Shown: piece by piece, positions 1-51,845 of the stretch
Layout of the letters: the number at the start of each line of letters is the position of its first letter
Numbering within the stretch: the stretch's first letter is position 1
Source: an uncultured Candidatus Saccharibacteria bacterium
Lineage (GTDB): Bacteria; Patescibacteriota; Minisyncoccia; Sungbacterales; HO2-52-23
Reading direction: 5' to 3'
Assembly (NCBI GenBank): GCA_964361015.1
Contig: CAYHZE010000001.1
Coordinates: forward strand, 1-51,845
Length of the DNA: 51,845 bases
Notes under the pieces: generated by a model
The model's database searches: none
What the model was told of the DNA's origin: nothing
Seen by the model: the letters and a program-made list of their open reading frames with translations, nothing else
Position numbers and translations under genes: made by a program

Positions 1-162
1 AGAGCCTATTCATCATCTTTTTTCCAGAGCCATTTTGCGATATTTTGAGCGAAAAACCTGAAGACCGACGAGGCGTAGCGGTGCCTACGTCAAGGAGGTC
101 TGAAGGTTTTGCAGCCAAAATATCGCGAAATGGAGTCGGGAAAAAGATTATGAACAGGCTCT
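1..162 (+). repeat. Family C palindromic element, copy C1 (B/C superfamily)
   Basis: agagcctattcatcatctttttt...aaaaagattatgaacaggctct. The whole 162 bp folds as one long imperfect hairpin. It has about ten differences from the copy at 51191..51352. Confidence 0.9.
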
Positions 163-184
163 AAGCAGAAATACAAAAATTGTT

Positions 185-1156
185 ATGAACATTGTTTCTC
201 GTATATCAATAAGTTTGAGAATACGGTTTGCCTATTTATATTTCAAAATCCGGGCATGGTGGCTGATATGGTTTTATGTGGTGAATCGGAAAAACCGGCG
301 CATGTTTCGCGCGCATCGGTCAGTACTTTCTCCGGTACAAAAGCGGATCGCAAGAGACTTGCGGCAAGACGGCATTGCGGTTGCGCATTTGGATGAATTT
401 TTTGCGCGGCCTGATATGCGTGCGCGGTTTGATGCCTATGTGAGAGAACGAATGGCGCATGCGGAGGTTAAAACACACAAGAAATTTCTTAGAAATTTGC
501 TTGATGCGATACCGACGATTGATAATAAAAACCCTTTTATTTTCTTTGCGTTGAGTGATCATATTCTGGCGACAGTGAATGAATATATGCAGATGTGCGC
601 TTACTTTTACTATCTTACCCTCAACATTACATCTCCCGTCCCCGCGGGAACAGAAGCGGTGCAATCACAGCGTTGGCACAGTGACCCGGAAGATAAGAAA
701 ATGTGCAAGGTTTTTTTGTATTTAACGGATGTTGACGAAGGATCAGGACCGTTTACTTATGTTCGCGGCACTCATTATGGAGGACGCTGGCGGCATTTAT
801 TTCATGAGAATCTTCCCCACGGATGCTTGCCGCCGACGCGTCCCATTGAAGAGCTTGTTCCTGCGTCGGATATCATACGATTTACTGGCAAAGCAGGCAC
901 AATTATTTTTTGCGATACAAGCGGGTATCATCGCGGCGGCTATGCAACAACAAATGAGCGAATGATGCTTACATTGGGATACTGCTCTGCGGCAGGCCCT
1001 TATCCCGTGCGTTTTCGTCTGTCCCAAGGATTTGATCGCGAGCTTGATCGCATGGGTTTAAGTGCGGCCGCGCGTTATGCGCTTTCTTTTTCTCGCGGGC
1101 CAGTAACGAGATATATGTTCAAAATGATTAAGCCAAATTTTAAATATGGCGCATGA
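185..1156 (+). CDS. Fe(II)/2-oxoglutarate dioxygenase, PhyH (phytanoyl-CoA dioxygenase)-like
   Basis: 323 aa ORF; RWHSDPED ... GPFTYVRGTH resembles the PhyH-family HxD...H metal triad. Confidence 0.55.
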   Translation: MNIVSRISISLRIRFAYLYFKIRAWWLIWFYVVNRKNRRMFRAHRSVLSPVQKRIARDLRQDGIAVAHLDEFFARPDMRARFDAYVRERMAHAEVKTHKKFLRNLLDAIPTIDNKNPFIFFALSDHILATVNEYMQMCAYFYYLTLNITSPVPAGTEAVQSQRWHSDPEDKKMCKVFLYLTDVDEGSGPFTYVRGTHYGGRWRHLFHENLPHGCLPPTRPIEELVPASDIIRFTGKAGTIIFCDTSGYHRGGYATTNERMMLTLGYCSAAGPYPVRFRLSQGFDRELDRMGLSAAARYALSFSRGPVTRYMFKMIKPNFKYGA

Positions 1157-1170
1157 ATTAAGAATGTATG

Positions 1171-1330
1171 AGACCTGTCCCCTTATAACCTTATCTGTTG
1201 CAATTTTCAGATTGATGATATGGCTTTGTAAAAATTTTTTAACATATACGCCGTATATGCTCCAAAATTTTTCCTTCGCCATATCCTCAATTTGAAAATA
1301 ACGCTTACGAAAATTATAAGGGGACAGGTT
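1171..1330 (-). repeat. Family B palindromic element, copy B1 (degenerate)
   Basis: Arms agacctgtccccttataa / ttataaggggacaggt; central taacatatacgccgtatatgctccaaaattttt matches the other B cores. Confidence 0.85.
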
Positions 1331-1386
1331 CATTGACTGAGTCGGTCGTTTCCATGCCTTATGCGGATAAGCCATAAATAGTATCT

Positions 1387-2322
1387 ATGCTATGTGACGT
1401 AAAAGAGTTTCAAGATGCGAGGGTGTTAATAACGGGTGGATCAGGTTTTTTGGGAACGCATCTGATTAAAAAATTGCAAACACTTGGCACACGGGAGATT
1501 GTGAGCGTGCATCGGGGGAAGAAAGCGCATGATATACCGTCAGGCGTAATTGATTGTGTATGCGATATGTCCAAACCCGAATCTATTGACAGGGTACGGG
1601 CTATGGGCAATGTTGATTATATATTTAATCTTGCAGGTTTAAGCGACCAGCGTATGCCTGATCCCCATCTGCAGGATTTATGGAATGCGAATGTCATTTC
1701 TCTTATACATCTCTCTGGCGCGATTGATTGGAGTAAAGTAAAAGGAGCGGTACACATGGGGACAACTGCCGAATATGGCAATCAGGAGGTGCCGTTTCAA
1801 GAGAATCAGCGTCCACTGCCTACAAACGCCTATGGATGGTCAAAGGCGGCCGCAACGCAATATGCGGTGATGATGGTTCAAGGAGGATACGCAAAATGGT
1901 GTGTTGCGCGGCAATTTACCGGTTACGGTCCGGGACAAACAACCGGATTGATCGTTGATCTTACCCGCGCGCTTAAAAGAGGAGAGACGTTCATGGTTAG
2001 CTCCTCGCATGTGACACGCGATCCGATTTTTGTATCCGACACAATTGAAGGACTTATTCGCCTCGCATACTGCTCAAAAGCGTCTGGTGAAATTATCAAT
2101 CTTTGTTCGGGAAAAGAAATTTCCATTGGCGAAATTGCAGAAATGGTTCACTCAATTGCAGGTGTAGGCAGAATTGAATTGGCGCAAGAAGAGCCGCGCA
2201 AAGGAGATTTTTTAAGAAGTTGGGGAAGCACAGAAAAGATAGAACAGTTCCTTGGATGGAAACCCCATATTTCTCTTGAAGAAGGACTGCGAATAACTGT
2301 GCCGACGATTTTGGATATATAA
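1387..2322 (+). CDS. NAD-dependent NDP-sugar epimerase/dehydratase (extended SDR)
   Basis: N-terminal VLITGGSGFLGTHL Rossmann motif; YGWSK (YxxxK) catalytic motif. Confidence 0.8.
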   Translation: MLCDVKEFQDARVLITGGSGFLGTHLIKKLQTLGTREIVSVHRGKKAHDIPSGVIDCVCDMSKPESIDRVRAMGNVDYIFNLAGLSDQRMPDPHLQDLWNANVISLIHLSGAIDWSKVKGAVHMGTTAEYGNQEVPFQENQRPLPTNAYGWSKAAATQYAVMMVQGGYAKWCVARQFTGYGPGQTTGLIVDLTRALKRGETFMVSSSHVTRDPIFVSDTIEGLIRLAYCSKASGEIINLCSGKEISIGEIAEMVHSIAGVGRIELAQEEPRKGDFLRSWGSTEKIEQFLGWKPHISLEEGLRITVPTILDI

Positions 2323-2325
2323 ATA

Positions 2326-2478
2326 GGACTTACACACTTGGTTCCTCCCCTAAAATAGGGGAGGTTAGGAGGGGTATAGGTGAGGAATGAAACTTGCGGT
2401 CTTTAGTTTCTGCCCTCACTCCTACCACCCCTAACCCCTCCTGTGCCAGGAGGGGAAAACAGGAGGGGAAAAGGAGAT
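2326..2478 (+). repeat. Family A palindromic element, copy A1
   Basis: ggacttacaca + hairpin cctcccct-aaaat-aggggagg + ttaggaggggtataggtgagg ... ccctcactcctaccacccctaa + hairpin cccctcct-gtgcc-aggagggg. Confidence 0.9.
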
Positions 2479-2495
2479 ATAATAAATTGTGAATA

Positions 2496-3863
2496 ATGCC
2501 ATTACGATCATATACCATTCTTTTTGCAATACGCGATGCTGAATCTTTCCATTATAAGCACATACTTACCGAGCTCGCGTTTCGCGGTCATCGTGTGAGG
2601 GTTGTTTATGATACAAGATGGACTGATGAATCAGAACTTGAGAAATTAAAACAATGCACGGCTGAATATAGTCATGTTGAATATCGTGCCGCATTGCATC
2701 AAAAGGGATTGGGGAGAATTGCGCTTTTCTATGTCCGCGAGATTTTGAGTTATCGCCGATATCTTTTAATACCTCAACAATCTTCATTTTTCCGCGAGCG
2801 TTGGAAAGGATATTTGCCTGCGTTGGTTCGCAGGATTGTATCATATCAATTGGCGGAATATCTGCTTAAGAGCGGTATAACGGGAGAACTTGGGTGGATG
2901 ATTGAGCGTATGATACCTTCGAGCCGTCATGTGCGTCGTGACATTACGTTGTTTGCGCCGGATGTGATATTTGCTTCTCCTCTCACGTTGCGATTTTCTT
3001 CCACGGAAGTGGAATATGTGAAAGCCGGCATGGCACTAGGAATTCCATGCGTATCATCGGTGTTGACGTGGGACAATCTTAGCAGTAAAGGGCTTATTCA
3101 TGTGTGGCCAACATGGCTTCTGGTGTGGAATAAAGATCAGGTGCGTGAAGCCAATGAATGCCTTTTTTTTCCCCGTGAGCGCATGCGGATTGTGGGCGCC
3201 ACTATGTTTGACGATTGGTTTGAAAAATCACGAATTGCCACTGACCGAATAGTATTTTGCCGCCAGCATGGGCTTGATCCAGAGCATCCCATTGTTCTTT
3301 ATCTTGGATCGTCTCAAAGAACGGGTGATGAAACGTGGATTGTGGAACGTCTGTATCGGGCGCTTCGCAGTGCCAATGACCCCCGCCTTCAAAGAACGCA
3401 ACTTATGGTGAGGCCGCATCCCGCCAATTCCAGCCATTATAAAAAACTTAACCTTTCCGGCGTGCATGTTATTCCTCAAGAGGGCATGTTACCGATTGGC
3501 GCATCTGCATTTCAGCTTTTTTTTGACTCCATACATCATGCGGTTTGTTCTGTCATGGGGGTGGGTACAAGCGGGATACTTGATACGATGATTGCGGGGA
3601 AACCCGCTCTTGCAATTATCAGCGATGAATATAAAGAATATCAAGTACAGGCATATAATTTCCAGCATCTTCTCCGTGCCGATGCCCTTGAGACAGTTGG
3701 TACGCCGGAAGAATGTATGCCGATTATTCAAGCAATATACAATGGCAAAGATAGCAAACAGGCGAAGCGCGAAATGTTTATTCGTGATTTTGTGAGACCG
3801 CGGGGAATCGAAAAAAATGTCGGTGCTCTCATAGCAGATGAAATAGAATCTCTCGTGCGGTAA
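2496..3863 (+). CDS. Uncharacterised GT-B-like transferase, TagF/KpsS-like (paralog 1 of 3)
   Basis: 455 aa; shares the block SSVLTWDNLSSKG...IVGATMFDDW and a C-terminal layout with ORFs 39217..40647 and 40623..42002; RPHP motif; lies next to a cytidylyltransferase. Confidence 0.45.
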   Translation: MPLRSYTILFAIRDAESFHYKHILTELAFRGHRVRVVYDTRWTDESELEKLKQCTAEYSHVEYRAALHQKGLGRIALFYVREILSYRRYLLIPQQSSFFRERWKGYLPALVRRIVSYQLAEYLLKSGITGELGWMIERMIPSSRHVRRDITLFAPDVIFASPLTLRFSSTEVEYVKAGMALGIPCVSSVLTWDNLSSKGLIHVWPTWLLVWNKDQVREANECLFFPRERMRIVGATMFDDWFEKSRIATDRIVFCRQHGLDPEHPIVLYLGSSQRTGDETWIVERLYRALRSANDPRLQRTQLMVRPHPANSSHYKKLNLSGVHVIPQEGMLPIGASAFQLFFDSIHHAVCSVMGVGTSGILDTMIAGKPALAIISDEYKEYQVQAYNFQHLLRADALETVGTPEECMPIIQAIYNGKDSKQAKREMFIRDFVRPRGIEKNVGALIADEIESLVR

Positions 3864-3919
3864 TAGAGCGTGATCCATGCGCGCGATATTACCGCGTGTT
3901 CAACGTATACTAACCTTCC

Positions 3920-4426
3920 ATGAGTATTATTGAATTCAAAGATATCGCTTCTTTACGCAAAGAGCATAAAGATAAAAAAATTGTGTTTTGTTCAGGAACA
4001 TTTGATTTGACGCACGCGGGCCATGTGCTTTTTTTAGAGGACTGCAAAAAATACGGAGATCTTCTTGTGGTAGCTGTTGGCAGTGATTTTAATCAGCGGG
4101 TGCACGCAAAAGGTAAGGGGCGTCCAGTTCAAAATGAGCATCTTCGTCTGAAAATGGTCTCATCTCTCAAACCGGTTGATTACGCCCTTCTTGATATAAA
4201 TGCAAAAGATGGCGATATACTTGCTCTACTTCCGGATTTTCTTGATGCCCTCAAACCCGACGTGTATGTTGTTAATCAGGATGCATTTGATATTCCCCGA
4301 CGGCGTGAATTGATAGAAAAGTTCTCTACAGAGATGATTGTCTTGGAACGAGTATGTCCTCCTGAATTTGAAAGTATATCAACAAGCAATATGATTAAAA
4401 AAATAAAAACAGATGTGGAAAAATAA
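3920..4426 (+). CDS. Cytidylyltransferase-family protein (TagD / RfaE domain II-like)
   Basis: FCSGTFDLTHAGHVLFL carries the HxGH nucleotidyltransferase signature; 168 aa. Confidence 0.75.
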   Translation: MSIIEFKDIASLRKEHKDKKIVFCSGTFDLTHAGHVLFLEDCKKYGDLLVVAVGSDFNQRVHAKGKGRPVQNEHLRLKMVSSLKPVDYALLDINAKDGDILALLPDFLDALKPDVYVVNQDAFDIPRRRELIEKFSTEMIVLERVCPPEFESISTSNMIKKIKTDVEK

Positions 4427-4428
4427 AT

Positions 4429-4450
4429 AGACCTACTGCACAATAGGTCT
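4429..4450. repeat. 22-bp mini-palindrome resembling fused family-B termini
   Basis: agacctactgcacaataggtct. The first 11 nt equal the B5 terminus and ctgcacaata equals the B6 arm; flanked by TA on both sides if the ends are taken as gacct/aggtc. Confidence 0.5.
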
Positions 4451-4488
4451 AATAAATGAAAAAGATGAGAGGGAAGGCAGGACAATAT

Positions 4489-4524
4489 AAAAGCGCGTTT
4501 GATTTCAGAAACGCGCTTTTTTTA
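4489..4524. terminator. Bidirectional intrinsic terminator
   Basis: aaagcgcgttt-gatttcag-aaacgcgcttt, an 11-bp stem with an A-run before and a T-run after, between convergent genes. Confidence 0.8.
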
Positions 4525-4556
4525 TTTTCTCCTGTCTTCATACAGACATGTTAATG

Positions 4557-5147
4557 TTATATAAATTTAATTTTTTCTCTTAAGAGATACGGCAAGGCCA
4601 ACAGGGAATGCGCAATCGCGCAATTAGATACAATCTGTCCCGCAAACACCATCTCATACCATTTTTCAATGGGTATAAGCAGGGTTTCCATTATCTCGGT
4701 TTCGTCTCGCGTCGGCCGTGCAATAAATGTACAGTCAAATGCCAAGAAAGGATGGTAACGCAGATTCATAGATTGCGTCTCTATCCAGGGATCGCAGGCA
4801 AGTTTGATTATCCAGTTTGCCTTATATCCTGTTTCTTCAAGAAGTTCCCGCTTAGCCGTCTCTTCGGGAAGTTCCATTTGAGCGATGTCTGACGACCCTC
4901 CGGGGAATTCAAGTGAAAAGTCAGCCATACCATGACGAAATTCTCTTATCGCCACCACATTCCGGTCCGTGGTAAGCGGAAATACAATTGAGGAAGGCGG
5001 GCGTAGATGCCACCATAGGTGATGAGTATAGGCTGCACCTTTTGGCGGTTTAAATATCCGACGCACCATGCATCGTCCGTGTTCTGCGTGATAGATTATT
5101 TCAGTGTTCTCTATTGTCGGCGATTTGAGACCTCCATCTTTGTCCAT
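4557..5147 (-). CDS. NUDIX hydrolase (ADP-ribose / NDP-sugar pyrophosphatase-like)
   Basis: Nudix box GGSSDIAQMELPEETAKRELLEETGY (Gx5Ex7REUxEExGU). Confidence 0.85.
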   Translation of the reverse strand: MDKDGGLKSPTIENTEIIYHAEHGRCMVRRIFKPPKGAAYTHHLWWHLRPPSSIVFPLTTDRNVVAIREFRHGMADFSLEFPGGSSDIAQMELPEETAKRELLEETGYKANWIIKLACDPWIETQSMNLRYHPFLAFDCTFIARPTRDETEIMETLLIPIEKWYEMVFAGQIVSNCAIAHSLLALPYLLREKIKFI

Positions 5148-5223
5148 TCACTACCTCTCTTTTTGTATATAACATGTGGGAACTTTCTTCCTCAAGGCTT
5201 CTCTTCTCCTTTACAATAGACAG

Positions 5224-5252
5224 ATTGTATCATAGATTATTTATTTTTGCAA
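5224..5252 (-). promoter_or_regulatory. Candidate promoter for the NUDIX gene
   Basis: The minus strand reads TTGCAA - 17 nt - TACAAT. Confidence 0.35.
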
Positions 5253-5321
5253 CTTTTGATAAATTAGCGATATCGTGATAGATTTGCATAGCATACGCGA
5301 ATATCATACGAGGAGCAAAAA

Positions 5322-6836
5322 ATGCACCTTCACAAACATATCAGAAATCCCAGATTTTTGTTGATGTATTCTCCCCAATGGTTTGATGAACGTTTTGGCG
5401 CCATTAAGCCGGAGGGTTCGCTTGGCATCACCTATTTGGCAGGCGCGCTAAAGATCAATGGATATGAAGTTGAGATTCTTGACTGTTGCGTGGGGAATGC
5501 GCGGTATAGTTTGCAAGAAACATTTTACCGCCAGACGCCTATGAATAATGGAATGGTGCGTGTGGGCATGGATCTACATGACATTCTCAAAGAAGCCGAG
5601 CGTTTTGATGTCATTGGTATAAGCTCTCTGTTCACCGCGCAAACAAGAATGGTGGAGGAAACAGTATCTGCGCTTGTCCGCGCATATCCTGAAAAACGTA
5701 TCATTCTTGGCGGAGTCAATGCCCGTTCCCAACTTGGTAGATTTTTTGATGCCGGAGCGCATATTATATGTACGTCTGAAGCGGAAGCGACGATCATTCA
5801 AATAGCCGACGTTTTGCGGGAAGGAAACAATGATTTCTCAAAGGTGCGCGGTATAGCATTCAAGCAGAATGGACAGATACGCATGACTCCACCCGCGTTA
5901 ACGCTGAATCATTTAGACGATTTGGCGATACCGGCATGGGATATGTTGCCGCTTCAACGCTACTGGGATATTGCGCGTCCTCATGGCAGTGTTTTCTCAC
6001 AAGCCAATCCGTACCGGTATGCATCGGCAATGACATCCCGCGGATGCCCGTTTAGATGCACGTTTTGCCATATTTCTTGGGAAAAAGAACAGCGCGATAT
6101 ATTTGGTGCGATCGGCACATTGAGATTCAAAACGCCGGAACGCGTGTTGCAAGAAATGTTGATTCTCAAAGAGCTTGGAGTGGAGTATGTTCTCTTGGAA
6201 GATGATTCATTGCTGGGAAAAAAAGCAAGAGCCATACAGATTTTCACCCTCATGCGGGATTTACATTTAAGATTGGGCGATGTCAATGGGATTAACCTTG
6301 CGCATATGTTCGCCATGCGTCATGGAAAGCTTGTTGTTGACGAAGAGCTTTTGGAGACAATGGTGTCGGCTGGTTTTGAGGATCTCCAGTTTCCGGTAGA
6401 ATCCGGGTCGCAAAGGATTATTGATACCTATGCTACCGGCAAGCTCAATCTTGAGAAGCATGACATTATAGCCCTCATTAAAAAGGCAAAACAATTAGGG
6501 ATAAAAGTCGGAGGCAACTATACGTTTGGTTATCCGGACGAGACGTTGGATGAAATGAACGCAACCATAGATATAGCCAAAAGACATATTGAGGCGGGGC
6601 TTGATAAAGCAAACTTTGTTATTATCACTCCCTTTCCCGGTACCCAGTTTTATGATTATGTTATCACTCATGATCTTTTTCTTCCCGGAATAGATATAGG
6701 GATGCTCGATTGGATGAGGCCTTCAATCAAAACGCTCATTCCTTCATCCACCTTAGAGTATGTGATTACCGAAATTTGGAAAGATATAAATAATCAAGAA
6801 CGAATTGCCATACTCCGATCTATGGTTCCTCAATGA
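5322..6836 (+). CDS. B12-binding-domain radical SAM enzyme (class B, methylase-like)
   Basis: N-terminal cobalamin-binding-like Rossmann segment, then the SRGCPFRCTFC CxxxCxxC cluster motif; AGGAG Shine-Dalgarno about 9 nt upstream of the ATG. Confidence 0.85.
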   Translation: MHLHKHIRNPRFLLMYSPQWFDERFGAIKPEGSLGITYLAGALKINGYEVEILDCCVGNARYSLQETFYRQTPMNNGMVRVGMDLHDILKEAERFDVIGISSLFTAQTRMVEETVSALVRAYPEKRIILGGVNARSQLGRFFDAGAHIICTSEAEATIIQIADVLREGNNDFSKVRGIAFKQNGQIRMTPPALTLNHLDDLAIPAWDMLPLQRYWDIARPHGSVFSQANPYRYASAMTSRGCPFRCTFCHISWEKEQRDIFGAIGTLRFKTPERVLQEMLILKELGVEYVLLEDDSLLGKKARAIQIFTLMRDLHLRLGDVNGINLAHMFAMRHGKLVVDEELLETMVSAGFEDLQFPVESGSQRIIDTYATGKLNLEKHDIIALIKKAKQLGIKVGGNYTFGYPDETLDEMNATIDIAKRHIEAGLDKANFVIITPFPGTQFYDYVITHDLFLPGIDIGMLDWMRPSIKTLIPSSTLEYVITEIWKDINNQERIAILRSMVPQ

Positions 6837-6840
6837 TTAC

Positions 6841-6876
6841 AACTGGAACGCAATGCGTTCCAGTTTTTTCTTTTTT
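6841..6876 (+). terminator. Intrinsic terminator after the radical SAM gene
   Basis: aactggaacgc-aat-gcgttccagtt followed by ttttttctttttt. Confidence 0.8.
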
Positions 6877-6898
6877 ACATGTTTCGTAATTCAAAGCG

Positions 6899-6927
6899 TT
6901 GTACAATTTTTCTTTGTTGTGATAAAT
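6899..6927 (+). promoter_or_regulatory. Candidate promoter for the epimerase gene
   Basis: TTGTAC - 17 nt - ATAAAT, about 50 nt upstream of ATG 6980. Confidence 0.35.
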
Positions 6928-6979
6928 TAAATAAACTACTTATATAGTTAGTTTCCCACTTTTATATCAGGAAGAAAAA

Positions 6980-8017
6980 ATGCATCATAAGAATATGCAA
7001 GATTCTTATCCATCATCCATACATTCTTCTCGACGGCCAAAAAAGGCTCTTGTGTTGGGAGCAGGAGGGTTTATTGGGCATCATTTGGTCAGACGATTAA
7101 AAGACGAGGGGTATCAAGTGACAGGCGTAGATGTCAAAGAACCCGAATTTTCGTCCACCGTGGCCGATGATTTTATCATTGGTGATTTGCGTGATTATCA
7201 TATTTGCAATACCGTCATCACTCCGGACACAGATGAAATCTATCAACTTGCCGCAGATATGGGCGGGGCAGGTTATATTTTTACCGGCGAACATGATGCT
7301 GACGTGATGCACAATTCCGCCACCATTAATCTTAATGTGGCTCGCGTTGCCGTCAAAAAAGGAGTTCGTAATCTTTTTTATTCCTCATCTGCCTGCGTAT
7401 ATCCAAAATATAATCAAGAAGATTCTCGCAATCCAGTATGTTCGGAAGAAAGCGCGTATCCTGCCGCGCCTGATAGCGAATACGGCTGGGAAAAACTTTT
7501 CAGCGAGCGCATGTACCTTGCTTTCAACCGTAATTACGAATTCCACGCGCGCATTGCCCGTTTTCATAATATCTTTGGGCCAGAGGGGACGTGGCAGGGA
7601 GGACGGGAAAAAGCGCCGGCGGCGATATGCCGCAAAGTTGCCGAAGCTCATGACGGAGACGAATTGGAAATCTGGGGAGACGGCAAACAAACCCGTTCCT
7701 TCCTCTATGTGGATGAATGTTTGGAAGGAGTGCGCAGACTCATGCAGTCGGATGCCACCGGACCGCTCAATATCGGTTCCGAAGAGATGGTGAGTGTTAA
7801 TGAGCTTGTTGATATGGTTTGTAGAATTGCGGGAAAAAATCTGGTAAAAACATATAATTCAAATAAACCCCAGGGTGTGCGGGGCCGCAATTCAGATAAT
7901 AGATTGATTTACGAAAAACTCAACTGGAAGCCAAGTTCATCTCTCGAACAAGGCCTTGAGAAAACCTATCATTGGATTGAACAGCAAGTGAAGGCCAAAG
8001 ATCGCAATGAGAAATAA
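6980..8017 (+). CDS. NDP-sugar epimerase closely resembling GDP-mannose 3,5-epimerase
   Basis: GAGGFIGHHL Rossmann motif; the block RFHNIFGPEGTWQGGREKAPAAICRK ... IWGDGKQTRSF is characteristic of the GME family. Confidence 0.75.
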   Translation: MHHKNMQDSYPSSIHSSRRPKKALVLGAGGFIGHHLVRRLKDEGYQVTGVDVKEPEFSSTVADDFIIGDLRDYHICNTVITPDTDEIYQLAADMGGAGYIFTGEHDADVMHNSATINLNVARVAVKKGVRNLFYSSSACVYPKYNQEDSRNPVCSEESAYPAAPDSEYGWEKLFSERMYLAFNRNYEFHARIARFHNIFGPEGTWQGGREKAPAAICRKVAEAHDGDELEIWGDGKQTRSFLYVDECLEGVRRLMQSDATGPLNIGSEEMVSVNELVDMVCRIAGKNLVKTYNSNKPQGVRGRNSDNRLIYEKLNWKPSSSLEQGLEKTYHWIEQQVKAKDRNEK

Positions 8018-8042
8018 AAAAACCAAAGGTGGGGTTGCATAC

Positions 8043-8094
8043 GTTCACATACATATTGGACTCTATCACCGAGTCCAATATGTGATGGACTGAT
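8043..8094 (+). repeat. Left copy of an approximately 52-bp direct repeat flanking the AbiE islet
   Basis: gttcacatacatattggactctatcaccgagtccaatatgtgatggactgat; contains a perfect 13-bp stem hairpin (8051..8083). Confidence 0.75.
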
Positions 8095-8203
8095 ATAGCC
8101 TGAAAATATCGTAATATCGCCGGATGGGTCGAGGACGGCACCATTGAAAATTGACAAGAATATCGATATTTATTATCCTGTACATATAAGTACAGGTTTA
8201 TTT

Positions 8204-8776
8204 ATGCCTAAAAACGTAAAAATTCAAAATTTACACCGTTTTGCCGAGCTTGCGCGTCTTGGCGAGGTTGTTTTTCATACTGATGATTTGGCGAATTTGT
8301 GGCGCATTACGAACAAAAACACTCTCTATACCACGATCAAACGTTATGTAGAGCAGGGGCTTCTTTTTCGTATTCATAAAGGATTTTACGCCATCAAGCG
8401 ACCAAAAGACATTGATCCGATACTCCTTGGCGTGAAGGCATTGCATGGTTATGCCTATGTGAGCACCGAGACCATTTTACGAGGGCAGGGGATTATTCTG
8501 CAAGAGCTTCCGGCTACTACGCTTGTGAGTACTGAGACAAAGCGTTTTATGGTAGCAGGGAATGCCTTCTATTCGCGCAAACTCCCTGACACCTTTTTGT
8601 ATAACGCACAAGGTATTACCACCGATACCACCGGAGTACGGAGGGCAACGACAGAGCGTGCGGTTGCTGACCTACTCTACTTCAATAAGAGCGCGTATTT
8701 TGATATGTCCAAGGGTATTGATTGGAAAAAGGTACAGAGCATCCAAAAAGATATAGGGTATCCATTAACCAAATAA
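8204..8776 (+). CDS. abiEi: AbiEi-like antitoxin / transcriptional regulator (type IV TA)
   Basis: The N-terminal pattern VVFHTDDLANLW...TLYTTIKRYVEQGLLFRIHKGFYAI is typical of the AbiEi_4 wHTH domain. The gene lies immediately upstream of a DUF1814/AbiEii gene. The ORF track starts at TTG 8144; ATG 8204 is preferred. Confidence 0.7.
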   Translation: MPKNVKIQNLHRFAELARLGEVVFHTDDLANLWRITNKNTLYTTIKRYVEQGLLFRIHKGFYAIKRPKDIDPILLGVKALHGYAYVSTETILRGQGIILQELPATTLVSTETKRFMVAGNAFYSRKLPDTFLYNAQGITTDTTGVRRATTERAVADLLYFNKSAYFDMSKGIDWKKVQSIQKDIGYPLTK

Positions 8777-8780
8777 GACT

Positions 8781-9536
8781 ATGGCTGACATTATTTTACC
8801 CAAACCAAAAGATGCAGTGCATAAAGCATGGCTGTACCGTGTGCTCTCCGGCATCTATGATGATGCGACGCTTGCGCACGTTCTGTATTTCAAAGGCGGG
8901 ACGTGTGCCGCAATGCTCGGCTATCTTGACCGTTTTTCCGTTGACCTTGACTTTGATCTTGTGGGGGATCGTACGGTACTTTCTCATACACGAACCCGCC
9001 TTGAGGCAGTATTTCGTGATCTCGGACTTACGATACACGACCAAAGTAAAGTTGTGCCGCAGTACTTCCTGAAATATGACGCACCAGAGGGGGAACGCAA
9101 CACCATGAAAATTGACGTTTCCATATCGCCACCTCAAGCAAACATGTACGAGTCAAAACGCTTCCAAGAGATTGACCGCATCATTATGTGTCAAACAATT
9201 GAGACCATGATGGCAAATAAACTGGTCGCACTTATTGACCGATACGAGCATAGTGAGGCGATTGCAGGCCGCGACCTTTATGACATCCATCACTTTTTTA
9301 TGAAAGGGTATCGGTATAACGAGGAGGTCATACGCGAGCGTACAGGAAAAAATACGAAGCAGTTTTTAAATGACCTTATTATTTTTATCGAGAACCGCAT
9401 CACCGAGGAGATTATCAATCAAGACATCAATACACTTCTGCCTTACGAGCAGTTTTCCCGTATTCGTAAACTTCTCAAACAAGAGACGCTGATGTTTTTG
9501 CGTGATGAGCAGAAGCGGATAGAGAAAAGGAAATAA
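8781..9536 (+). CDS. abiEii: AbiEii/AbiGii-family nucleotidyltransferase toxin (DUF1814)
   Basis: FKGGTCAAMLGYLDRFSVDLDFD and GRDLYDIHHF motifs typical of the family; 4 nt after abiEi. Confidence 0.8.
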   Translation: MADIILPKPKDAVHKAWLYRVLSGIYDDATLAHVLYFKGGTCAAMLGYLDRFSVDLDFDLVGDRTVLSHTRTRLEAVFRDLGLTIHDQSKVVPQYFLKYDAPEGERNTMKIDVSISPPQANMYESKRFQEIDRIIMCQTIETMMANKLVALIDRYEHSEAIAGRDLYDIHHFFMKGYRYNEEVIRERTGKNTKQFLNDLIIFIENRITEEIINQDINTLLPYEQFSRIRKLLKQETLMFLRDEQKRIEKRK

Positions 9537-9551
9537 ACGTTATATTTAGCC

Positions 9552-9782
9552 ATGGAAGGCGAGCTATTGAAAAATGAATTTGCCCGAAAATATTCGAATA
9601 TTGCGAGTTGGGTGGATGGTGGCACGATTGAGATTGGCAGAGCAGAATGGGGCCACGCCTTTATCCGCGTGTACGATGAGGGCGGCACCGTGTGGGAAGG
9701 GAAGCGGAGCTACGGGACCATAGACGAAGCGTTACAGGATGCAGAGCGGGCGATAGGGGAATGGATGAAGAAAAATTTATAA
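9552..9782 (+). CDS. Hypothetical small protein (76 aa)
   Basis: ORF only; no recognisable motif; co-oriented, 15 nt after abiEii, inside the repeat-flanked islet. Confidence 0.45.
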   Translation: MEGELLKNEFARKYSNIASWVDGGTIEIGRAEWGHAFIRVYDEGGTVWEGKRSYGTIDEALQDAERAIGEWMKKNL

Positions 9783-9929
9783 AGAAACTATGCGAGAAAA
9801 ACTAATCAGAGAATGCGAAATAATACAAGAAAACTGCACATAATCAATAGGATATAAAAGTTTTAATAACTCACCTTAAACGTCGGGCTGTCCTCCGGCC
9901 GATACGCGCAGGTATTTTTCTATGCACAA

Positions 9930-9981
9930 GTTCACCTACATCTTAGACTCCATGGCCTGGTCCAATATGTGGTGGACTCAT
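9930..9981 (+). repeat. Right (degenerate) copy of the approximately 52-bp direct repeat flanking the AbiE islet
   Basis: gttcacctacatcttagactccatggcctggtccaatatgtggtggactcat; roughly 80 percent identical to the left copy by eye, with the hairpin disrupted. Confidence 0.7.
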
Positions 9982-10126
9982 GCACTGTCTTGATCAGGCA
10001 GTCCATTTTAGTTTATGATAATTATATGAGGATAGGTCTCATGAAGCATTCTCCAGGCAGGAGTATAGACCGCTCACAGAACAAAAAGGTCGAAACATTA
10101 ATCAAGTTAACAATACATAAAAAATC

Positions 10127-10852
10127 ATGACAAAAAAATTATTCATTACCTTTCTAATGGTATCTTGGCTGGCTGTTGGATCAATGGGCGTATCAGCACA
10201 AGCCATGACCGAAGTACAGCCTGTTGTTGCTCCCGCACCCCTTCTTCCTCTCATATCTTCTACTGATACCTCGACAATTGCCGAAGTAGACCTTCAACCG
10301 GGAACAAAAAGTCCCCATGTAAGGAAAATTCAGGAAACGCTTAAAGCCATGGGATACCTTCCTGCGGATCTTGAAACCACTGAATATCTTGGACCAAAAA
10401 CAAAAGACGCAATTATGAACTTTCAAAGGGCCCAAGGCATTTCTCCTACAGGATTTTTTGGACAAGCAACACGAGCCGCTTTAAGGAAAAACTTTCGAGG
10501 AAGCGGAGAAGTGATAGATAGAAATGTTGATATTGTTTGCATGAAAACGGAAGTAGAAAAAAGAGAGAATGCGCTTTTATCAGCCTATGATACGCATGCC
10601 GGCAAACTAAAAATAGCCCGCGAAACAAGAAAAACCGATTTCTTGGCCGCATGGTCCATCCAGGACCCCAAAGCAAGGCATACAGCCCTTAAAACAGCCT
10701 GGGAAAAATATCGCCAAAGTGTAAAAACGGCCGCAAATGAATGGAACATAAGCAGAAAAACAACATGGACCCAATTTGCTCAACAAGCAAAATCCTGCAA
10801 AGCCACAGCGGCCGAGACGCAAGACTTAGAAAAAGTTGAAGTGGCGGAATAA
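10127..10852 (+). CDS. Secreted protein with a peptidoglycan-binding (PG_binding_1) domain
   Basis: Signal peptide MTKKLFITFLMVSWLAVGSMGVSAQA; HVRKIQETLKAMGYLP...GPKTKDAIMNFQRAQGISPTG matches the PGBD pattern. Confidence 0.75.
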   Translation: MTKKLFITFLMVSWLAVGSMGVSAQAMTEVQPVVAPAPLLPLISSTDTSTIAEVDLQPGTKSPHVRKIQETLKAMGYLPADLETTEYLGPKTKDAIMNFQRAQGISPTGFFGQATRAALRKNFRGSGEVIDRNVDIVCMKTEVEKRENALLSAYDTHAGKLKIARETRKTDFLAAWSIQDPKARHTALKTAWEKYRQSVKTAANEWNISRKTTWTQFAQQAKSCKATAAETQDLEKVEVAE

Positions 10853-10912
10853 TCCAGAAAGAGGATCGCAATCCAAGGAATAGAAATCACGATTTATTGT
10901 TGTGTTCCCTGT

Positions 10913-10946
10913 ATAATAAAATCCAGTGACTACTGGATTTTATTAT
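10913..10946 (+). terminator. Hairpin/terminator after the PG-binding protein gene
   Basis: ataataaaatccagt-gact-actggattttattat, a perfect 15-bp stem. Confidence 0.55.
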
Positions 10947-11081
10947 AGACTCCATGAGGTGAACGTTTCAAATTTGGTCTTGTAAAGTTTTATCATTCAA
11001 TATATAATGACTTAACGATTTGTTCCTGCTATTATTTTTTTTCAAAAACCAACCGTTTCTTAGACATTTTTTGATTATCCT

Positions 11082-11957
11082 ATGCTAAAACCAATATGGA
11101 CATATAAATTACGGAGGGCAAGATTCTCAAATTTTGTTTCTATTTTCATTTCTATTTTTAGTGTCAAAAATATCAAAAAGTTTTTCAAAAAGTTCTTCAA
11201 AATTCCTATACAAGAAAGAACAATTAAAAAACAATTTGATTTAATTTATTCTCATTTTCGTCAACGATTTAATCTTGATTATGCCTTTGATGTCAATGTT
11301 ATTTATTATTTAAATAATAAGCCTGCGATATTGAATAAGTTTGAACTTTGGAAAATTGTTATCCAAGAATTTGGTGATATTTTACGTTCCTTACAACCAA
11401 AAAGTATATTAGAAATTGGCTCTGGCACCGGTAAGAACATTCTAAGTCTCGCGGCTATGCTGGATATTGACAAATGTGTAGGTTTGGACCTTGCCGAAAA
11501 TGGCGTTCGGCTTTCCAAAGAATTGACAAACGACCCTCCTTTGGATTTTCTCGGATACTTAACGATGATTGATAAAGAAAAAATAAGAGAAAAACTTAAA
11601 AATACGCAAATTGAATTTGTACAAGGAGACATGAGAGATTTATCCATGTTCCCGGATAATAGTTTTGATGTGGTTTTTTCTTATGCCGCCATTGAATTGA
11701 TATCTCAAGATTATGACCAAGTTTTTAAAGAAGTTTATCGGGTTACTAAAAAATACGCTGTTTTTTATGAAGGTTTTAATGAATATAACAGCATGATTCA
11801 GCAAATATACAGACGAAGGAAAAATTATTTTATGGGAGATTCAACGGATGTGTCAAAAGCAGGTTTCAAACTCATCAATTTTTATATGCCTCAAGTAAGC
11901 GGAATAAAAACTAATAATAGTTTTTTAATAGCTATGAAACGGCCTGCGGATTCCTAA
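11082..11957 (+). CDS. Class I SAM-dependent methyltransferase
   Basis: ILEIGSGTGKN motif I; visibly AT-rich and K/N/I/F-rich compared with neighbouring genes. Confidence 0.7.
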   Translation: MLKPIWTYKLRRARFSNFVSIFISIFSVKNIKKFFKKFFKIPIQERTIKKQFDLIYSHFRQRFNLDYAFDVNVIYYLNNKPAILNKFELWKIVIQEFGDILRSLQPKSILEIGSGTGKNILSLAAMLDIDKCVGLDLAENGVRLSKELTNDPPLDFLGYLTMIDKEKIREKLKNTQIEFVQGDMRDLSMFPDNSFDVVFSYAAIELISQDYDQVFKEVYRVTKKYAVFYEGFNEYNSMIQQIYRRRKNYFMGDSTDVSKAGFKLINFYMPQVSGIKTNNSFLIAMKRPADS

Positions 11958-11966
11958 ACGTCATTT

Positions 11967-12920
11967 TTAACTCAACCCTCCATCCCAGACAGGTGATGAA
12001 GGCGCTCCCTTTTTTACCCGCCTGTTCTTTGATCGTACAACGCAGTTTACGATTTGGCGGGTAAGCTTGCCTACTCCTTCCTTACGAATGATTTTTCTCG
12101 CCCCATAAATAAAATTTATGGCTTTGTTTAAACCCGACCTGCGGTAGAATACATTTTTTTTCAAGCGGTATGCTCTTATAAACGCGGGCGAACAGTATTG
12201 TTTCATAAATCGTATGCGTTGTGTGATCATTTTTTGTCGCATCTTGTATGAGATGCTATCCTCGCTTATGTAATGATCGAAAAGATTTATGCGCGCAAAT
12301 TTTACTACCCCGCCATTTGCTATGCATTGGGCAAACCAGATCACATCCCATTCGATTGCATCAGGAGGGAATAAACCAACTTTTGCAAATGTGCTTCGTT
12401 TAATGACAAACCCATTGCCGCATGTGCCATAGGTAAATGCATGCTCCGCGGTACTGCCGTAGTTTATGCCCGGACCATAATAAAATGGGCGGCTGGTATT
12501 GCGTACTAAAAAATGTTTTATGCCTCCGCATACCAGCACATCAATATCAGAATTTTTTTTCATCACCCCGACAGCCGCATCTATGCCGTCGGCATGCACT
12601 CTGTCATCATCGGGCAAGAGTATGATATATTTCCCGCGTGCGAGCATGATGGCTTTATTCAATCCATGTTGAGGTGACCGATCTTGTTCCGAAAGAAAAA
12701 TATGCACTGCGTCACGATGGCGCAATACTACTTCTTGCGTAGAATCGGTGGATGCGCCATCTGCAATAATAAGCTCATCCTCGCCGCTTATAAATTTTGC
12801 TAAATCCGCAATCGTATTCTCAAGCCGAGGGCCACGATTTTTTGTGAACACAAGATAAGAAATTCGCCGCGTATGCGCGTCATCAAAATGTTTATAGTAA
12901 AGGAATGTATTATCTGACAT
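11967..12920 (-). CDS. Glycosyltransferase family 2
   Basis: ISYLVFTKNRGPRLENTIADL...IIADGASTDST...LLPDDD (GT-A fold, DxD). Confidence 0.8.
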   Translation of the reverse strand: MSDNTFLYYKHFDDAHTRRISYLVFTKNRGPRLENTIADLAKFISGEDELIIADGASTDSTQEVVLRHRDAVHIFLSEQDRSPQHGLNKAIMLARGKYIILLPDDDRVHADGIDAAVGVMKKNSDIDVLVCGGIKHFLVRNTSRPFYYGPGINYGSTAEHAFTYGTCGNGFVIKRSTFAKVGLFPPDAIEWDVIWFAQCIANGGVVKFARINLFDHYISEDSISYKMRQKMITQRIRFMKQYCSPAFIRAYRLKKNVFYRRSGLNKAINFIYGARKIIRKEGVGKLTRQIVNCVVRSKNRRVKKGAPSSPVWDGGLS

Positions 12921-12944
12921 GATTATTTATATTTCAATTTCATG

Positions 12945-13886
12945 TCATGTGCGCGGTTTCCATACAGCAAATGAATAAAAATCATGGTACAATCCGCCAC
13001 AGGGAACATGCTGTGCTTTAAGAATATCTATAGCGCCGAGATGCTCAAGTTCGCGCAGGCGCGTCATATAGCCCGATAGATAATTTCGTTTGCGACTGTG
13101 CATGAGCGTGAGATAGTCCGGTAAATTATTTTCATCATAAAACTCCACAAACGAGTCCACATGCACGAAGACAGAGGGTTTTTGCGCTAGCGCGAATTGG
13201 AGAAACGGTTCGAATTTTTCGCCTATCTGCTCGAGGGAATTCACGGCTAAAATCGCAGATCTTTCTTTTAAGGAAAACGATTTTTCGGGAAAAAACATAT
13301 CAAATATATGTCCGGTTATGTTGTATCCTTTTTTCTCGGCAAGCAGATTAATTATTTTTTTTGGTACATCAATCCAGTCTGAACCGTGAAGTTCTTTTTC
13401 CGGATACATGTGGGCGAGTTCCACAAGGTTCGCACCCGTACCGCAGCCAAATTCATAAATGGGATTATGAGTCGAAAGATAAGTGGCAAAGAGCCATTGG
13501 CGAATGATAAAGAGAAAATCTCTCTCAAAATTTTCGTTAAGCGGCATAACATAATCGCCATAGAGACGGACTGGATGTTTTTGTTTAATATACTTAGGTA
13601 TAAGAGAACGCTCGTCGTATCCGGACTCAATGAACATATTGAGATTTTCATTCCATCCTCGTATCCAGCGCTCTTTTTGATCAATGCCCGATATGCCCAA
13701 GTCGGGAGATTCAAGCCGTTTAAGGATTGTCAGCATAGCTTGATCGCGTTCATGTTGTTCCATTTCTCGATAACGAAGATCAGTCTTTTGAATCAATATA
13801 CGGATTTTCTCCGAGAGATCACTGACGGCAACGTCAAAGAATCGCGCAATATCTTTTTCTGATAGTGAGTGGATAGTGATATTCAT
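12945..13886 (-). CDS. Class I SAM-dependent methyltransferase
   Basis: IYEFGCGTGANLVELA motif I. Confidence 0.7.
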   Translation of the reverse strand: MNITIHSLSEKDIARFFDVAVSDLSEKIRILIQKTDLRYREMEQHERDQAMLTILKRLESPDLGISGIDQKERWIRGWNENLNMFIESGYDERSLIPKYIKQKHPVRLYGDYVMPLNENFERDFLFIIRQWLFATYLSTHNPIYEFGCGTGANLVELAHMYPEKELHGSDWIDVPKKIINLLAEKKGYNITGHIFDMFFPEKSFSLKERSAILAVNSLEQIGEKFEPFLQFALAQKPSVFVHVDSFVEFYDENNLPDYLTLMHSRKRNYLSGYMTRLRELEHLGAIDILKAQHVPCGGLYHDFYSFAVWKPRT

Positions 13887-13946
13887 ATCCGTATACTACA
13901 TATAAAATTAAAATATATCAAGATTTTTGTATGTAACCCCTCACGC

Positions 13947-14029
13947 TGTCATTGCAATGAGTCGCTGGTGTTGCAATCTCTATCTCGGAATGTGAGATTG
14001 CCGCGTCATTGCTGTTCCTCGCAATGACA
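13947..14029. repeat. Family D core, copy D-a (outer arms degenerate)
   Basis: tgtcattgcaatgag...gcaatctctatctcgg...gagattgc...ctcgcaatgaca is collinear with the core at 49548..49632. Confidence 0.7.
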
Positions 14030-14130
14030 TATCTTTGGCTTAATTTTAAGAGGGTGTGAGCAGTTACTTTTGTATGGGATTGCATATGATGGAGGGAAAC
14101 ATATGATTCCCTTCTTTTGTTATATTATGT

Positions 14131-14898
14131 ATGAAAACTGTTATTCTATGCGGCGGAAAAGGCACACGTATGAAAGAGGAAACCGAGTATCGTCCCAAGC
14201 CCCTTGTGGAAATTGGCGGCCGCCCGATTTTGTGGCATATCATGAAAATCTATGCGCACTACGGTTTTAACGAATTTGTGGTGGCGCTTGGCTATAAGGG
14301 CGATATGATAAAGAATTATTTTCTCAATTTTCACGCGCATGCGGGCGATTTTACGCTTCATACGAATGAAAATAGGATTGAAGCGCATCACGCGCGGGAT
14401 GATAATTTTATTATTACGTTCGTGGATACCGGACGTGAGAGTATGACAGGGGAGAGGATACGGCGCATATCGCCCCATATAAAAGACGAAAATTTTATGA
14501 TTACGTATGGCGACGGCGTGGCAGATATTGATATTGGCGCATTGGTGGATTTTCACCGCGCGCACAGGACAATTGGGACAATTACCGGCGCCATACCCCA
14601 CTCTAAATATGGCTTTTTGAAAGTTGATGCAAACCGCAATCTCGTCACTGATTTTTATGAAAAGCCGCTCCTGCAAGATAATTATGTCAACAGCGGATTT
14701 ATGGTATTTAACCGCCGTATATTTGATTACCTTGACGACGAAATGCTGGAAACAAATACCTTGCCGCGTTTAGCACAAGAGCGCGCGTTGTCCATGTATC
14801 CCCATAAAGGATTTTGGAAGGGAATGGATACCTATAAAGAAGTGGAAGATTTGAATCGTATATGGGAAGCAGAGAAGCCGTGGAGGGTGTGGAATTGA
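14131..14898 (+). CDS. rfbF: Glucose-1-phosphate cytidylyltransferase
   Basis: MKTVILCGGKGTRMKEETEYRPKPLVEIGGRPILWHIMKIY is near-canonical RfbF. Confidence 0.9.
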   Translation: MKTVILCGGKGTRMKEETEYRPKPLVEIGGRPILWHIMKIYAHYGFNEFVVALGYKGDMIKNYFLNFHAHAGDFTLHTNENRIEAHHARDDNFIITFVDTGRESMTGERIRRISPHIKDENFMITYGDGVADIDIGALVDFHRAHRTIGTITGAIPHSKYGFLKVDANRNLVTDFYEKPLLQDNYVNSGFMVFNRRIFDYLDDEMLETNTLPRLAQERALSMYPHKGFWKGMDTYKEVEDLNRIWEAEKPWRVWN

Positions 14899-14902
14899 GA
14901 TT

Positions 14903-16006
14903 ATGGAAACAAACAATTTGCAGAAATTTTTTCAAAATAAACCGGTGCTTATTACCGGGCACACGGGTTTTAAGGGCGCGTGGCTCGCGCAAGTTTTGAT
15001 AAACTGGGGTGCCCGCGTGACGGGAATCGCGCTTGAGCCCCATGTATCGCCCAATCTTTATGATATGCTCGGACTTGCGCGCCGCATGAACACTTATATT
15101 CTTGATATTCGTAATTTTTCCGAATTGCAGGCGGTTTTTGAAAAAGAAAAACCGGAAATTGTCATTCATCTTGCCGCGCAGGCGATTGTGCGCGAGAGTT
15201 ATCGCGATCCTTTGCGCACGATTGCGGTTAACACATTGGGGACAGGTCATGTACTTGAAGCAATACGCCATTGCGCGTCAGTCAAGTCCGCAGTGTTAAT
15301 CACCACTGATAAAGTATATGAGAATAAAGAATGGTGGTATAGCTATCGCGAAAATGATAGACTCGGCGGACAGGATCCTTACAGCGCAAGCAAGTCTTCG
15401 GCTGATATCATCATCGCGTCTTACACAAAATCTTTTTTTCATCCGAAAAAATTTAAAAAAGATCACCATACATTAATTGCAACGGCTCGCGCCGGAAATG
15501 TGATCGGAGGAGGAGACTGGTCCAAAGATCGGCTTGTTCCGGACTTTGTACGCGCGGTATTTGAGGATAACATGTCTTTGCGCATGCGCAATCCTCACTC
15601 AATTCGACCATGGGAATATGTGCTTGAGCCTGTCAGCGGTTATCTTCTTCTTGCTAAGAAATTATATGAAGGCGATACGCGCTGTGTTGGCGCATGGAAT
15701 TTTGGGCCGCATGATGAAAGTTTTATTACCGCTGAGGAAATGATACAAAAAGCCATTGTGATTTCAGGTCGCGGGGAATATCGCGTTGAGTCGGATGACT
15801 TTGCGCATGAATCGGCATTGCTTAAGCTTGATATTGCAAAAGCAAAAACCGTGCTTGGATGGAAGCCAATTTTAAATGTGGAGCAAAATCTGCGTTTCAC
15901 CCTTGACTGGTATAAAACATACTATGACAAAAAAGAGGATATTGTCCGCTTTACCGATTCGCAGATTGATTTATTTTTTCGGGAGTTTTCGGCTCGTGTG
16001 GCATAA
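14903..16006 (+). CDS. rfbG: CDP-glucose 4,6-dehydratase
   Basis: FQNKPVLITGHTGFKGAWL N-terminus and overall RfbG-like layout; directly follows rfbF. Confidence 0.9.
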   Translation: METNNLQKFFQNKPVLITGHTGFKGAWLAQVLINWGARVTGIALEPHVSPNLYDMLGLARRMNTYILDIRNFSELQAVFEKEKPEIVIHLAAQAIVRESYRDPLRTIAVNTLGTGHVLEAIRHCASVKSAVLITTDKVYENKEWWYSYRENDRLGGQDPYSASKSSADIIIASYTKSFFHPKKFKKDHHTLIATARAGNVIGGGDWSKDRLVPDFVRAVFEDNMSLRMRNPHSIRPWEYVLEPVSGYLLLAKKLYEGDTRCVGAWNFGPHDESFITAEEMIQKAIVISGRGEYRVESDDFAHESALLKLDIAKAKTVLGWKPILNVEQNLRFTLDWYKTYYDKKEDIVRFTDSQIDLFFREFSARVA

Positions 16007-16015
16007 AAATATATT

Positions 16016-16175
16016 AGACCTGACTTTGTAATTATTTTTGTGCTGCAATTTCCAGATTTCGGCTGCAGCGAAGTAAAAATTTTTCAACATATACGCTGTA
16101 TATGCTTCAAAATTTTTTTAGCACCCGCTCGAAATCTGAAAATTTTGCTACAAAAATAATTACAAAGTCAGGTCT
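16016..16175 (-). repeat. Family B palindromic element, copy B2
   Basis: Perfect 26-bp arms agacctgactttgtaattatttttgt / acaaaaataattacaaagtcaggtct; conserved core; TA on both flanks. Confidence 0.92.
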
Positions 16176-16180
16176 ATTTT

Positions 16181-16618
16181 ATGATTAATGGTGTTGGCAT
16201 ATATCCGCGTCAGGTGTTTTGCAACGATCAAGGCTGTGTATATACAATGATGCAAAGGAGTGATGAATGTTTTGAACGCTTTGGCGAGGTTTATTTTTCT
16301 TATATAAAGTCGGATGTGATCAAGGGATGGAATCTTCATGCGCGCGCAGATATGAATATGGCATGCATAACAGGCACTATACAATTAGTCCTCTATGACC
16401 GAAGAGCTGATCATGCAAGCGCAGGCGCAATTCAGGAGATAATAATAGGCGAGCGCGACTATCGTCTTGTGCACATTCCTCACGGTGTCGCATTCTCATG
16501 GAAAGCGCTGGACGGACAGGGAGCGCTTATCGCAAATTGCGCAACGTTGCTCCATGACCCGAAAGAACTTACCAAGATAAGCATTACAAGTAGCGAGATA
16601 CCTTATCAATGGAAATAA
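16181..16618 (+). CDS. RmlC-like cupin (NDP-4-keto-6-deoxyhexose epimerase/isomerase-like)
   Basis: 145 aa; KGWNLHARADMNMACITGTIQLVLYDRR resembles the RmlC RGLHxQ...DVxVD region; sits among sugar-nucleotide genes. Confidence 0.55.
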   Translation: MINGVGIYPRQVFCNDQGCVYTMMQRSDECFERFGEVYFSYIKSDVIKGWNLHARADMNMACITGTIQLVLYDRRADHASAGAIQEIIIGERDYRLVHIPHGVAFSWKALDGQGALIANCATLLHDPKELTKISITSSEIPYQWK

Positions 16619-17499
16619 ACACAACGCACAAACTTGTGAGTATTGGCTTACCCACCTATTGCGGGGAAAAACGCATCGCGCGCGCGCTTGATTCATTGTG
16701 CGCGCAAACATATCCTCATATTGAAATTATTGTGTCGGATAACGCTTCAGATGACGAAACACCCACTGTATGTAAAGCATACGCAGACCGTGATTCCCGC
16801 ATTCGTTTTTTTCAACAAAAAGAGAACATAGGCAGAATGGATAATTTTCTTTTCGTGCTCTCTCGGTCCCGCGGCGATTATTTTATGTGGGCGGGCGATG
16901 ATGATACATGGGATGCGCGGTTTGTAGAAATCCTTGTTGCGGGTCTTGATTCCCATCCTGAACATGGAGTTGCGCTAAGCTCTTTTCGCCGTGAACGCGG
17001 CGATAATGCTCTATCGGAAATAATATCATTTGCCGGCATACATCAGATAACGGGTCTGTCCTATCAAGAGGTGTTTAAGAAAATGGTCATGCACGAGCCG
17101 ATTCATATTTTTTTTAGCGGCGTATGGCGGAGAGATATTGTTCAAAAACTTTTCAGCAGATCCCTTCCCGCAACAATCGCATGGGATCGGATCATGATGG
17201 CGGAAGCCGCGCTCATGACACATTTCTATTCGGCTGATCCTGTGTTATTTTATAAATATGCCAATCCCATTTCAATAAAATCGCGGCACGCAAAAGATCC
17301 GGAACACAATCGCAATAGAGCGCTGTTTGCATACGATAAGTATTTGATTGCGTTGCTTGCGCGCATAATCACCTCTCCCCTTATCCCTGCGAGGCGCAAG
17401 TTACTCGTGCCGATCCATTGGCTCGGAGCAATATGGATGCGGCGCAAAAGAATTATCGGCGTAACGCTTCGTGATATGAGGCGTCTGATGGCGGGGTAA
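16609..17499 (+). CDS. Glycosyltransferase family 2
   Basis: VSIGLPTYCGEKRIARALDSLCAQTYPHIEIIVSDNASDDET. Confidence 0.8.
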   Translation: MEINTTHKLVSIGLPTYCGEKRIARALDSLCAQTYPHIEIIVSDNASDDETPTVCKAYADRDSRIRFFQQKENIGRMDNFLFVLSRSRGDYFMWAGDDDTWDARFVEILVAGLDSHPEHGVALSSFRRERGDNALSEIISFAGIHQITGLSYQEVFKKMVMHEPIHIFFSGVWRRDIVQKLFSRSLPATIAWDRIMMAEAALMTHFYSADPVLFYKYANPISIKSRHAKDPEHNRNRALFAYDKYLIALLARIITSPLIPARRKLLVPIHWLGAIWMRRKRIIGVTLRDMRRLMAG

Positions 17500-17502
17500 A
17501 TG

Positions 17503-17516
17503 ATGCGCGTAAGTCC
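17503..17516 (+). repeat. Solo family-A right terminus
   Basis: atgcgcgtaagtcc followed by tatttga, compared with atacgtaagtcc tattga at the right end of A6; no remaining element body. Confidence 0.45.
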
Positions 17517-17572
17517 TATTTGAATTTTTTGCAGGGCACTGGTAGCATATTATGGTGACGGAATAAATATAT

Positions 17573-18619
17573 ATGAAGCAAAATATTCTCATAACCGGCG
17601 GGTCTGGATTTATCGGATCCAATTTTATCCGATGGATATATGACCGCTACCCCTTGTATCGGATTTTTAATCTTGATGCGCTGACGTATGCGGGAAATCC
17701 GGAAAATTTGCTTGATGTTGAGCAGGGAGAAATAACTAGAAATACACAAGATAAACGGTATCATTTTATCAATGGTGATGTATGTGACGGCACATTGCTT
17801 AACGCCATGTTTGATACGCATCGCTTTGAATTGGTGGTTCATTTTGCCGCTGAAACTCATGTGGATCGTTCGCTGATAAACGCGGCAAATTTTATCCGTA
17901 CCAATATAGAAGGCACGCGTTCGCTCATGGAATCCGTGCATCAATATCACACCCCGCGTTTTGTGCATATCTCGACTGACGAAGTATATGGTTCCGTGGA
18001 AAACGGATTTGCGGATGAGTCAGCGCCATTGCGTCCGTCCAATCCTTACTCCACATCAAAAGCCGGAGCCGACTTACTTGTGCAGTCATACATGAAAACA
18101 TATGCAATTCCCGCTATTATTGTGCGCGGATCCAATAACTATGGGCCGTACCAATATCCGGAAAAATTGATTCCCATGTCAGTATCAAATTTAATGGAAA
18201 ATAAAAAAATTCCGTTACATGGGAAAGGGGAGCATGTGCGCAGTTGGTTGCATGTAAAGGATTTTTGCTCCGCGATTGATGTAGTGTCCCATAAAGGACA
18301 AGAGCGCACGATTTATAATGTGTCAGGAGAGCAGATGAATAATCTTGAGATTCTCGGACTTGTTGCCAATTATTTGGGTAAAGATATTGCTTTGTATAAA
18401 GAGCATGTGAATGATCGGCCGGGCGCTGATTTGCGCTATGCACCCGATTCCGCGCGCTTGCAAAAAGAACTCGGCTGGTCGCGAGCGCATTCGGTGCAAT
18501 CAAGTCTGAAAGATGTGGTGGATTGGTACGGACAAAACCAGGCATGGTGGCGGAAAATAAAAGCAACAAAAGAATTTCAAGAATACTACGACAAGCAGGC
18601 AACAGCTCAATGGTATTAA
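17573..18619 (+). CDS. rfbB: dTDP-glucose 4,6-dehydratase
   Basis: ILITGGSGFIGSNFIRWI...NLDALTYAGNPENL...STDEVYG...YSTSKAGADLL, canonical RmlB/RfbB. Confidence 0.92.
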   Translation: MKQNILITGGSGFIGSNFIRWIYDRYPLYRIFNLDALTYAGNPENLLDVEQGEITRNTQDKRYHFINGDVCDGTLLNAMFDTHRFELVVHFAAETHVDRSLINAANFIRTNIEGTRSLMESVHQYHTPRFVHISTDEVYGSVENGFADESAPLRPSNPYSTSKAGADLLVQSYMKTYAIPAIIVRGSNNYGPYQYPEKLIPMSVSNLMENKKIPLHGKGEHVRSWLHVKDFCSAIDVVSHKGQERTIYNVSGEQMNNLEILGLVANYLGKDIALYKEHVNDRPGADLRYAPDSARLQKELGWSRAHSVQSSLKDVVDWYGQNQAWWRKIKATKEFQEYYDKQATAQWY

Positions 18620-18622
18620 AGA

Positions 18623-18782
18623 GGACTTACGCATGTGATTCCTATTCCCCTCCTGATGCAGGAGGGGTTAGGGGAGGTATAGGTGAGGGATAAAACTTGC
18701 AGTATGTCATTCTTGCCCTCACTCCTTACCACCCCTAACCCCTCCTATCCTAGGAGGGGAATAAGGAGTCAAATGTGTAACG
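18623..18782 (+). repeat. Family A palindromic element, copy A2
   Basis: Same architecture as A1, but both flanking hairpins are of the cccctcct/aggagggg type. Confidence 0.9.
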
Positions 18783-18785
18783 TTT

Positions 18786-20021
18786 ATGCAAGGAATGAAA
18801 ACACAAACCAAATGTCGGATGTGCCGCAGTGAAAAGCTGGTGGAGTTTTTGAATTTAGGCATGCAGCCGCTTGCTAATTCTTTTTTGTCAAATACTGCTG
18901 GGGCCGATAATGAGCTGATGTATCCGCTACGCGTGATGTATTGTACCGTATGCAATTTATGCCAACTTGGGGAAGTAGTTGATCCTGAAATTTTATTTCG
19001 CGATTATGTTTATTTTTCTTCCGGCATGCCAAGTTCCCCTCACTATACCGCTTATGCAGCCCAAGTAGTGGCTCGATTTACCACAAGTCCGAAGGATATG
19101 GTAGTGGAAATCGGAAGCAATGACGGCCATTTACTTATGGAAATTCAGAAAAGAGACGTCAACGTATTAGGCGTGGATCCGGCGCGCAACATTGCAATGC
19201 AGGCGTGTATGAGAGGAGTTGAAACTTTGCCGGAATTTTTTTCCGAACAGCTTGCTCGCAAAATCCGTGAACAGCGCGGAGCGGCGCAAGTGATCATTGG
19301 CAACAATGTAGTCGCCCATATTGATGATCACCATGATTTGATGCGCGGGATCAAAACTCTTTTATCTGATGATGGCATATTTGTTTTTGAAGCGCCCTAT
19401 CTCGCGGATATGTTTGAGAATTTGACGTTTGACACGGTGTATCATGAACATTTGTCATATTTTTCCTTGCGTCCATTGCAAAAACTTTTTAAACAATTCG
19501 GCATGGAAATTTTTGACACGCAGGTGTTTCCGGTGCAGGGAAATTCACTGCGCGTATATGCGTGTCACATGGGCACGCGCGCGATTAAACCCGCGGTTGC
19601 GGAATTGGCAGACAAAGAAATTGATTTGGGTTTTGACAGACTCTCCTCGTATCAGAATCTCGCTCAGCGAATCGTGGAATTAAAAAATAGCGTACGCAAA
19701 ACTGTTCTGGCATTCAAACAAGAGGGTAAAAAAATTGCTTGCTATGGCGCGCCGGCAAAAGGAAACACGCTTCTTAATTATTTCGGACTGGGGGCTGATG
19801 TGTTGTTTTTTGCCACGGAAGAGTTGCCATCAAAAATCGGGTTGCTCACGCCCGGCACGCACATTCCTGTTGTGCATATCAATGATGCCCGAAAAAATCC
19901 TCCGGACTATTATTTACTTCTGGCGTGGAATTATAAAGATGTTATTCTGGCGAAAGAAAGAGCATTTCGCGCAAACGGGGGCAAGTTTATCCTACCCATA
20001 GGAGGCGAGCGGATTGTTTAA
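18786..20021 (+). CDS. NDP-hexose C-methyltransferase (TylCIII-like, Zn-ribbon + SAM MTase + C-terminal domain)
   Basis: N-terminal CRMCRSEKL...CTVCNLCQL four-Cys motif, VVEIGSNDGHL SAM motif, 411 aa three-domain layout. Confidence 0.75.
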   Translation: MQGMKTQTKCRMCRSEKLVEFLNLGMQPLANSFLSNTAGADNELMYPLRVMYCTVCNLCQLGEVVDPEILFRDYVYFSSGMPSSPHYTAYAAQVVARFTTSPKDMVVEIGSNDGHLLMEIQKRDVNVLGVDPARNIAMQACMRGVETLPEFFSEQLARKIREQRGAAQVIIGNNVVAHIDDHHDLMRGIKTLLSDDGIFVFEAPYLADMFENLTFDTVYHEHLSYFSLRPLQKLFKQFGMEIFDTQVFPVQGNSLRVYACHMGTRAIKPAVAELADKEIDLGFDRLSSYQNLAQRIVELKNSVRKTVLAFKQEGKKIACYGAPAKGNTLLNYFGLGADVLFFATEELPSKIGLLTPGTHIPVVHINDARKNPPDYYLLLAWNYKDVILAKERAFRANGGKFILPIGGERIV

Positions 20022-20025
20022 CAGA

Positions 20026-20180
20026 GGACTTTTCCGTTTAATTCCTCCCCCTAGCATAGGGGGAGGTAAGGAGGGATATGGGTGAGGCGCATAAACTTTT
20101 TCTTTAGGTTCTTGCCCTCACCTATACCACCCCTAACCCCTCCTCCATAGGAGGGGAATAAGAGTGAAATGCGTAAGTCT
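20026..20180 (+). repeat. Family A palindromic element, copy A3
   Basis: ggacttttccg ... ccctcacctataccacccctaacccctcctccataggagggg ... aaatgcgtaagtct. Confidence 0.9.
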
Positions 20181-20198
20181 TAAATATATAACGTCAAT

Positions 20199-20936
20199 AT
20201 GGCTAGCTCTACTCATGATGCAAAACATAAATGGACGAATTGGCGCAAGGCGAATTTTAATTTTTTTAAAAAACGTCTTGATTGTCTTGATAATCATTTG
20301 ACACTTTTGGATATTGGATCCGGACCGGAACAGTTCAGGGAAATTACGTGGCGGTTTAAGGAAGTGATATCAGTTGATTTTAAACAATACGGCACTACCA
20401 AGATTGTTGCCGATATTACGAAGGGCATACCCATAGAAGATAAAACCGTTGATATTGTTTTCCTCTCAAATGCTCTTGAACATTTGCCGGACGGGCAATT
20501 TATATTGCGTGAGTGTTTTCGCGTATTGCGAGAGAGAGCGGGGGGAGGGCTTATTATCGGGACCGTTCCTTTCATAGCGCCGGAACATCAAGGTCCGTAT
20601 GACTATCATCGGTATACCCACTATATGCTTGAAATTCTTTTGAGAGATGCCGGATTTCAAGATGGGGAGGTCATTGCCATCGGCAAGCCGGTAAAAGTCT
20701 ATATTAATATGATAGATGAGTTTTTTAGACGGCTTAGAGGCCAAAAAGTTTCCGATAACCGCATGGTGCAGTGGATATTTTTTCAAAGCGTAAAACTGAT
20801 TAGGCTGATTAATCTCGCTTTCTTTGCCATTTTTCTCCCTATTTATAATCTTGCGGAAGAAAGGCATAATTTTTGCCAAGGATTTGGATTTATCGGATAT
20901 AAACGCAGTATCCAGGCAACGCAAGAGAGGCGTTAA
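20199..20936 (+). CDS. Class I SAM-dependent methyltransferase
   Basis: LLDIGSGPEQF motif I; VDIVFLSNALEHL. Confidence 0.7.
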   Translation: MASSTHDAKHKWTNWRKANFNFFKKRLDCLDNHLTLLDIGSGPEQFREITWRFKEVISVDFKQYGTTKIVADITKGIPIEDKTVDIVFLSNALEHLPDGQFILRECFRVLRERAGGGLIIGTVPFIAPEHQGPYDYHRYTHYMLEILLRDAGFQDGEVIAIGKPVKVYINMIDEFFRRLRGQKVSDNRMVQWIFFQSVKLIRLINLAFFAIFLPIYNLAEERHNFCQGFGFIGYKRSIQATQERR

Positions 20937-20938
20937 CT

Positions 20939-22744
20939 ATGTTTCTACGCACTATCAACATTCATTGGATGGCATTGATCTTGAGCGCCGCGGTTGGCGG
21001 CATCTATGCAAGCCATCATTTTTTTATTTCCCGCACGCTTGATGCAGGCCAGACATACTATCCCGTGACTCTTGCCGTCGATCCTGATGGTGCTTCATTT
21101 TATGCGCACCGCGCGCATGCCGCATATCTTGGACAATGGATCATCGGTGATATTCATACATCGGAGCACGAAGGAGGACCTGCAATTATGCCTATGTTGA
21201 ATCCGTTAATCCTTGGTTTTATGGGTCGGATTGGCGGTTCAATGAAAAACGGATTTATTGCATCTGATTTTGTGTTTCCGGCAATTATTTTTCTTTTGGT
21301 CTATGCAATCTGTTATGAATTAAGCAGGCGCCGTCTTCCCTCCATGCTTTTGAGCGCACTATTCATTTTTGTTCCCACATTAGGGACTGCGTTTCCTCCT
21401 GTTTCTTTAGTCCATATAAAAAAAATTGTACAGATGTTTCTTCCATTTAGATATGGGGAGTCAACGCTTTTTTTTAGTAATTTTGAAGAACCTAAAATAA
21501 CATTTATATTTTTTGCTTTTGCTGTCTGGTGTATTATGCGCGCTGTCAGTCAGAAAACGCCGTTGCGGACAGCTTGTGCCGGTATGAGCTTGGGTATTTT
21601 ATTTTACACATATCTTTTCGATTGGGTTACGATTCTCGTGGCATTAGTATTGCTTCTCTTCATGTTTGTCTTTTGGTTGAAAGATTATAATGGCGGGAAA
21701 CATATACTGCATATCTTAGTGATCGGATTTGCGGTTTCCATACCGTATTGGATTAATCTTTGGATGCTCTACCATGCGCCGTATGCGGGCGATATTATTG
21801 CGCGCGCCGGACGGGAAATTGGCCATGCATTTCGGATTGCTACGGCATGGAAATCATATATACGCATCGTAGCGTTGACTCTCCTTCTTCATTTTTTTGC
21901 GTTATCAGGAGACGGCATACGAAGACAAAAGCTGGCCATCATCATTGCATTTCTTTTTTCTTACGCCGTGGTTCTGAATGTTCAGGTGGTCACTGGATTC
22001 AATATCCATCCGGATCATTGGTATAGGGTGCAATTCCTTCCGATCATGCTCGCGGTATTTCTTCTCGCCCTGGTATTCTATGATCGCTTTATGCCACATC
22101 GTATGAGAGTTGCAGGAACATGGCTCGCAGGAATTTTCCTTGTTTATTTTTTGGGCGGGCAAATGTATTATCAATATATGATCAGTTCCGATATTGCCTA
22201 CGCGCAGAACTTTACTATCCCGCATGCCCGTCATGAAGCGTATCAATGGCTGACTCAACATACATCAAAAGGGTCGGTTGTTGCCGCGCTGTCATTTGAG
22301 ACGAATCGCGAAGTGCCACTCTATACGCATAATAAAATTTATGTTCCTCATGGTCTTCTTACGTTTGCATCAGATCAAGAGATATGGAATCGTTTTTTCT
22401 TTGTCAATGCGCTTTTTGGCATAACACCTGAAATGTTTCGTGATAGCCTTGAAAAAGGAGATGGCGTGTATTATCTTTTTGAAGAACGATACGGCTCGCA
22501 TGAATTTGATAGTTCATTTCTTGGATATGAAAGAAAGTTTCCAGAAGACATGATAAGGCATTCTACCCAAATGTATACCGAATACATCGCGACGAAACAT
22601 GCTCTAGCGCCTGCATATCGTCTTGACTATATTATGACAGATAGTCGTGACGGAACAGCAGGGAAAAACCTTGAGTTGGCTTTATACCTGAAAAAGGTGT
22701 ATGATATCGGAGGCGTGAAGATTTATACATTACAAGATCAGTAG
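20939..22744 (+). CDS. Polytopic membrane protein, GT-C-like (ArnT/PMT/Gtr-type candidate)
   Basis: 601 aa with at least 10 hydrophobic segments, an acidic DPD motif in the first loop and a soluble C-terminal region of about 170 aa; function inferred from context only. Confidence 0.45.
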   Translation: MFLRTINIHWMALILSAAVGGIYASHHFFISRTLDAGQTYYPVTLAVDPDGASFYAHRAHAAYLGQWIIGDIHTSEHEGGPAIMPMLNPLILGFMGRIGGSMKNGFIASDFVFPAIIFLLVYAICYELSRRRLPSMLLSALFIFVPTLGTAFPPVSLVHIKKIVQMFLPFRYGESTLFFSNFEEPKITFIFFAFAVWCIMRAVSQKTPLRTACAGMSLGILFYTYLFDWVTILVALVLLLFMFVFWLKDYNGGKHILHILVIGFAVSIPYWINLWMLYHAPYAGDIIARAGREIGHAFRIATAWKSYIRIVALTLLLHFFALSGDGIRRQKLAIIIAFLFSYAVVLNVQVVTGFNIHPDHWYRVQFLPIMLAVFLLALVFYDRFMPHRMRVAGTWLAGIFLVYFLGGQMYYQYMISSDIAYAQNFTIPHARHEAYQWLTQHTSKGSVVAALSFETNREVPLYTHNKIYVPHGLLTFASDQEIWNRFFFVNALFGITPEMFRDSLEKGDGVYYLFEERYGSHEFDSSFLGYERKFPEDMIRHSTQMYTEYIATKHALAPAYRLDYIMTDSRDGTAGKNLELALYLKKVYDIGGVKIYTLQDQ

Positions 22745-22757
22745 AGCTCTAGATAGT

Positions 22758-23408
22758 ATGACTATTTCGGAATCAGTTTATGCGGTACAGAAGAAATATG
22801 GCGGCCTCGGCTGGCCGTCGCTTTTTGTAAAACTCAAATTTTTCGCAGCTCCGTTTGTGCAGATTATTCCATTGGTGCCGGAAGAGGGAACGATTATTGA
22901 TCTTGGATGCGGGTATGGCATTCTTTCAAATATGCTGGGGATGCTCTCCCCGAAGCGGCGTGTTTTTGGTATTGATTGCGATGAGTCAAAAATCCGCACG
23001 GCTGATCGCGGGGTGACAAATGTATCATTTTATTGCGCAGATATCACCACAAGCGATATACCCCAGAGTGATTGCATAGTGATTATTCATGTCCTGCATC
23101 ATTTGCCAAGCTACGCGGCTCAAGAGGAGATGCTTCGTGCATGTGTGGGGCGACTGGAACCGGGCGGCAAGCTTATCATCACCGAAGTTGATAAGCTCCC
23201 AAGATGGAAATATGCGTTTTCATGGATTGCAGATCATCTATTATATCCAAAAGATACAATAACATTCCGATCGCAGTCAGATTGGCTTTCATTATTTTCT
23301 TTATTTCCTCTTGACGTTGAGTCAATCCCTATGCATCAGGGGGTTTTATTTCCTCATATCACGTTTGTTGCGAAGAAATCTATATTATTAAGACCTTCTG
23401 CACAATAA
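22758..23408 (+). CDS. Class I SAM-dependent methyltransferase
   Basis: IIDLGCGYGILS motif I. The last 6 codons and the stop codon lie inside repeat B6. Confidence 0.75.
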   Translation: MTISESVYAVQKKYGGLGWPSLFVKLKFFAAPFVQIIPLVPEEGTIIDLGCGYGILSNMLGMLSPKRRVFGIDCDESKIRTADRGVTNVSFYCADITTSDIPQSDCIVIIHVLHHLPSYAAQEEMLRACVGRLEPGGKLIITEVDKLPRWKYAFSWIADHLLYPKDTITFRSQSDWLSLFSLFPLDVESIPMHQGVLFPHITFVAKKSILLRPSAQ

Positions 23409-23552
23409 GCTTTTGAGATGATTTTTTCAAATTTCGAGCGAAAAAGGTGATGAGGGATGAAGGCGTACTGGTTTAAGTACGCCGAATCCCGAAGAACCTT
23501 TTGTAGCCGAAATTTGGAAAAATCAGCCAAAATGTTATTGTGCAAAAGGTCT
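23391..23552 (+). repeat. B/C-superfamily palindromic element, copy B6 (intermediate between B and C)
   Basis: Arms agaccttctgcacaataa / ttattgtgcaaaaggtct; boxes atttcgagcgaaaaa and ttttgtagccgaaatt are shared with B and C. Confidence 0.85.
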
Positions 23553-23560
23553 TTAGACTC

Positions 23561-23938
23561 ATGAAATTATTCCGTCAAATAAAACCCGAATTTATTGATG
23601 ATCGCGGGGGCATTACGCGGATTCTTGATAGTATGGCGCCTATTGTCAGCATTCTTTTTGTGACATCAAAACAAGGATCTATTCGTTCTAATCATTATCA
23701 TAAAAAAGATACGCATTACTGTTATCTCGTATCGGGAAAAATGGAATGGTTTGAAAAGCCCGTTGAGGGAGGGGAAATAGAATCCGCAATACTTGAATCC
23801 GGGGATATGATATTTACGCCGACAATGACAATTCACGCGGTTCGATTTCTCGAGGACTCGGTGTTTCTTACGTTTGCAACCGAGTCGCGCAATCAGGCGG
23901 ATTATGAAGCAGATACGGTGCGCGTTCAATTAATATGA
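23561..23938 (+). CDS. Cupin, WxcM/FdtA-like sugar ketoisomerase candidate
   Basis: FIDDRGGITRIL...SIRSNHYHKKDTHYCYLVSGK. The ORF-track GTG start at 23540 lies inside repeat B6; ATG 23561 is preferred. Confidence 0.55.
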   Translation: MKLFRQIKPEFIDDRGGITRILDSMAPIVSILFVTSKQGSIRSNHYHKKDTHYCYLVSGKMEWFEKPVEGGEIESAILESGDMIFTPTMTIHAVRFLEDSVFLTFATESRNQADYEADTVRVQLI

Positions 23939-24915
23939 CCATGCGTTTTGGCGTAATCGGAATCGGATATTTCGGCAGGCATTATGTGCGGTTACTGCAG
24001 GAAATGGAAGGAGTAGAACTGATTGGCGTTGCCGCGCGTTTCGTTGGAGAAATTCCCGAACTTCCAGGCACAATAAAAAAATACGAATCTGCCGATGCGT
24101 TGATTTGCGATTCAATGATTGATTGCGTGATTATTGCAACGCCTGCGTCAACACATGCGCAGTTTGCCATTGCCGCTCTTCAAAAGGGCAAGCATGTAGT
24201 GATTGAAAAACCAATGGCAGTTTCGGTTGCCGAGGCCGAAGCCATCGCCTATGCGGCACACATAAGCGAACGCGTATGCATGATTGGCCACCAGTATTGC
24301 TACAACGACTATATCCGACAGCTTAAAAAAGAAATTGAACAAAAAACAATCGGCGATATTAAATATATGTTTGTCGAGCATTTGTATCCGGGGCCCGTGC
24401 GGCTTGATATCGGGTGCTTATGGGAAACGGCAACGCACGAACTTGCGATTATTGATTATCTTTTTCCGAACGCGCGCGCAGTGAAAATAATCGGACAGAC
24501 GGTAGATATGACGGGTCACGGGCGCGATGATGCGGCAAGCGCTGCTATTACATTTGATAACGGCGTAGTGGTAAGTATTGTGACTTCATGGTTTGCCCCG
24601 CAAAAAGTGCGGCGCATGATAATGGGCGGCACAAAAGGAATGGCGATTTTTGATGAAAAAGAAACGCATCCGCTTGTGTTGTTCAGACATGCCTATCCGG
24701 AACAAGAATCGCCGGAACTCCATTCATCGCATTTTTTTGAAATTACGGAAAAAGAAATATATATTCCCCATGTTGATGCGCATGAGCCGCTGTATAATCA
24801 GTTATCGCATTTTATAGATTGTATTATTCAGAAAAAAACACCCGTCACCGATGTTCATCATGGACTTCGTGTCACAAGACTTTTGAATGAGATAACCGCG
24901 CGTATGCGCGCTTGA
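23935..24915 (+). CDS. Gfo/Idh/MocA-family NAD(P) oxidoreductase
   Basis: MRFGVIGIGYFGRHY Rossmann N-terminus; EKPMA motif. Confidence 0.8.
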   Translation: MTMRFGVIGIGYFGRHYVRLLQEMEGVELIGVAARFVGEIPELPGTIKKYESADALICDSMIDCVIIATPASTHAQFAIAALQKGKHVVIEKPMAVSVAEAEAIAYAAHISERVCMIGHQYCYNDYIRQLKKEIEQKTIGDIKYMFVEHLYPGPVRLDIGCLWETATHELAIIDYLFPNARAVKIIGQTVDMTGHGRDDAASAAITFDNGVVVSIVTSWFAPQKVRRMIMGGTKGMAIFDEKETHPLVLFRHAYPEQESPELHSSHFFEITEKEIYIPHVDAHEPLYNQLSHFIDCIIQKKTPVTDVHHGLRVTRLLNEITARMRA

Positions 24916-24921
24916 GAAAGA

Positions 24922-25665
24922 ATGGATCTTAGCATTATTATCCCCGCCTATAATGAAGAACATCGTTTGCCCCCGACTCTTGCGCGGGTACTTGATTTTT
25001 TGCACGCCCATTATCAAGGCACATTTGAAATTATCGTGATAGACGATGGAAGCAAAGATGGGACAGAGCAATCTGTCCGTGCATTTGTTATTCAATATCC
25101 TTCCGTGCATCTTATATCATTGGAACGAAATCAGGGAAGAGGGGTTGCGGTACGCCAAGGCGTTGATATGGCAAAGGGAGATTTAATCCTTGAGATGGAC
25201 GCGGATGGCAGTGTGGACATGGAGGCGGCTCAACGATTTGTTGCATATATGGATACGCACCCGGATATTGATATGCTCATTGGTAGCCGCAACATCAAGG
25301 GCGCGCGCATTGCCAAGCACCAACCCTTGTTGCGCGTTATTCTTGGTAATATATTTCTTGCGTTGGCGTGGCTGATGTTTGGATGGGATTTTCGGGATCG
25401 AGTAAATGGATTTAAAATGTTTCGTAAAAAAACGGCACATGATATGTTTGTCCATCAACATGAGACCGGATTTCTTGCAGAAGCGGAGCTTGTCGTTATT
25501 GCGGAACACAGAGGTTGGAAATATGAATTGCTTCCTGTCATATGGACCGATAACCGCGATTCGCGCATACGGCCGTTGAGAGAATCATGGCGTTCATTCT
25601 GGGGCATGTTTGCCATTCTCAAACGCGTAAGGCAAGGCGTATACAATAGACCTGTCCCCTTATAA
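24922..25665 (+). CDS. GT2 polyprenyl-phosphate glycosyltransferase (DPM1/GtrB/Alg5-like)
   Basis: LSIIIPAYNEEHRLPPTL...IIVIDDGSKDGT...EMDADGS. The last 6 codons and the stop codon lie inside repeat B3. Confidence 0.8.
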   Translation: MDLSIIIPAYNEEHRLPPTLARVLDFLHAHYQGTFEIIVIDDGSKDGTEQSVRAFVIQYPSVHLISLERNQGRGVAVRQGVDMAKGDLILEMDADGSVDMEAAQRFVAYMDTHPDIDMLIGSRNIKGARIAKHQPLLRVILGNIFLALAWLMFGWDFRDRVNGFKMFRKKTAHDMFVHQHETGFLAEAELVVIAEHRGWKYELLPVIWTDNRDSRIRPLRESWRSFWGMFAILKRVRQGVYNRPVPL

Positions 25666-25805
25666 TTTTCGTAGCGAAATTTTCAGATTTCGAGCGGGTG
25701 CTAGGAAAAATTTTGAAGCATATACAGCGTATATGTTGAAAAATTTTTACAAAGCCGTAGCCGAAATCTGGAAATTGTAGCAGAAAGGTTATAAGGGGAC
25801 AGGTG
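25648..25805 (+). repeat. Family B palindromic element, copy B3
   Basis: Arms agacctgtccccttataa / ttataaggggacaggtg; the core is nearly identical to B5. Confidence 0.92.
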
Positions 25806-25843
25806 TAATAAAACTTCCTCATCTTTGAAGATGTTCTAGTGAT

Positions 25844-26281
25844 ATGGATACCAATGACCGCGGATCGGCATTTTTATTAAAAAAAGAAGATGTTGACGTA
25901 ATCCGCGCCGCAACGCCAATTGGAGGTAAGAATCTTCTTGAACCGCTTAAATCAATGGCAATCAAGCATAGCTTGCCATTCAAAATTCTTGAAGATCATC
26001 AGATAGTTAATGATGCCGAAGTACATATACATCAAGGCGATCTTTGGTATTGCCTTGAAGGCGAGGTGAAATTTATATATGGCGGCGCGTTGGTGGAGCC
26101 GCGAGTAAAAGTGCGTAAAGACGGGACAGAGGACGCAAGCGAGCAATTTGGTAAAAAAATTTCCGGAGGCACAGAAACAGTATTGAAGCCGGGAGATTGG
26201 TTATGGATCCCCGCAGGTGAACCCCACCAACATTCATGCGCGGGTACGGCACGGTTGATGATTATAAAGGTTCCCGTATGA
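25844..26281 (+). CDS. Cupin-domain protein
   Basis: HIHQGDLWYCLEGEV ... GDWLWIPAGEPHQ two-motif cupin signature. Confidence 0.6.
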   Translation: MDTNDRGSAFLLKKEDVDVIRAATPIGGKNLLEPLKSMAIKHSLPFKILEDHQIVNDAEVHIHQGDLWYCLEGEVKFIYGGALVEPRVKVRKDGTEDASEQFGKKISGGTETVLKPGDWLWIPAGEPHQHSCAGTARLMIIKVPV

Positions 26282-26300
26282 TCCTATGTTATTCATTATT

Positions 26301-26460
26301 AGATCTGACTTTGTAAATATTTTCTACTGCAATTTCCAGATTTCGGCTGCGCCTTTGCAAAAATTATTCAACATATACTCCGTATATGCTTCATAATTTT
26401 TGCTTCGGCTCGCCAGAAATCTGAAAATTTCGCTACGAAAATATTTACAAAGTCAGGTCT
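26301..26460 (-). repeat. Family B palindromic element, copy B4
   Basis: Arms agatctgactttgtaaatattttc / gaaaatatttacaaagtcaggtct; conserved core; TA flanks. Confidence 0.92.
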
Positions 26461-26480
26461 ATTAAGAAAAGGGTCGGATT

Positions 26481-27020
26481 ATGCGATTTATTTCCACACT
26501 TCATTGTGAGACAGCTTGGAATCTTGAAGGGAGATTGCAAGGCCAAATTGACACTGACTTGCATGACATTGGCATTGCGCATGCACACAAAAAAGCTCTC
26601 GCATTTCAGCAGGGCCAATGGCGCATCGCAAGGATCATAAGTTCTGATTTGAAGCGGACGATTCAAACCGCGCACATTATCAATACCTATCTTAATGTGC
26701 CGCACGAAATGGATGTCCGGTTACGCGAGTGTTGTTATGGATCGTTGCAAGGATTATATAAATCTGAACTTACCGCCAAATATCCGAAGTGGAATGATTC
26801 ATTTTTATCCTATGATTACCGTAGTGTTGGCGGCGAATGCCGTGAAGACGTCATTAAGCGTCAGCATGAAGCTTTGATTGATCTTCAACATATATATCAC
26901 TCCGAGGATATTCTTATCGTAGGGCATGGGACAAGCATGAATACGCTTTTTTCCGCATTGGGTATGCCGAATTTACCGATACGCCGCGATGAGATCAGAG
27001 TGTTGACGTATGAGAAATAA
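26481..27020 (+). CDS. Histidine phosphatase superfamily (PGAM-like) protein with a variant catalytic motif
   Basis: LHCETAWNLEGRLQG occupies the place of RHGETxWN; later GHGTSMN. Confidence 0.65.
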   Translation: MRFISTLHCETAWNLEGRLQGQIDTDLHDIGIAHAHKKALAFQQGQWRIARIISSDLKRTIQTAHIINTYLNVPHEMDVRLRECCYGSLQGLYKSELTAKYPKWNDSFLSYDYRSVGGECREDVIKRQHEALIDLQHIYHSEDILIVGHGTSMNTLFSALGMPNLPIRRDEIRVLTYEK

Positions 27021-27100
27021 TTTATTTTGAATTGCCTACAATTTACCCACGATCGTGTATATTTTGTAGGCAATCTTTTATTTTTAATTTGTTATAAAAA

Positions 27101-27147
27101 ATCGCCTTAATAAAAAAAATGTTTGTGCATTTTTTTATTAAGGCGAT
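27101..27147. terminator. Long AT-rich hairpin between convergent genes
   Basis: atcgccttaataaaaaaa...atttttttattaaggcgat, stem of about 19 bp; lies between 26481..27020 (+) and 27153..28388 (-). Confidence 0.6.
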
Positions 27148-27152
27148 GCATG

Positions 27153-28388
27153 TTATGCTCGCCGCGGATATAGCCATCGGGCTACATATGCCGCGGGAGC
27201 TAAAGCAATTCCGGTAACTGTTTTTGCGGCCTTGCAGGCGCCGATAAGGGGCCACGCAAGAGCGTAGACAAGCGCCAGAGTAAGGAAGATTCCGAGGAAT
27301 GGCCCGAATAATTGGGCAATCCATTCCGGGAACATTCCTGACAAAAGCCATGTCCCGAATCCGCTTGCCGTATGGAGCGCTTGCCATGGATGCAGTATGG
27401 CATACATGCCGCCTCCAATAACGGCTGTAATCCGAATTAATTTTGTCACTTTTGCCGCTTTTGCGATTTTGCTCGCTTTGGCGGTAGTAGTAGGCGCAAC
27501 TACTGTTGCCGCTTTTGCCATTTTTCCGATTTTGGCAACTTTGTAGACCGGCGCGGCAAAGAAGGCAACATCCAGAAGCGCCCAACCAACATCGCTAGAA
27601 TTTACTTTTTCCCAGCGATATTTTTTTTCAAAATTTGTGAGGCCGTCAGTGAGAAACGATGCGGTAATATCAAGCCCGTGCTTGACATATTGGATCTCCA
27701 CTGTTTCCATTTCACCCTTGTCATTACGGACAAAGCGGAACTGATCCACAAATCTTCCTTGTCCTTTCTCTATGAGATAGAGCATGAGGATGACAGTTTC
27801 TTCGGGAGTATATCTCTTTTTTGCATGTTCGAGAGTGGCTTGCGTAACTCCCGAACTTTGCATGGCCGCTCGAGCAGCGTCGGAAAGAGTTCCTCCATTC
27901 TTGACTACTTCTTTCCCCGCATCCCAACGTTTTTTTATAGCTCGTATAGGGGCTCCGGCGACATCAAGCGCTTTACTTTCCGTGATAAAGAGTTTGAAGT
28001 CCTCCGGATGGGAAAGAACATCGCCAAGAATCGGGATCAACCTATTTGGCCCAAGGTCATCAAAAAGTTTTTTGAACTCATCTGATTCCTTGAGCATCAA
28101 TAGAATTCGTAATCCCCATTCCTTATATGTTTGCGCCACCCAACATCCTTGCGGACCAAATTCTTCCGTTGCCCATTCAAGAGCAGGGGTTTGTCTGCAA
28201 GGGTCGCCATGAAAGACCCCAGCGATCCTTCTTCCTTTTTCAAGAATAAAGGCGGTCCCATTTGCATTTCGAGTTTCAAGTTCATTGAAACTCAACGCCG
28301 GACCATATAATTTGACCAAACCCGCGAGCGTGATGCTCGCAATAATGAGAATAAAAGCGATCCTGTGGAAATGGCTCTTCCATTGCAT
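27153..28388 (-). CDS. Hypothetical membrane protein
   Basis: N-terminal TM anchor, soluble region of about 250 aa, Lys/Ala-rich linker, then 3-4 C-terminal TM segments; has its own consensus promoter and terminator. Confidence 0.55.
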   Translation of the reverse strand: MQWKSHFHRIAFILIIASITLAGLVKLYGPALSFNELETRNANGTAFILEKGRRIAGVFHGDPCRQTPALEWATEEFGPQGCWVAQTYKEWGLRILLMLKESDEFKKLFDDLGPNRLIPILGDVLSHPEDFKLFITESKALDVAGAPIRAIKKRWDAGKEVVKNGGTLSDAARAAMQSSGVTQATLEHAKKRYTPEETVILMLYLIEKGQGRFVDQFRFVRNDKGEMETVEIQYVKHGLDITASFLTDGLTNFEKKYRWEKVNSSDVGWALLDVAFFAAPVYKVAKIGKMAKAATVVAPTTTAKASKIAKAAKVTKLIRITAVIGGGMYAILHPWQALHTASGFGTWLLSGMFPEWIAQLFGPFLGIFLTLALVYALAWPLIGACKAAKTVTGIALAPAAYVARWLYPRRA

Positions 28389-28446
28389 AGCGTCTCCTGT
28401 TGTAAAAGAATCCCTCTCTACTCATTTTTTTCAGAAACATGTATAT

Positions 28447-28475
28447 ATTATACTCTATAAAATATGATATGTCAA
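28447..28475 (-). promoter_or_regulatory. Consensus sigma70-type promoter for the membrane-protein gene
   Basis: The minus strand reads TTGACA - 17 nt - TATAAT. The -35 box lies within the palindrome tgtcaat-ct-attgaca (28470..28485). Confidence 0.5.
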
Positions 28476-28559
28476 TCTATTGACAAAATATATAATATGG
28501 GCAACCAATGGATTTGGTTCCATTCTATCTATTTATAGAACCCACATAAGGGGAAAGAC

Positions 28560-29672
28560 ATGGAGAGCGCAGTCAAGGTTGGCGTCGTAGGCTATGGCAT
28601 GATGGGCCGCATACACGCTCGTGCATGGTGGTCGGGTATGTCGGGGGCAAAGATTGTTGCAATCGCAGAACCGGTCCAAGAACGGCAGGATGAGGTTAGG
28701 CGAATGTATACAGGTCCTGTTTTTCCCAACATTGTGGATATGCTTGGATCTGGTCTAAGGCCCGATATCATTATTGTTGCGACTCATGTATCGCGTCATT
28801 TGAGTGATACATTGATGGCGCTTCAATCCGGGTGCCATGTTGTTTGCGAAAAGCCAATGGCGCTTACACTGGGTGAATGCGATATAATGGTTGCAGAAGC
28901 AAAGCGGCGCAATCTGAAACTCGCAGTCAATCATCAAAGCATTTTTTCTCGCGCAGTTACGGTTGCCGAGCAAAAAATTACGGCAGGCGATATTGGCGAA
29001 CTGTATGCCATCAAGGCGTATGGCAAAGGCAGAATTGCCTGTAGTGATTTGATGGAAATTGCGGGGCATCTCTTGCATCTCATGCGGTATTTTGCCAAAG
29101 GTGACGCGACGGAAATCTTTGGGGATGTCACCTATAAAGGCAAGCCCGTCACCATTGATGACGTGGTTCGTATTCAAGATTTATATTCCGAAGGCAGGGA
29201 CTCTGGATATGGCGCAGGTGATCGCATGTTTGCGTATTACAAATTCTCAAGTGGCGTGCGCGGTGAGCTGAATCTGGCGGCACTGAAAGGCGCGCCTGAT
29301 ACATTTACCGAGAAATTGGGGAACAGCAGAAATTACGGTTATTTCATTGAATTATGCGGAACTGCGGGGCGCATGCAACTCTATCTTCCTCGGGTACTTT
29401 TTTTCAATTCGTCTCCCTATGACGATTTGGCAAAAAACGCAACGCCTTGGGTTGAAGTTGATTCAAGGTTGAGAGAGGAGACGGATCCAATACTCATCAG
29501 GCGTCTCAATGAGCAGTTTCTTACTGCCATCAAGGAGGATAATGACCCCGTGGTGTCGGGAAATATTGGACGCATGGTGATGGAGATGACACTTGGAGTA
29601 TATGCCTCTCATTTGAGCAGGCGACCAGTAGCCCTTCCATTGGTAGATCGCGGGCATCCATTTAGCCGTTAG
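28560..29672 (+). CDS. Gfo/Idh/MocA-family NAD(P) oxidoreductase
   Basis: VKVGVVGYGMMGRIHARAW; CEKPMALT. Confidence 0.8.
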   Translation: MESAVKVGVVGYGMMGRIHARAWWSGMSGAKIVAIAEPVQERQDEVRRMYTGPVFPNIVDMLGSGLRPDIIIVATHVSRHLSDTLMALQSGCHVVCEKPMALTLGECDIMVAEAKRRNLKLAVNHQSIFSRAVTVAEQKITAGDIGELYAIKAYGKGRIACSDLMEIAGHLLHLMRYFAKGDATEIFGDVTYKGKPVTIDDVVRIQDLYSEGRDSGYGAGDRMFAYYKFSSGVRGELNLAALKGAPDTFTEKLGNSRNYGYFIELCGTAGRMQLYLPRVLFFNSSPYDDLAKNATPWVEVDSRLREETDPILIRRLNEQFLTAIKEDNDPVVSGNIGRMVMEMTLGVYASHLSRRPVALPLVDRGHPFSR

Positions 29673-29690
29673 ACAAATTGGTACGAGTAG

Positions 29691-29721
29691 ACCGGTAACT
29701 ATACGTTGCCGGTATTTTTTT
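29691..29721 (+). terminator. Intrinsic terminator
   Basis: accggtaac-tatac-gttgccggt (one G-U pair) followed by attttttt. Confidence 0.7.
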
Positions 29722-29749
29722 GACAGTGTCCGTTTACATAAGATATAGT
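29720..29749 (+). promoter_or_regulatory. Candidate promoter (would give a near-leaderless mRNA) for the methyltransferase at 29757
   Basis: TTGACA - 18 nt - TATAGT, ending 7 nt before the ATG. Confidence 0.3.
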
Positions 29750-29756
29750 TTACCAT

Positions 29757-30542
29757 ATGCGCAATAAAGACCTCACCTCGTTTTATAATCGCGTCTACAA
29801 AAAAGGAGAACGCGGCCATTATACCTCTATGCTGCTTTCCGGAGATAACATACCGCCGGCAAAAGCTGAAGTTCTCAAAGAGATTTTATGGAAGGGGAAA
29901 ATAGTTTTGGATGCCGGGTGCGGAACCGGGGAGTTGGCATATTTGATTGCAAAAAAAGGAGCCCAACGCGTGATTGGGGTGGATTACTCGCAAGAGGCGA
30001 TCGCGGCGGCAAAAAAAACATACCAGTTGCCGAATGTGGAGTTTATCTGCGATGATATTGCCGGTATCAAAGGCAAGTTTGATGTTATCGCTACGCTTGG
30101 CACCATTGAGCACACCGATGACCCTTTAAGCGCTTTGAAGCATTTGAAGAGTATGCTTACACAGAAAGGGTCTCTGATTGTGACATGTCCGAATTGGGTC
30201 AATCCATGGGGATACATGCTCCTTACACTCAAACATCTTTTTGATGCCAAAATTACGTTAGCGGATATTCATTTTTTAACGCCGCTTGAATTTCAGGCGT
30301 GGGCGAAAAAATTGGGCATGAAATTACAATGGAAAACAGTTGAGCATGAATGGGCGCATGGGGAAAAATGTATCAGTGATTTTGAGCGGCGTCTGCCCAA
30401 TGTGGCGCGCGACTCAAGCCTTCCGACTGATATCAAGAAAATTCTTAAGCACATCAATTGGCTTGAAACTCACATGGTAACCATTGAACAAAACACGAAG
30501 TACGGAGGAGCGGTGGGACTTTATCATTTTAAGCGGGTGTGA
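29757..30542 (+). CDS. Class I SAM-dependent methyltransferase
   Basis: VLDAGCGTGELAYLIA motif I. Confidence 0.8.
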   Translation: MRNKDLTSFYNRVYKKGERGHYTSMLLSGDNIPPAKAEVLKEILWKGKIVLDAGCGTGELAYLIAKKGAQRVIGVDYSQEAIAAAKKTYQLPNVEFICDDIAGIKGKFDVIATLGTIEHTDDPLSALKHLKSMLTQKGSLIVTCPNWVNPWGYMLLTLKHLFDAKITLADIHFLTPLEFQAWAKKLGMKLQWKTVEHEWAHGEKCISDFERRLPNVARDSSLPTDIKKILKHINWLETHMVTIEQNTKYGGAVGLYHFKRV

Positions 30543-30593
30543 TATATTTTTTTGCGACCCTTGAAAGAGAAAAAGATACGTGTATGTTAAGGT

Positions 30594-30618
30594 AAAAGGC
30601 TCTTTGGAGCCTTTTTTC
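30594..30618 (+). terminator. Intrinsic terminator
   Basis: aaaggctc-tttg-gagccttt followed by a T-run. Confidence 0.7.
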
Positions 30619-30656
30619 TTTGAAACATTAGATACTGTTTTTATGTTATAATACGC

Positions 30657-31325
30657 ATGAAAACAGTGATTTTGGCGGGTGGATTTGGCACACGACTTGC
30701 GCATATTTCCGGTGGTAAGCCAAAGCCTCTTATGGAAGTTGCGGGCAAGCCGATTCTTGAGCGGCAAGTTAATTTTCTTTTATCTCACGGCATGGACGAT
30801 ATCCGTTTGAGTCTGCATCATAAAGCGGATCATATTATCGCGTTTTGCGAATCAAAGTGGCCGAAACAATTTGAATATGTCGTGGAGCCAACTGCCTTGG
30901 GAACCGGCGGCGGCATACGTTTTGCAAGCAAAGATTTACACGATCCTTTTTTAGTGGTCAACGGGGATATTTTAAGCGATATTAATGTGACTGAATTTGT
31001 GTCTGCAATACCCAATGCGATTGTAGGCGCATATCAAAAAGATGCCAGGGCCTACGGACTACTTGATATAAGAAACGGAAAAATTGCCGCGTTTCGGGAA
31101 AAGCCAATAGAGGAATGCAGTGGATATATTAATGCAGGTTTTTATTTTTTGTATCCGGATGCGTTTTCGCATATACGCACGGCTTCGTTTATGATAGAAA
31201 AAGAAATTTTTCCGCAGCTTGCCGAATCAGGAAAACTTAATGTATTTACGCATGACGGTTATTGGATTGATTGTGGCACGGAAGAACGGCTTAAACAGGC
31301 GCATGAGGATCATAAAGAAAAATAA
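30657..31325 (+). CDS. Sugar-1-phosphate nucleotidyltransferase (HddC/ManC/RmlA-like)
   Basis: MKTVILAGGFGTRLAHISGGKPKPLMEVAGKPILERQV. Confidence 0.85.
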   Translation: MKTVILAGGFGTRLAHISGGKPKPLMEVAGKPILERQVNFLLSHGMDDIRLSLHHKADHIIAFCESKWPKQFEYVVEPTALGTGGGIRFASKDLHDPFLVVNGDILSDINVTEFVSAIPNAIVGAYQKDARAYGLLDIRNGKIAAFREKPIEECSGYINAGFYFLYPDAFSHIRTASFMIEKEIFPQLAESGKLNVFTHDGYWIDCGTEERLKQAHEDHKEK

Positions 31326-31332
31326 GTATTAT

Positions 31333-31606
31333 TTTTTGCATTTAATTCCTCCCCTAGCATAGGGGAGGCGAGGTGTGGGTATAAAGTGATGGATAAAACT
31401 TGCGGTCTGTGGTTCCTGCCCTCACCCATACCACCCCTAACCCCTCCTGCATCAGGAGGGGAAAGATGAACTATCCTGTTCCTCCCCTAGCATAGGGGAG
31501 GTTAGGAGGGGTATAGGTGAGGATTGGAACATGGAGTTTGTGCCCTCACCCATACCACCCCTAATCACTCCTTTATCAGGAGGGGAATAAGAGATGCAGA
31601 CGTAAA
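31333..31606 (+). repeat. Family A palindromic elements, tandem dimer (A4a + A4b)
   Basis: Two complete hairpin1 / long-stem / hairpin2 units head to tail, with unit 2 starting near 31478; the outer termini are degenerate. Confidence 0.85.
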
Positions 31607-31616
31607 GATTCTCAAT

Positions 31617-32345
31617 ATGATTAAACCCCGCCATGTTCTCGAAAAAGAATTTTTTACCCATGTGCCAAAAGCGCGGAAAATAAATCCGATTTATCGAGGA
31701 TTTTTTGATATAAATTATAAAGCGCATGAGGCGGCGCGCCCGGGGAAAAAACTTTTGAATATCTACGCCTCATGGGATTTGTCGGGCGAGCGCGAAGATT
31801 TTTATCGTGAAAAATTCTATAACGAATGCGATTATACGGCGATTGATTACAAAGATGACGGTTTTATTGATCTAAAAAATCTCCACAAGCCGCGTCATCA
31901 ACTGCCATTTCAGGATGCGTCATTTGATATTATTGTGACCACCAAGTATATTATGGAACATATCTCCGAACCTGAAGCAGTGGTGAGAGAATTTCGGCGC
32001 GTGTTAAAATCCGGAGGGCAAGTGTTTGCCATCGTCCCGCACATCAGGCGCCAACATCAGCCGCCGTGGGATTTTTACCGTTATACCGAGTATGCGTTGC
32101 GTTATTTATTTACCAAAGCGGGATTCGGCGAGATAGAACTTATCCCGACAAACGGATTTATGGGAGTGGTGGGATATTACGCTTATTTTTTTCAACGGGG
32201 ACTTGGCGCGCCCAAATGGATTGAGCGATGTTTTGACTTCCTGCATTATTGGATGATTGAACCGATTTGTTATGCGTTAGATAGATTAGATAACGGATAT
32301 GGCCGCGACATGACGCTTTATTTTTTAATTAGGGCAAAGGTATAA
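31617..32345 (+). CDS. SAM-dependent methyltransferase (Methyltransf_11-like)
   Basis: FDIIVTTKYIMEHISEPEAVVREFRRVLKSGGQVF. The ORF-track start at 31524 lies inside repeat A4; in-frame ATG 31617 is preferred. Confidence 0.7.
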   Translation: MIKPRHVLEKEFFTHVPKARKINPIYRGFFDINYKAHEAARPGKKLLNIYASWDLSGEREDFYREKFYNECDYTAIDYKDDGFIDLKNLHKPRHQLPFQDASFDIIVTTKYIMEHISEPEAVVREFRRVLKSGGQVFAIVPHIRRQHQPPWDFYRYTEYALRYLFTKAGFGEIELIPTNGFMGVVGYYAYFFQRGLGAPKWIERCFDFLHYWMIEPICYALDRLDNGYGRDMTLYFLIRAKV

Positions 32346-32349
32346 ATTC

Positions 32350-34068
32350 ATGCCTCACAAACTCTCCAATCTTTTTATAGGTCCCAATGACAAAATTAAA
32401 ACCGTGCTTGAACGGATTTCTTCGCTTAAATCAACAAGTCCGCATCTTCCGCCCGGCGTTGTTTTGGTAGTGGGCGCGGACCACAAACTTTTAGGGATCG
32501 TCACCAATGGTGATATCCGGCGCGCGTTTGCCGCGGGAATAACGGTGGATCAACCGATTTCCAAAGCAATGAATAAAAATCCTTCTGTCATTGAACAGAT
32601 AGATCAGGGTGGCGATCTTCTCCCGTTGATTTTTAATAAAATGAAAGAGGGCAAGTGGCCCAAGGATCGCATGGAAAGGATTCTTGTAGTGGATAATAAG
32701 CGCCGCGTGGTGGACATGGTTTCGTTCTATGACTTGGTCCGGCATAGCGATGCGCGCTTCAAACATATTGCAGTCGTAGGTCTCGGATATGTCGGGCTTA
32801 CGCTCGGACTCACACTCGCGGATCTCGGATTTAAGGTAAAAGCATTTGATGTCAATAAGGCGGTCATGGATTCCGTCAAGCGCGCAAAACCGCATTTTTA
32901 TGAGCAAGGTTTGGATCGTTTGCTCAACGACCATCTTAATAAAAATTTTTTGCTTGTAAATAATTTTGAGGGCGAGAATAATGCCGATGTTTATTTTGTT
33001 GCCGTAGGCACACCGCTTGATGCCAACTCCAAGCCAAGCCTTCATTATCTTGAAAAAGCGGTTGCTCATATTGGCGGCGTTCTCAAGCACGGCGATACGG
33101 TAGTTTTGCGTTCCACCGTACCGCTTGGCACCACGCGTAATTGCGTGATTCCGATCTTAGAAAAAGAATCCGGCATGAGGGCCGGGGATGATTTTTTGGT
33201 TGCATTCGCCCCGGAGCGCACAATTGAAGGAAAAGCGCTTGAAGAACTGCGCAAGTTGCCGCAAGTGATTGGAGGCATCAGCCATGCAAGCTGTGATTTA
33301 GTGGCAAGCATTTTTAATTTTATGTCAAACTCTACTATTCTAGTGGATTCTCTTGAAGCGGCAGAAATGGTAAAGCTTGTGAATAATACTTATCGCGACG
33401 TGACATTTGCATTTGCCAATGAAGTTGCGTTGATATCGCGACAGTGGGGAATTGACACCAAGCAGGTGATTGAGGCGGCAAACTATGGCTATGAGCGCGG
33501 CCGCGTGCCGATGCCAAGCCCCGGCGTGGGCGGTTACTGTCTTGAGAAAGACCCGTTTATTTTTATTGAGAGCGCCAAGCTTAAAGGATATGAGCCTTTG
33601 CTTGCCCGTGACGCAAGGCAGGTGAGTAACGCGATGGTTGATTTTGTCGCAGATGATATTATTTCTTTTTTGAAACAAGAGAAAGCGAGCGTAAAAAATC
33701 CGAAAATCGCTCTGTTGGGTTTTGCGTTCAAAGGCAAGCCGGTGACATCTGATGTACGTGGTTCTACTACGGTGATACTGACGAAGAAATTACAGCAGTC
33801 AGGGTATACAAATATCCACGGATATGACGCGGCGGCGCGGCGCGAAGATATTGTGATACACAAGGTGAAGCATACGCCAAAAGTGGAGCAAGGATTTAAG
33901 GATGCCGATGCGGTGGTAGTAATGAATAATCATTTGGATTTTGAAACGCTTGACATTCGCGGACTTCTCGCAAAAGCGAAAAATCCCGTACTTTTTTTTG
34001 ATACATGGTCGCTCTACGATGCCGATGAAGTCAAGAAGGTAAAGGGAGTGCAATATCGGAGGATATAA
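32350..34068 (+). CDS. CBS-pair domain fused to a UDP-glucose/GDP-mannose dehydrogenase-family NDP-sugar dehydrogenase
   Basis: N-terminal LLGIVTNGDIRRAF and RVVDMVSFYDL CBS-like repeats; then IAVVGLGYVGLTLG Rossmann motif and the GGYCLEKD catalytic-Cys motif. Confidence 0.85.
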   Translation: MPHKLSNLFIGPNDKIKTVLERISSLKSTSPHLPPGVVLVVGADHKLLGIVTNGDIRRAFAAGITVDQPISKAMNKNPSVIEQIDQGGDLLPLIFNKMKEGKWPKDRMERILVVDNKRRVVDMVSFYDLVRHSDARFKHIAVVGLGYVGLTLGLTLADLGFKVKAFDVNKAVMDSVKRAKPHFYEQGLDRLLNDHLNKNFLLVNNFEGENNADVYFVAVGTPLDANSKPSLHYLEKAVAHIGGVLKHGDTVVLRSTVPLGTTRNCVIPILEKESGMRAGDDFLVAFAPERTIEGKALEELRKLPQVIGGISHASCDLVASIFNFMSNSTILVDSLEAAEMVKLVNNTYRDVTFAFANEVALISRQWGIDTKQVIEAANYGYERGRVPMPSPGVGGYCLEKDPFIFIESAKLKGYEPLLARDARQVSNAMVDFVADDIISFLKQEKASVKNPKIALLGFAFKGKPVTSDVRGSTTVILTKKLQQSGYTNIHGYDAAARREDIVIHKVKHTPKVEQGFKDADAVVVMNNHLDFETLDIRGLLAKAKNPVLFFDTWSLYDADEVKKVKGVQYRRI

Positions 34069-34166
34069 AACCATGTATAATTGAGCTTGCATGCCGATAT
34101 GCAGGCGCAGCAAAATAGCATATACAAATTTTTATGGACAACAAATTATATACGATCGTATAAAAA

Positions 34167-34928
34167 ATGTTGTCCAAGAGAGTTATGTACAAACATTCAA
34201 TTATTCTTGCTTTAATTCCCGCCCGTGGTGGCTCAAAAGGAATTCCGAAAAAAAATATAACATTATTGGGCGGCAAACCATTGATTGTGTGGAGCATTGA
34301 GGCGGCAAAAAAATCGCGGTTTATTGATCGCATAATTGTCTCGACTGACAGCGAAGAAATTGCCGAAGTTGCGCGAGCGGTAGGAACAGAAGTGCCATTT
34401 TTGCGTCCCGCGGAAATTGCCCAAGACCTGACGCCAGATACCCCTGTATTTGAACATGCGCTTGCGTGGCTTAAAGAGCATGATGGTTTTGTTCCCGAAT
34501 TAATCGTACACTTGCGTCCGACCGGACCGCTTCGTACAGTGGAGGAAATTGATGAAGCAATAGAAATGCTTGCCGCCGATCCAAATGCGGACAGCGTGCG
34601 CTCCGTGGAAGAACCGCCCAAGCCCCCGTTTAAGATGTGGCAACCGGCGGGAAATTATATAAAACCATTTGCCGAGCTCCATGGTATGAAAGACTTTCAT
34701 ACCATGCCGCGTCAAATGTTGCCGAAAGTTTATCAGACTACGGCGGATATCGGTATTATGCGTTACCGCACGGTCATGGAAAAAAAGTCAGTGATTGGTG
34801 ACTGTGTAATTCCGTATTTTTTGAAACGTTCGACTATTGATATAGATCATTTGATTGATTTTGAGATTGGAGAATTGTTGTTGAAAAACTTGATATCAGA
34901 AAAAAATAAGAGTAGTATTATAACATGA
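34167..34928 (+). CDS. neuA: CMP-nonulosonate (N-acylneuraminate) cytidylyltransferase
   Basis: LALIPARGGSKGIPKKNI..LGGKPLIVWSIEAA is canonical for the CMP-NeuAc/Pse/Leg synthetase family. Confidence 0.8.
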   Translation: MLSKRVMYKHSIILALIPARGGSKGIPKKNITLLGGKPLIVWSIEAAKKSRFIDRIIVSTDSEEIAEVARAVGTEVPFLRPAEIAQDLTPDTPVFEHALAWLKEHDGFVPELIVHLRPTGPLRTVEEIDEAIEMLAADPNADSVRSVEEPPKPPFKMWQPAGNYIKPFAELHGMKDFHTMPRQMLPKVYQTTADIGIMRYRTVMEKKSVIGDCVIPYFLKRSTIDIDHLIDFEIGELLLKNLISEKNKSSIIT

Positions 34929-35146
34929 TACATAGAGAATTTACTGCAATTTATCAACAACGCGGCAAATGGATCATCGCATGGATTGAGGAAATCCCCG
35001 GAGTGAATACTCAAGGGAGAACTCTTAAAGAAGTAAAAGAAAATCTAAGAGAAGCGTTGCGATTGATTGTGGAAACAAATCGAAAATTTTCTCAAAAAGA
35101 CGGAAATGTACGCCGTGAGCCATTTGAGGTGATGTTGCCTGCCTAA
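34925..35146 (+). CDS. hicB: HicB-family antitoxin (UPF0150-like)
   Basis: 73 aa; WIIAWIEEIPGVNTQGRTLKEVKENLREALRLIVE matches the HicB N-domain pattern; its ATG overlaps the neuA stop (ATGA). Confidence 0.7.
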   Translation: MIHREFTAIYQQRGKWIIAWIEEIPGVNTQGRTLKEVKENLREALRLIVETNRKFSQKDGNVRREPFEVMLPA

Positions 35147-35150
35147 GTTT

Positions 35151-35348
35151 ATGAAACGGGCAGTATTATTGAGATATTTGCATGAACAAGGATGTCTCCT
35201 GATCCGTGAAGGAAGGAGGCATTCTGTGTTTATACATCAGAAAACCGAACGTACTTCTACAATCCCTCGCCACAATGAAATCAATGATTTTCTTGCAGAA
35301 AAAATTTGTAAAGACCTCGGAATTATATCTCTACGAAAGAAGAAATAG
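35151..35348 (+). CDS. hicA: HicA-family mRNA interferase toxin
   Basis: 65 aa; LLRYLHEQGCLLIREGRRHSVF...STIPRHNEINDFLAEKICKDLGI. Confidence 0.8.
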   Translation: MKRAVLLRYLHEQGCLLIREGRRHSVFIHQKTERTSTIPRHNEINDFLAEKICKDLGIISLRKKK

Positions 35349-35358
35349 CAAAAAATAA

Positions 35359-35384
35359 AAGCCCTTCTCTTGTGGGAAGGGCTT
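35359..35384. terminator. Hairpin between hicA and the convergent GC-rich gene
   Basis: aagcccttc-tcttgtgg-gaagggctt preceded by an A-run. Confidence 0.55.
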
Positions 35385-35402
35385 AGGATAAGCCGTGAAG
35401 CA

Positions 35403-36074
35403 TTACCATGGGAAATTGCGTTTTGCCTCGCGGGAGAGGTATCTCCGTTCTTGGTAAGCAAGGCGCAAACGTGCAAGGCGGGGGTCAGCTTCTGAAGTAC
35501 AGGGCAGACCTGTCCTCACGAGGTTCGCGTAATTTAAAAGTGGAGTAAGGGTAAGGGGTTCCACGGACAATGTGCCGCTCCCGCATCCGATGGCCTGTTC
35601 CATGCTGATGCGGGTTATGCACGCCGTAGCCATGCGGTTGATGATGTACATGAGCGTCTCGTCGAGTTCTCCTATACACCTAAGCAAATAATCAGGGGTG
35701 GTGGGGAACAGATTGCTTGTGCGTACCATACATCGAAATGGAAGGTCAGTGAGTTGTCGTTCAAGGATGAGATCTTCATCCAAGGCTCCTGTAAAGAAAG
35801 CAAGCAGACCGGGGTCAACGACTGGCTCTGGCATGGAGTCGTCGAGGACAAGCGTCGTGTCTGCCCGCACGACTTCTACGACCGACAGAACGGTAATGTC
35901 TGGTCGTTCGGATCGGCTACGGATGAGCACCATGGGACCTTCCAACCGCCCCGTCCGGGAGTCAGGTTTTGTACTCCATACCGTTGCCGGCATAGGACCA
36001 AGAAGGGTATTTAACTTCTGAATTTCCCAACACTTTTTTGTGCGTTCTGCCATGCGTTCTTCAAGAGTACTCAT
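35403..36074 (-). CDS. Hypothetical protein in a GC-rich patch
   Basis: ATG at 36074 is preceded by AAGGAG at 5 nt spacing on the minus strand (the ORF track starts at 36101); no motif recognised; composition is visibly more GC-rich than the flanks. Confidence 0.5.
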   Translation of the reverse strand: MSTLEERMAERTKKCWEIQKLNTLLGPMPATVWSTKPDSRTGRLEGPMVLIRSRSERPDITVLSVVEVVRADTTLVLDDSMPEPVVDPGLLAFFTGALDEDLILERQLTDLPFRCMVRTSNLFPTTPDYLLRCIGELDETLMYIINRMATACITRISMEQAIGCGSGTLSVEPLTLTPLLNYANLVRTGLPCTSEADPRLARLRLAYQERRYLSREAKRNFPW

Positions 36075-36143
36075 ATAGGCTCCTTCAACCCAATTCCCCA
36101 TCTGAAGTAGGACATTTGGTAATTATAGATTATTATCTATATA

Positions 36144-37436
36144 ATGTCAAGTTTTTCAAGTAATCATTTTATCGTCACCAATTTCGCCTATGGCACAGGT
36201 CCTTATTTGCGTACCACGGATTTGGCAATTGCGTTTAATGATGAGCTAGAAATTGCGGGATACAAACGCATGGGGATTATTGTGCCATGGGTGTATGGGG
36301 AGAAACAAAAGCGCGTGATGCTTGAAGAATTTAGCGAGCATGAAAAAAAATATCCGGGCGAAATTATGCTTGATAAAAAATTGGGAGAATTACTGTGCAG
36401 TATTTTTTATGCGGATTCAACATATGAAGAAGCGCTTAGCGCGTGGGTGAAGAATTATCGCGAGGTGTCACTGCACGCATATCAGCATCTTTCGTTTGAT
36501 GTTGAAGTGGAGACGTTTGGCGGCGAAAAGAGAATAATAGACGGGACAAAAATTGCGGTTGAATTAAGCCGATCGCCGAGATTGCGGTATAATGTTGCGC
36601 CGTCGTATGTTACGTCATTTGCCAATGTTGCCGATATTTTAGAACGCGCACAAGCAATCCCGGAAATCGCGGTTGATCATGAGCTTCTTAAACAGGGAGT
36701 AAAGGCGGCGGAGTGGGTGGAGAGAAATCAGAAAATGCGTTGCGTGGCATGGCCTGCGACATTTGGGTACTTATGTCCGAATTTCTCCGACTCTTGTCAT
36801 TCCCGCGAAAGCGGGAATCCAGACTATAACAAAGAAAAATTTGGATTCTCGCGACCTAAGTCGGGAATGACAGAAATGATAGGTGATATGAGTTGCGTTG
36901 ATAAAGGACGCTACTATGATGAAATTTTTGTTCCGCCGATCGCGCCCCCGCCGCAACCAAATAATGCAGAAATCGAAAAAGGAATTTTTGTAACCATCAC
37001 CGGTATTCCGGGATTAGAGCGATTGTATCAAGACGCTAAGCGGCTTGGGTTGAAATTATATAGTAATGATACGGATGCCGTGCCAGAAAGTATATACATG
37101 TCGCCGCATGTAATTCCAAATAAAAATATCATATGCCAGTTTGCCCGCGCGGGTTGGAGTTCAATTTGGATTTCAATGATAAGCGGGACGCCGCTTGTGG
37201 TGCCGGATTTTGATTCTCACGATGATCCAGAAATTTATTTTAATAACCGATCGGTAGAAGAGTTAGGTCTTGGCATTGTCTATCGCGGCCAACCGTTTGA
37301 AAAAATTCTTGAGCAAGTGCCGCGCATTAAAAAATCATCTGAGAATGTAAAAAAACAGATTCTTGATAAGTGGGGCACGATTGATGGAAATCGGCATTGC
37401 GCGAAGATGTTTGTTGATGATTTTTTAAAAAAATAA
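36144..37436 (+). CDS. GT-B-fold protein with a GT28/PseG-like C-terminal domain, carrying an in-frame repeat insertion
   Basis: C-terminal FARAGWSSIWISMISGTPLVVPDFDSHDDPEIYFNNRSVEELGLG resembles the MurG/PseG donor-binding region; residues CHSRESGNPDYNKEKFGFSRPKSGMT are encoded by a family-D palindrome. Confidence 0.5.
   Translation: MSSFSSNHFIVTNFAYGTGPYLRTTDLAIAFNDELEIAGYKRMGIIVPWVYGEKQKRVMLEEFSEHEKKYPGEIMLDKKLGELLCSIFYADSTYEEALSAWVKNYREVSLHAYQHLSFDVEVETFGGEKRIIDGTKIAVELSRSPRLRYNVAPSYVTSFANVADILERAQAIPEIAVDHELLKQGVKAAEWVERNQKMRCVAWPATFGYLCPNFSDSCHSRESGNPDYNKEKFGFSRPKSGMTEMIGDMSCVDKGRYYDEIFVPPIAPPPQPNNAEIEKGIFVTITGIPGLERLYQDAKRLGLKLYSNDTDAVPESIYMSPHVIPNKNIICQFARAGWSSIWISMISGTPLVVPDFDSHDDPEIYFNNRSVEELGLGIVYRGQPFEKILEQVPRIKKSSENVKKQILDKWGTIDGNRHCAKMFVDDFLKK
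36795..36872. repeat. Family D core inserted in frame within a CDS
   Basis: tgtcattcccgcgaaagcgggaatccag...ttggattctcgcgacctaagtcgggaatgaca; 78 bp = 26 codons; collinear with the core of D-b (46317..46396). Confidence 0.8.
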
Positions 37437-37549
37437 TGTAGCTGCTCGACAAGCTCGGGGACTAATTTTTTATAGAAGTTGGGAGTAACTTTTGCATATA
37501 TAAAGGAGTTATATTACATTGAAGCATATATTTCGTAGTCATACTTTTT

Positions 37550-38521
37550 ATGCCAAAAATCATTGTAGAAGTCTGTCAAAATCATAACGGCGACCGTTCT
37601 GTCTTAAAAGAAATGATTCATGCCGCGAAAGAAAACGGGGCGGATATTATCAAAGGGCAAATTATTTTTTCCGAAGATCTCACGCCACGCGAACGGTTTG
37701 ACGAGGGGCATGAGGAAACAAACGGCGTGCGCAAGACCATCAAGCGTCCGTATAGAGCGGAGCGCGAACGGCTCGCGAGTTTGGATTTGATGGAAGACGA
37801 TTATCGTTTTTTTGTTGATGAGGTGAATCGTGTCGGTGCGATTCCCATGATGACAGTATTTTCGCGCAATCGCGTACCATTGGCGGCAGGACTTCCATGG
37901 CAGGGCAAGACATTTGTAAAAGTCGCAAGTTATGATTGCGCGAGCGTGCCGCTTGTGTCTGACTTGGCACATCATTTTGACACATTGATTGTTTCTACCG
38001 GCGCTACATTTGACGAGGAGATTAAAAAAACTGCCGCTATGCTGAAAGAAAAAAATAAAAAGTTTGCGCTCCTGCATTGTGTCACGAGTTATCCCAACAC
38101 ACTTAGCATGGCAAACTTGAATCGCATGAATTGGTTGCGTCAGTTTACGCAAGAAGTGGGGTGGTCAGATCACACGCTCGTTGTTCGTGACGGCATTAAG
38201 GCGGCAAAAGTTGCCCTTATGCTTGGCGCAGATTATATTGAGCGGCACTTTACGATTCTTACTGCCGACAAAACCAAGGACGGACCCATATCAATTACTC
38301 CTGCATTACTTCGCGAGCTTGCTGATTTTGCAAAATTGCCGAAAGAAGAACAGAAAGTGATCGTGGCAAAAGAAATTCCGGAATGGGAAATCATGCTCGG
38401 TTCTTCACAGCGCGAGATGACGCATACGGAAATGCTTAACCGCGATTATTATCGCGGACGGTTTGCAAGTTTGGTGAACAATAATGCATGGGTGTATAAT
38501 TGGGAAGAAAAACAAATATAG
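37550..38521 (+). CDS. neuB: NeuB-family nonulosonic acid (sialic/pseudaminic/legionaminic) synthase
   Basis: IIVEVCQNHNGDRSVLKEMIHAAKENGADIIKGQ ... LLHCVTSYPN ... VGWSDHT ... ADYIERHFT. Confidence 0.8.
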   Translation: MPKIIVEVCQNHNGDRSVLKEMIHAAKENGADIIKGQIIFSEDLTPRERFDEGHEETNGVRKTIKRPYRAERERLASLDLMEDDYRFFVDEVNRVGAIPMMTVFSRNRVPLAAGLPWQGKTFVKVASYDCASVPLVSDLAHHFDTLIVSTGATFDEEIKKTAAMLKEKNKKFALLHCVTSYPNTLSMANLNRMNWLRQFTQEVGWSDHTLVVRDGIKAAKVALMLGADYIERHFTILTADKTKDGPISITPALLRELADFAKLPKEEQKVIVAKEIPEWEIMLGSSQREMTHTEMLNRDYYRGRFASLVNNNAWVYNWEEKQI

Positions 38522-38547
38522 GGGGGGGTTAGTTGTTTTTTAAAAGT

Positions 38548-38697
38548 GACTTACGCATTTTGGTTCCTCCCCTATTCTAGGGGAGGTTAGGAGGGGTATA
38601 GGTGAGGGATAGAACCTACGCTATATTGTTTTTTTCCTCACCCATACCTCCCCTAACCCCTCCTATACTAGGAGGGGAAAAGGAGATGCGTAAGTCC
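38548..38697 (+). repeat. Family A palindromic element, copy A5 (best preserved)
   Basis: Perfect termini gacttacgcat / atgcgtaagtc enclosing hairpin1, the long stem and hairpin2; 150 bp. Confidence 0.92.
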
Positions 38698-38742
38698 TCA
38701 AAAGGTCTTAAAGATTTTTTTGTATCACTTATCATATATATT

Positions 38743-39204
38743 ATGGATAAAAACGAGATACATAATCCTCATGTGAATGTCAGATTTTTTAAAGCCGAAG
38801 ATGTCGGTCCGCGCATTTGGGGCCGCGAGATTTTGGTGGCGCATGTTCCGGGTCTCTACACGGGAAAATTATTGTTAAGAAAAGCCGGTGATGTCAATTA
38901 TAGAAAAAGAAGCATGCAGTACCATCGCATCAAAAATGAATGTTCCTACCTTTATTCAGGCGAACTTTTGTTTTACTATGATTCCGGTGACGGGAAGGTC
39001 TCGGAGAAAAAATTGGTAGCTGGTGATTGCGTCCATATTCCGCCGGGCGCGGTGCACGGCGAAGAGGCGATAACTGATTGCGTGATTTTTGAGACCTCCA
39101 ATCCGGTGTTTAACGATCGGATGCGCGTGAACGAAACATATGGCTTGCCAAGTCCCGTAAACAGTCTCCCTTCGACAACGCTTGACGAGATAGAGATTAG
39201 ATAG
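38743..39204 (+). CDS. Cupin-domain protein
   Basis: GDCVHIPPGAVHGEEA. The ORF-track start at 38602 lies inside repeat A5; in-frame ATG 38743 is preferred. Confidence 0.6.
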   Translation: MDKNEIHNPHVNVRFFKAEDVGPRIWGREILVAHVPGLYTGKLLLRKAGDVNYRKRSMQYHRIKNECSYLYSGELLFYYDSGDGKVSEKKLVAGDCVHIPPGAVHGEEAITDCVIFETSNPVFNDRMRVNETYGLPSPVNSLPSTTLDEIEIR

Positions 39205-39216
39205 GATTTAGGATTA

Positions 39217-40647
39217 ATGAAAACGATCGTTATTCCCATAAGCACCAGTTTTACGATACGCAATGTGTTATATACGGACACATTGCGGATTTTATTAGCG
39301 GAACCGGATATACGAATCGTTTTTCTTGCCCCTCGCGAAAAAATTGATCACTATCGGAATCAATTTAAGCATGCGCATATCATATTTGAGGTAATGCCTG
39401 AACTCAAAAAGCTTCGTCAGGAGAGATTTTTTAGAGTTCTTGAAAGTTCAAGTATTCACAGTCGAACAGTATCCATGATTCATTGGTTTGATTTAAAAAG
39501 AAAAGGATCACGCATGAATATCATGAAGCGATTCCCTCTTTTTTTATTACGGAGATGCGCGTGGTGGGTCGGTCAATTTAAGGGGTGGCGTACGGCCATA
39601 AGGATGATATTTTATTCCATACCAAGTCGGATATTTCGTGAGATATTTGATACATATCATCCTGATCTCGTGTTCTGTCCAGCAATGGTTTACGGCGAGC
39701 CTGTTCTTTCCCGCGAAGCAAAAAAATACGGCATTACCACGGTAGGCATGATTTTGAGTTGGGATAATTTTTACAGTAAGACATTTTTAAGAGCTCCTCC
39801 GGATTGCTTGCTTGTTCATACCAATAGTATTAGAGATCAGGCAATAACATTTGCCGACTATCCAAGAGATCGCATTATAGTGATAGGCATCCCGCAGTAT
39901 GACAGTCATTTCCAAAGAACGCGCCTCAAATCCCGTAATGATTTTATTGGCAAAGAATTAGGCGGCAATCCGTCAAAAAAACTTTTGCTTTATGCAATGT
40001 CGGGGAAGAACGGATTATCTATTGAATTTGACATCCTTGATATTATTTATCAGGCAATACGGAATAAAGAGATTAAGGAAGACATTGATGTATTGGTCCG
40101 TCCTTATCCCCGTTATGACCTTCCCCAAAAAAAATTAGATATATTGAAGAAAGAATACGGCTTTTTGGCAAAGCAATCAATGATACATGTGGGAACAGGA
40201 GCTGATAATTGGGAATTCAATGAAGACTCTCTTGCGCTTCTTGAGAATAGTCTTATGCATGCTGATGTTGTGATAACCATGTTCTCCACATTTTTTATTG
40301 AAGCGGCTGTATACGATAAGCCGCTTATTGCGGTGGCGTTTGACGGGTACAAAACATATGATTATTATAATTCGGCCAGGCGTTTTTTTGATTGGGATCA
40401 CCTTGCGGAAATCAAGCCGCTCGGAGGCATACAAATCACAAGAAATAAAGAAGAATTGGTGCAGGCCATTAATACCTATATGGCCCATCCTCTTTTGCTT
40501 AAAGACGGCAGGCAACGTATTGTTCGGCAACAATGCGAATATATGGATGGGCGCGCGGGAGAAAGAGTTGCAAAGGCATTGCTTGATTCAATTTCTCGGT
40601 CTACCGACGAGAGGCAATCATTATGGAAAAGAACACGAAGAAAATAA
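39217..40647 (+). CDS. Uncharacterised GT-B-like transferase, TagF/KpsS-like (paralog 2 of 3)
   Basis: TTVGMILSWDNFYSKTF...IVIGIPQYDSHF; C-terminal ADVVITMFSTFFIEAAVYDKPLIAVAFDGY resembles the TagF donor domain. Confidence 0.45.
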   Translation: MKTIVIPISTSFTIRNVLYTDTLRILLAEPDIRIVFLAPREKIDHYRNQFKHAHIIFEVMPELKKLRQERFFRVLESSSIHSRTVSMIHWFDLKRKGSRMNIMKRFPLFLLRRCAWWVGQFKGWRTAIRMIFYSIPSRIFREIFDTYHPDLVFCPAMVYGEPVLSREAKKYGITTVGMILSWDNFYSKTFLRAPPDCLLVHTNSIRDQAITFADYPRDRIIVIGIPQYDSHFQRTRLKSRNDFIGKELGGNPSKKLLLYAMSGKNGLSIEFDILDIIYQAIRNKEIKEDIDVLVRPYPRYDLPQKKLDILKKEYGFLAKQSMIHVGTGADNWEFNEDSLALLENSLMHADVVITMFSTFFIEAAVYDKPLIAVAFDGYKTYDYYNSARRFFDWDHLAEIKPLGGIQITRNKEELVQAINTYMAHPLLLKDGRQRIVRQQCEYMDGRAGERVAKALLDSISRSTDERQSLWKRTRRK

Positions 40648-42002
40648 TAACAATTTTTCTCACCATTTTTGAGGGAATAGAATCAAAAAATATTCTCCGT
40701 ACTTCGATTTTGCCTACCCTCTTGTCATTGCCAAACAGCCGCCTTGTACTTCTTGTAAAAAATCAAGAAAGGTCTGATTATCTTATGCGTGAGTTCAATG
40801 ATCCTCGTCTCGCTTATGAGTGCGTGGATTTGTTGCAAGCCCGCGGACTTGATAAGTTTCTTGCTCGTTTGAAATTCATATTACTGCGCACGGAAACAAC
40901 TGATTTTCGCCGCAGAATGATGCGTCAGTTGAAACAGCAAGGGAAGGTGGCGTATTTTGCGGGAGTGGTTCTCAATTGGTTCATTGCGAGATCTCTCATA
41001 CGCCGCGTAGTTCGGTTTATAGATTTTACCTGTATAAGAAACTTCGCGTATGATTCTCTGTTTGATGCGTATCATCCCGATCTTGTTGTCATGGCAAATC
41101 TTTTTGATGAGCAGGAAATCCATCTTCTCCGCGGAGCAAAAAAACGAGGCATATCAACAGTCGGATTTATCAACTCATGGGATCGTTTAACGGCGCGTTG
41201 CATAATCCGTCTCCTTCCGGATACGTTCATTGTGTTTAATGATTTTTTAAAAAATGATCTTGTAAAATTTCATGATGCAGATCCGTCTCGCATTTTTGTT
41301 TCCGGCATTCCGCAATATGACGGCTATATCACAGATCCCCCATCCCGCAGAGAGGCATTCTTTTCATCAATTGGAGAACATGCGCGCAATCATCTCATTA
41401 TCTATTCGCCTCTGGGCGGCGGATTTCAAGATCTTGATTGGAGCATGATTGATTTGCTTTATGAATTGCGGCAAAAGGGAAGATTTGGAGATCATGCGGT
41501 ATTGCGCGTGCGCTTCCCTCCAAATGATTATTTTGATTATGAAGAAATCAATAAGCGTCCATTTCTCCGTTATGATTATCCCGGCGTCCGTTTTTCAAAG
41601 AAAAGAGGCGTTGATTGGGATATGTCGCCGCGTGAGCTCTCGCACTTGACAGATACCTTGCGCCATATGTCGCTTCTCATTTGTTACGGATCAAGTATGA
41701 GCGTGGATGCCGCACTGCTTGATAAGCCCGTCATCAATATAAATTTTGAACCGGTTACCTGTAAATCAACCGACCTTTCCGCGGTAAAGTTTTATGGAAT
41801 GACGCATTATAAAAAAGCGCTTGAGACGGGCGGAATTCGGCTTGTGAACAGTGAGAGAGAACTTATCAAGTGGGTTACCGCTTATTTGGAAAATCCCTCG
41901 CTTGATCACGACGGAAGGGCGCGGCTTGCGCGTGAACAATGCCAATTTTTAGATGGAAGATCCGGGGAAAGGATAGGGAAGTTTATTTTGAAACAATTAT
42001 AG
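40623..42002 (+). CDS. Uncharacterised GT-B-like transferase, TagF/KpsS-like (paralog 3 of 3)
   Basis: STVGFINSWDRLTARCI...FVSGIPQYDGYI; the C-terminus ...REQCQFLDGRSGERIGKF parallels ...RQQCEYMDGRAGERVAKA of paralog 2; 25 nt overlap with the upstream paralog. Confidence 0.45.
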   Translation: MEKNTKKIITIFLTIFEGIESKNILRTSILPTLLSLPNSRLVLLVKNQERSDYLMREFNDPRLAYECVDLLQARGLDKFLARLKFILLRTETTDFRRRMMRQLKQQGKVAYFAGVVLNWFIARSLIRRVVRFIDFTCIRNFAYDSLFDAYHPDLVVMANLFDEQEIHLLRGAKKRGISTVGFINSWDRLTARCIIRLLPDTFIVFNDFLKNDLVKFHDADPSRIFVSGIPQYDGYITDPPSRREAFFSSIGEHARNHLIIYSPLGGGFQDLDWSMIDLLYELRQKGRFGDHAVLRVRFPPNDYFDYEEINKRPFLRYDYPGVRFSKKRGVDWDMSPRELSHLTDTLRHMSLLICYGSSMSVDAALLDKPVININFEPVTCKSTDLSAVKFYGMTHYKKALETGGIRLVNSERELIKWVTAYLENPSLDHDGRARLAREQCQFLDGRSGERIGKFILKQL

Positions 42003-42003
42003 C

Positions 42004-42930
42004 ATGGCATTCTCAATTCAAGACAATTTTATAATCGCGAATTACCACTATGTGGAAAATTCTCGCCCCGATTTTTCCGGTATTCATCCTTGTTCAGTAC
42101 AGGAGTTTGAACGCCAAATTTCATTTTTTGCGGAGCATTTTAGTTTTGTTTCCGTACCTGAACTTTTTGCCGCCGCGCAACATAATGAGAATAAGAAATG
42201 CTGTGCCATTACGTTCGATGATGGTTTGAAAGATCAGTACGATAATGCGGCGCCTGTTCTTAAAAAATATAACGCAAGCGCGACATTTTTTATCATTACC
42301 GCAACGCTTCAAGGGCGCGTTCCTTTGGCGCATAAGATTCATACGGTTACGTCCCGTATCCCAATGAATGATCTACGGGAGAAATTCAATTTATTTTTGG
42401 CATCGGATTTCCCTGATTTCACAGAATATCTTATTCCAAAAGATCGTCGTCTGACGGATAAGCGCCGTTATGACGATATTATTTCGGCCAACGTAAAGGA
42501 GGCATTTACCATTATACCCCGTAAGGTATCAGATGCTTTTCTTGCCAAATGTTTAGGTGAACTTAAGTTTGATGAGTGGGAATTAGCAAAAAAACTTTTT
42601 ATGAGCTTACAAGAAATACAAACGTTGGATAAGGACGGATTTTTCATTGAGAGCCATACGCATAATCATTATGACTTAAGCGGCGCGAATTTGAATGTCC
42701 AGCGTGATGATTTTGATGCGGCAGAAAAAGTATTTAAAAAAATGGTAGGCAGATCTCCGAAGATAATGGCATATCCGTATGGACGCCCGCCGGAGACAGA
42801 TGAGGTTCTGCATGAATATGGTTTTAGGCATGCGGTGACTGTTGAGTCGCGAGTTGTCAGCGACGCCGATAATCCTTTGCGCATTCCTCGTTTTGATACG
42901 AACGATATAAAAATATTTTTGGATACCTAA
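42004..42930 (+). CDS. Polysaccharide deacetylase (NodB homology domain)
   Basis: CAITFDDGLKDQYDNAAPVLKKYNASATFFI; ESHTHNH. Confidence 0.8.
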   Translation: MAFSIQDNFIIANYHYVENSRPDFSGIHPCSVQEFERQISFFAEHFSFVSVPELFAAAQHNENKKCCAITFDDGLKDQYDNAAPVLKKYNASATFFIITATLQGRVPLAHKIHTVTSRIPMNDLREKFNLFLASDFPDFTEYLIPKDRRLTDKRRYDDIISANVKEAFTIIPRKVSDAFLAKCLGELKFDEWELAKKLFMSLQEIQTLDKDGFFIESHTHNHYDLSGANLNVQRDDFDAAEKVFKKMVGRSPKIMAYPYGRPPETDEVLHEYGFRHAVTVESRVVSDADNPLRIPRFDTNDIKIFLDT

Positions 42931-42934
42931 TGCT

Positions 42935-43345
42935 ATGAATATATCTCATGATGTTAGCGGAGGGGCGAAGTATAATGAAAAAAATCAGACTGCGTTGAGT
43001 ATAAAAGGCGTAGGAATTGATATAGAAGAAGTTGCCCGTTTTCGGGCATATAGTCCAGCCGCAAAAAAAAGTTTTTATAGCGCCATATTCACCCAAAAAG
43101 AAATGCAGTACTGTATGTCAAAAAAGGATCCATATCCGCACTTCACGGCTCGCTTTTGCGCGAAGGAGGCTGTCACAAAAGCTCTTCATGGGACACATGT
43201 TGATTTGAAACATATAGAAATCACCAATGATGCGCAAGGCCGCCCCAAAGTGAGTTTCAAAGAAAAAAATAATAATTATATGATTGAAATTTCCTTGTCC
43301 CATACGAAGCAACACGCAATAGCAATCGCATTATGGCTACGTTAG
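42935..43345 (+). CDS. acpS: Holo-ACP synthase (AcpS-type 4'-phosphopantetheinyl transferase)
   Basis: GVGIDIEEVARF ... FTQKEMQYC ... FCAKEAVTKAL ... ISLSHTKQHAIAIAL; the true start may lie downstream of 42935. Confidence 0.8.
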   Translation: MNISHDVSGGAKYNEKNQTALSIKGVGIDIEEVARFRAYSPAAKKSFYSAIFTQKEMQYCMSKKDPYPHFTARFCAKEAVTKALHGTHVDLKHIEITNDAQGRPKVSFKEKNNNYMIEISLSHTKQHAIAIALWLR

Positions 43346-43373
43346 ACAGTTTCTCAAAAATTTGATATAACCT

Positions 43374-44138
43374 ATGTATATGAAAAAATATCATACAGCA
43401 TTTAGCGGACTTCATTCGGATATTGAAAAGAATTTACAGCAGGGTTTGCTTAGTCTTTTAAAAGAATCTCCAATCCCTGATACGGAATTCATTGCCAATC
43501 TGCCTCTTTTTTTGCGGCGCCAGGATATAGCGCGGATTTTATTTATGGATTACTTATATAGGGAAATGATCGGAGTCCATGGGGTGATCGCCGAATTCGG
43601 TATTAGGTGGGGGAGAAATCTTCCCCTTTTGGAATCACTGCGCGGTATTTACGAGCCTTACAATTATAATCGTAAAATTTTAGGATTTGATACATTTCAA
43701 GGATTTCCCAATACTTCGGAAAAAGACGGAAAAGCAAAAATTATCGCTACCGGGACGCTTGCGGTGAGTGACGGGTATGATGCTTATTTAGGGCGCATTA
43801 TGGATCATCATGAAAGCGGGAATCCGGTTTCTCATATTAAAAAATATGAGCTGGTAAAAGGAGACGCAAGTATAAGCATAAAAAAATATCTTAAGGATCA
43901 CCCGGAGACCATCTTTGCGTTCGCATATTTTGATTTTGATTTATATGAACCGACAAAAAACGTGCTGAAAGCAATTAAGGGACATCTGACCAAAGGGAGC
44001 GTGATTGCATTTGACGAAGTAAATCATAAAGATTTTCCCGGCGAGACGCTCGCATTAAAAGAAGTCTTGGGCCTTGATACTTATCATTTGTGCCATAATC
44101 CTTATGGATCGGCGCAATCATATTTGGTTATTGAATAG
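43374..44138 (+). CDS. TylF/MycF-like (macrocin-O-methyltransferase family) methyltransferase
   Basis: VIAEFGIRWGRNL...GFDTFQGFP...FAYFDFDLYEPTK...GSVIAFDE; the stop TAG overlaps the first bases of repeat B5. Confidence 0.6.
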   Translation: MYMKKYHTAFSGLHSDIEKNLQQGLLSLLKESPIPDTEFIANLPLFLRRQDIARILFMDYLYREMIGVHGVIAEFGIRWGRNLPLLESLRGIYEPYNYNRKILGFDTFQGFPNTSEKDGKAKIIATGTLAVSDGYDAYLGRIMDHHESGNPVSHIKKYELVKGDASISIKKYLKDHPETIFAFAYFDFDLYEPTKNVLKAIKGHLTKGSVIAFDEVNHKDFPGETLALKEVLGLDTYHLCHNPYGSAQSYLVIE

Positions 44139-44295
44139 ACCTACTGCGTAATTATTTTTGTAGCGAAATTTTCAGATTTCGAGCGAGGCGCAGGAAAAAT
44201 TTTGAAGCATATACAGCGTATATGTTGAAAAATTTTTACAAAGCCGTAGCCGAAATCTGGAAATTGCAGCACAAAAATAATTACGCAGTAGGTCT
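44137..44295 (+). repeat. Family B palindromic element, copy B5
   Basis: Perfect 25-bp arms agacctactgcgtaattatttttgt / acaaaaataattacgcagtaggtct; TA flanks. Confidence 0.92.
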
Positions 44296-44306
44296 ATTAA
44301 CATCAA

Positions 44307-45056
44307 ATGAGAAAAGGGGATTTAGTGCAGGATGTATCTTTTTTTGGTTGTACATACGCGCGGATTTTATCCAGATGCGTAACCCGTGAGGAGGCGGAAG
44401 GTTTGAAGAAAAAATATCATTATATTCATCTTTATTCCTTTGAAAAGGAAAACCTGCCTCTTGATTTTGACGTTCTAATACAAAGAACGCTTATTTTTGA
44501 TTTGTCGAAGGATTTAGAAGAGATTTTTAAAAATTTTAATGATACATGTAAAAAACACATACGACGCGGAGAAAGAGATGCCGATGTAACATTGGTTGCG
44601 CTAGATGATAATTTTACTGCGTCGTACGCGCTGTACGCAAAAGTCAAACGTCAGGAAGGGGCGCGTCCGGATATCAAAAAAGAATTCAAAAATTGCATTT
44701 TTTTTAACGCTTATTTCAAGGGTGAAATGATCGTGACCATGTCTTTTTATGATAACGGTGAAATCATAAGAGCAAAGCATATCGCATCGTTAAGAAAAGA
44801 AAAAGGGGAATATGCAAAAATTATCGCTCATGCTTCACGGCGCCTTAATTGGGAAGTTATGAAGTGGGGGAAGGCGCAGGGAAGAAAAGTGTTTGATATC
44901 GGCGGTATTACGGATGATCCGTCAAAAAAAGGCATCAGAGAATTCAAACAATCTTTCGGCGGCGCTGACGCGGATGTTTATATATATCGTTATACCACTT
45001 TTACTTTTGTTTTCTTAAAAAAGATATTACATCTGTTTGGAAAAAATATAAATTGA
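44307..45056 (+). CDS. FemAB-like / GNAT-fold acyl- or aminoacyl-transferase
   Basis: KKHIRRGERD...; ...IIAHASRRLNWEVMKWGKAQGRKVFDIGGI...GIREFKQSFGG resembles the C-terminal half of the FemAB family. Confidence 0.45.
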   Translation: MRKGDLVQDVSFFGCTYARILSRCVTREEAEGLKKKYHYIHLYSFEKENLPLDFDVLIQRTLIFDLSKDLEEIFKNFNDTCKKHIRRGERDADVTLVALDDNFTASYALYAKVKRQEGARPDIKKEFKNCIFFNAYFKGEMIVTMSFYDNGEIIRAKHIASLRKEKGEYAKIIAHASRRLNWEVMKWGKAQGRKVFDIGGITDDPSKKGIREFKQSFGGADADVYIYRYTTFTFVFLKKILHLFGKNIN

Positions 45057-45060
45057 TGGA

Positions 45061-45210
45061 GAACTTTCGTGTTTGATACCTCTCCTATTCTAGGGGAGGT
45101 TGGGAGGGGTATGAGTGAGGGATATCAACTTTTTCTTTAGGTTCTATCCCTGACCCATACCACCCCTAACCCCTCCTAAGATAGGAGGGGAAAGGGAAAT
45201 ACGTAAGTCC
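45061..45210 (+). repeat. Family A palindromic element, copy A6
   Basis: Degenerate left terminus gaactttcgtg; right terminus atacgtaagtcc; conserved internal stems. Confidence 0.88.
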
Positions 45211-45219
45211 TATTGATTC

Positions 45220-46239
45220 ATGCATCTCACTGACATATATCCTTACAATTCATTGTCTATTCGTTCAGGCATGACTGCTCAAAGCGAAGCGGCGCTTGAC
45301 GCGCTTGTGACAGAGTATTTTGGCGTTGAGTCGGCCGTGGTAAGTTCGGCGCGAGCGGGCCTCTATCTTATACTTAAAACTCTCGGTTTTTCCCGGACCG
45401 ATCATATTCTTGTTCCCGATTTTTTGTGCCGGTCAGTGCTCTATATTCTTAATCTCCAGGGATTTGCCGTACAGGAAGCAAACGCACGCACCAAGGCGGT
45501 ATTTGTATTTCATCAATGGGGATATCCTCAACGGATGGATATTATTATGAGTGAGGCAAAAAAACGCGGATGGTATGTGATTGAAGATTGCGCGCACGCG
45601 TTTGGCAGTACATATCGCGGAGAAATGGTCGGTAGTTTCGGCGATGCGTCAATTGTCAGTTTTCCAAAAATTTTTCCCACCTATGTGGGCGGTGCGGTAC
45701 TTTCAAAACATAAAGATCTCATTGCGCGGGTGCATGATACGCGCGAAGAGCCGCGATCACTTGGTCATCACTTGTTTGATCGCATATCCGTATATGCGGC
45801 GAGACAAAATTATTTATTGCGCAAGCCTCCTTTTCTGGCAACTGCCATTTATATTAAAAGCATTCATTTCCCGCGCATTGCACGGACCGCGCTTCGATGG
45901 TTTCCTCGGACGCTTGAGGACATTACATCCTCCCTTGCGCGAAGAAAATATATTTTTCAGACACTCAAAAAAAAGGCAGGTCCGGCATATCATCCCTTTG
46001 AGCTTGATGACGACAGTGATGTTATTCCGCTTTGCGTACCCATCTTTTTTCCCGAAGAAAAACTTCGCGCGGCGCAAGATATGCTTAAAGAAAAAAACAT
46101 TATTGCCGACATCCTGCATTTTGACGTAAATCGCAACATTCTCAATCCGCATTATAAGAAATGTCTCGCATTTCCTTGTCATCAATATGTGACCGATGAA
46201 GAGTTGAATTATATGTGCGATGTGATACGTCGTGTATAA
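45220..46239 (+). CDS. DegT/DnrJ/EryC1-family PLP-dependent sugar aminotransferase (divergent)
   Basis: VSSARAGLYLILKTLG...VIEDCAHAFGSTYRGEMVGSFGDASIVSFPKIFP (Lys in the expected position). Confidence 0.65.
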   Translation: MHLTDIYPYNSLSIRSGMTAQSEAALDALVTEYFGVESAVVSSARAGLYLILKTLGFSRTDHILVPDFLCRSVLYILNLQGFAVQEANARTKAVFVFHQWGYPQRMDIIMSEAKKRGWYVIEDCAHAFGSTYRGEMVGSFGDASIVSFPKIFPTYVGGAVLSKHKDLIARVHDTREEPRSLGHHLFDRISVYAARQNYLLRKPPFLATAIYIKSIHFPRIARTALRWFPRTLEDITSSLARRKYIFQTLKKKAGPAYHPFELDDDSDVIPLCVPIFFPEEKLRAAQDMLKEKNIIADILHFDVNRNILNPHYKKCLAFPCHQYVTDEELNYMCDVIRRV

Positions 46240-46281
46240 ATTCGTGAATTGGTTTCCTCTTTTCTTCAATCGGCAGTTTTA

Positions 46282-46415
46282 AGAGACCATTACAAAACTC
46301 TTTTTCATCTCCCGTTTGTCATTCCAAGCACTTGCGGGAATCTAGGTTCTCTCCTGAATTTAACGGGTCTGGATTCCCGCTTACGCGGGAATGACAGAGT
46401 TTTGTAATGGTCTCT
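46282..46415. mobile_element. Family D MITE-like element, copy D-b
   Basis: 20-bp TIR agagaccattacaaaactct / agagttttgtaatggtctct enclosing a gtcattcc...gggaatgac double-hairpin core. Confidence 0.85.
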
Positions 46416-46478
46416 AAGTACATCTCATAAACGAAGCGTCCCCAGTTACCATTCTATTTGAAATATGGTTCTATATAT

Positions 46479-48161
46479 ATGGAGTTTGGTGAAATTCAGA
46501 AGAAGATAAGCGACTTATATCAGGACACCCGCGTATCGGTGGCCGAATATATATCTCTTGCACATGCGCTTGGTGATGGGTCAGCAGGCAATGTTCCTTC
46601 GTATATTCGCACCCTTAAGGCGGCTTTTTTGGGCAGTTTTACGATTCAGGGATTGCCGGAAGTATGCAAAGCGCGGGGAATTTTTCATAATTTGCGGATT
46701 GAAATTTATCTGGCGGCGTATAATCAATTCACGCAAGAAGCAATTAATGCGGAAAGCGAACTTGCGCGATTTAATCCTGATATCGTATATGCGGCGGTGG
46801 ATGCGCCGGAAATAATGGACAGGCATCATTTGGAAATCGTGTGCCGTGGACTGTTGGAATACACAAAAGCAAAAATCATTTTTTTTAATTTTGCCTCGAG
46901 TCCGCAGATCAGTCCGGAACGCGCGCGGGAGTTGAACAGGGCGCTTGTGGATTTGGAAAAAAAAGAAGAAAGGATTATAGTTTTTAATTTTGCAAAATTT
47001 TTGCAACGTATTGGTAAAGATGGCCATTGGTATACGAAATACAAACAATTAGGAGATATGCGGTTGGCGCCAAGCGGATTTGCGCCATTGTCTGAAGAAT
47101 TGATCGGGTATGGAGTTGCGCGCGCGGGCAATACAAAAAAATGTTTGGTGCTTGATCTTGATAATACCTTATGGAAAGGTATTATTGGCGAAGATGGTAT
47201 GAGAGGAATTGTGCCGAATCGCAAATTTCAGCGCCATATTCTTGGATTGCATGAAAAGGGCGTCATTCTCGCAATCAACAGTAAAAACAATATGAGAGAC
47301 GCGCAGGAAGTTTTTGAACACCATCCTGACATGGTACTTAAAGAAAATCATATTGCCGCATGGAGGGTAAATTGGCAAGATAAGGATCGTAATATGGCGG
47401 AGATCGCGCAGGATTTGGATTTGGGAACTGACAGTTTTGTGTTTGTTGATGACAGCGGTTTTGAACAAGAGCGGGTGAAAACGGCGTTTCCCGAAATAGC
47501 GGTTTTGTCGCCGGATGCGCTCGCGGATTTTCGGGGATTTTTTTCGTTTAAGGTGACAAAGGAAGATATGCGCAGAGGGGCAATGTATGTGGAGGAGCGC
47601 AAGAGAAAAGAATTGCGGACTTCCCTGCCGAGTGAAGATGAGTTTCTCTCTACACTCGGATTGTCGCTTATCATACGTCATGCGTTAGAAAGTGATGTTG
47701 CGCGTGTAAGCCAACTTACGCAAAAGACTAATCAATTCAATCTCACCACTCGGCGGTATACGGAGGATGAAATTCGTTCGCGCATACAAGACAATGCGTG
47801 GAATATACGGGTTGCCGAAGCCAAAGATCGTTTCGGCGATTATGGCGCTATTGGGATTGCGATTATAGAGCACGGCCGCGATGCGTGGCGCATTGATAAT
47901 TTTTTATTGAGCTGCAGGATTCTTGGCAGAAAGGTGGAGAAAGTATTTTTGCATGCTCTTTTGGACAGCGCGTGCCAACAAGGCATTGAACGTGTAATCG
48001 GTGAATTTATTCCTTCGGCGAAAAATAAACTATGTGAATCGTTTCTTGAAGATAACAAATTCGTATTTGAATCTTGTGAAGAAAAAAAGTTTATCTATCA
48101 TTGGACTTCCGAAAATAAATCATACACGTACCCTCATTTCATCAAGCTTACTCTTGCATAA
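46479..48161 (+). CDS. FkbH-like HAD-IIIC phosphatase / ACP-loading enzyme
   Basis: CLVLDLDNTLWKGIIGEDG (DxDxT HAD motif), INSKN, VFVDDS, GNAT-like C-terminal tail; the ORF track starts at TTG 46458. Confidence 0.8.
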   Translation: MEFGEIQKKISDLYQDTRVSVAEYISLAHALGDGSAGNVPSYIRTLKAAFLGSFTIQGLPEVCKARGIFHNLRIEIYLAAYNQFTQEAINAESELARFNPDIVYAAVDAPEIMDRHHLEIVCRGLLEYTKAKIIFFNFASSPQISPERARELNRALVDLEKKEERIIVFNFAKFLQRIGKDGHWYTKYKQLGDMRLAPSGFAPLSEELIGYGVARAGNTKKCLVLDLDNTLWKGIIGEDGMRGIVPNRKFQRHILGLHEKGVILAINSKNNMRDAQEVFEHHPDMVLKENHIAAWRVNWQDKDRNMAEIAQDLDLGTDSFVFVDDSGFEQERVKTAFPEIAVLSPDALADFRGFFSFKVTKEDMRRGAMYVEERKRKELRTSLPSEDEFLSTLGLSLIIRHALESDVARVSQLTQKTNQFNLTTRRYTEDEIRSRIQDNAWNIRVAEAKDRFGDYGAIGIAIIEHGRDAWRIDNFLLSCRILGRKVEKVFLHALLDSACQQGIERVIGEFIPSAKNKLCESFLEDNKFVFESCEEKKFIYHWTSENKSYTYPHFIKLTLA

Positions 48162-48163
48162 CT

Positions 48164-48397
48164 ATGAAAACAGTTGAAGAAGTAATTGCTCATGTCCTTC
48201 ACATTGATCCTTCCGGTATCACTGACGCGAGCAGTCCGAACGACATAGAGAACTGGGATTCGTTTAACGGACTTCTTTTGGTTACTGAACTTGAAAAGAC
48301 ATTTAACGTATCTTTTAGTCTTGATGAGATCGTGGTGGTAAAAAATGTCGGCGATATTAAATCAGCTTTGAAAAAACATGGCATCAAAATCCCCTAA
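48164..48397 (+). CDS. Acyl carrier protein
   Basis: 77 aa; NWDSFNGLLLVTELE contains the DS(L/F) phosphopantetheine attachment motif. Confidence 0.8.
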   Translation: MKTVEEVIAHVLHIDPSGITDASSPNDIENWDSFNGLLLVTELEKTFNVSFSLDEIVVVKNVGDIKSALKKHGIKIP

Positions 48398-48821
48398 TCT
48401 TCCGCTTCATTCTTTTTCGTTCAAAGATATTCAGATAGGGGATACCTATTCTTTTGAGCGTTTTATTGATGATGAATTGGTCAAATCTTTTGCAGACATG
48501 AGCGGTGATTACAATCCGCTTCATATGGACGAGATATATGCGGCCCGTACCCAATTTGGCGGGCGCGTAGCTCATGGTATGCTTTCAGCAAGTTTTTTTT
48601 CAGCGCTTGTCGGCATGTTGTGTCCCGGTTCTCACTGTCTTTATCTTTCGCAAGACGTGCGCTTTAAGAAGCCGATCTTTCTTAATACGCGAGTGGTAGT
48701 CAAAGGAACGGTTACTGAAAAATCGGATGCAGTCAACATAATTTTTTTGCGGACCCTCGTATTGGATAAAGACGGTGTTGTTGTGGTTGAAGGCGAGGCA
48801 AAGGTAACCGTAATGACATAG
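48378..48821 (+). CDS. MaoC-like (R)-specific hydratase/dehydratase (hot-dog fold)
   Basis: SGDYNPLHMDEIYAARTQFGGRVAHGML. Confidence 0.8.
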   Translation: MASKSPNLPLHSFSFKDIQIGDTYSFERFIDDELVKSFADMSGDYNPLHMDEIYAARTQFGGRVAHGMLSASFFSALVGMLCPGSHCLYLSQDVRFKKPIFLNTRVVVKGTVTEKSDAVNIIFLRTLVLDKDGVVVVEGEAKVTVMT

Positions 48822-48825
48822 GAAT

Positions 48826-49524
48826 ATGAATAGATTTGACAAAAAAGTTATTTTAATACTCGGAGGCACCGGTGCAATCGGATCTTCTATTGCCGACCAT
48901 CTTGAACAAGAGGGCGGTATTGCCATTCGGCATGGAAGAAGTGGAGCATACGCATGGGATATTGAGAAAGGGGAAGATGCGGGCGTGTTTGTGGAAAAAA
49001 TAATCAAAGATTTTGGAAAAATAGACGGGGTGGTAAATTCACTTTCTTGCCCCATACGGATCGGCAATTTTGAAAAGAAAAGTTGGCAGGATTTTCTAGG
49101 GCATCTCAATGTGCAGTTGAAGGCCGCAGTTGAAATCGAAGGGAGTGTTATTGTTCATATGAAAAAACAGGGAAAGGGAAAGATCGTGCATGTGATAACC
49201 TCATACGCGATTGCCCTACCTCCTCCGGGCATTTCCGAATATATAACGGCAAAGTACGCGATGTGGGGGTTGACCAAGGCATTGGCAAGAGAGCTGGGGC
49301 GTCATCATATTACCGTCAATGCGGTATCGCCCGGGTTTATAAAAAATAAATTCAGTTCCATTGCTCCCGAAAAACTCATTGATATCATCACTGCCGAAAC
49401 TCCGCTTGGGCGCTTGACTACCGAAAAAGATGTGGCGCATGCGGTATTATTTCTTCTATCTGAAGACGCGGATCATATCACAGGAGAAAATATAAACATT
49501 TCCGGGGGGCAGACGATGGAATAA
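48826..49524 (+). CDS. Short-chain dehydrogenase/reductase (FabG-like)
   Basis: VILILGGTGAIGSSIA; YITAKYAMWGLTKALA (YxxxK); NAVSPGFI. Confidence 0.8.
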   Translation: MNRFDKKVILILGGTGAIGSSIADHLEQEGGIAIRHGRSGAYAWDIEKGEDAGVFVEKIIKDFGKIDGVVNSLSCPIRIGNFEKKSWQDFLGHLNVQLKAAVEIEGSVIVHMKKQGKGKIVHVITSYAIALPPPGISEYITAKYAMWGLTKALARELGRHHITVNAVSPGFIKNKFSSIAPEKLIDIITAETPLGRLTTEKDVAHAVLFLLSEDADHITGENINISGGQTME

Positions 49525-49527
49525 TAT

Positions 49528-49658
49528 GAGACTGTAGAAGAATGCCCAGAAGTTGTCATTGCGAGGAGCAGTAGTGACGAAGCAATCTCTCTCTCGGCGT
49601 TATAGATTGCTTCGCTACGCTCGCAATGACACCGTGGGAGATATTCTTCTACAGTCTC
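49528..49658. mobile_element. Family D MITE-like element, copy D-c
   Basis: TIR gagactgtagaagaat / attcttctacagtctc; core gtcattgcgagg...gcaatctctctctcgg...agattgcttcg...ctcgcaatgac; flanked by AATAT on both sides. Confidence 0.88.
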
Positions 49659-49665
49659 AATATGA

Positions 49666-49830
49666 GGACTTACGCATTTAGTTTTAGTTTTAGTTCCTCC
49701 CCTAGAATAGGGGAGGGTAGGAGGGGTATGTGTGTGGGGGATATCAATTTTTTCTTTAGGTTTTGCCCTCACCTTCTATCACCCCTAACCTCGCTCCTAT
49801 TTTATGAAGAGAAAAAGAAGTCAAGCGCAT
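49666..49830 (+). repeat. Family A palindromic element, copy A7 (right half degenerate)
   Basis: ggacttacgcat + hairpin1 + long stem; hairpin2 and the right terminus are eroded; starts 8 bp after D-c. Confidence 0.8.
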
Positions 49831-49843
49831 AAATTCTATATAT

Positions 49844-50308
49844 ATGCCAAGCATAAAAATAAAAATTTTAAAAAGAACCACGCTGAAAATTCTGCATCAA
49901 GTCAATCATCTCCTCTCGCAGTTAAGTTTAACCGCCACTGCTCCCGCTCCGCTCACCCCTAGACAATTCAAGTCCCTTCTCGGCCAACCGCGGGTATTTT
50001 TTTTAACCGCCATGTCTTCCATGGATGCGGAGGCGGTTATGATTGGTTTTCTCGCCATCTATTTAGTAAGAATTCCAAGCGGACTTTTAGCTGTGGTAGA
50101 AGATTTAATTGTTGATGAACCGTACCGCAAGCGGGGGGTGGGACGGCTTTTAATGGAATACGCGATTGACTTGGCGGAGAAAAAAGGCGCGCGCCATATA
50201 AGTCTCCGCACAAATCCTCAACGAATCGCAGCGAATAAGCTTTATGAACAAATGGGGTTTCGTCTCATGACGACAAATTTTTTTCGGATCAATTTGCCGA
50301 GGAAATAA
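49844..50308 (+). CDS. GNAT-family N-acetyltransferase
   Basis: VDEPYRKRGVGRLLMEYAIDLAEKKGARHISL...ANKLYEQMGF (motif A Q/RxxGxG/A). Confidence 0.85.
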   Translation: MPSIKIKILKRTTLKILHQVNHLLSQLSLTATAPAPLTPRQFKSLLGQPRVFFLTAMSSMDAEAVMIGFLAIYLVRIPSGLLAVVEDLIVDEPYRKRGVGRLLMEYAIDLAEKKGARHISLRTNPQRIAANKLYEQMGFRLMTTNFFRINLPRK

Positions 50309-50311
50309 ATT

Positions 50312-50443
50312 AGGACCGTAGAAAAATATCTCCCATGATGTCATTGCGAAGCGTTGCGCAAGTAATCTATAGCCTTAAGATAGAGATTGCTTCGTCGGAA
50401 GCCTTCTCGCAATGACAGTGTTCGGGTATTGTTCTACGGTCTC
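50312..50443. mobile_element. Family D MITE-like element, copy D-d
   Basis: TIR aggaccgtagaaaaata / ggtattgttctacggtctc; core gtcattgcgaag...agattgcttcg...ctcgcaatgac; flanked by AAATT on both sides. Confidence 0.85.
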
Positions 50444-50464
50444 AAATTATAATTTTTTTCATTC

Positions 50465-51184
50465 ATGTCATATTTAACAGTAGAAGAAATGCGAAATAAT
50501 CGGGAGTTCATGGCAGGTGATAAGAATCTTGACGAGGGCGGGACGCGATTTTTGGGAAGCACGGAAGCTGATCTTGCGCTGAAACTTTTTCCCAAAGAGG
50601 GAAGGATTTTAGATTGCGGTCCGGCATCAGGCATGTTTATTAAAGTTCTGCAGGATCATGGATTTAAACATATTCACGCGCTTGATGTCATTGATACGAT
50701 GATATACGGAGATCGCGCGCAATTTCCATTTCAAGAAATTGATTTTAATAAGGATATATTTCCGTATACGGATCAGTATTTTGACGGCGTGGCGGCCTGG
50801 GGCATTATGGAGCATATGGAAAATCCCTATCACTTTATGCGTGAAATACATCGGGTGCTGAAAAACGATCATTATTTTCTCATGGCAGTTCCCAGTATGT
50901 TTCACTGGTGGAGCCGGCTTATTTTTTTGAAAGCCGGACTTTTCCCGCGATGGAGCCATCGCAATAATCATATTGCATTATTTCCACGCGGCGTGTTTGA
51001 AAATACTTTTTTACGTTACTTTACGCTTGAAAAAACACTCTACACAAAGCCAAGTTTCCGGCTGAACGTATTTGACTGGACAAGCAAATATGTTCCGTCA
51101 AACGAGTGGTTCGGCAACTATGTGGTGTACATGCTGAAGCGCAAGGAGTTTGTGCCGTTTGTTGCCAATAAAAAGAAGAGATAA
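50465..51184 (+). CDS. Class I SAM-dependent methyltransferase
   Basis: ILDCGPASGMFIKVL motif I; FDGVAAWGIMEHMENP. Confidence 0.7.
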   Translation: MSYLTVEEMRNNREFMAGDKNLDEGGTRFLGSTEADLALKLFPKEGRILDCGPASGMFIKVLQDHGFKHIHALDVIDTMIYGDRAQFPFQEIDFNKDIFPYTDQYFDGVAAWGIMEHMENPYHFMREIHRVLKNDHYFLMAVPSMFHWWSRLIFLKAGLFPRWSHRNNHIALFPRGVFENTFLRYFTLEKTLYTKPSFRLNVFDWTSKYVPSNEWFGNYVVYMLKRKEFVPFVANKKKR

Positions 51185-51190
51185 TTTTTA

Positions 51191-51352
51191 AGAGCCTGTT
51201 CATAATCTTTTTTCCAGAGCCATTTTGTGATATTTTGAGCGAAAAACCTGAAGACCGACGAAACGTAGCGGTGCCTACGTTGAGGAGGTCTGAAGGTTTT
51301 GCAGCCAAAATAGCACAAAATGGAGTCGGGAAAAAGATTATGAACAGGCTCT
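51191..51352 (+). repeat. Family C palindromic element, copy C2
   Basis: Same orientation and length as 1..162; perfect outer arms agagcctgttcataatctttttt / aaaaagattatgaacaggctct. Confidence 0.92.
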
Positions 51353-51365
51353 AAGAATAAAAAAG

Positions 51366-51413
51366 GCCCTGAACACTAGATTAAACTCTATAAGAGTTTG
51401 CTAGTATCAGGGC
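51366..51413. terminator. Nested hairpin between convergent genes
   Basis: gccctgaacactag ... ctagtatcagggc with an inner aaactct-ata-agagttt hairpin; no clear U-tract. Confidence 0.35.
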
Positions 51414-51432
51414 AGTTAAAAGAAAAAAGAAA

Positions 51433-51705
51433 TTAGGCTTCGAGCGGGGTAGGCGAACTCTCCTCGTCCCACCACATCCACATCATCTCATCATGGAGGT
51501 ATTTCTCGAAAAGTTCGCCAATTTTCTTTGGGTCAAGGGATGCTGACATAATGGCAATGGTGCACTGGTCCCAATTCGCAGTTGGGACCTCGTTAACAAT
51601 CCGTGGTGCATGACTGCCGTCAAAAACAGCGTCTAATGCCCGTTGGATTGGTTCTGTCTGGGGCTGTTCTGTCCAGTCCCAATGATAGAAGAGTAATTTG
51701 ATCAT
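51433..51705 (-). CDS. Hypothetical protein (90 aa, Trp-rich)
   Basis: ORF only; lies outside the repeat-bracketed locus, on the opposite strand. Confidence 0.4.
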   Translation of the reverse strand: MIKLLFYHWDWTEQPQTEPIQRALDAVFDGSHAPRIVNEVPTANWDQCTIAIMSASLDPKKIGELFEKYLHDEMMWMWWDEESSPTPLEA

Positions 51706-51845
51706 TTTACCGACTCTCCTTTCAATCGAGTTTGTTCCTTATTCCTTAGAGTATATTGTACTATTTTTATAAATAAAAGTCAATGTTTCTAGGGTGAATT
51801 CGCACTCTAAAAACAACAAAGTTTGCAGGCTAATTGCAACACCCT

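Follow-up and report, generated by a model that had tools for sequence, protein, structure and literature searches.

A candidate FkbH-based acyl-tailoring cassette beside nonulosonic acid genes of an uncultured Candidatus Saccharibacteria bacterium

The 51,845-nucleotide stretch of DNA analyzed here, which we call the window, comes from a Patescibacteria (candidate phyla radiation) genome and carries a gene cassette whose best explanation is a modular unit that tailors a nonulosonic (sialic acid-like) sugar with an acyl group. In this reading, which we hold with slightly better than even confidence, a lactyl-type acyl group would be attached to a nitrogen of the sugar; gene content, motifs, protein fold, and synteny are observed directly, and from them we infer substrates, step order, and end product. 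All nine genes named in an initial annotation of this DNA were confirmed; each is on the + strand and has the assigned coordinates or ones close to them. That gene list missed a CE4 deacetylase, two TagB/Glyphos_transf genes, and a second methyltransferase (50465-51184), and the upstream deacetylase and the two TagB-like transferases belong to the same unit as the cassette. The features of the locus are as follows.

34167-34928, + strand, NeuA/PseF-like CMP-nonulosonate synthetase (PF02348, E = 1.9e-25)
37550-38521, + strand, NeuB-family nonulosonate synthase, 323 aa, without a SAF domain (PF03102, E = 1.5e-42)
39217-40647, + strand, first TagB/Glyphos_transf-type transferase (PF04464, E = 9e-15)
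40623-42002, + strand, second TagB/Glyphos_transf-type transferase (PF04464, E = 2.1e-5)
42004-42930, + strand, CE4 polysaccharide-deacetylase-family enzyme (PF01522, E = 1e-23)
42935-43345, + strand, AcpS-type PPTase (PF01648, E = 3.6e-20; TIGR00556, 64.9 bits, above cut-off)
43374-44138, + strand, CalS11/TylF-superfamily SAM-dependent O-methyltransferase (PDB 4gf5/3tos, E = 2.6e-68, 234 bits)
44134-44298, no strand, palindromic intergenic repeat with 81-nt arms
44307-45056, + strand, FemAB-like protein with a tandem-GNAT fold (TIGR03019, E = 1.5e-6, weak; AF2 model and Foldseek)
45072-45171 and 49689-49790, direct repeat
45220-46239, + strand, short DegT-fold PLP enzyme (PLP_IMCC1989-like), 339 aa (PF01041, E = 1.8e-23)
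46479-48161, + strand, FkbH-family loader, 560 aa (TIGR01686, E = 4.6e-90, 302 bits against a cut-off of 146.65; TIGR01681, 61.9 bits)
48164-48397, + strand, dedicated ACP, 77 aa, with Ser33 (PF00550, E = 2.6e-5, above cut-off)
48378-48821, + strand, MaoC-type (R)-hydratase/dehydratase (PF01575, E = 6.7e-21)
48826-49524, + strand, FabG/FabI-like SDR (PF13561, E = 7.5e-38)
49521-49661 and 50309-50450, inverted repeats around the GNAT gene
49521-49790, intergenic repeats comprising the left inverted-repeat arms and the copy of the 45072-45171 repeat
49844-50308, + strand, small GNAT N-acyltransferase (PF00583, E = 1.7e-15)
50465-51184, + strand, class I SAM-dependent methyltransferase, Methyltransf_23 (PF13489, E = 2.4e-15)
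51186-51357, palindrome

The NeuA and NeuB genes lie 4-8 kb upstream of the cassette, and the deacetylase gene stops 4 nt before the start of the PPTase gene. Gene junctions are tight, with FkbH and ACP 2 nt apart, a 20-nt overlap of ACP and MaoC, and 4 nt between MaoC and SDR. The larger gaps between genes do hold repeats.

Assignment of the 46479-48161 protein to the FkbH family is solid, given a profile score of 302 bits and HAD and Ser-Cys-Arg motifs that are all intact. Its start agrees with that of a database protein (P0001, 100% identity), and it consists of an N-terminal domain, a HAD-IIIC phosphatase domain, and a C-terminal acyl-transfer domain, the first two of which match PDB 3slr (E = 1.6e-36). 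Loss of catalytic residues, raised earlier as an objection to a loader function, was not seen: Asp226-x-Asp228-x-Thr230, Ser268, Lys302, Asp324-Asp325, and Ser478-Cys479-Arg480 are invariant among 16 diverse homologs. The role that we assign to Cys479 of this protein reportedly goes back to work on OzmB. The proposal that FkbH is accompanied by a dedicated ACP and a private PPTase also stands, with PF00550 and TIGR00556 matches above cut-off, and the Trp-Asp-Ser motif of the ACP is conserved across 78 cassette ACPs. FkbH is known to make glyceryl-ACP from 1,3-bisphosphoglycerate (PMC3679948, PMC4552970).

We propose that the PPTase would produce holo-ACP. Quite probably, FkbH would load 1,3-bisphosphoglycerate onto Cys479, its HAD domain would remove the 3-phosphate, and the glyceryl unit would pass to the ACP thiol. 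With confidence only a little above even, MaoC would then eliminate the 3-hydroxyl as water to give 2-hydroxyacryloyl-ACP, which is the enol of pyruvoyl-ACP, and the SDR would convert either tautomer to lactyl-ACP. One of the two methyltransferases might O-methylate the remaining hydroxyl to give a 2-methoxypropanoyl group, a step that we regard as doubtful. The CE4 deacetylase would de-N-acetylate the nonulosonate or its precursor, a GNAT, tentatively the product of the 49844 gene, would move the ACP-borne acyl group onto the freed amine, and the TagB-like transferases would then install the modified sugar. The whole 51.8-kb contig encodes no ketosynthase, PKS, or NRPS, so this gene set can make nothing other than a three-carbon acyl group.

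We compared the cassette with FkbH loci in 80 other genomes; many of these loci end at contig edges, so that neighbor counts are lower bounds. An ACP gene follows FkbH in at least 75 of the 80 loci, and a PPTase gene lies immediately upstream in at least 23. MaoC comes directly after ACP in at least 27, with SDR as well in at least 17, and in Acidobacteria MaoC and SDR are fused. The order PPTase-FkbH-ACP-MaoC-SDR is the same in Patescibacteria, Woese-/Nanoarchaeota (DPANN), Methanosarcinales, and Thaumarchaeota, and it recurs in Acidobacteria as well. The tight placement of MaoC and SDR after ACP in the 17 loci, together with their fusion, speaks for two consecutive steps on an ACP-bound unit. 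Their motifs are intact in the window and conserved in other cassettes, namely the hydratase-2 motif GDxNPxH of MaoC (Asp44, His49) and GGTGAIG, Ser126, Tyr139, and Lys143 of the SDR. In the closest relative, L001, whose FkbH is 62% identical, the locus is otherwise the same but MaoC and SDR are absent, which fits a role of these two enzymes as optional editors of the glyceryl unit.

The co-occurrence of FkbH, ACP, MaoC, and SDR with neu genes, put forward in the initial annotation as a check, was borne out: NeuB, NeuA, or NeuC lies within 10 kb of at least 16 of 27 MaoC loci, compared with at least 7 of the remaining 53 (Fisher p = 4.2e-5). Conserved synteny links the cassette to NeuB/NeuC/NeuA in many lineages, and whole operons read GPT-deacetylase-PPTase-FkbH-ACP-(MaoC-SDR or methyltransferase)-GNAT-type protein-NeuC-NeuA. 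Within the window no NeuC is recognizable, NeuB reaches the cut-off of neither the NeuB nor the PseI equivalog model, and the nearest NCBIfam model for NeuA is PseF (145 bits, below cut-off); for these reasons we leave the acceptor sugar at the nonulosonate-like level. The acceptor atom could be oxygen instead of nitrogen. The nearest NCBIfam models for the CE4 enzyme are the N-deacetylases IcaB, PgaB, and PgdA, and its family is the second most frequent neighbor of FkbH after ACP (at least 32 of 80 loci); we propose that it is a de-N-acetylase that frees the acceptor amine. For Campylobacter jejuni, too, it has been proposed that the 5-N-acetyl group is lost ahead of re-acylation (PMC3068675).

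In NCBIfam, the first Glyphos_transf protein matches a single model, that of the BFO_1060-family glycosyltransferase (NF046086, E = 4e-10, below cut-off), which makes the 39217-40647 product a candidate nonulosonate transferase. BFO_1060 and Tanf_01245 are TagB-like, proven nonulosonate transferases for Leg/Pse derivatives in Tannerella forsythia (PMC5420450). The family of the first protein lies beside deacetylase and FkbH genes in at least 9 of the 80 loci, and relatives of the second (419-503 bits) lie directly upstream of deacetylase-PPTase-FkbH in L001, L005, L006, and L007.

The 43374-44138 protein does belong to the TylF superfamily, as first described, but its Pfam matches to TylF and Methyltransf_24 are weak and it is a close homolog of CalS11 (PDB 4gf5/3tos), a TDP-rhamnose 3'-O-methyltransferase. 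By sequence it is a CalS11-type nucleotide-sugar O-methyltransferase whose target may be the acyl group or the sugar, and this identity counts against methylation of the acyl group. CalS11-like relatives (322 bits) occur inside the FkbH cassettes of L028 and L029; in L023 and L026, the gene after ACP or MaoC belongs to another TylF-like family. The family of the 50465-51184 methyltransferase is found in at least 12 of the 80 loci, and its ortholog in L001 (403 bits) follows ACP-GNAT.

A role for the FemAB-like protein as an ACP-acyl transferase, as initially suggested, is unlikely given its fold and its occurrence without an ACP. Its AF2 model (pLDDT 95.5) finds as top Foldseek matches Sba18/Sbb17 (E = 6e-14), FemX, MprF, and FemA, a fold of aminoacyl-tRNA-dependent transferases, and homologs occur in L084 and L085, which lack any ACP. 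Sba18/Sbb17 carry out the aminoacyl-tRNA-dependent aminoacylation of streptothrisamine. In contrast to the weak sequence match, the fold evidence is strong, and the FemAB-like protein is probably an aminoacyl-tRNA-dependent N-aminoacyl transferase. Its gene is paired with that of the DegT-fold enzyme in the window, L001, and L083. The latter is a candidate sugar aminotransferase, in which a lysine aligns with the one that carries PLP in perosamine synthase 3bn1; its L001 ortholog carries PF27889. The two genes form a module of their own, independent of the ACP and inserted between those for PPTase and FkbH, whose probable function is to transfer an aminoacyl group from aminoacyl-tRNA to an amine of a sugar. 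Thus, the "self-contained ACP-based factory" of the initial annotation is a composite, in which the PPTase, FkbH, ACP, MaoC, and SDR form the core.

The small GNAT is the best candidate to move the acyl group from ACP to the amine, although we assign it this role only tentatively. In L001 the orthologous gene overlaps the stop codon of ACP, and in L023 it comes after FkbH-ACP-methyltransferase. A GNAT-type protein, either a tandem GNAT of about 380 aa (at least 13 loci) or a small GNAT, lies directly behind the cassette, and the small GNAT aligns with the N-terminal half of the tandem protein (hhalign E = 6.5e-5). A family of about 385 aa without a Pfam match (cluster 22), grouped here by position and not by fold, occupies the same place in at least 18 loci. 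Against ACP-acyl transfer, the small GNAT resembles an ordinary acyl-CoA-dependent N-acetyltransferase, with streptothricin and polyamine N-acetyltransferases as its nearest named relatives, and in L084 it is present with a FemAB-like gene and no ACP.

These last observations bear on a two-part substituent, in which the FemAB-like enzyme would add an amino acid from aminoacyl-tRNA and the GNAT would cap it with the ACP-borne acyl group to give an N-(lactyl-aminoacyl) sugar. Sba18/Sbb17 act on an amino-sugar antibiotic intermediate, the relatives of the small GNAT acylate a side-chain amine, and the GNAT gene overlaps the FemAB-like gene in L084 and the ACP gene in L001. However, a FemAB-like gene was found in none of the 80 genome loci, most cassettes are without one, and such genes occur without any ACP, which makes this arrangement quite improbable. 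Retention of the glyceryl unit as a glyceroyl or O-methylated glyceroyl group, of the kind found in C. jejuni and T. forsythia, with MaoC and SDR acting on another thioester or the SDR oxidizing the glyceryl unit, is rather unlikely. The two methyltransferases do equal the number of O-methyl groups in di-O-methylglyceroyl-Pse (PMC3068675), L029 reads PPTase-FkbH-CalS11-like methyltransferase-ACP-MT23, a cassette that contains neither MaoC nor SDR as a discrete gene, and L026 has MaoC and a TylF-like methyltransferase with no adjacent SDR. A non-lactyl product is nevertheless hard to square with the overlapping or near-abutting MaoC and SDR genes of the 17 loci and their fusion, or with C3 bearing the sole beta-hydroxyl of a glyceryl thioester, loss of which leads through pyruvoyl to lactyl. 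Polyketide loading modules that reach lactate-ACP by this enzyme logic (PMC7901079) also count against it.

Two further explanations place the product outside nonulosonate chemistry. The cassette might put an ester-linked glyceryl or lactyl group on a teichoic acid-like glycerol-phosphate polymer or other hydroxyl, in the manner of DltA/DltC, with the Glyphos_transf proteins as CDP-glycerol glycerophosphotransferases. The two PF04464 genes directly upstream, a TagD-type CTP_transf_like cytidylyltransferase at 3920-4426, and the DltA/DltC-like loader of L083 (an AMP-binding enzyme and a 77-aa carrier beside Glyphos_transf genes) would suit this explanation, which we judge improbable: the conserved synteny is with NeuB/NeuC/NeuA, the proven nonulosonate transferases of T. 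forsythia include TagB-like proteins (PMC5420450), whose family gives the single NCBIfam match of the first Glyphos_transf protein, and the cassette is accompanied by a de-N-acetylase and GNAT N-acyltransferases, with no MBOAT/DltB-type O-acyltransferase. A secondary-metabolite pathway (polyketide, tetronate, or lipid) lying beside glycan genes by chance is extremely unlikely. While every characterized FkbH enzyme belongs to a polyketide or tetronate pathway (PMC3679948, PMC4552970), the 51.8 kb also lack an acyltransferase and an FkbI/FkbK-type dehydrogenase, and the cassette sits in NeuB/NeuC/NeuA operons of many lineages, including Patescibacteria and DPANN archaea. The initial annotation had itself named a lipid or polyketide pathway unrelated to sugars as an objection.

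The initial proposal of acyl transfer to a sugar nitrogen is partly supported, by FkbH with its ACP and PPTase, by the absence of KS, PKS, and NRPS from the contig, by the Neu synteny, and by natural N-acyl sugars; the part given to the FemAB-like protein needs revision. N-glyceroyl, N-(di-O-methylglyceroyl), and N-lactyl nonulosonic acids occur in nature, among them N-glyceroyl-Pse, 5-N-(2,3-di-O-methylglyceroyl)-Pse, and N-lactyl-Pse (PMC5378307, PMC3068675, PMC9912281). If our reading is correct, the cassette could account for rare sugars with N-lactyl and N-glyceroyl groups, for which the genes are not known.

The route had been called uncommon or undescribed, but its kind is partly known. 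C. jejuni, which carries di-O-methylglyceroyl-Pse, has an FkbH-domain gene, cj1302, in its flagellin glycosylation locus (PMC7099621), a partial precedent for the cassette. The same enzyme logic is found in trans-AT polyketide loading modules, in which FkbH, a dehydratase, and a reductase yield lactyl-ACP; the part of PMC7901079 that we cite for lactate-ACP refers in turn to Zhang 2011. The dehydratase domains of polyketide synthases that provide the precedent reaction are not homologous to MaoC, which counts against the lactyl reading.

The window constitutes a single contig from a metagenome-assembled genome of the Patescibacteria (CPR). Family searches over its 51.8 kb show that the contig is almost entirely a glycan locus, with nearly every gene on the + strand. 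Its glycan genes encode nucleotidyltransferases, 4,6-dehydratases, epimerases, GT2 transferases, a sugar C-methyltransferase, many methyltransferases, GFO/IDH/MocA oxidoreductases, a nucleotide-sugar dehydrogenase, NeuA, and NeuB. The cassette, with its PPTase-FkbH-ACP-MaoC-SDR core, and its neighbors are arranged as follows.

39217-42002, + strand: two TagB/Glyphos_transf genes (TagB-like PF04464 proteins)
42004-42930, + strand: CE4 (polysaccharide-deacetylase family) deacetylase, with its stop 4 nt ahead of the PPTase gene
42935-43345, + strand: AcpS-type PPTase
43374-44138, + strand: methyltransferase of the CalS11/TylF type, by its CalS11 match
44307-45056, + strand: FemAB-like protein, by fold
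45220-46239, + strand: short DegT-fold PLP protein
46479-48161, + strand: FkbH (TIGR01686, TIGR01681)
48164-48397, + strand: ACP
48378-48821, + strand: MaoC (hydratase-2 motif)
48826-49524, + strand: SDR
49844-50308, + strand: small GNAT, 154 aa
50465-51184, + strand: second methyltransferase (MT23, Methyltransf_23)

All nine genes listed in the initial annotation, from the PPTase to the small GNAT, were found by gene and family calls, and the unit that holds the cassette also includes four neighbors missing from that list: the two Glyphos_transf genes, the CE4 deacetylase, and the second methyltransferase. The FkbH and ACP genes are separated by 2 nt, the ACP and MaoC genes overlap by 20 nt, and the MaoC and SDR genes are separated by 4 nt. 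The repeats that had been described between the genes are indeed present, as palindromic or inverted repeats in the wider gaps. Long hairpin or palindromic repeats of one or several families occupy intergenic spaces throughout the contig (1-162, 16004-16187, 18643-18763, 25647-25811, 26296-26442, 44134-44298, 45072-45171, 49521-49790, 50309-50450, and 51186-51357), and inverted-repeat pairs flank two single genes, a cupin gene at 25844-26281 (147-nt arms) and the small GNAT gene. The repeats match no known RNA in Rfam at gathering score, and promoter and terminator scans gave background levels.

The identification of the 46479-48161 product as an FkbH loader is borne out by its family membership and its motifs. 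TIGR01686, whose cut-off is 146.65, matches it at 302 bits over residues 226-538 (the HAD and C-terminal domains), and TIGR01681 (HAD-IIIC) matches with 61.9 bits against a cut-off of 35.75. In an alignment with 15-16 homologs of 40-62% identity, the HAD motifs Asp226-Leu-Asp228-Asn-Thr230, Ser268, Lys302, and Asp324-Asp325 are invariant, as is Ser478-Cys479-Arg480 in the C-terminal domain, so that both the catalytic Asp and the catalytic Cys are kept. Following work on OzmB, we take Cys479 to be the acyl-carrying catalytic residue. The named relatives of this FkbH are proteins of Candidatus Sungbacteria, Parcubacteria, and Patescibacteria annotated as 'HAD-IIIC family phosphatase', and the one solved FkbH relative is 3slr (BF1531, B. 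fragilis), a structural-genomics fragment that spans the N-terminal and HAD regions.

The partner proteins ACP, MaoC, and SDR look functional from their sequences. The ACP gene begins 2 nt past the FkbH stop and carries Asp-Ser33, with the phosphopantetheine-attachment serine, and this motif is conserved among cassette homologs together with Asp44 and His49 of the MaoC hydratase-2 motif and with GGTGAIG, Ser126, Tyr139, and Lys143 of the SDR. The MaoC-SDR pair is analogous, not homologous, to the DH-KR domains of a PKS. No KS, AT, PKS, or NRPS was found by family searches in the 51.8-kb window, nor does the window hold any gene of the acyl-CoA dehydrogenase or 3HCDH families that would represent an FkbI-type FAD acyl dehydrogenase or an FkbK-type 3-hydroxyacyl dehydrogenase. 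A polyketide or tetronate pathway, the usual setting of such loaders, was rejected on these grounds.

FkbH-type enzymes convert 1,3-bisphosphoglycerate to glyceryl-ACP (PMC3679948, PMC4552970), and lactate-ACP is the product of FkbH loading modules that also contain a dehydratase and a reductase (PMC7901079, citing Zhang 2011). Because no chain-extending enzyme is present, the acyl unit built in the window would remain three carbons long. FkbH would draw on 1,3-bisphosphoglycerate, its presumed substrate, to form glyceryl-S-ACP; the MaoC-type dehydratase would then act on C3, which bears the sole beta-hydroxyl, to give 2-hydroxyacryloyl-ACP, the enol form of pyruvoyl-ACP; and reduction by the SDR would lead to lactyl-ACP whether the enzyme works as a keto-reductase or as an enoyl-reductase. 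We infer lactyl-ACP as the product from the reactions open to a 2,3-dihydroxyacyl thioester of three carbons. By its nearest family models, the adjacent CE4 enzyme belongs to an N-deacetylase family, and a 'remove acetyl, then re-acylate' scheme has been suggested for how C. jejuni pseudaminic acid (Pse) acquires its di-O-methylglyceroyl group (PMC3068675). TagB-like proteins are transferases for the modified Pse and Leg of T. forsythia (PMC5420450), and the first Glyphos_transf protein of the window has a weak match to the BFO_1060 family model. Reading each chemical step from the observed gene content, motifs, fold, and synteny, we consider that the unit most likely transfers a lactyl-type group to a nitrogen of a nonulosonate, or of a precursor of it, before installing the sugar.

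The distribution of the cassette was surveyed by scanning an FkbH alignment against one genome per species (GTDB), which gave 569 confirmed relatives. Loci were analyzed for the best 80 of the 569, each with up to 10 kb of flank per side, and many of them end at a contig edge; related loci compared with the window are designated by an L number (L001 and so on). The window proteins were searched against six-frame ORFs of the 80 loci, and all ORFs were also clustered without prior labels. Among these best 80 of 569, an ACP lies near FkbH in 75 loci, a CE4 deacetylase in 32, MaoC in 27, a PPTase in 23, SDR in 19, MaoC and SDR jointly in 17, NeuB in 18, a NeuC-like gene in 12, NeuA in 11, and Glyphos_transf in 9. 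The window's arrangement, in which dehydratase and reductase genes with intact motifs directly follow FkbH and ACP, recurs in the same order in 17 loci of this set. The order PPTase-FkbH-ACP-MaoC-SDR is common to Patescibacteria/Saccharibacteria, Woesearchaeota, Nanoarchaeota, Methanosarcinales, and Thaumarchaeota, and in Acidobacteria MaoC and SDR are fused in one protein adjoining FkbH-ACP and NeuB (L052, L054, L073, and L082; ORFs of 409-505 aa).

The initial annotation had tied the cassette to sugars and had proposed a co-occurrence analysis of FkbH, ACP, MaoC, and SDR beside nonulosonate genes. Such an association was found: among the best 80 of 569, a nonulosonate gene lies within 10 kb in 16 of the 27 MaoC loci versus 7 of the 53 loci without MaoC (Fisher p = 4.2e-5). 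Rather than belonging to a pathway unrelated to sugars, the cassette sits with NeuB, NeuC, and NeuA in many lineages. In Patescibacteria, the full operon has the order Glyphos_transf-deacetylase-PPTase-FkbH-ACP, then MaoC-SDR, a methyltransferase, or nothing, then a GNAT-type protein, NeuC, and NeuA, with NeuB close by. In L001, the closest relative with a long contig (FkbH 62% identical), the genes shared with the window include those for the FemAB-like protein, the PLP protein, the GNAT, and MT23; MaoC and SDR are absent, and NeuC-NeuA-NeuB follow. In L083 (13035-14965), a related Patescibacteria locus, an AMP-binding (adenylating) enzyme and a 77-aa carrier protein take the place of FkbH beside unchanged partners (PPTase, Glyphos_transf, FemAB-like protein, PLP protein, MT23, deacetylase, GNAT, and NeuC), so the loader of the carrier protein appears to be exchangeable. 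A gene for a D-isomer-specific 2-hydroxyacid dehydrogenase recurs beside NeuA in L004, L005, L027, L052, L084, and L085.

The window's own nonulosonate genes are a NeuB-type synthase (PF03102, E 1.5e-42) and a CMP-synthetase (PF02348, E 1.9e-25), both under equivalog cut-offs, and no NeuC/Epimerase_2 gene is recognizable within the window. This NeuA/NeuB gene set, with a NeuB that lacks the SAF domain, may make a non-standard nonulosonate product. The region around these genes (35403-37436, 38602-39204) also contains a 232-aa ORF on the opposite strand, a cupin gene after NeuB, and, between NeuA and NeuB, a gene for a 430-aa protein whose sole family match is a very weak one to GT28-C and whose orthologs hold an equivalent position in L007 and L086. 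The product of 32350-34068, a nucleotide-sugar dehydrogenase, scores 360 bits with TIGR03026, has UDP-ManNAc dehydrogenases as its nearest models, and carries an additional N-terminal extension of ~135 aa bearing a CBS domain. Elsewhere in the window, genes at 5322-6836 and 18786-20021, for a radical SAM enzyme of the B12-binding type and a C-methyltransferase for sugars (Methyltransf_13/14), point to additional uncommon sugar chemistry, C-methylated sugars for example, and an AbiEi/AbiEii-type (type IV) toxin-antitoxin pair lies mid glycan locus at 8144-9536.

Two candidate N-acyltransferases had been named for transfer off the ACP, the FemAB-like protein and the small GNAT. The FemAB-like protein matches sequence models weakly (TIGR03019, E 1.5e-6, 27.5 bits with the cut-off at 260; PF13480 under cut-off), and some of its homologs carry precomputed PF02388 matches. 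Its family is small and confined to Patescibacteria, with 60 matches, all of ~249 aa. An AlphaFold (AF2) model built from 32 homologs (pLDDT 95.5) predicts the tandem-GNAT Fem fold, and its best Foldseek match is Sba18/Sbb17 (E 6e-14; TM-score 0.65, normalised by query length), which was crystallised with the amino-sugar intermediate streptothrisamine. Further PDB matches are FemX, MprF and aminoacyl-phosphatidylglycerol synthases, and FemA, and the best matches are aminoacyl-tRNA-dependent transferases throughout. Homologs always adjoin Glyphos_transf, deacetylase, and NeuC/NeuA, and they occur with the AMP-binding enzyme and carrier protein in L083 and with no carrier protein in L084 and L085, the latter two being compatible with aminoacyl-tRNA as the donor. 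The fold, the ACP-less homologs, and a lack of profile similarity to the tandem-GNAT protein of other cassettes (described below) led us to reject the FemAB-like protein as first choice for the ACP-acyl transferase. We conclude that the protein forms a module of its own, independent of the ACP, and, judging from the modeled fold, probably attaches an aminoacyl group to a sugar amine. The DegT-fold protein retains the PLP lysine, and its gene is a partner of the FemAB-like gene in L001 and L083 as well as in the window. A role for this PLP enzyme in converting pyruvoyl-ACP to alanyl-ACP was rejected, since its gene is kept in L001, which has no MaoC, and is missing from most MaoC cassettes.

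The small GNAT is retained as a candidate. In 13 other loci, a protein of ~380 aa (~385 aa) is encoded 3' of the cassette on the same strand, directly after FkbH-ACP (among them L003-L008, L010, L023, L042, L052, L054, and L073; e.g., L004 11867-13012). It has no Pfam match above default threshold, its profile weakly matches tandem GNATs of ~390 aa (2ozg, 4my0) and N-myristoyltransferases, and single members match PF00583; the 12 aligned members share a conserved terminal T-K-G-D-x-D-Q-D-R-P-N motif. By its weak profile matches, the family looks like a tandem GNAT. A second family of ~385 aa (cluster 22) holds the equivalent position in 18 Acidobacteria loci (L034-L079; e.g., L041 11929-13107), and its representative has no Pfam match at all. 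Both post-cassette families appear to be uncharacterised, and neither is found in the window, which has the 154-aa GNAT instead. Orthologs of the small GNAT overlap the ACP stop codon in L001 and follow FkbH-ACP-methyltransferase in L023, and an hhalign comparison matches the protein to the N-terminal half of the tandem GNAT (E 6.5e-5, probability 64%). Its sequence is that of an ordinary GNAT, including an R-x-x-G-x-G loop, its closest named relatives being streptothricin and polyamine N-acetyltransferases, and its ortholog in L084 has no ACP at the locus. On account of these last two points, we regard the small GNAT as a tentative acyl-ACP transferase, a role we hold to be somewhat less likely than not. 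It matches no PseH model, and an assignment as PseH was rejected.

Of the methyltransferases, the 43374-44138 product had been called TylF-like. The gene is present, but the Pfam TylF and Methyltransf_24 matches are weak, and the protein is closest to the TDP-rhamnose 3'-O-methyltransferase CalS11 (E 2.6e-68 over residues 18-250), a resemblance that suggests a sugar hydroxyl as its target. CalS11-like relatives (322 bits) nevertheless lie inside FkbH cassettes in L028 and L029, and in L023 and L026 a member of a second TylF-like family comes after the ACP or MaoC gene. The cassette of L029, with the order PPTase-FkbH-CalS11-like-ACP-MT23, has two methyltransferases but lacks separate MaoC and SDR genes, as we would expect of a gene set for a di-O-methylglyceroyl group.

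The window exemplifies a cassette that is widespread, modular, and unstudied. In its general form, the cassette would run PPTase-FkbH-ACP, with or without MaoC-SDR and an O-methyltransferase, followed by a GNAT-type N-acyltransferase, in bacteria and archaea including Patescibacteria and DPANN. Cassettes lacking accessory genes would make glyceroyl, those with methyltransferases methylglyceroyl, and those with MaoC and SDR lactyl groups. We put at close to an even chance, leaning slightly against, the proposal that this mobile cassette is the general biosynthetic source of glycerate-derived N-acyl groups (N-glyceroyl, N-(O-methyl)glyceroyl, and N-lactyl) on nonulosonic acids and other amino sugars, that it draws 1,3-bisphosphoglycerate straight from glycolysis, and that its accessory genes predict the acyl group.

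N-Lactyl groups are known on Pse, Rha4N, and Fuc3N and are described as rare (PMC9912281), and in 2017 the genetic basis of the N-glyceroyl group was called 'a major challenge' by authors working on T. forsythia (PMC5378307). In the searchable literature, which has most subscription journals outside it, a mention of C. jejuni cj1302 was the only paper found to tie FkbH to nonulosonic acids, capsules, or O-antigens; no assignment of these acyl groups to an FkbH-ACP cassette or its MaoC-SDR variant, and no biosynthetic route to N-lactyl sugar amides, was found there. Within that literature, the suggestion of an uncommon or undescribed route stands for the MaoC-SDR variant, on which no paper was found, but not for its elements, as the FkbH-domain gene cj1302 and the lactyl-ACP logic are known. 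The cassette is notable for how broadly it occurs (in CPR, DPANN, Thaumarchaeota, and Acidobacteria) and for a simple, testable rule relating accessory genes to acyl group. The genes behind the unusual N-acyl groups of bacterial sialic-acid-like sugars are mostly unknown, and a cassette that predicts the acyl group would let genomes reveal surface-glycan chemistry, would supply a handful of enzymes for chemo-enzymatic synthesis of modified nonulosonates, and would demonstrate that Patescibacteria and DPANN archaea are equipped with genes for surface sugars of elaborate chemistry.

Among known systems, the FkbH/OzmB/Tmn16 loaders of the methoxymalonyl-ACP and tetronate pathways share with the window FkbH an N-terminal domain, a HAD-IIIC phosphatase domain, and a C-terminal domain with a conserved Cys, as well as a dedicated free-standing ACP and the presumed 1,3-bisphosphoglycerate substrate. 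Unlike those pathways, the window lacks both the FkbK/FkbI oxidation that leads to hydroxymalonyl-ACP and a PKS that would consume the unit; a MaoC dehydratase, an SDR, and GNATs lie downstream instead, in a glycan locus. The FkbH-DH-KR-ACP loading modules of trans-AT polyketide synthases, such as those for FR901464 and bryostatin, follow the same logic, in which glyceryl-ACP is dehydrated and then reduced to a lactyl-ACP starter. Compared with these loading modules, the window encodes discrete proteins, its MaoC is a single-hotdog protein and not a PKS dehydratase domain, and its product is proposed to pass to an N-acyltransferase and not to a ketosynthase.

In C. jejuni, the FkbH-domain gene cj1302 is annotated in the flagellin glycosylation locus (PMC7099621), and 5-N-(2,3-di-O-methylglyceroyl)-Pse is made (PMC3068675). 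Common to C. jejuni and the window are an FkbH-domain gene within a nonulosonate locus, a glycerate-derived N-acyl product (predicted for the window), and a proposed de-N-acetylation before re-acylation. ACP and methyltransferase genes adjoin cj1302, and Campylobacter is not known to have a MaoC/SDR pair. Campylobacter also differs in its FabH-like gene and in a proposed deacylase that is aminopeptidase-like (Cj1295) and not CE4. T. forsythia makes an N-glyceroyl nonulosonate, Pse5Am7Gra, for which the glyceroyl genes are unknown (PMC5378307); it resembles the window in the type of product proposed here and in the TagB-like nonulosonate transferase Tanf_01245/BFO_1060. Other ACP-based gene sets, uncharacterised, are found in Aeromonas flagellar glycosylation islands (PMC7874193). 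Those of group II share with the window a private carrier protein and tailoring enzymes within a sugar locus that would supply an unusual N-acyl group. The tetronate genes rfbK-O of V. cholerae O1 are likewise an ACP-based acyl system in a glycan locus. In the Aeromonas and V. cholerae systems, however, the carrier is loaded by an AMP-ligase or LuxE-type enzyme, so that they resemble the L083 locus and not the FkbH-based window.

Follow-up and report, generated by a model that had tools for sequence, protein, structure and literature searches.

Palindromic elements in the window

The window analysed here, a stretch of 51,845 nucleotides from an ultra-small groundwater bacterium known from a 1.14-Mb MAG, contains three short palindromic elements, D-b, D-c and D-d, which are listed in Table 1 together with their flanking duplications, their hairpin cores and the further element D-a. 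As claimed in a preliminary description, AATAT flanks D-c and AAATT flanks D-d on both sides, and both pairs can be read directly at these positions. The perfect 20-bp inverted repeat described for D-b (46282-46415) is likewise seen, and its TAA flanks are present on both sides with the ends read as GAGACC/GGTCTC (46283-46414). The TA flanks reported for another group of palindromes, family B, are uninformative, since TA reads the same on both strands and might merely lengthen the inverted repeat. The left end of D-d is mutated (AGGACC in place of GAGACC), and the nearest copy to D-c, at C89:492-622, shows 97.7% identity. Each of the three elements folds to one rod-like hairpin (z -7.8 to -10.7 vs shuffles). 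They recur, with 99.7-100% identity, in nine assemblies obtained independently from this population, scored wherever an assembly spans the locus; no orthologous empty site was found in these nine assemblies.

Table 1. Positions of the D elements, their target-site duplications and their cores in the window
Feature	Position	Strand	Description
D-a	13933-14067		third kind of end, 8-bp duplication
D-b	46283..46414	.	132-bp MITE of another family than D-c; IS5-family (IS1031-like) derived; end GAGACCATTACAAAACTC
D-b left duplication copy TAA	46280..46282	.	3 bp
D-b right duplication copy TAA	46415..46417	.	3 bp
D-b core	46318..46395	.	inverted pair of GTCATTCC...GGGAAT units
D-c	49528..49658	.	131-bp MITE, GAGACYGTAGAA shell family; read directly in the sequence
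D-c left duplication copy AATAT	49523..49527	.	5 bp; overlaps AA of the TAA stop codon of an SDR gene
D-c right duplication copy AATAT	49659..49663	.	5 bp
D-c core	49555..49630	.	two GTCATTGCGAG...GCAATCT hairpin units in inverted arrangement; cargo
D-d	50312..50443	.	132-bp MITE of the shell family of D-c; orientation opposite to D-c
D-d left duplication copy AAATT	50307..50311	.	overlaps AA of the TAA stop codon of a GNAT gene
D-d right duplication copy AAATT	50444..50448	.	5 bp
D-d core	50340..50416	.	two hairpin units of the GTCATTGCGA type in inverted arrangement

Target-site duplications and recent movement

D-c and D-d share the 16-bp end GAGACYGTAGAAAAAT, which starts with GAGAC and delimits 32 paired copies of 102-318 bp in the 1.14-Mb MAG. 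Conservation is limited to these 16 bp, which are at least 90% conserved among the copies and are also conserved across genomes; the interior of ~100 bp is non-coding and variable. A search of the D elements against Rfam gave no match. A perfect direct duplication of at least 5 bp was found at 25 of the 32 copies (5 bp in 21, 6 bp in 4). When the flanks were re-paired 20,000 times, 2.6 such copies were obtained on average and never more than 10. No duplications occurred in a shifted-window control, and flanks matching as inverted instead of direct repeats were seen only twice. The target reads T|ANNNT|A, the base before the element being T and the base after it A in all 32 copies of this genome. 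A 5-bp duplication also flanks 11 of the 19 D-shell copies that could be evaluated in other genomes; the pentamer duplications on which the preliminary description had relied thus recur in other copies here and elsewhere. As those of the other genomes include AACGC, AATAC and TTCTT, the element ends are fixed at GAGAC/GTCTC. A link of these ends to type IIS restriction was rejected, for the genome shows no avoidance of the word GAGAC/GTCTC (observed/expected 0.97). The 32 copies are all placed outside the called ORFs, and two D copies occupy the loop at the centre of another palindromic element.

The single-copy target expected for an insertion was found at three paralogous empty sites: one AAACTT at C12:15931-16051 (filled counterpart C8:19986-20116), one AAGGT at C30:4880-5001 (C2:12627-12783) and one AATAT in family-A copies, e.g. 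C104:1187-1308 (C51:6512-6641). Moreover, two pairs of copies show 100% identity (C2:12627 with C25:7517, and C101:3207 with C47:7409), each pair occupying separate sites with differing duplications; several further copies are 99% identical. Because the identical pairs occupy different sites, the D-c/D-d family has been mobile very recently in this lineage. Taken together, duplications, empty sites and identical copies are direct sequence proof that a reduced CPR genome contains recently mobile DNA in the form of short palindromic repeats. All three elements, D-b, D-c and D-d, are transposons of the non-autonomous kind, and their target-site duplications are genuine.

Different shells around one hairpin core

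The three elements had been described as one family, which they are not: D-b differs in its end and duplicates 3 bp, vs 5-6 bp for D-c and D-d, the two ends agreeing at 11 of 16 positions and both starting with GAG. D-b is the sole copy of its family in this genome, while the MITE is common in sister genera; a perfect 3-bp duplication flanks 11 of 21 copies of the D-b family. Its parent is an 895-bp IS5-family element of a sister genus (L222:498-1392) with DUF4096 and DDE_Tnp_1_2 spread over two ORFs (PF13340, 4.5e-23; PF13586, 4e-9), both of which are matched by NF033580 (1.8e-25 and 2.3e-19). With GAG-starting ends, a 3-bp duplication and a parent carrying an IS5-family transposase, D-b has the features of IS5 (IS1031-like) elements, and it derives from such an element, the parent being demonstrable in a sister genus.

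The double-hairpin cores of the GTCATTGCGAG / GTCATTCCCGC type noted in all three elements are confirmed, and their heads are found genome-wide far above expectation, with 82 GTCATTGCGAG heads vs about 2 expected and 46 GTCATTCCCGC heads vs about 0.3. A published Ssn-related motif has 47 matches in the genome vs 2 after shuffling; the right core unit of D-b matches it, and the D-c/D-d units (GTCATTGCGAG) do not fit its strict form. Among 29 aligned D-shell copies, the cores are of GTCATTGCGA, GTCGAAGG or GTCATYCTGA type, and in this genome the shell as a whole encloses at least four core types that are unrelated to one another, with further ones in other genomes. The cores in turn occur inside at least three shells with their own ends and with duplications of 3 bp in D-b, 5-6 bp in D-c/D-d and 8 bp in shell S4, and inside further shell types beyond these; a fourth shell, S2, has in a few copies a duplication of ~7 bp as judged by eye. 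In relatives, the D-b shell is found without an Ssn-type core, and the core of D-c is the sole part of that element with a match there. The preliminary claim that the duplications prove transposition of the palindromes therefore stands for the outer shells and falls for the widespread cores, which are interchangeable across at least three shells. The double hairpin is cargo and not a transposition signal, shared by two unrelated families at D-b, D-c and D-d and by three across the window. The conspicuous hairpin core is a misleading basis for grouping palindromic repeats; by their ends and duplication length, at least three transposon lineages are defined that are independent of one another. 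We consider it likely that D-c and D-d are MITE copies moved in trans by a transposase, with the core as cargo, and that D-b belongs to another family moved in the same mode.

Motifs of the NTS/Ssn-related type (HGTCWY...) flank ssnA (Chenal et al. 2025, PMC11893778). There are three small GIY-YIG genes in this genome, one of which (C10:16535-16984) is flanked on both sides by GTCATTCCCGC units, and GTCATTGCGAG units flank small GIY-YIG genes in G041 (L191, L195) and G044 (L197). These single-domain proteins are candidate members of the Ssn clade (cd10448). Such genes were present in 5/5 D-bearing genomes tested; the best PDB match of their proteins is the UPF0213 protein 1zg2 (E = 1e-3). Judging from these motifs, the D cores appear to be gene-less pairs of Ssn-related hairpins, of a type that otherwise flanks small candidate Ssn-like GIY-YIG genes. 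This ties the published hairpins to the interior of MITEs, a link that we did not find described in the literature searched.

It is conceivable, though rather unlikely, that Ssn-type hairpin pairs have repeatedly been captured mid-element by unrelated MITEs, namely by D-b, by the D-c/D-d shell and by the GTAA-ended 8-bp shell. Such capture might come about because loops of extruded hairpin elements serve as preferred landing sites, which, if true, would build layered 'Russian-doll' palindromes. In a bolder variant, the mover of the D-c/D-d shell would be something other than a classical transposase; this would explain why no transposase was found beside a recently active family.

That a small Ssn-like GIY-YIG nuclease recognises the shared core and moves the elements, with the outer inverted repeats as passengers, seems quite improbable to us. 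The same cores sit in at least three shells, each with its own ends and duplication length, the D shell is conserved between genomes though the core changes, and a D end bounds none of 19 small GIY-YIG genes. Furthermore, the only D-shell element of 260-320 bp in a metagenome scan is gene-less, and for the D-b shell an IS5-family parent is proven, this shell being without an Ssn-type core in relatives. These observations have to be set against the Ssn-type hairpin pair carried by most D-shell copies here, the three small GIY-YIG genes with the GTCATTCCCGC-flanked one among them, the presence of such genes in all five D-bearing genomes tested, and the failure to find a cognate transposase.

Search for the transposase

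In agreement with the preliminary description, which saw no transposase in the window, the window contig is matched by none of the transposase families searched. A parent of D-c/D-d was absent among 12 D-bearing genomes and from a metagenome scan and a viral scan. No element >320 bp with the D-c/D-d end was found in this MAG (by long-spaced ends) or in five other D-bearing genomes, and the solo D ends in five other genomes all belong to decayed MITEs. The one metagenome scan for D-shell elements of 260-320 bp yielded the single match mentioned above, and a 15-mer scan of viral contigs for the D end returned chance single matches only. Pfam searches (rve, DDE_Tnp_1, DDE_Tnp_4, IS1595, Tn3, DDE_5, DUF4096, DDE_Tnp_1_2) revealed nothing with D ends. 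Of the three genomes with the most D copies, G041 and G042 contain no DDE_Tnp_1, IS1595, Tn3, DDE_5, DUF4096 or DDE_Tnp_1_2, and G000, the only one of the three in which rve was searched, has none of those families except for a single IS5-family element, whose end is different and whose duplication is TA. A Tn3 transposase was absent from the five genomes searched, and 30/30 IS5-type elements examined by protein look-ups end in the GAGAYGGTTACAAAAC type and not in the D-c/D-d end. Proteobacterial elements with the same 12-mer were rejected because their flanks differ (AAC...AACGCC, attC-like) and no parent accompanies them; literature searches by sequence string gave primer coincidences only. 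The kind of element that D-c and D-d represent is already known; the mover of this main family was not found.

Most relatives of the D-b parent are found on orphan contigs 0.7-1.5 kb in length, their complete recovered copies measuring 890-910 bp. Since IS5 relatives assemble as orphan ~0.9-kb contigs, MAGs would miss a D-c/D-d parent, and searches of MAGs are weak evidence. This is a practical reason for the transposase-free look of MAGs, from which ~0.9-kb parents drop out as orphan contigs. For the D-c/D-d family we favour a transposase that would bind the 16-bp ends and act in trans, its 5-bp staggered cuts presumably giving rise to the 5-bp and occasionally 6-bp duplications. It would most likely be a DDE enzyme akin to those of the IS5 family, the gene being either missing from the MAG, as expected for an IS of ~0.9 kb ending up on orphan contigs, or lost. 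D-b would have moved likewise, as a member of a separate family with another end, a 3-bp duplication and an IS5-family parent.

Loss of the gene might also be taken further: the family could be a fossil whose mobilising gene has disappeared from the lineage, the copies being inert and possibly kept as gene-end hairpins. This would agree with the missing parent, with the near-identical D-b, D-c and D-d in the nine population assemblies and with the location of all 32 copies between called ORFs. Nevertheless, two 100%-identical pairs at different sites and several copies at 99% speak for movement too recent for a long-lost enzyme, which makes this view very doubtful. It is hardly credible that the true ends are TG...CA (TGAGAC...GTCTCA) of IS3 or retroviral type with a 3-4-bp duplication and a mere target preference for the outer A/T, for although in all 32 copies here the preceding base is T and the following one A, and the empty sites fit both readings, all five bases of AACGC, AATAC and TTCTT still repeat elsewhere with C or T as adjoining bases, and this genome has no rve-type integrase.

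Comparison with known mobile elements

Correia elements (CREE/NEMIS) of Neisseria are non-coding, ~100-160 bp long, have 26-bp ends and a TA duplication, and occur in many intergenic copies in a host without cognate transposase, together with dRS3/NTS hairpin repeats and the Ssn nuclease. The D elements resemble them in length (~100-160 bp), non-coding nature, inverted ends, short duplication, many intergenic copies and absence of a cognate transposase, as well as in coexisting with hairpin repeats and an Ssn nuclease, here a candidate Ssn-like one. They differ in that D-c and D-d have a 16-bp end and a duplication of 5-6 bp at T|ANNNT|A instead of 26-bp ends and TA, and in that the Ssn-type hairpins lie beside Correia elements in Neisseria but inside the MITE here. 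Tn3-derived TIMEs are non-autonomous elements with a 5-bp duplication, AT-rich targets and ~38-bp ends starting with GGGG; D-c and D-d share the first three properties, whereas their ends start with GAGAC and are conserved over 16 bp. Within the IS5 family (IS1031/IS427-like), D-b fits by its GAG ends, its 3-bp duplication and its 895-bp two-ORF parent. D-c and D-d are similar by their GAG start and the 11/16 match to the D-b end and dissimilar by their 5-6-bp duplication, which to our knowledge fits no described IS5 subgroup (2-4, 8 or 9 bp in the ISfinder summary table). Like the NTS/Ssn-related motifs (PMC11893778), the cores consist of hairpin units in inverted arrangement that resemble the HGTCWY... 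type; those motifs flank ssnA, whereas the pair in the D elements is gene-less and enclosed by transposon ends.

Copies and target site duplications

The MAG comprises 1.14 Mb in 146 contigs (44% G+C), with the window forming the entire contig C1; groundwater samples from Hainich yielded further assemblies of this population. Reading the sequence again, we found the positions, flanking repeats and inverted ends of the three MITE-like elements D-b, D-c and D-d to be as given in the preliminary description (see table). Each folds into one rod-like hairpin (z-scores −7.8 to −10.7), and none matches an Rfam family. BLAST and end-sequence searches of the MAG place D-c and D-d in a family of 32 paired copies of 102–318 bp, bounded by GAGACYGTAGAA. 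Perfect direct duplications flank 25 of the 32 (5 bp in 21, 6 bp in 4), compared with a mean of 2.6 and a maximum of 10 in 20 000 rounds of flank re-pairing, which bears out the proposal that the duplications of D-c and D-d are marks of transposition. The shifted control gave 0, and inverted-repeat flank matches numbered only 2. A T precedes and an A follows the element in 32/32 copies, the duplication begins with A and ends with T in 29/32, and the next positions outward are T in 20/32 and A in 21/32; these counts define the target as T|ANNNT|A. Ends of the form TG...CA with a 3-bp duplication would fit the MAG equally well, but are ruled out because copies in other genomes duplicate AACGC, AATAC and TTCTT.

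All 32 copies lie between called ORFs. Five copies, like D-c and D-d, are inserted exactly between T and AA of a TAA stop codon, which the target duplication re-forms. Among 29 aligned copies the first 16 bases are at least 90% conserved; the interior is variable and has been exchanged outright in three. Contigs C127, C129, C66, C53 and C54 and Logan contigs L057–L060 end 24–85 bp within D elements, and the copy number is therefore probably too low. A 60-bp mini-element (C2:15264–15323) combines an end of D-c type (GAGACTGTAGAA) with one of D-b/IS5 type (GAGACGGTTATAAAA), without a clear duplication.

Elements, empty sites and nuclease-flanking units (C, contigs of the MAG; G041 and G044, other genomes)
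Feature	Position	Duplication or target word	Remarks
D-a	13933–14067	TTTTGTAT at 13925–13932 and 14068–14075	GTAACCCCTCAC shell
D-b	46283–46414	TAA each side	ends taken as GAGACC/GGTCTC; perfect 20-bp inverted repeat
D-c	49528–49658	AATAT each side	read from sequence
D-d	50312–50443	AAATT each side	left end AGGACC, not GAGACC; read from sequence
Other GTAACCCCTCAC-shell pairs (21 besides D-a)	e.g. C8:11601–11767, C57:1713–1855		
Empty site	C12:15931–16051	one AAACTT	filled C8:19986–20116; flanks 95% identical
Empty site	C30:4880–5001	one AAGGT	filled C2:12627–12783; uninterrupted paralogue of host element of nested copy
Empty site	C104:1187–1308	one AATAT	filled C51:6512–6641; at family-A central loop
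GTCATTCCCGC units	C10:16535–16984 (gene)		flank GIY-YIG gene
GTCATTGCGAG units	G041 and G044		flank GIY-YIG genes
CCTGAGC...GTCGAAGG and GTCATCCTGAGG units	G044		flank GIY-YIG genes

Empty sites and recent movement

When both flanks of each copy were joined and queried against the MAG, three paralogous empty sites with a single target word were recovered, as the preliminary description had led us to expect. One belongs to a copy nested in the central loop of an element of family A, another palindromic repeat family, of which ~100 intact copies span the insertion point (C51). The empty site on C12 lies in sequence that recurs elsewhere: the end of C8 (C8:19932–20323) and the stretch upstream of rpsM (C12:15797–16051) are 93–95% identical, reflecting paralogy or else the presence of two strains in the bin. 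Two pairs of copies are 100% identical (C2:12627 and C25:7517 over 157 bp; C101:3207 and C47:7409 over 130 bp), and several further pairs are 99% identical. The family has thus moved recently, since the members of each identical pair occupy separate sites and have unlike duplications. Nine other assemblies of the population contain D-b, D-c and D-d at 99.7–100% identity, with several contigs breaking inside them; the three insertions are fixed at the population level.

Several lineages with shared cores

Grouping the three elements as one family D holds for D-c with D-d, but not for D-b, which has its own end and a 3-bp duplication. The D-b end GAGACCATTACAAAACTC occurs only once in the MAG. 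In sister genera it is common, single genomes having as many as 18 matches to the end, and copies there measure 160–166 bp; counting the TAA of D-b, the 3-bp duplication is perfect in 11 of 21 copies. One other genome (G013) has an 895-bp element with identical ends (L222:498–1392), whose two ORFs match DUF4096 (4.5e-23) and DDE_Tnp_1_2 (4e-9) as well as the NCBIfam IS5-family model over positions 1–114 and 174–256; D-b is thus a MITE whose parent belongs to the IS5 family. This parent corresponds to the IS1031 type in ISfinder, whose members measure about 0.9 kb, begin GAG and duplicate 3 bp. Since the related MITEs lack the GTCATT core, the core of D-b is a local replacement of the interior. 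In the 160–166-bp MITEs (L213–L232; G453, G450, G013 and others) a segment of 16–20 bp is wholly different between copies and exactly mirrored in the opposite arm, a pattern resembling copying from one arm to the other rather than compensation step by step.

Several further shells enclose the same cores in the MAG. The shell ending GTAACCCCTCAC...GTGAGGGGTTAC, to which D-a belongs, forms 22 pairs, about half with a perfect 8-bp duplication; its GTAA ends and duplication length presumably recall the IS66 family. Another, ending CTTTGAATTACGAAAC, shows by eye a duplication of about 7 bp in 3/6 copies, and more shell types exist besides these two. "Family D" is polyphyletic, with at least three transposon lineages having Ssn-type (small GIY-YIG nuclease) hairpin cargo in common.

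The interiors of D shells are inverted pairs of hairpin units, and units of identical type stand on either side of small GIY-YIG nuclease genes, the same layout as the NTS-ssnA-NTS arrangement of hairpin repeats described by Chenal et al. 2025 (PMC11893778). The degenerate motif of that study has 47 matches in the MAG versus 2 after shuffling; it fits the right unit of D-b, but not the units of D-c and D-d. The C10 gene (L183) encodes a 100-aa protein, and its left outer flank starts ATACCATCTC, resembling another local MITE shell.

Searches of 40 genomes from the family and order to which the MAG belongs matched only the centre of D-c (about positions 24–107), never its ends. The 12-mer D end occurs 26+26 times in the MAG and at background level (≤4) elsewhere among 400 genomes of the phylum, with one paired element outside the MAG (G283). 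When one genome per species was scanned, paired D ends came to light in roughly a dozen CPR MAGs (Uhrbacteria, Kerfeldbacteria, Parcubacteria and other bins), again with 5-bp duplications and with quite different interiors. Palindromic elements of ~135–180 bp with the same 12-mer end in Shewanella, Pseudoalteromonas and Smithellaceae (L028, L032, L020, L247–L251) always have AAC as left flank and AACGCC... as right flank, which in one case continues into integron attC-like sequence; these probably constitute a separate, site-specific family.

Search for the mobilizing enzyme

No element >320 bp with D-c/D-d ends was found in the MAG, in viral contigs or in a further five genomes bearing D copies; in these five, each unpaired end proved to belong to a MITE whose partner end had decayed. 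In the 260–320 bp range, a metagenome scan gave a single D-end match, without a gene. G041 and G042, the genomes next richest in D copies, had no match to any of the six transposase families searched there (rve and DDE_Tnp_4 profiles were searched in our MAG only), and none of the transposases in six further D-bearing genomes had D ends. Transposase-family searches of the MAG found one intact IS5-family element (C28:~131–1050, L011; 272-aa transposase), with a different end GAGCATGTCCGGAAAC and a TA duplication. It adjoins a tRNA gene, and a 10-bp direct repeat AATCTTATAT lies 3–6 nt beyond its inverted ends.

The D-c/D-d end starts GAG and agrees with that of D-b at 11/16 positions, from which we infer that D-c and D-d are most likely moved by a DDE enzyme related to that of D-b. 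To our knowledge, a 5–6-bp duplication fits no known IS5 subgroup. The first ORF of the G013 element (ORF-A) has 333 metagenome relatives, most on contigs of 0.7–1.5 kb. All 30 IS5-type loci examined end GAGAYGGTTACAAAAC, which places the D-c/D-d parent outside that clade. Complete copies recovered measure 890–910 bp, about the length of their carrier contigs; parents of this size therefore drop out of bins, and absence from MAGs is weak evidence. Movement of D-shell MITEs by a tiny GIY-YIG nuclease itself gained no support and is kept as an improbable alternative to a DDE enzyme, because a recently active family stands without a transposase in view; yet shells with one common core differ in conserved ends and duplication lengths, the D shell stays constant while the core changes, and one shell (D-b) has a proven DDE parent. 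A D end bounded none of 19 small GIY-YIG genes examined.

Overall, the preliminary observation is confirmed and its interpretation largely right. MITEs are a well-known kind of element; new are the duplication statistics, the empty sites, the division of "family D" among at least three lineages with common Ssn-type cargo, the IS5-family parent of D-b, and an orphan, recently active family duplicating 5 bp. The MAG also strongly avoids certain pentamers (observed/expected: CTCAG 0.17, GCAGC 0.34, CCAGG 0.51), which suggests restriction-modification pressure.

Follow-up and report, generated by a model that had tools for sequence, protein, structure and literature searches.

Compensatory substitutions in a rod-shaped MITE of CPR bacteria, probably maintained by selection on a single-stranded fold

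The locus and its two family C copies

We investigated two copies of a repeat, C1 and C2, in the window, i.e., the whole stretch of 51,845 nucleotides that was analyzed. The genes and repeats concerned are listed below (coordinates, strand, feature).

1–162, +: C1, the other family C copy, whose first base is the contig end
16046–16148, −: further family B copy
23418–23525, +: distant superfamily copy (core), AGACCT-type ends, putative TTA duplication on either side
25676–25778, +: further family B copy
26330–26431, −: further family B copy
44165–44266, +: core of a family B copy, matched by a 105-position core covariance model
50465–51184, +: class I SAM methyltransferase gene upstream of C2, its stop codon 6 bases before C2
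51191–51352, +: C2, hairpin MITE copy of family C, 162 bp, by repeat comparison and fold
51366–51415, −: terminator-like hairpin followed by a U-run, 50 nt (−25.4 kcal/mol, z = −5.6)

C2 sits between the methyltransferase stop codon and the terminator-like hairpin, which is the terminator-like site of the convergent ORF at 51433–51705 and lies outside the MITE. The element proper within C2 probably spans 51192–51351, with GAGCC...GGCTC ends. ORFs crossing the element are short and occur on both strands, and no promoter-like site was predicted in C2. The start of C1 at the contig end is an assembly break inside the repeat. Ends of contigs 3, 7, 15, 50, 138 and 140, like window position 1, also fall inside element copies; these repeats are a main cause of assembly breaks in this genome, and the placement of C1 and C2 at either side of the window probably carries no meaning.

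C2 is a direct repeat of C1 with 94% identity. The first-pass annotation had placed C2 at 51191–51352 with roughly ten differences from C1, and both values were correct (10 of 162 aligned bases). Each copy forms one long hairpin (−94.9 and −90.4 kcal/mol, with z of about −15 and −14, respectively). The differences are given below from C1 to C2 in element positions, to which 51190 is added to obtain C2 window coordinates.

38 (51228)/125 (51315): C:G to U:A, fully compensated on both sides
72/91: G:C to A:U, fully compensated on both sides
72–73 (51262–51263), +: GG to AA, partners of 90–91
90–91 (51280–51281): TC to TT, partners of 72–73
73: G.U to A:U
127: U.G to U:A
8: A.C mismatch to G:C
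14: C.U mismatch to A:U
123: A:U to A.G, pair lost in C2
92: A.A to A.G, by which the family-wide tandem G.A motif is regained

The C:G to T:A change that had been described in a sub-stem is exactly the pair 38/125, and the apical G:C to A:T and G-T to A:T changes are exactly those at 72/91 and 73. Five other copies carry the U.G intermediate at 38/125, and the family states at 72–73/90–91 are GG:CC, GG:UC, GG:UU and AA:UU. In a simulation, ten random differences struck at least two of the 65 pairs on both sides with P = 0.015. The C1–C2 comparison with its two fully altered pairs is suggestive, yet weak when taken alone.

Anatomy of the element

Every member of the superfamily takes a rod fold over its whole length, and in the superfamily consensus the helices are variable while the non-helical parts are fixed. 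The consensus termini are of the form RGA.CC. The outer loop has TTTCGT..CGAAA opposite TTGCAG.AGAAA, the inner loop has TTTYGAGCGAAAA opposite TTTGCAGCCRAAA, and the two are versions of one motif. The corresponding parts of C2 are as follows.

51233–51246, +: 5′ half of the inner asymmetric internal loop, TTTTGAGCGAAAAA
51297–51310: 3′ half of the inner asymmetric internal loop, TTTTGCAGCCAAAA
51243–51300, +: apical domain with three tandem G.A/A.G mismatches and a variable tip

The inner asymmetric loop is near-invariant between CPR phyla, and the asymmetry of the rod is likewise conserved between them. The tandem G.A/A.G oppositions lie at positions 60–61/102–103, 67–68/95–96 and 70–71/92–93. 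Since purines stand on both arms at these sites, the complementary strand would carry pyrimidine–pyrimidine mismatches, and the element is therefore not a true palindrome.

The source genome (1.14 Mb, 146 contigs, 44% G+C) contains about 20 copies on different contigs, plus more distant members. Six copies are 162–163 nt long, seven are 206–212 nt long and enclose, within one loop, a nested GC-rich hairpin of 47 nt, and several further copies are truncated by contig ends. In the seven long-form copies of family C (L008, L009, L011, L012 and L014 among them), a GC-rich hairpin of 43–47 nt sits exactly in the conserved inner loop (e.g., L007:463-505); other genomes also have long forms, and a few further rod elements, on contigs 85, 12 and 7, contain the small hairpin as well. 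It may represent an optional branch, or else an insertion nested in the loop. An independent mobile unit was rejected for the 47-nt hairpin, which was found almost only inside rod elements.

No curated Rfam family matched at the gathering threshold in the window or in 15 diverse loci, where only noise (E up to 10) was returned. The CUGAAGA and CUGAA motifs were inspected as hammerhead or K-turn candidates and rejected as symmetric tandem G.A pairs, because the required bulge or GAAA element is absent.

Covariation among copies within and beyond the source genome

We searched relatives of the source genome with a covariance model of the 105-position core: of 61 genomes from the same family and order, 25 contained the element, often in multiple copies. 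The model also recovered the family B repeats of the window. In the genome collection, a degenerate core pattern matched more than 116 stretches, labeled Saccharibacteria, Parcubacteria, Peregrinibacteria, Berkelbacteria, Doudnabacteria, Magasanikbacteria, Kuenenbacteria, Vogelbacteria and a few other labels. Some matches lie on MAGs labeled as non-CPR, namely Acidobacteriaceae (L059 and L094) and Bdellovibrionales (L061 and L114); these could be mis-binned CPR contigs or cases of horizontal spread.

In an RNAalifold analysis of the 14 complete copies of the source genome, 27 of 64 pairs were altered on both sides. In this alignment, 96.4% of cells were paired, none of 500 shuffles reached any of five measures, and pairing fell to 40–50% when the partners were slid. 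Among 83 distinct copies across CPR, both-sided change occurred at 19 of 22 core pairs, in 365 cells compared with 93 ± 11 after shuffling, and no shuffle reached the observed values. Additionally, 43 independent pairs of related copies contained 134 double changes from one Watson–Crick pair to another. Three variable stems of family C show four-gamete patterns, which indicate recombination or recurrent mutation, so that independent events within family C are few.

The first-pass annotation had argued for selection on structure from only two sequences and had proposed additional copies and a formal covariation test as the check. With this check, the claim is supported by many sequences, since no shuffle matches the observed pairing, and substitutions distributed without regard to pairing were not what the added copies displayed. 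Such covariation is what a structured non-coding RNA family would display. The consistent orientation within transcription units expected for structured non-coding RNA was not apparent, the copies being of mixed orientation, and C2 has no promoter-like site.

Insertion sites and target duplication

Family C is a class of MITE within a CPR-wide superfamily. Its members are small (162–212 bp), non-coding, multi-copy and dispersed; an empty site is recognizable, and their TIRs are in common with those of an IS. C1 and C2 would accordingly be two insertions of a non-autonomous transposon (MITE) of approximately 160 bp, as part of an overall reading that we consider probable. The pairing analysis of the first-pass annotation stood, whereas the mobile nature of the repeat, with its IS5-type ends, had gone unrecognized.

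A copy on contig 87 splits a family A repeat, and the flanks, once joined, align gaplessly to the intact family A consensus; this site is compatible with a 2-bp duplication or with none. A copy on contig 45 also lies within a family A repeat, where one extra base is left, which fits a TTA duplication (3 bp). For C2, a putative 3-bp target duplication, TAA, lies at 51189–51191 on the left and 51352–51354 on the right, with the terminal A/T inseparable from the element ends. TTA or TAA flanks stand on both sides of 8 of 13 family C copies, a count that is not statistically significant for family C alone. Across 75 elements, 17 had identical flanking 3-mers, compared with 5.3 ± 2.0 after permutation, and none of 5000 permutations reached 17. 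The putative target duplication is of the TA/TWA type, and its length is ambiguous (2 or 3 bp, and 4 bp in some subfamilies) because the terminal A/T may be the element's own.

Partner insertion sequences

The sole IS5-family IS of the source genome is a 914-bp element on contig 28 (L174:134-1047, where L174 is contig 28, 1–2499), with domains DUF4096+DDE_Tnp_1 and a match to NCBIfam transpos_IS5_3 at 234 bits. It is intact, with a 275-aa transposase and TIRs of 19–24 bp, and lies about 20 bp upstream of a tRNA-like gene that was spotted by eye (L174, approximately 1069–1140). Compared with its TIRs, family C is identical at 11 of the first 12 bases and an L047-type MITE subfamily of another genome at 18 of 19. 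In a related genome, a 914-bp IS with HTH_Tnp_4+DDE_Tnp_4 has ends that start like those of AGACCT-type MITEs; in the related genome G019, which contains 18 MITE copies, an IS end and the termini of AGACCT-type MITEs agree at 18 of 19 bases. One interior is thus combined with two TIR types, which match two IS5-type transposases (DUF4096+DDE_Tnp_1 and HTH_Tnp_4+DDE_Tnp_4). The similarity between IS and MITE stops after the TIR, and the conserved MITE interior is therefore not derived from these ISs. No autonomous element with both loop halves at its ends was found in the source genome or in the IS loci.

Based on these terminal matches, the matching IS5-family transposase is a candidate partner that may mobilize the element. 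The presence of a PF01609 transposase does not track the element among the 61 genomes, a comparison that is weak either way with fragmented MAGs.

Two other partners were rejected. An IS630/Tc1-type partner did not fit: the source genome has two DDE_3 genes, their TIRs have no convincing match to the element, and DDE_3 was found in 7 of the 61 relatives, none of them a multi-copy genome. The IS630/Tc1-type element on contig 19 (L175:899-2089; 1191 bp) has perfect 30-bp terminal inverted repeats and, judging from these repeats, was probably active recently; a second, more degraded copy on contig 12 adjoins a rod element. A RAYT/IS200 partner was rejected because Y1_Tnp is about as frequent among genomes that carry the element (19 of 25) as among those that lack it (26 of 36). 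The source genome has a single Y1_Tnp (IS200/RAYT-like) gene encoding 228 aa (contig 12:845-1528, L173). Y1_Tnp ORFs of about 230 aa are present in 45 of the 61 related genomes, and this HUH protein, conserved in these CPR lineages, is possibly domesticated.

Strand specificity and the path of compensation

Among 100 representative elements, isolated helix mismatches comprised 151 G.U and 75 A.C; in the outer arms, which lie outside the search model, the counts were 70 and 27, respectively. With RNA parameters, 97 of 100 elements had the more stable fold on the + strand (by a mean of 13 kcal/mol); with DNA parameters, this held for 96 of 100 (4.4 kcal/mol). Between co-directional genes, 17 representatives were in sense (++) and 26 in antisense (−−) orientation, and the G.U:A.C ratios were alike in sense (37:18) and antisense (86:39) gene contexts. 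The strand bias is the same whichever direction the neighboring genes take, so selection seems to act on the spreading element. When half-known contexts were included, there was a mild antisense excess (48 vs 29 representatives, loci L028–L136), which might indicate that mRNAs tolerate the more stable + strand fold less readily.

Polymorphic pairs of the 38/125 type occur in family C as C:G, U.G and U:A. At the polymorphic pairs of this family, G.U-type intermediates are carried by 4–8 copies each, and A.C never by more than two. In 43 non-overlapping pairs of related copies, the changes were distributed by identity as follows (WC, Watson–Crick).

At least 93% identity: 1 double compensation, 13 WC–G.U singles, 8 WC–A.C singles
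86–93% identity: 48 double compensations, 48 WC–G.U singles, 23 WC–A.C singles
80–86% identity: 85 double compensations, 72 WC–G.U singles, 30 WC–A.C singles

Private changes in family C gave 7 Watson–Crick, 6 G.U and 8 A.C states, so that pair breakage was about as frequent as pair retention, whereas shared changes (38 Watson–Crick, 13 G.U and 3 A.C) kept the pairing. Shared changes are also older, and slow purifying selection on resident copies could mimic this contrast. The first-pass annotation had reasoned that G-T oppositions would be tolerated as G-U pairs and that the constraint may therefore act at the RNA level. The first part agrees with the G.U intermediates and the roughly 2:1 excess of G.U over A.C; as for the second, the data establish only that one particular strand folds, which may or may not be RNA.

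Interpretation

Taken together, the paired differences between C1 and C2 are genuine compensatory substitutions that arise stepwise, from Watson–Crick through G.U to Watson–Crick. The pairs would be kept because folding in single-stranded form is required of one particular strand, the + strand of C1 and C2. Selection may act mainly on element lineages that are still being copied and not on resident copies or host mRNAs: copies able to fold would be propagated, and residents would afterwards decay at random. The step at which the fold is read could be an element-made transcript or a single-stranded DNA stage. Overall, we consider it probable that this is an IS5-ended MITE whose single-strand fold is selected among element lineages. 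For the folded strand itself, RNA is roughly the leading candidate, somewhat short of an even chance, followed at a distance by some other form and then, slightly behind, by single-stranded DNA.

We weighed this reading against a host-beneficial structured RNA or cis-acting mRNA element (a stabilizer, processing site or regulator) that is kept locus by locus. C2 stands in sense orientation directly behind a stop codon, covariation is strong with conserved loops, G.U is tolerated, tandem G.A motifs are typical of RNA, and a precedent has been published in bcr1, which is transcribed (PMC3184786). However, the copies have no sense bias to flanking genes (17 ++ vs 26 −−), the G.U:A.C ratio keeps its direction where genes run antisense, young or private changes disrupt pairs at random, copies are inserted within other repeats, and there is neither an Rfam match nor a promoter-like site in C2. 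Independence from host transcription and fresh changes that look unselected thus argue against a host mRNA function per locus, and we regard such a function as unlikely. It is still less likely that the arms were matched mechanically with no structural selection, either by quasipalindrome template switching or, within a hairpin or cruciform, by arm-to-arm mismatch correction or gene conversion. Such a process would suit the outer-stem dinucleotide at columns 13–14/201–202, which has four matched states among copies of approximately 95% identity, more coordinated change than point mutation alone would readily give, as well as the apparent reshuffling of modules between copies. Yet asymmetric loops, bulges and G.A mismatches are kept across phyla and not 'corrected'. 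Young pairs are mostly uncompensated singles, with compensation growing only with divergence, and G.U intermediates persist while A.C do not, although a templated process would treat both alike. The gradual accumulation along a wobble route and the conserved loops and bulges therefore speak against one-step templated correction of the arms.

Transposition as single-stranded DNA by an HUH (IS200/RAYT-like) transposase, in the manner of REPINs, would make the fold the substrate and TA/TWA the target motif. In its favor, the fold is specific to one strand and does not depend on transcription, a Y1_Tnp gene is found once in the source genome and also in 45 of 61 relatives, the contig 87 insertion can equally be read as an insertion at a T/A junction without duplication, and AGACCT-type copies have CATA in common at their left flanks. 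This reading is nevertheless improbable, to about the same degree as mechanical matching: Y1_Tnp does not track the element (19/25 with vs 26/36 without), the termini match DDE-type IS5-family ISs at up to 18 of 19 bases, matched flanking 3-mers exceed the permutation expectation, and the contig 45 site has one extra base. A constraint on double-stranded DNA only, by the same transposase acting at both ends or by a cruciform pairing the ends, is the least likely of all and in our view highly improbable. The outermost 12–19 bp are true TIRs in common with ISs, and very short transposons need bending to bring their ends together. However, the compensated C1/C2 pairs lie well inside the TIRs, and over the entire 160 bp the helices vary freely in sequence but retain their pairing. 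Moreover, a constraint on a duplex or cruciform would weigh equally on both strands; it cannot yield an excess of G.U over A.C or same-strand stability in 97 of 100 elements, so that a one-strand constraint argues against it.

The preferred reading, a single-strand fold selected among lineages of an IS5-ended MITE, raises a question of its own. A DDE transposase works on double-stranded DNA, and why it should call for a single-strand fold specific to one strand is not obvious; if the transposon otherwise moves as a duplex, what recognizes its conserved single-stranded fold? It is conceivable, though we think it rather doubtful, that the rod core, with its two nested loops and three tandem G.A motifs, is a single-stranded RNA or DNA ligand for a conserved CPR protein. 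If so, the core would be a 'payload' that raises the success of any MITE bearing it, which would explain the two TIR types with two IS5-type transposases and the persistence across CPR phyla.

What began as a hint from two sequences is now a well-sampled example of how a mobile element evolves by compensation, with stepwise G.U intermediates within one genome. The strand bias of the fold, independent of host transcription, points to the element itself as the unit under selection. CPR genomes are tiny, yet several rod-shaped repeat families are present in them. For annotation, IS5-type ends are of help, since rod repeats break assemblies and mimic RNA genes.

Comparison with known systems

Integron attC sites, for which the R′/R″ box consensus is GTTRRRY, were rejected: the window copies occur in both orientations, and in an informal look no R′/R″ boxes were noticed at the ends. 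ERIC/IRU, Correia (NEMIS) and RUP/BOX repeats resemble the CPR element as imperfect palindromes of 100–170 bp in intergenic DNA, and their transcripts fold into long hairpins. They differ in occurring in other phyla and in their unrelated sequence, and we know of no nested repeated loop motif or tandem G.A series described for them. These repeats are listed among the MITE-like repeats (PMC3184786).

By its ends and its partner IS, the CPR element classifies as a Tourist-like, IS5-associated MITE. PIF/Harbinger, IS5 and TWA duplications are linked. The element resembles the IS427-IS1031-type/IS1237 systems in its partner IS of approximately 0.9 kb, its IS5-family transposase and its 3-base TAA/TTA target; IS1237, an IS5-family element of 899 bp, duplicates TAA (PMC2516522). 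In typical MITEs only the TIRs are conserved, whereas in the CPR element the interior loops are the most conserved parts, more so than the TIRs.

Compensatory maintenance of hairpins has been documented for REPINs, with a fold proposed to form in ssDNA or mRNA (PMC3116915). A REPIN is a pair of short GC-rich REPs with a spacer, and the transposase to which REPINs are linked is a single-copy HUH enzyme; in contrast, the ends of the CPR element match DDE IS5-family ISs, and Y1_Tnp does not track it. Compensatory changes also maintain the fold of bcr1, a group A bcr repeat of approximately 155 bp in the Bacillus cereus group (PMC3184786). Like the CPR element, bcr1 is small, mobile and dispersed, does not code for protein and has base-pair compensation; it makes a target duplication (PMC3184786), to which the putative one of the CPR element would correspond. 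It is transcribed, has 5-bp direct repeats and a cruciform-like two-hairpin fold, and is confined to one species group, whereas the CPR element is unrelated in sequence, forms a single rod with IS5-type ends and a putative 2–3-bp duplication, and occurs in CPR phyla. The CPR element works like bcr1 and REPINs without belonging to either.
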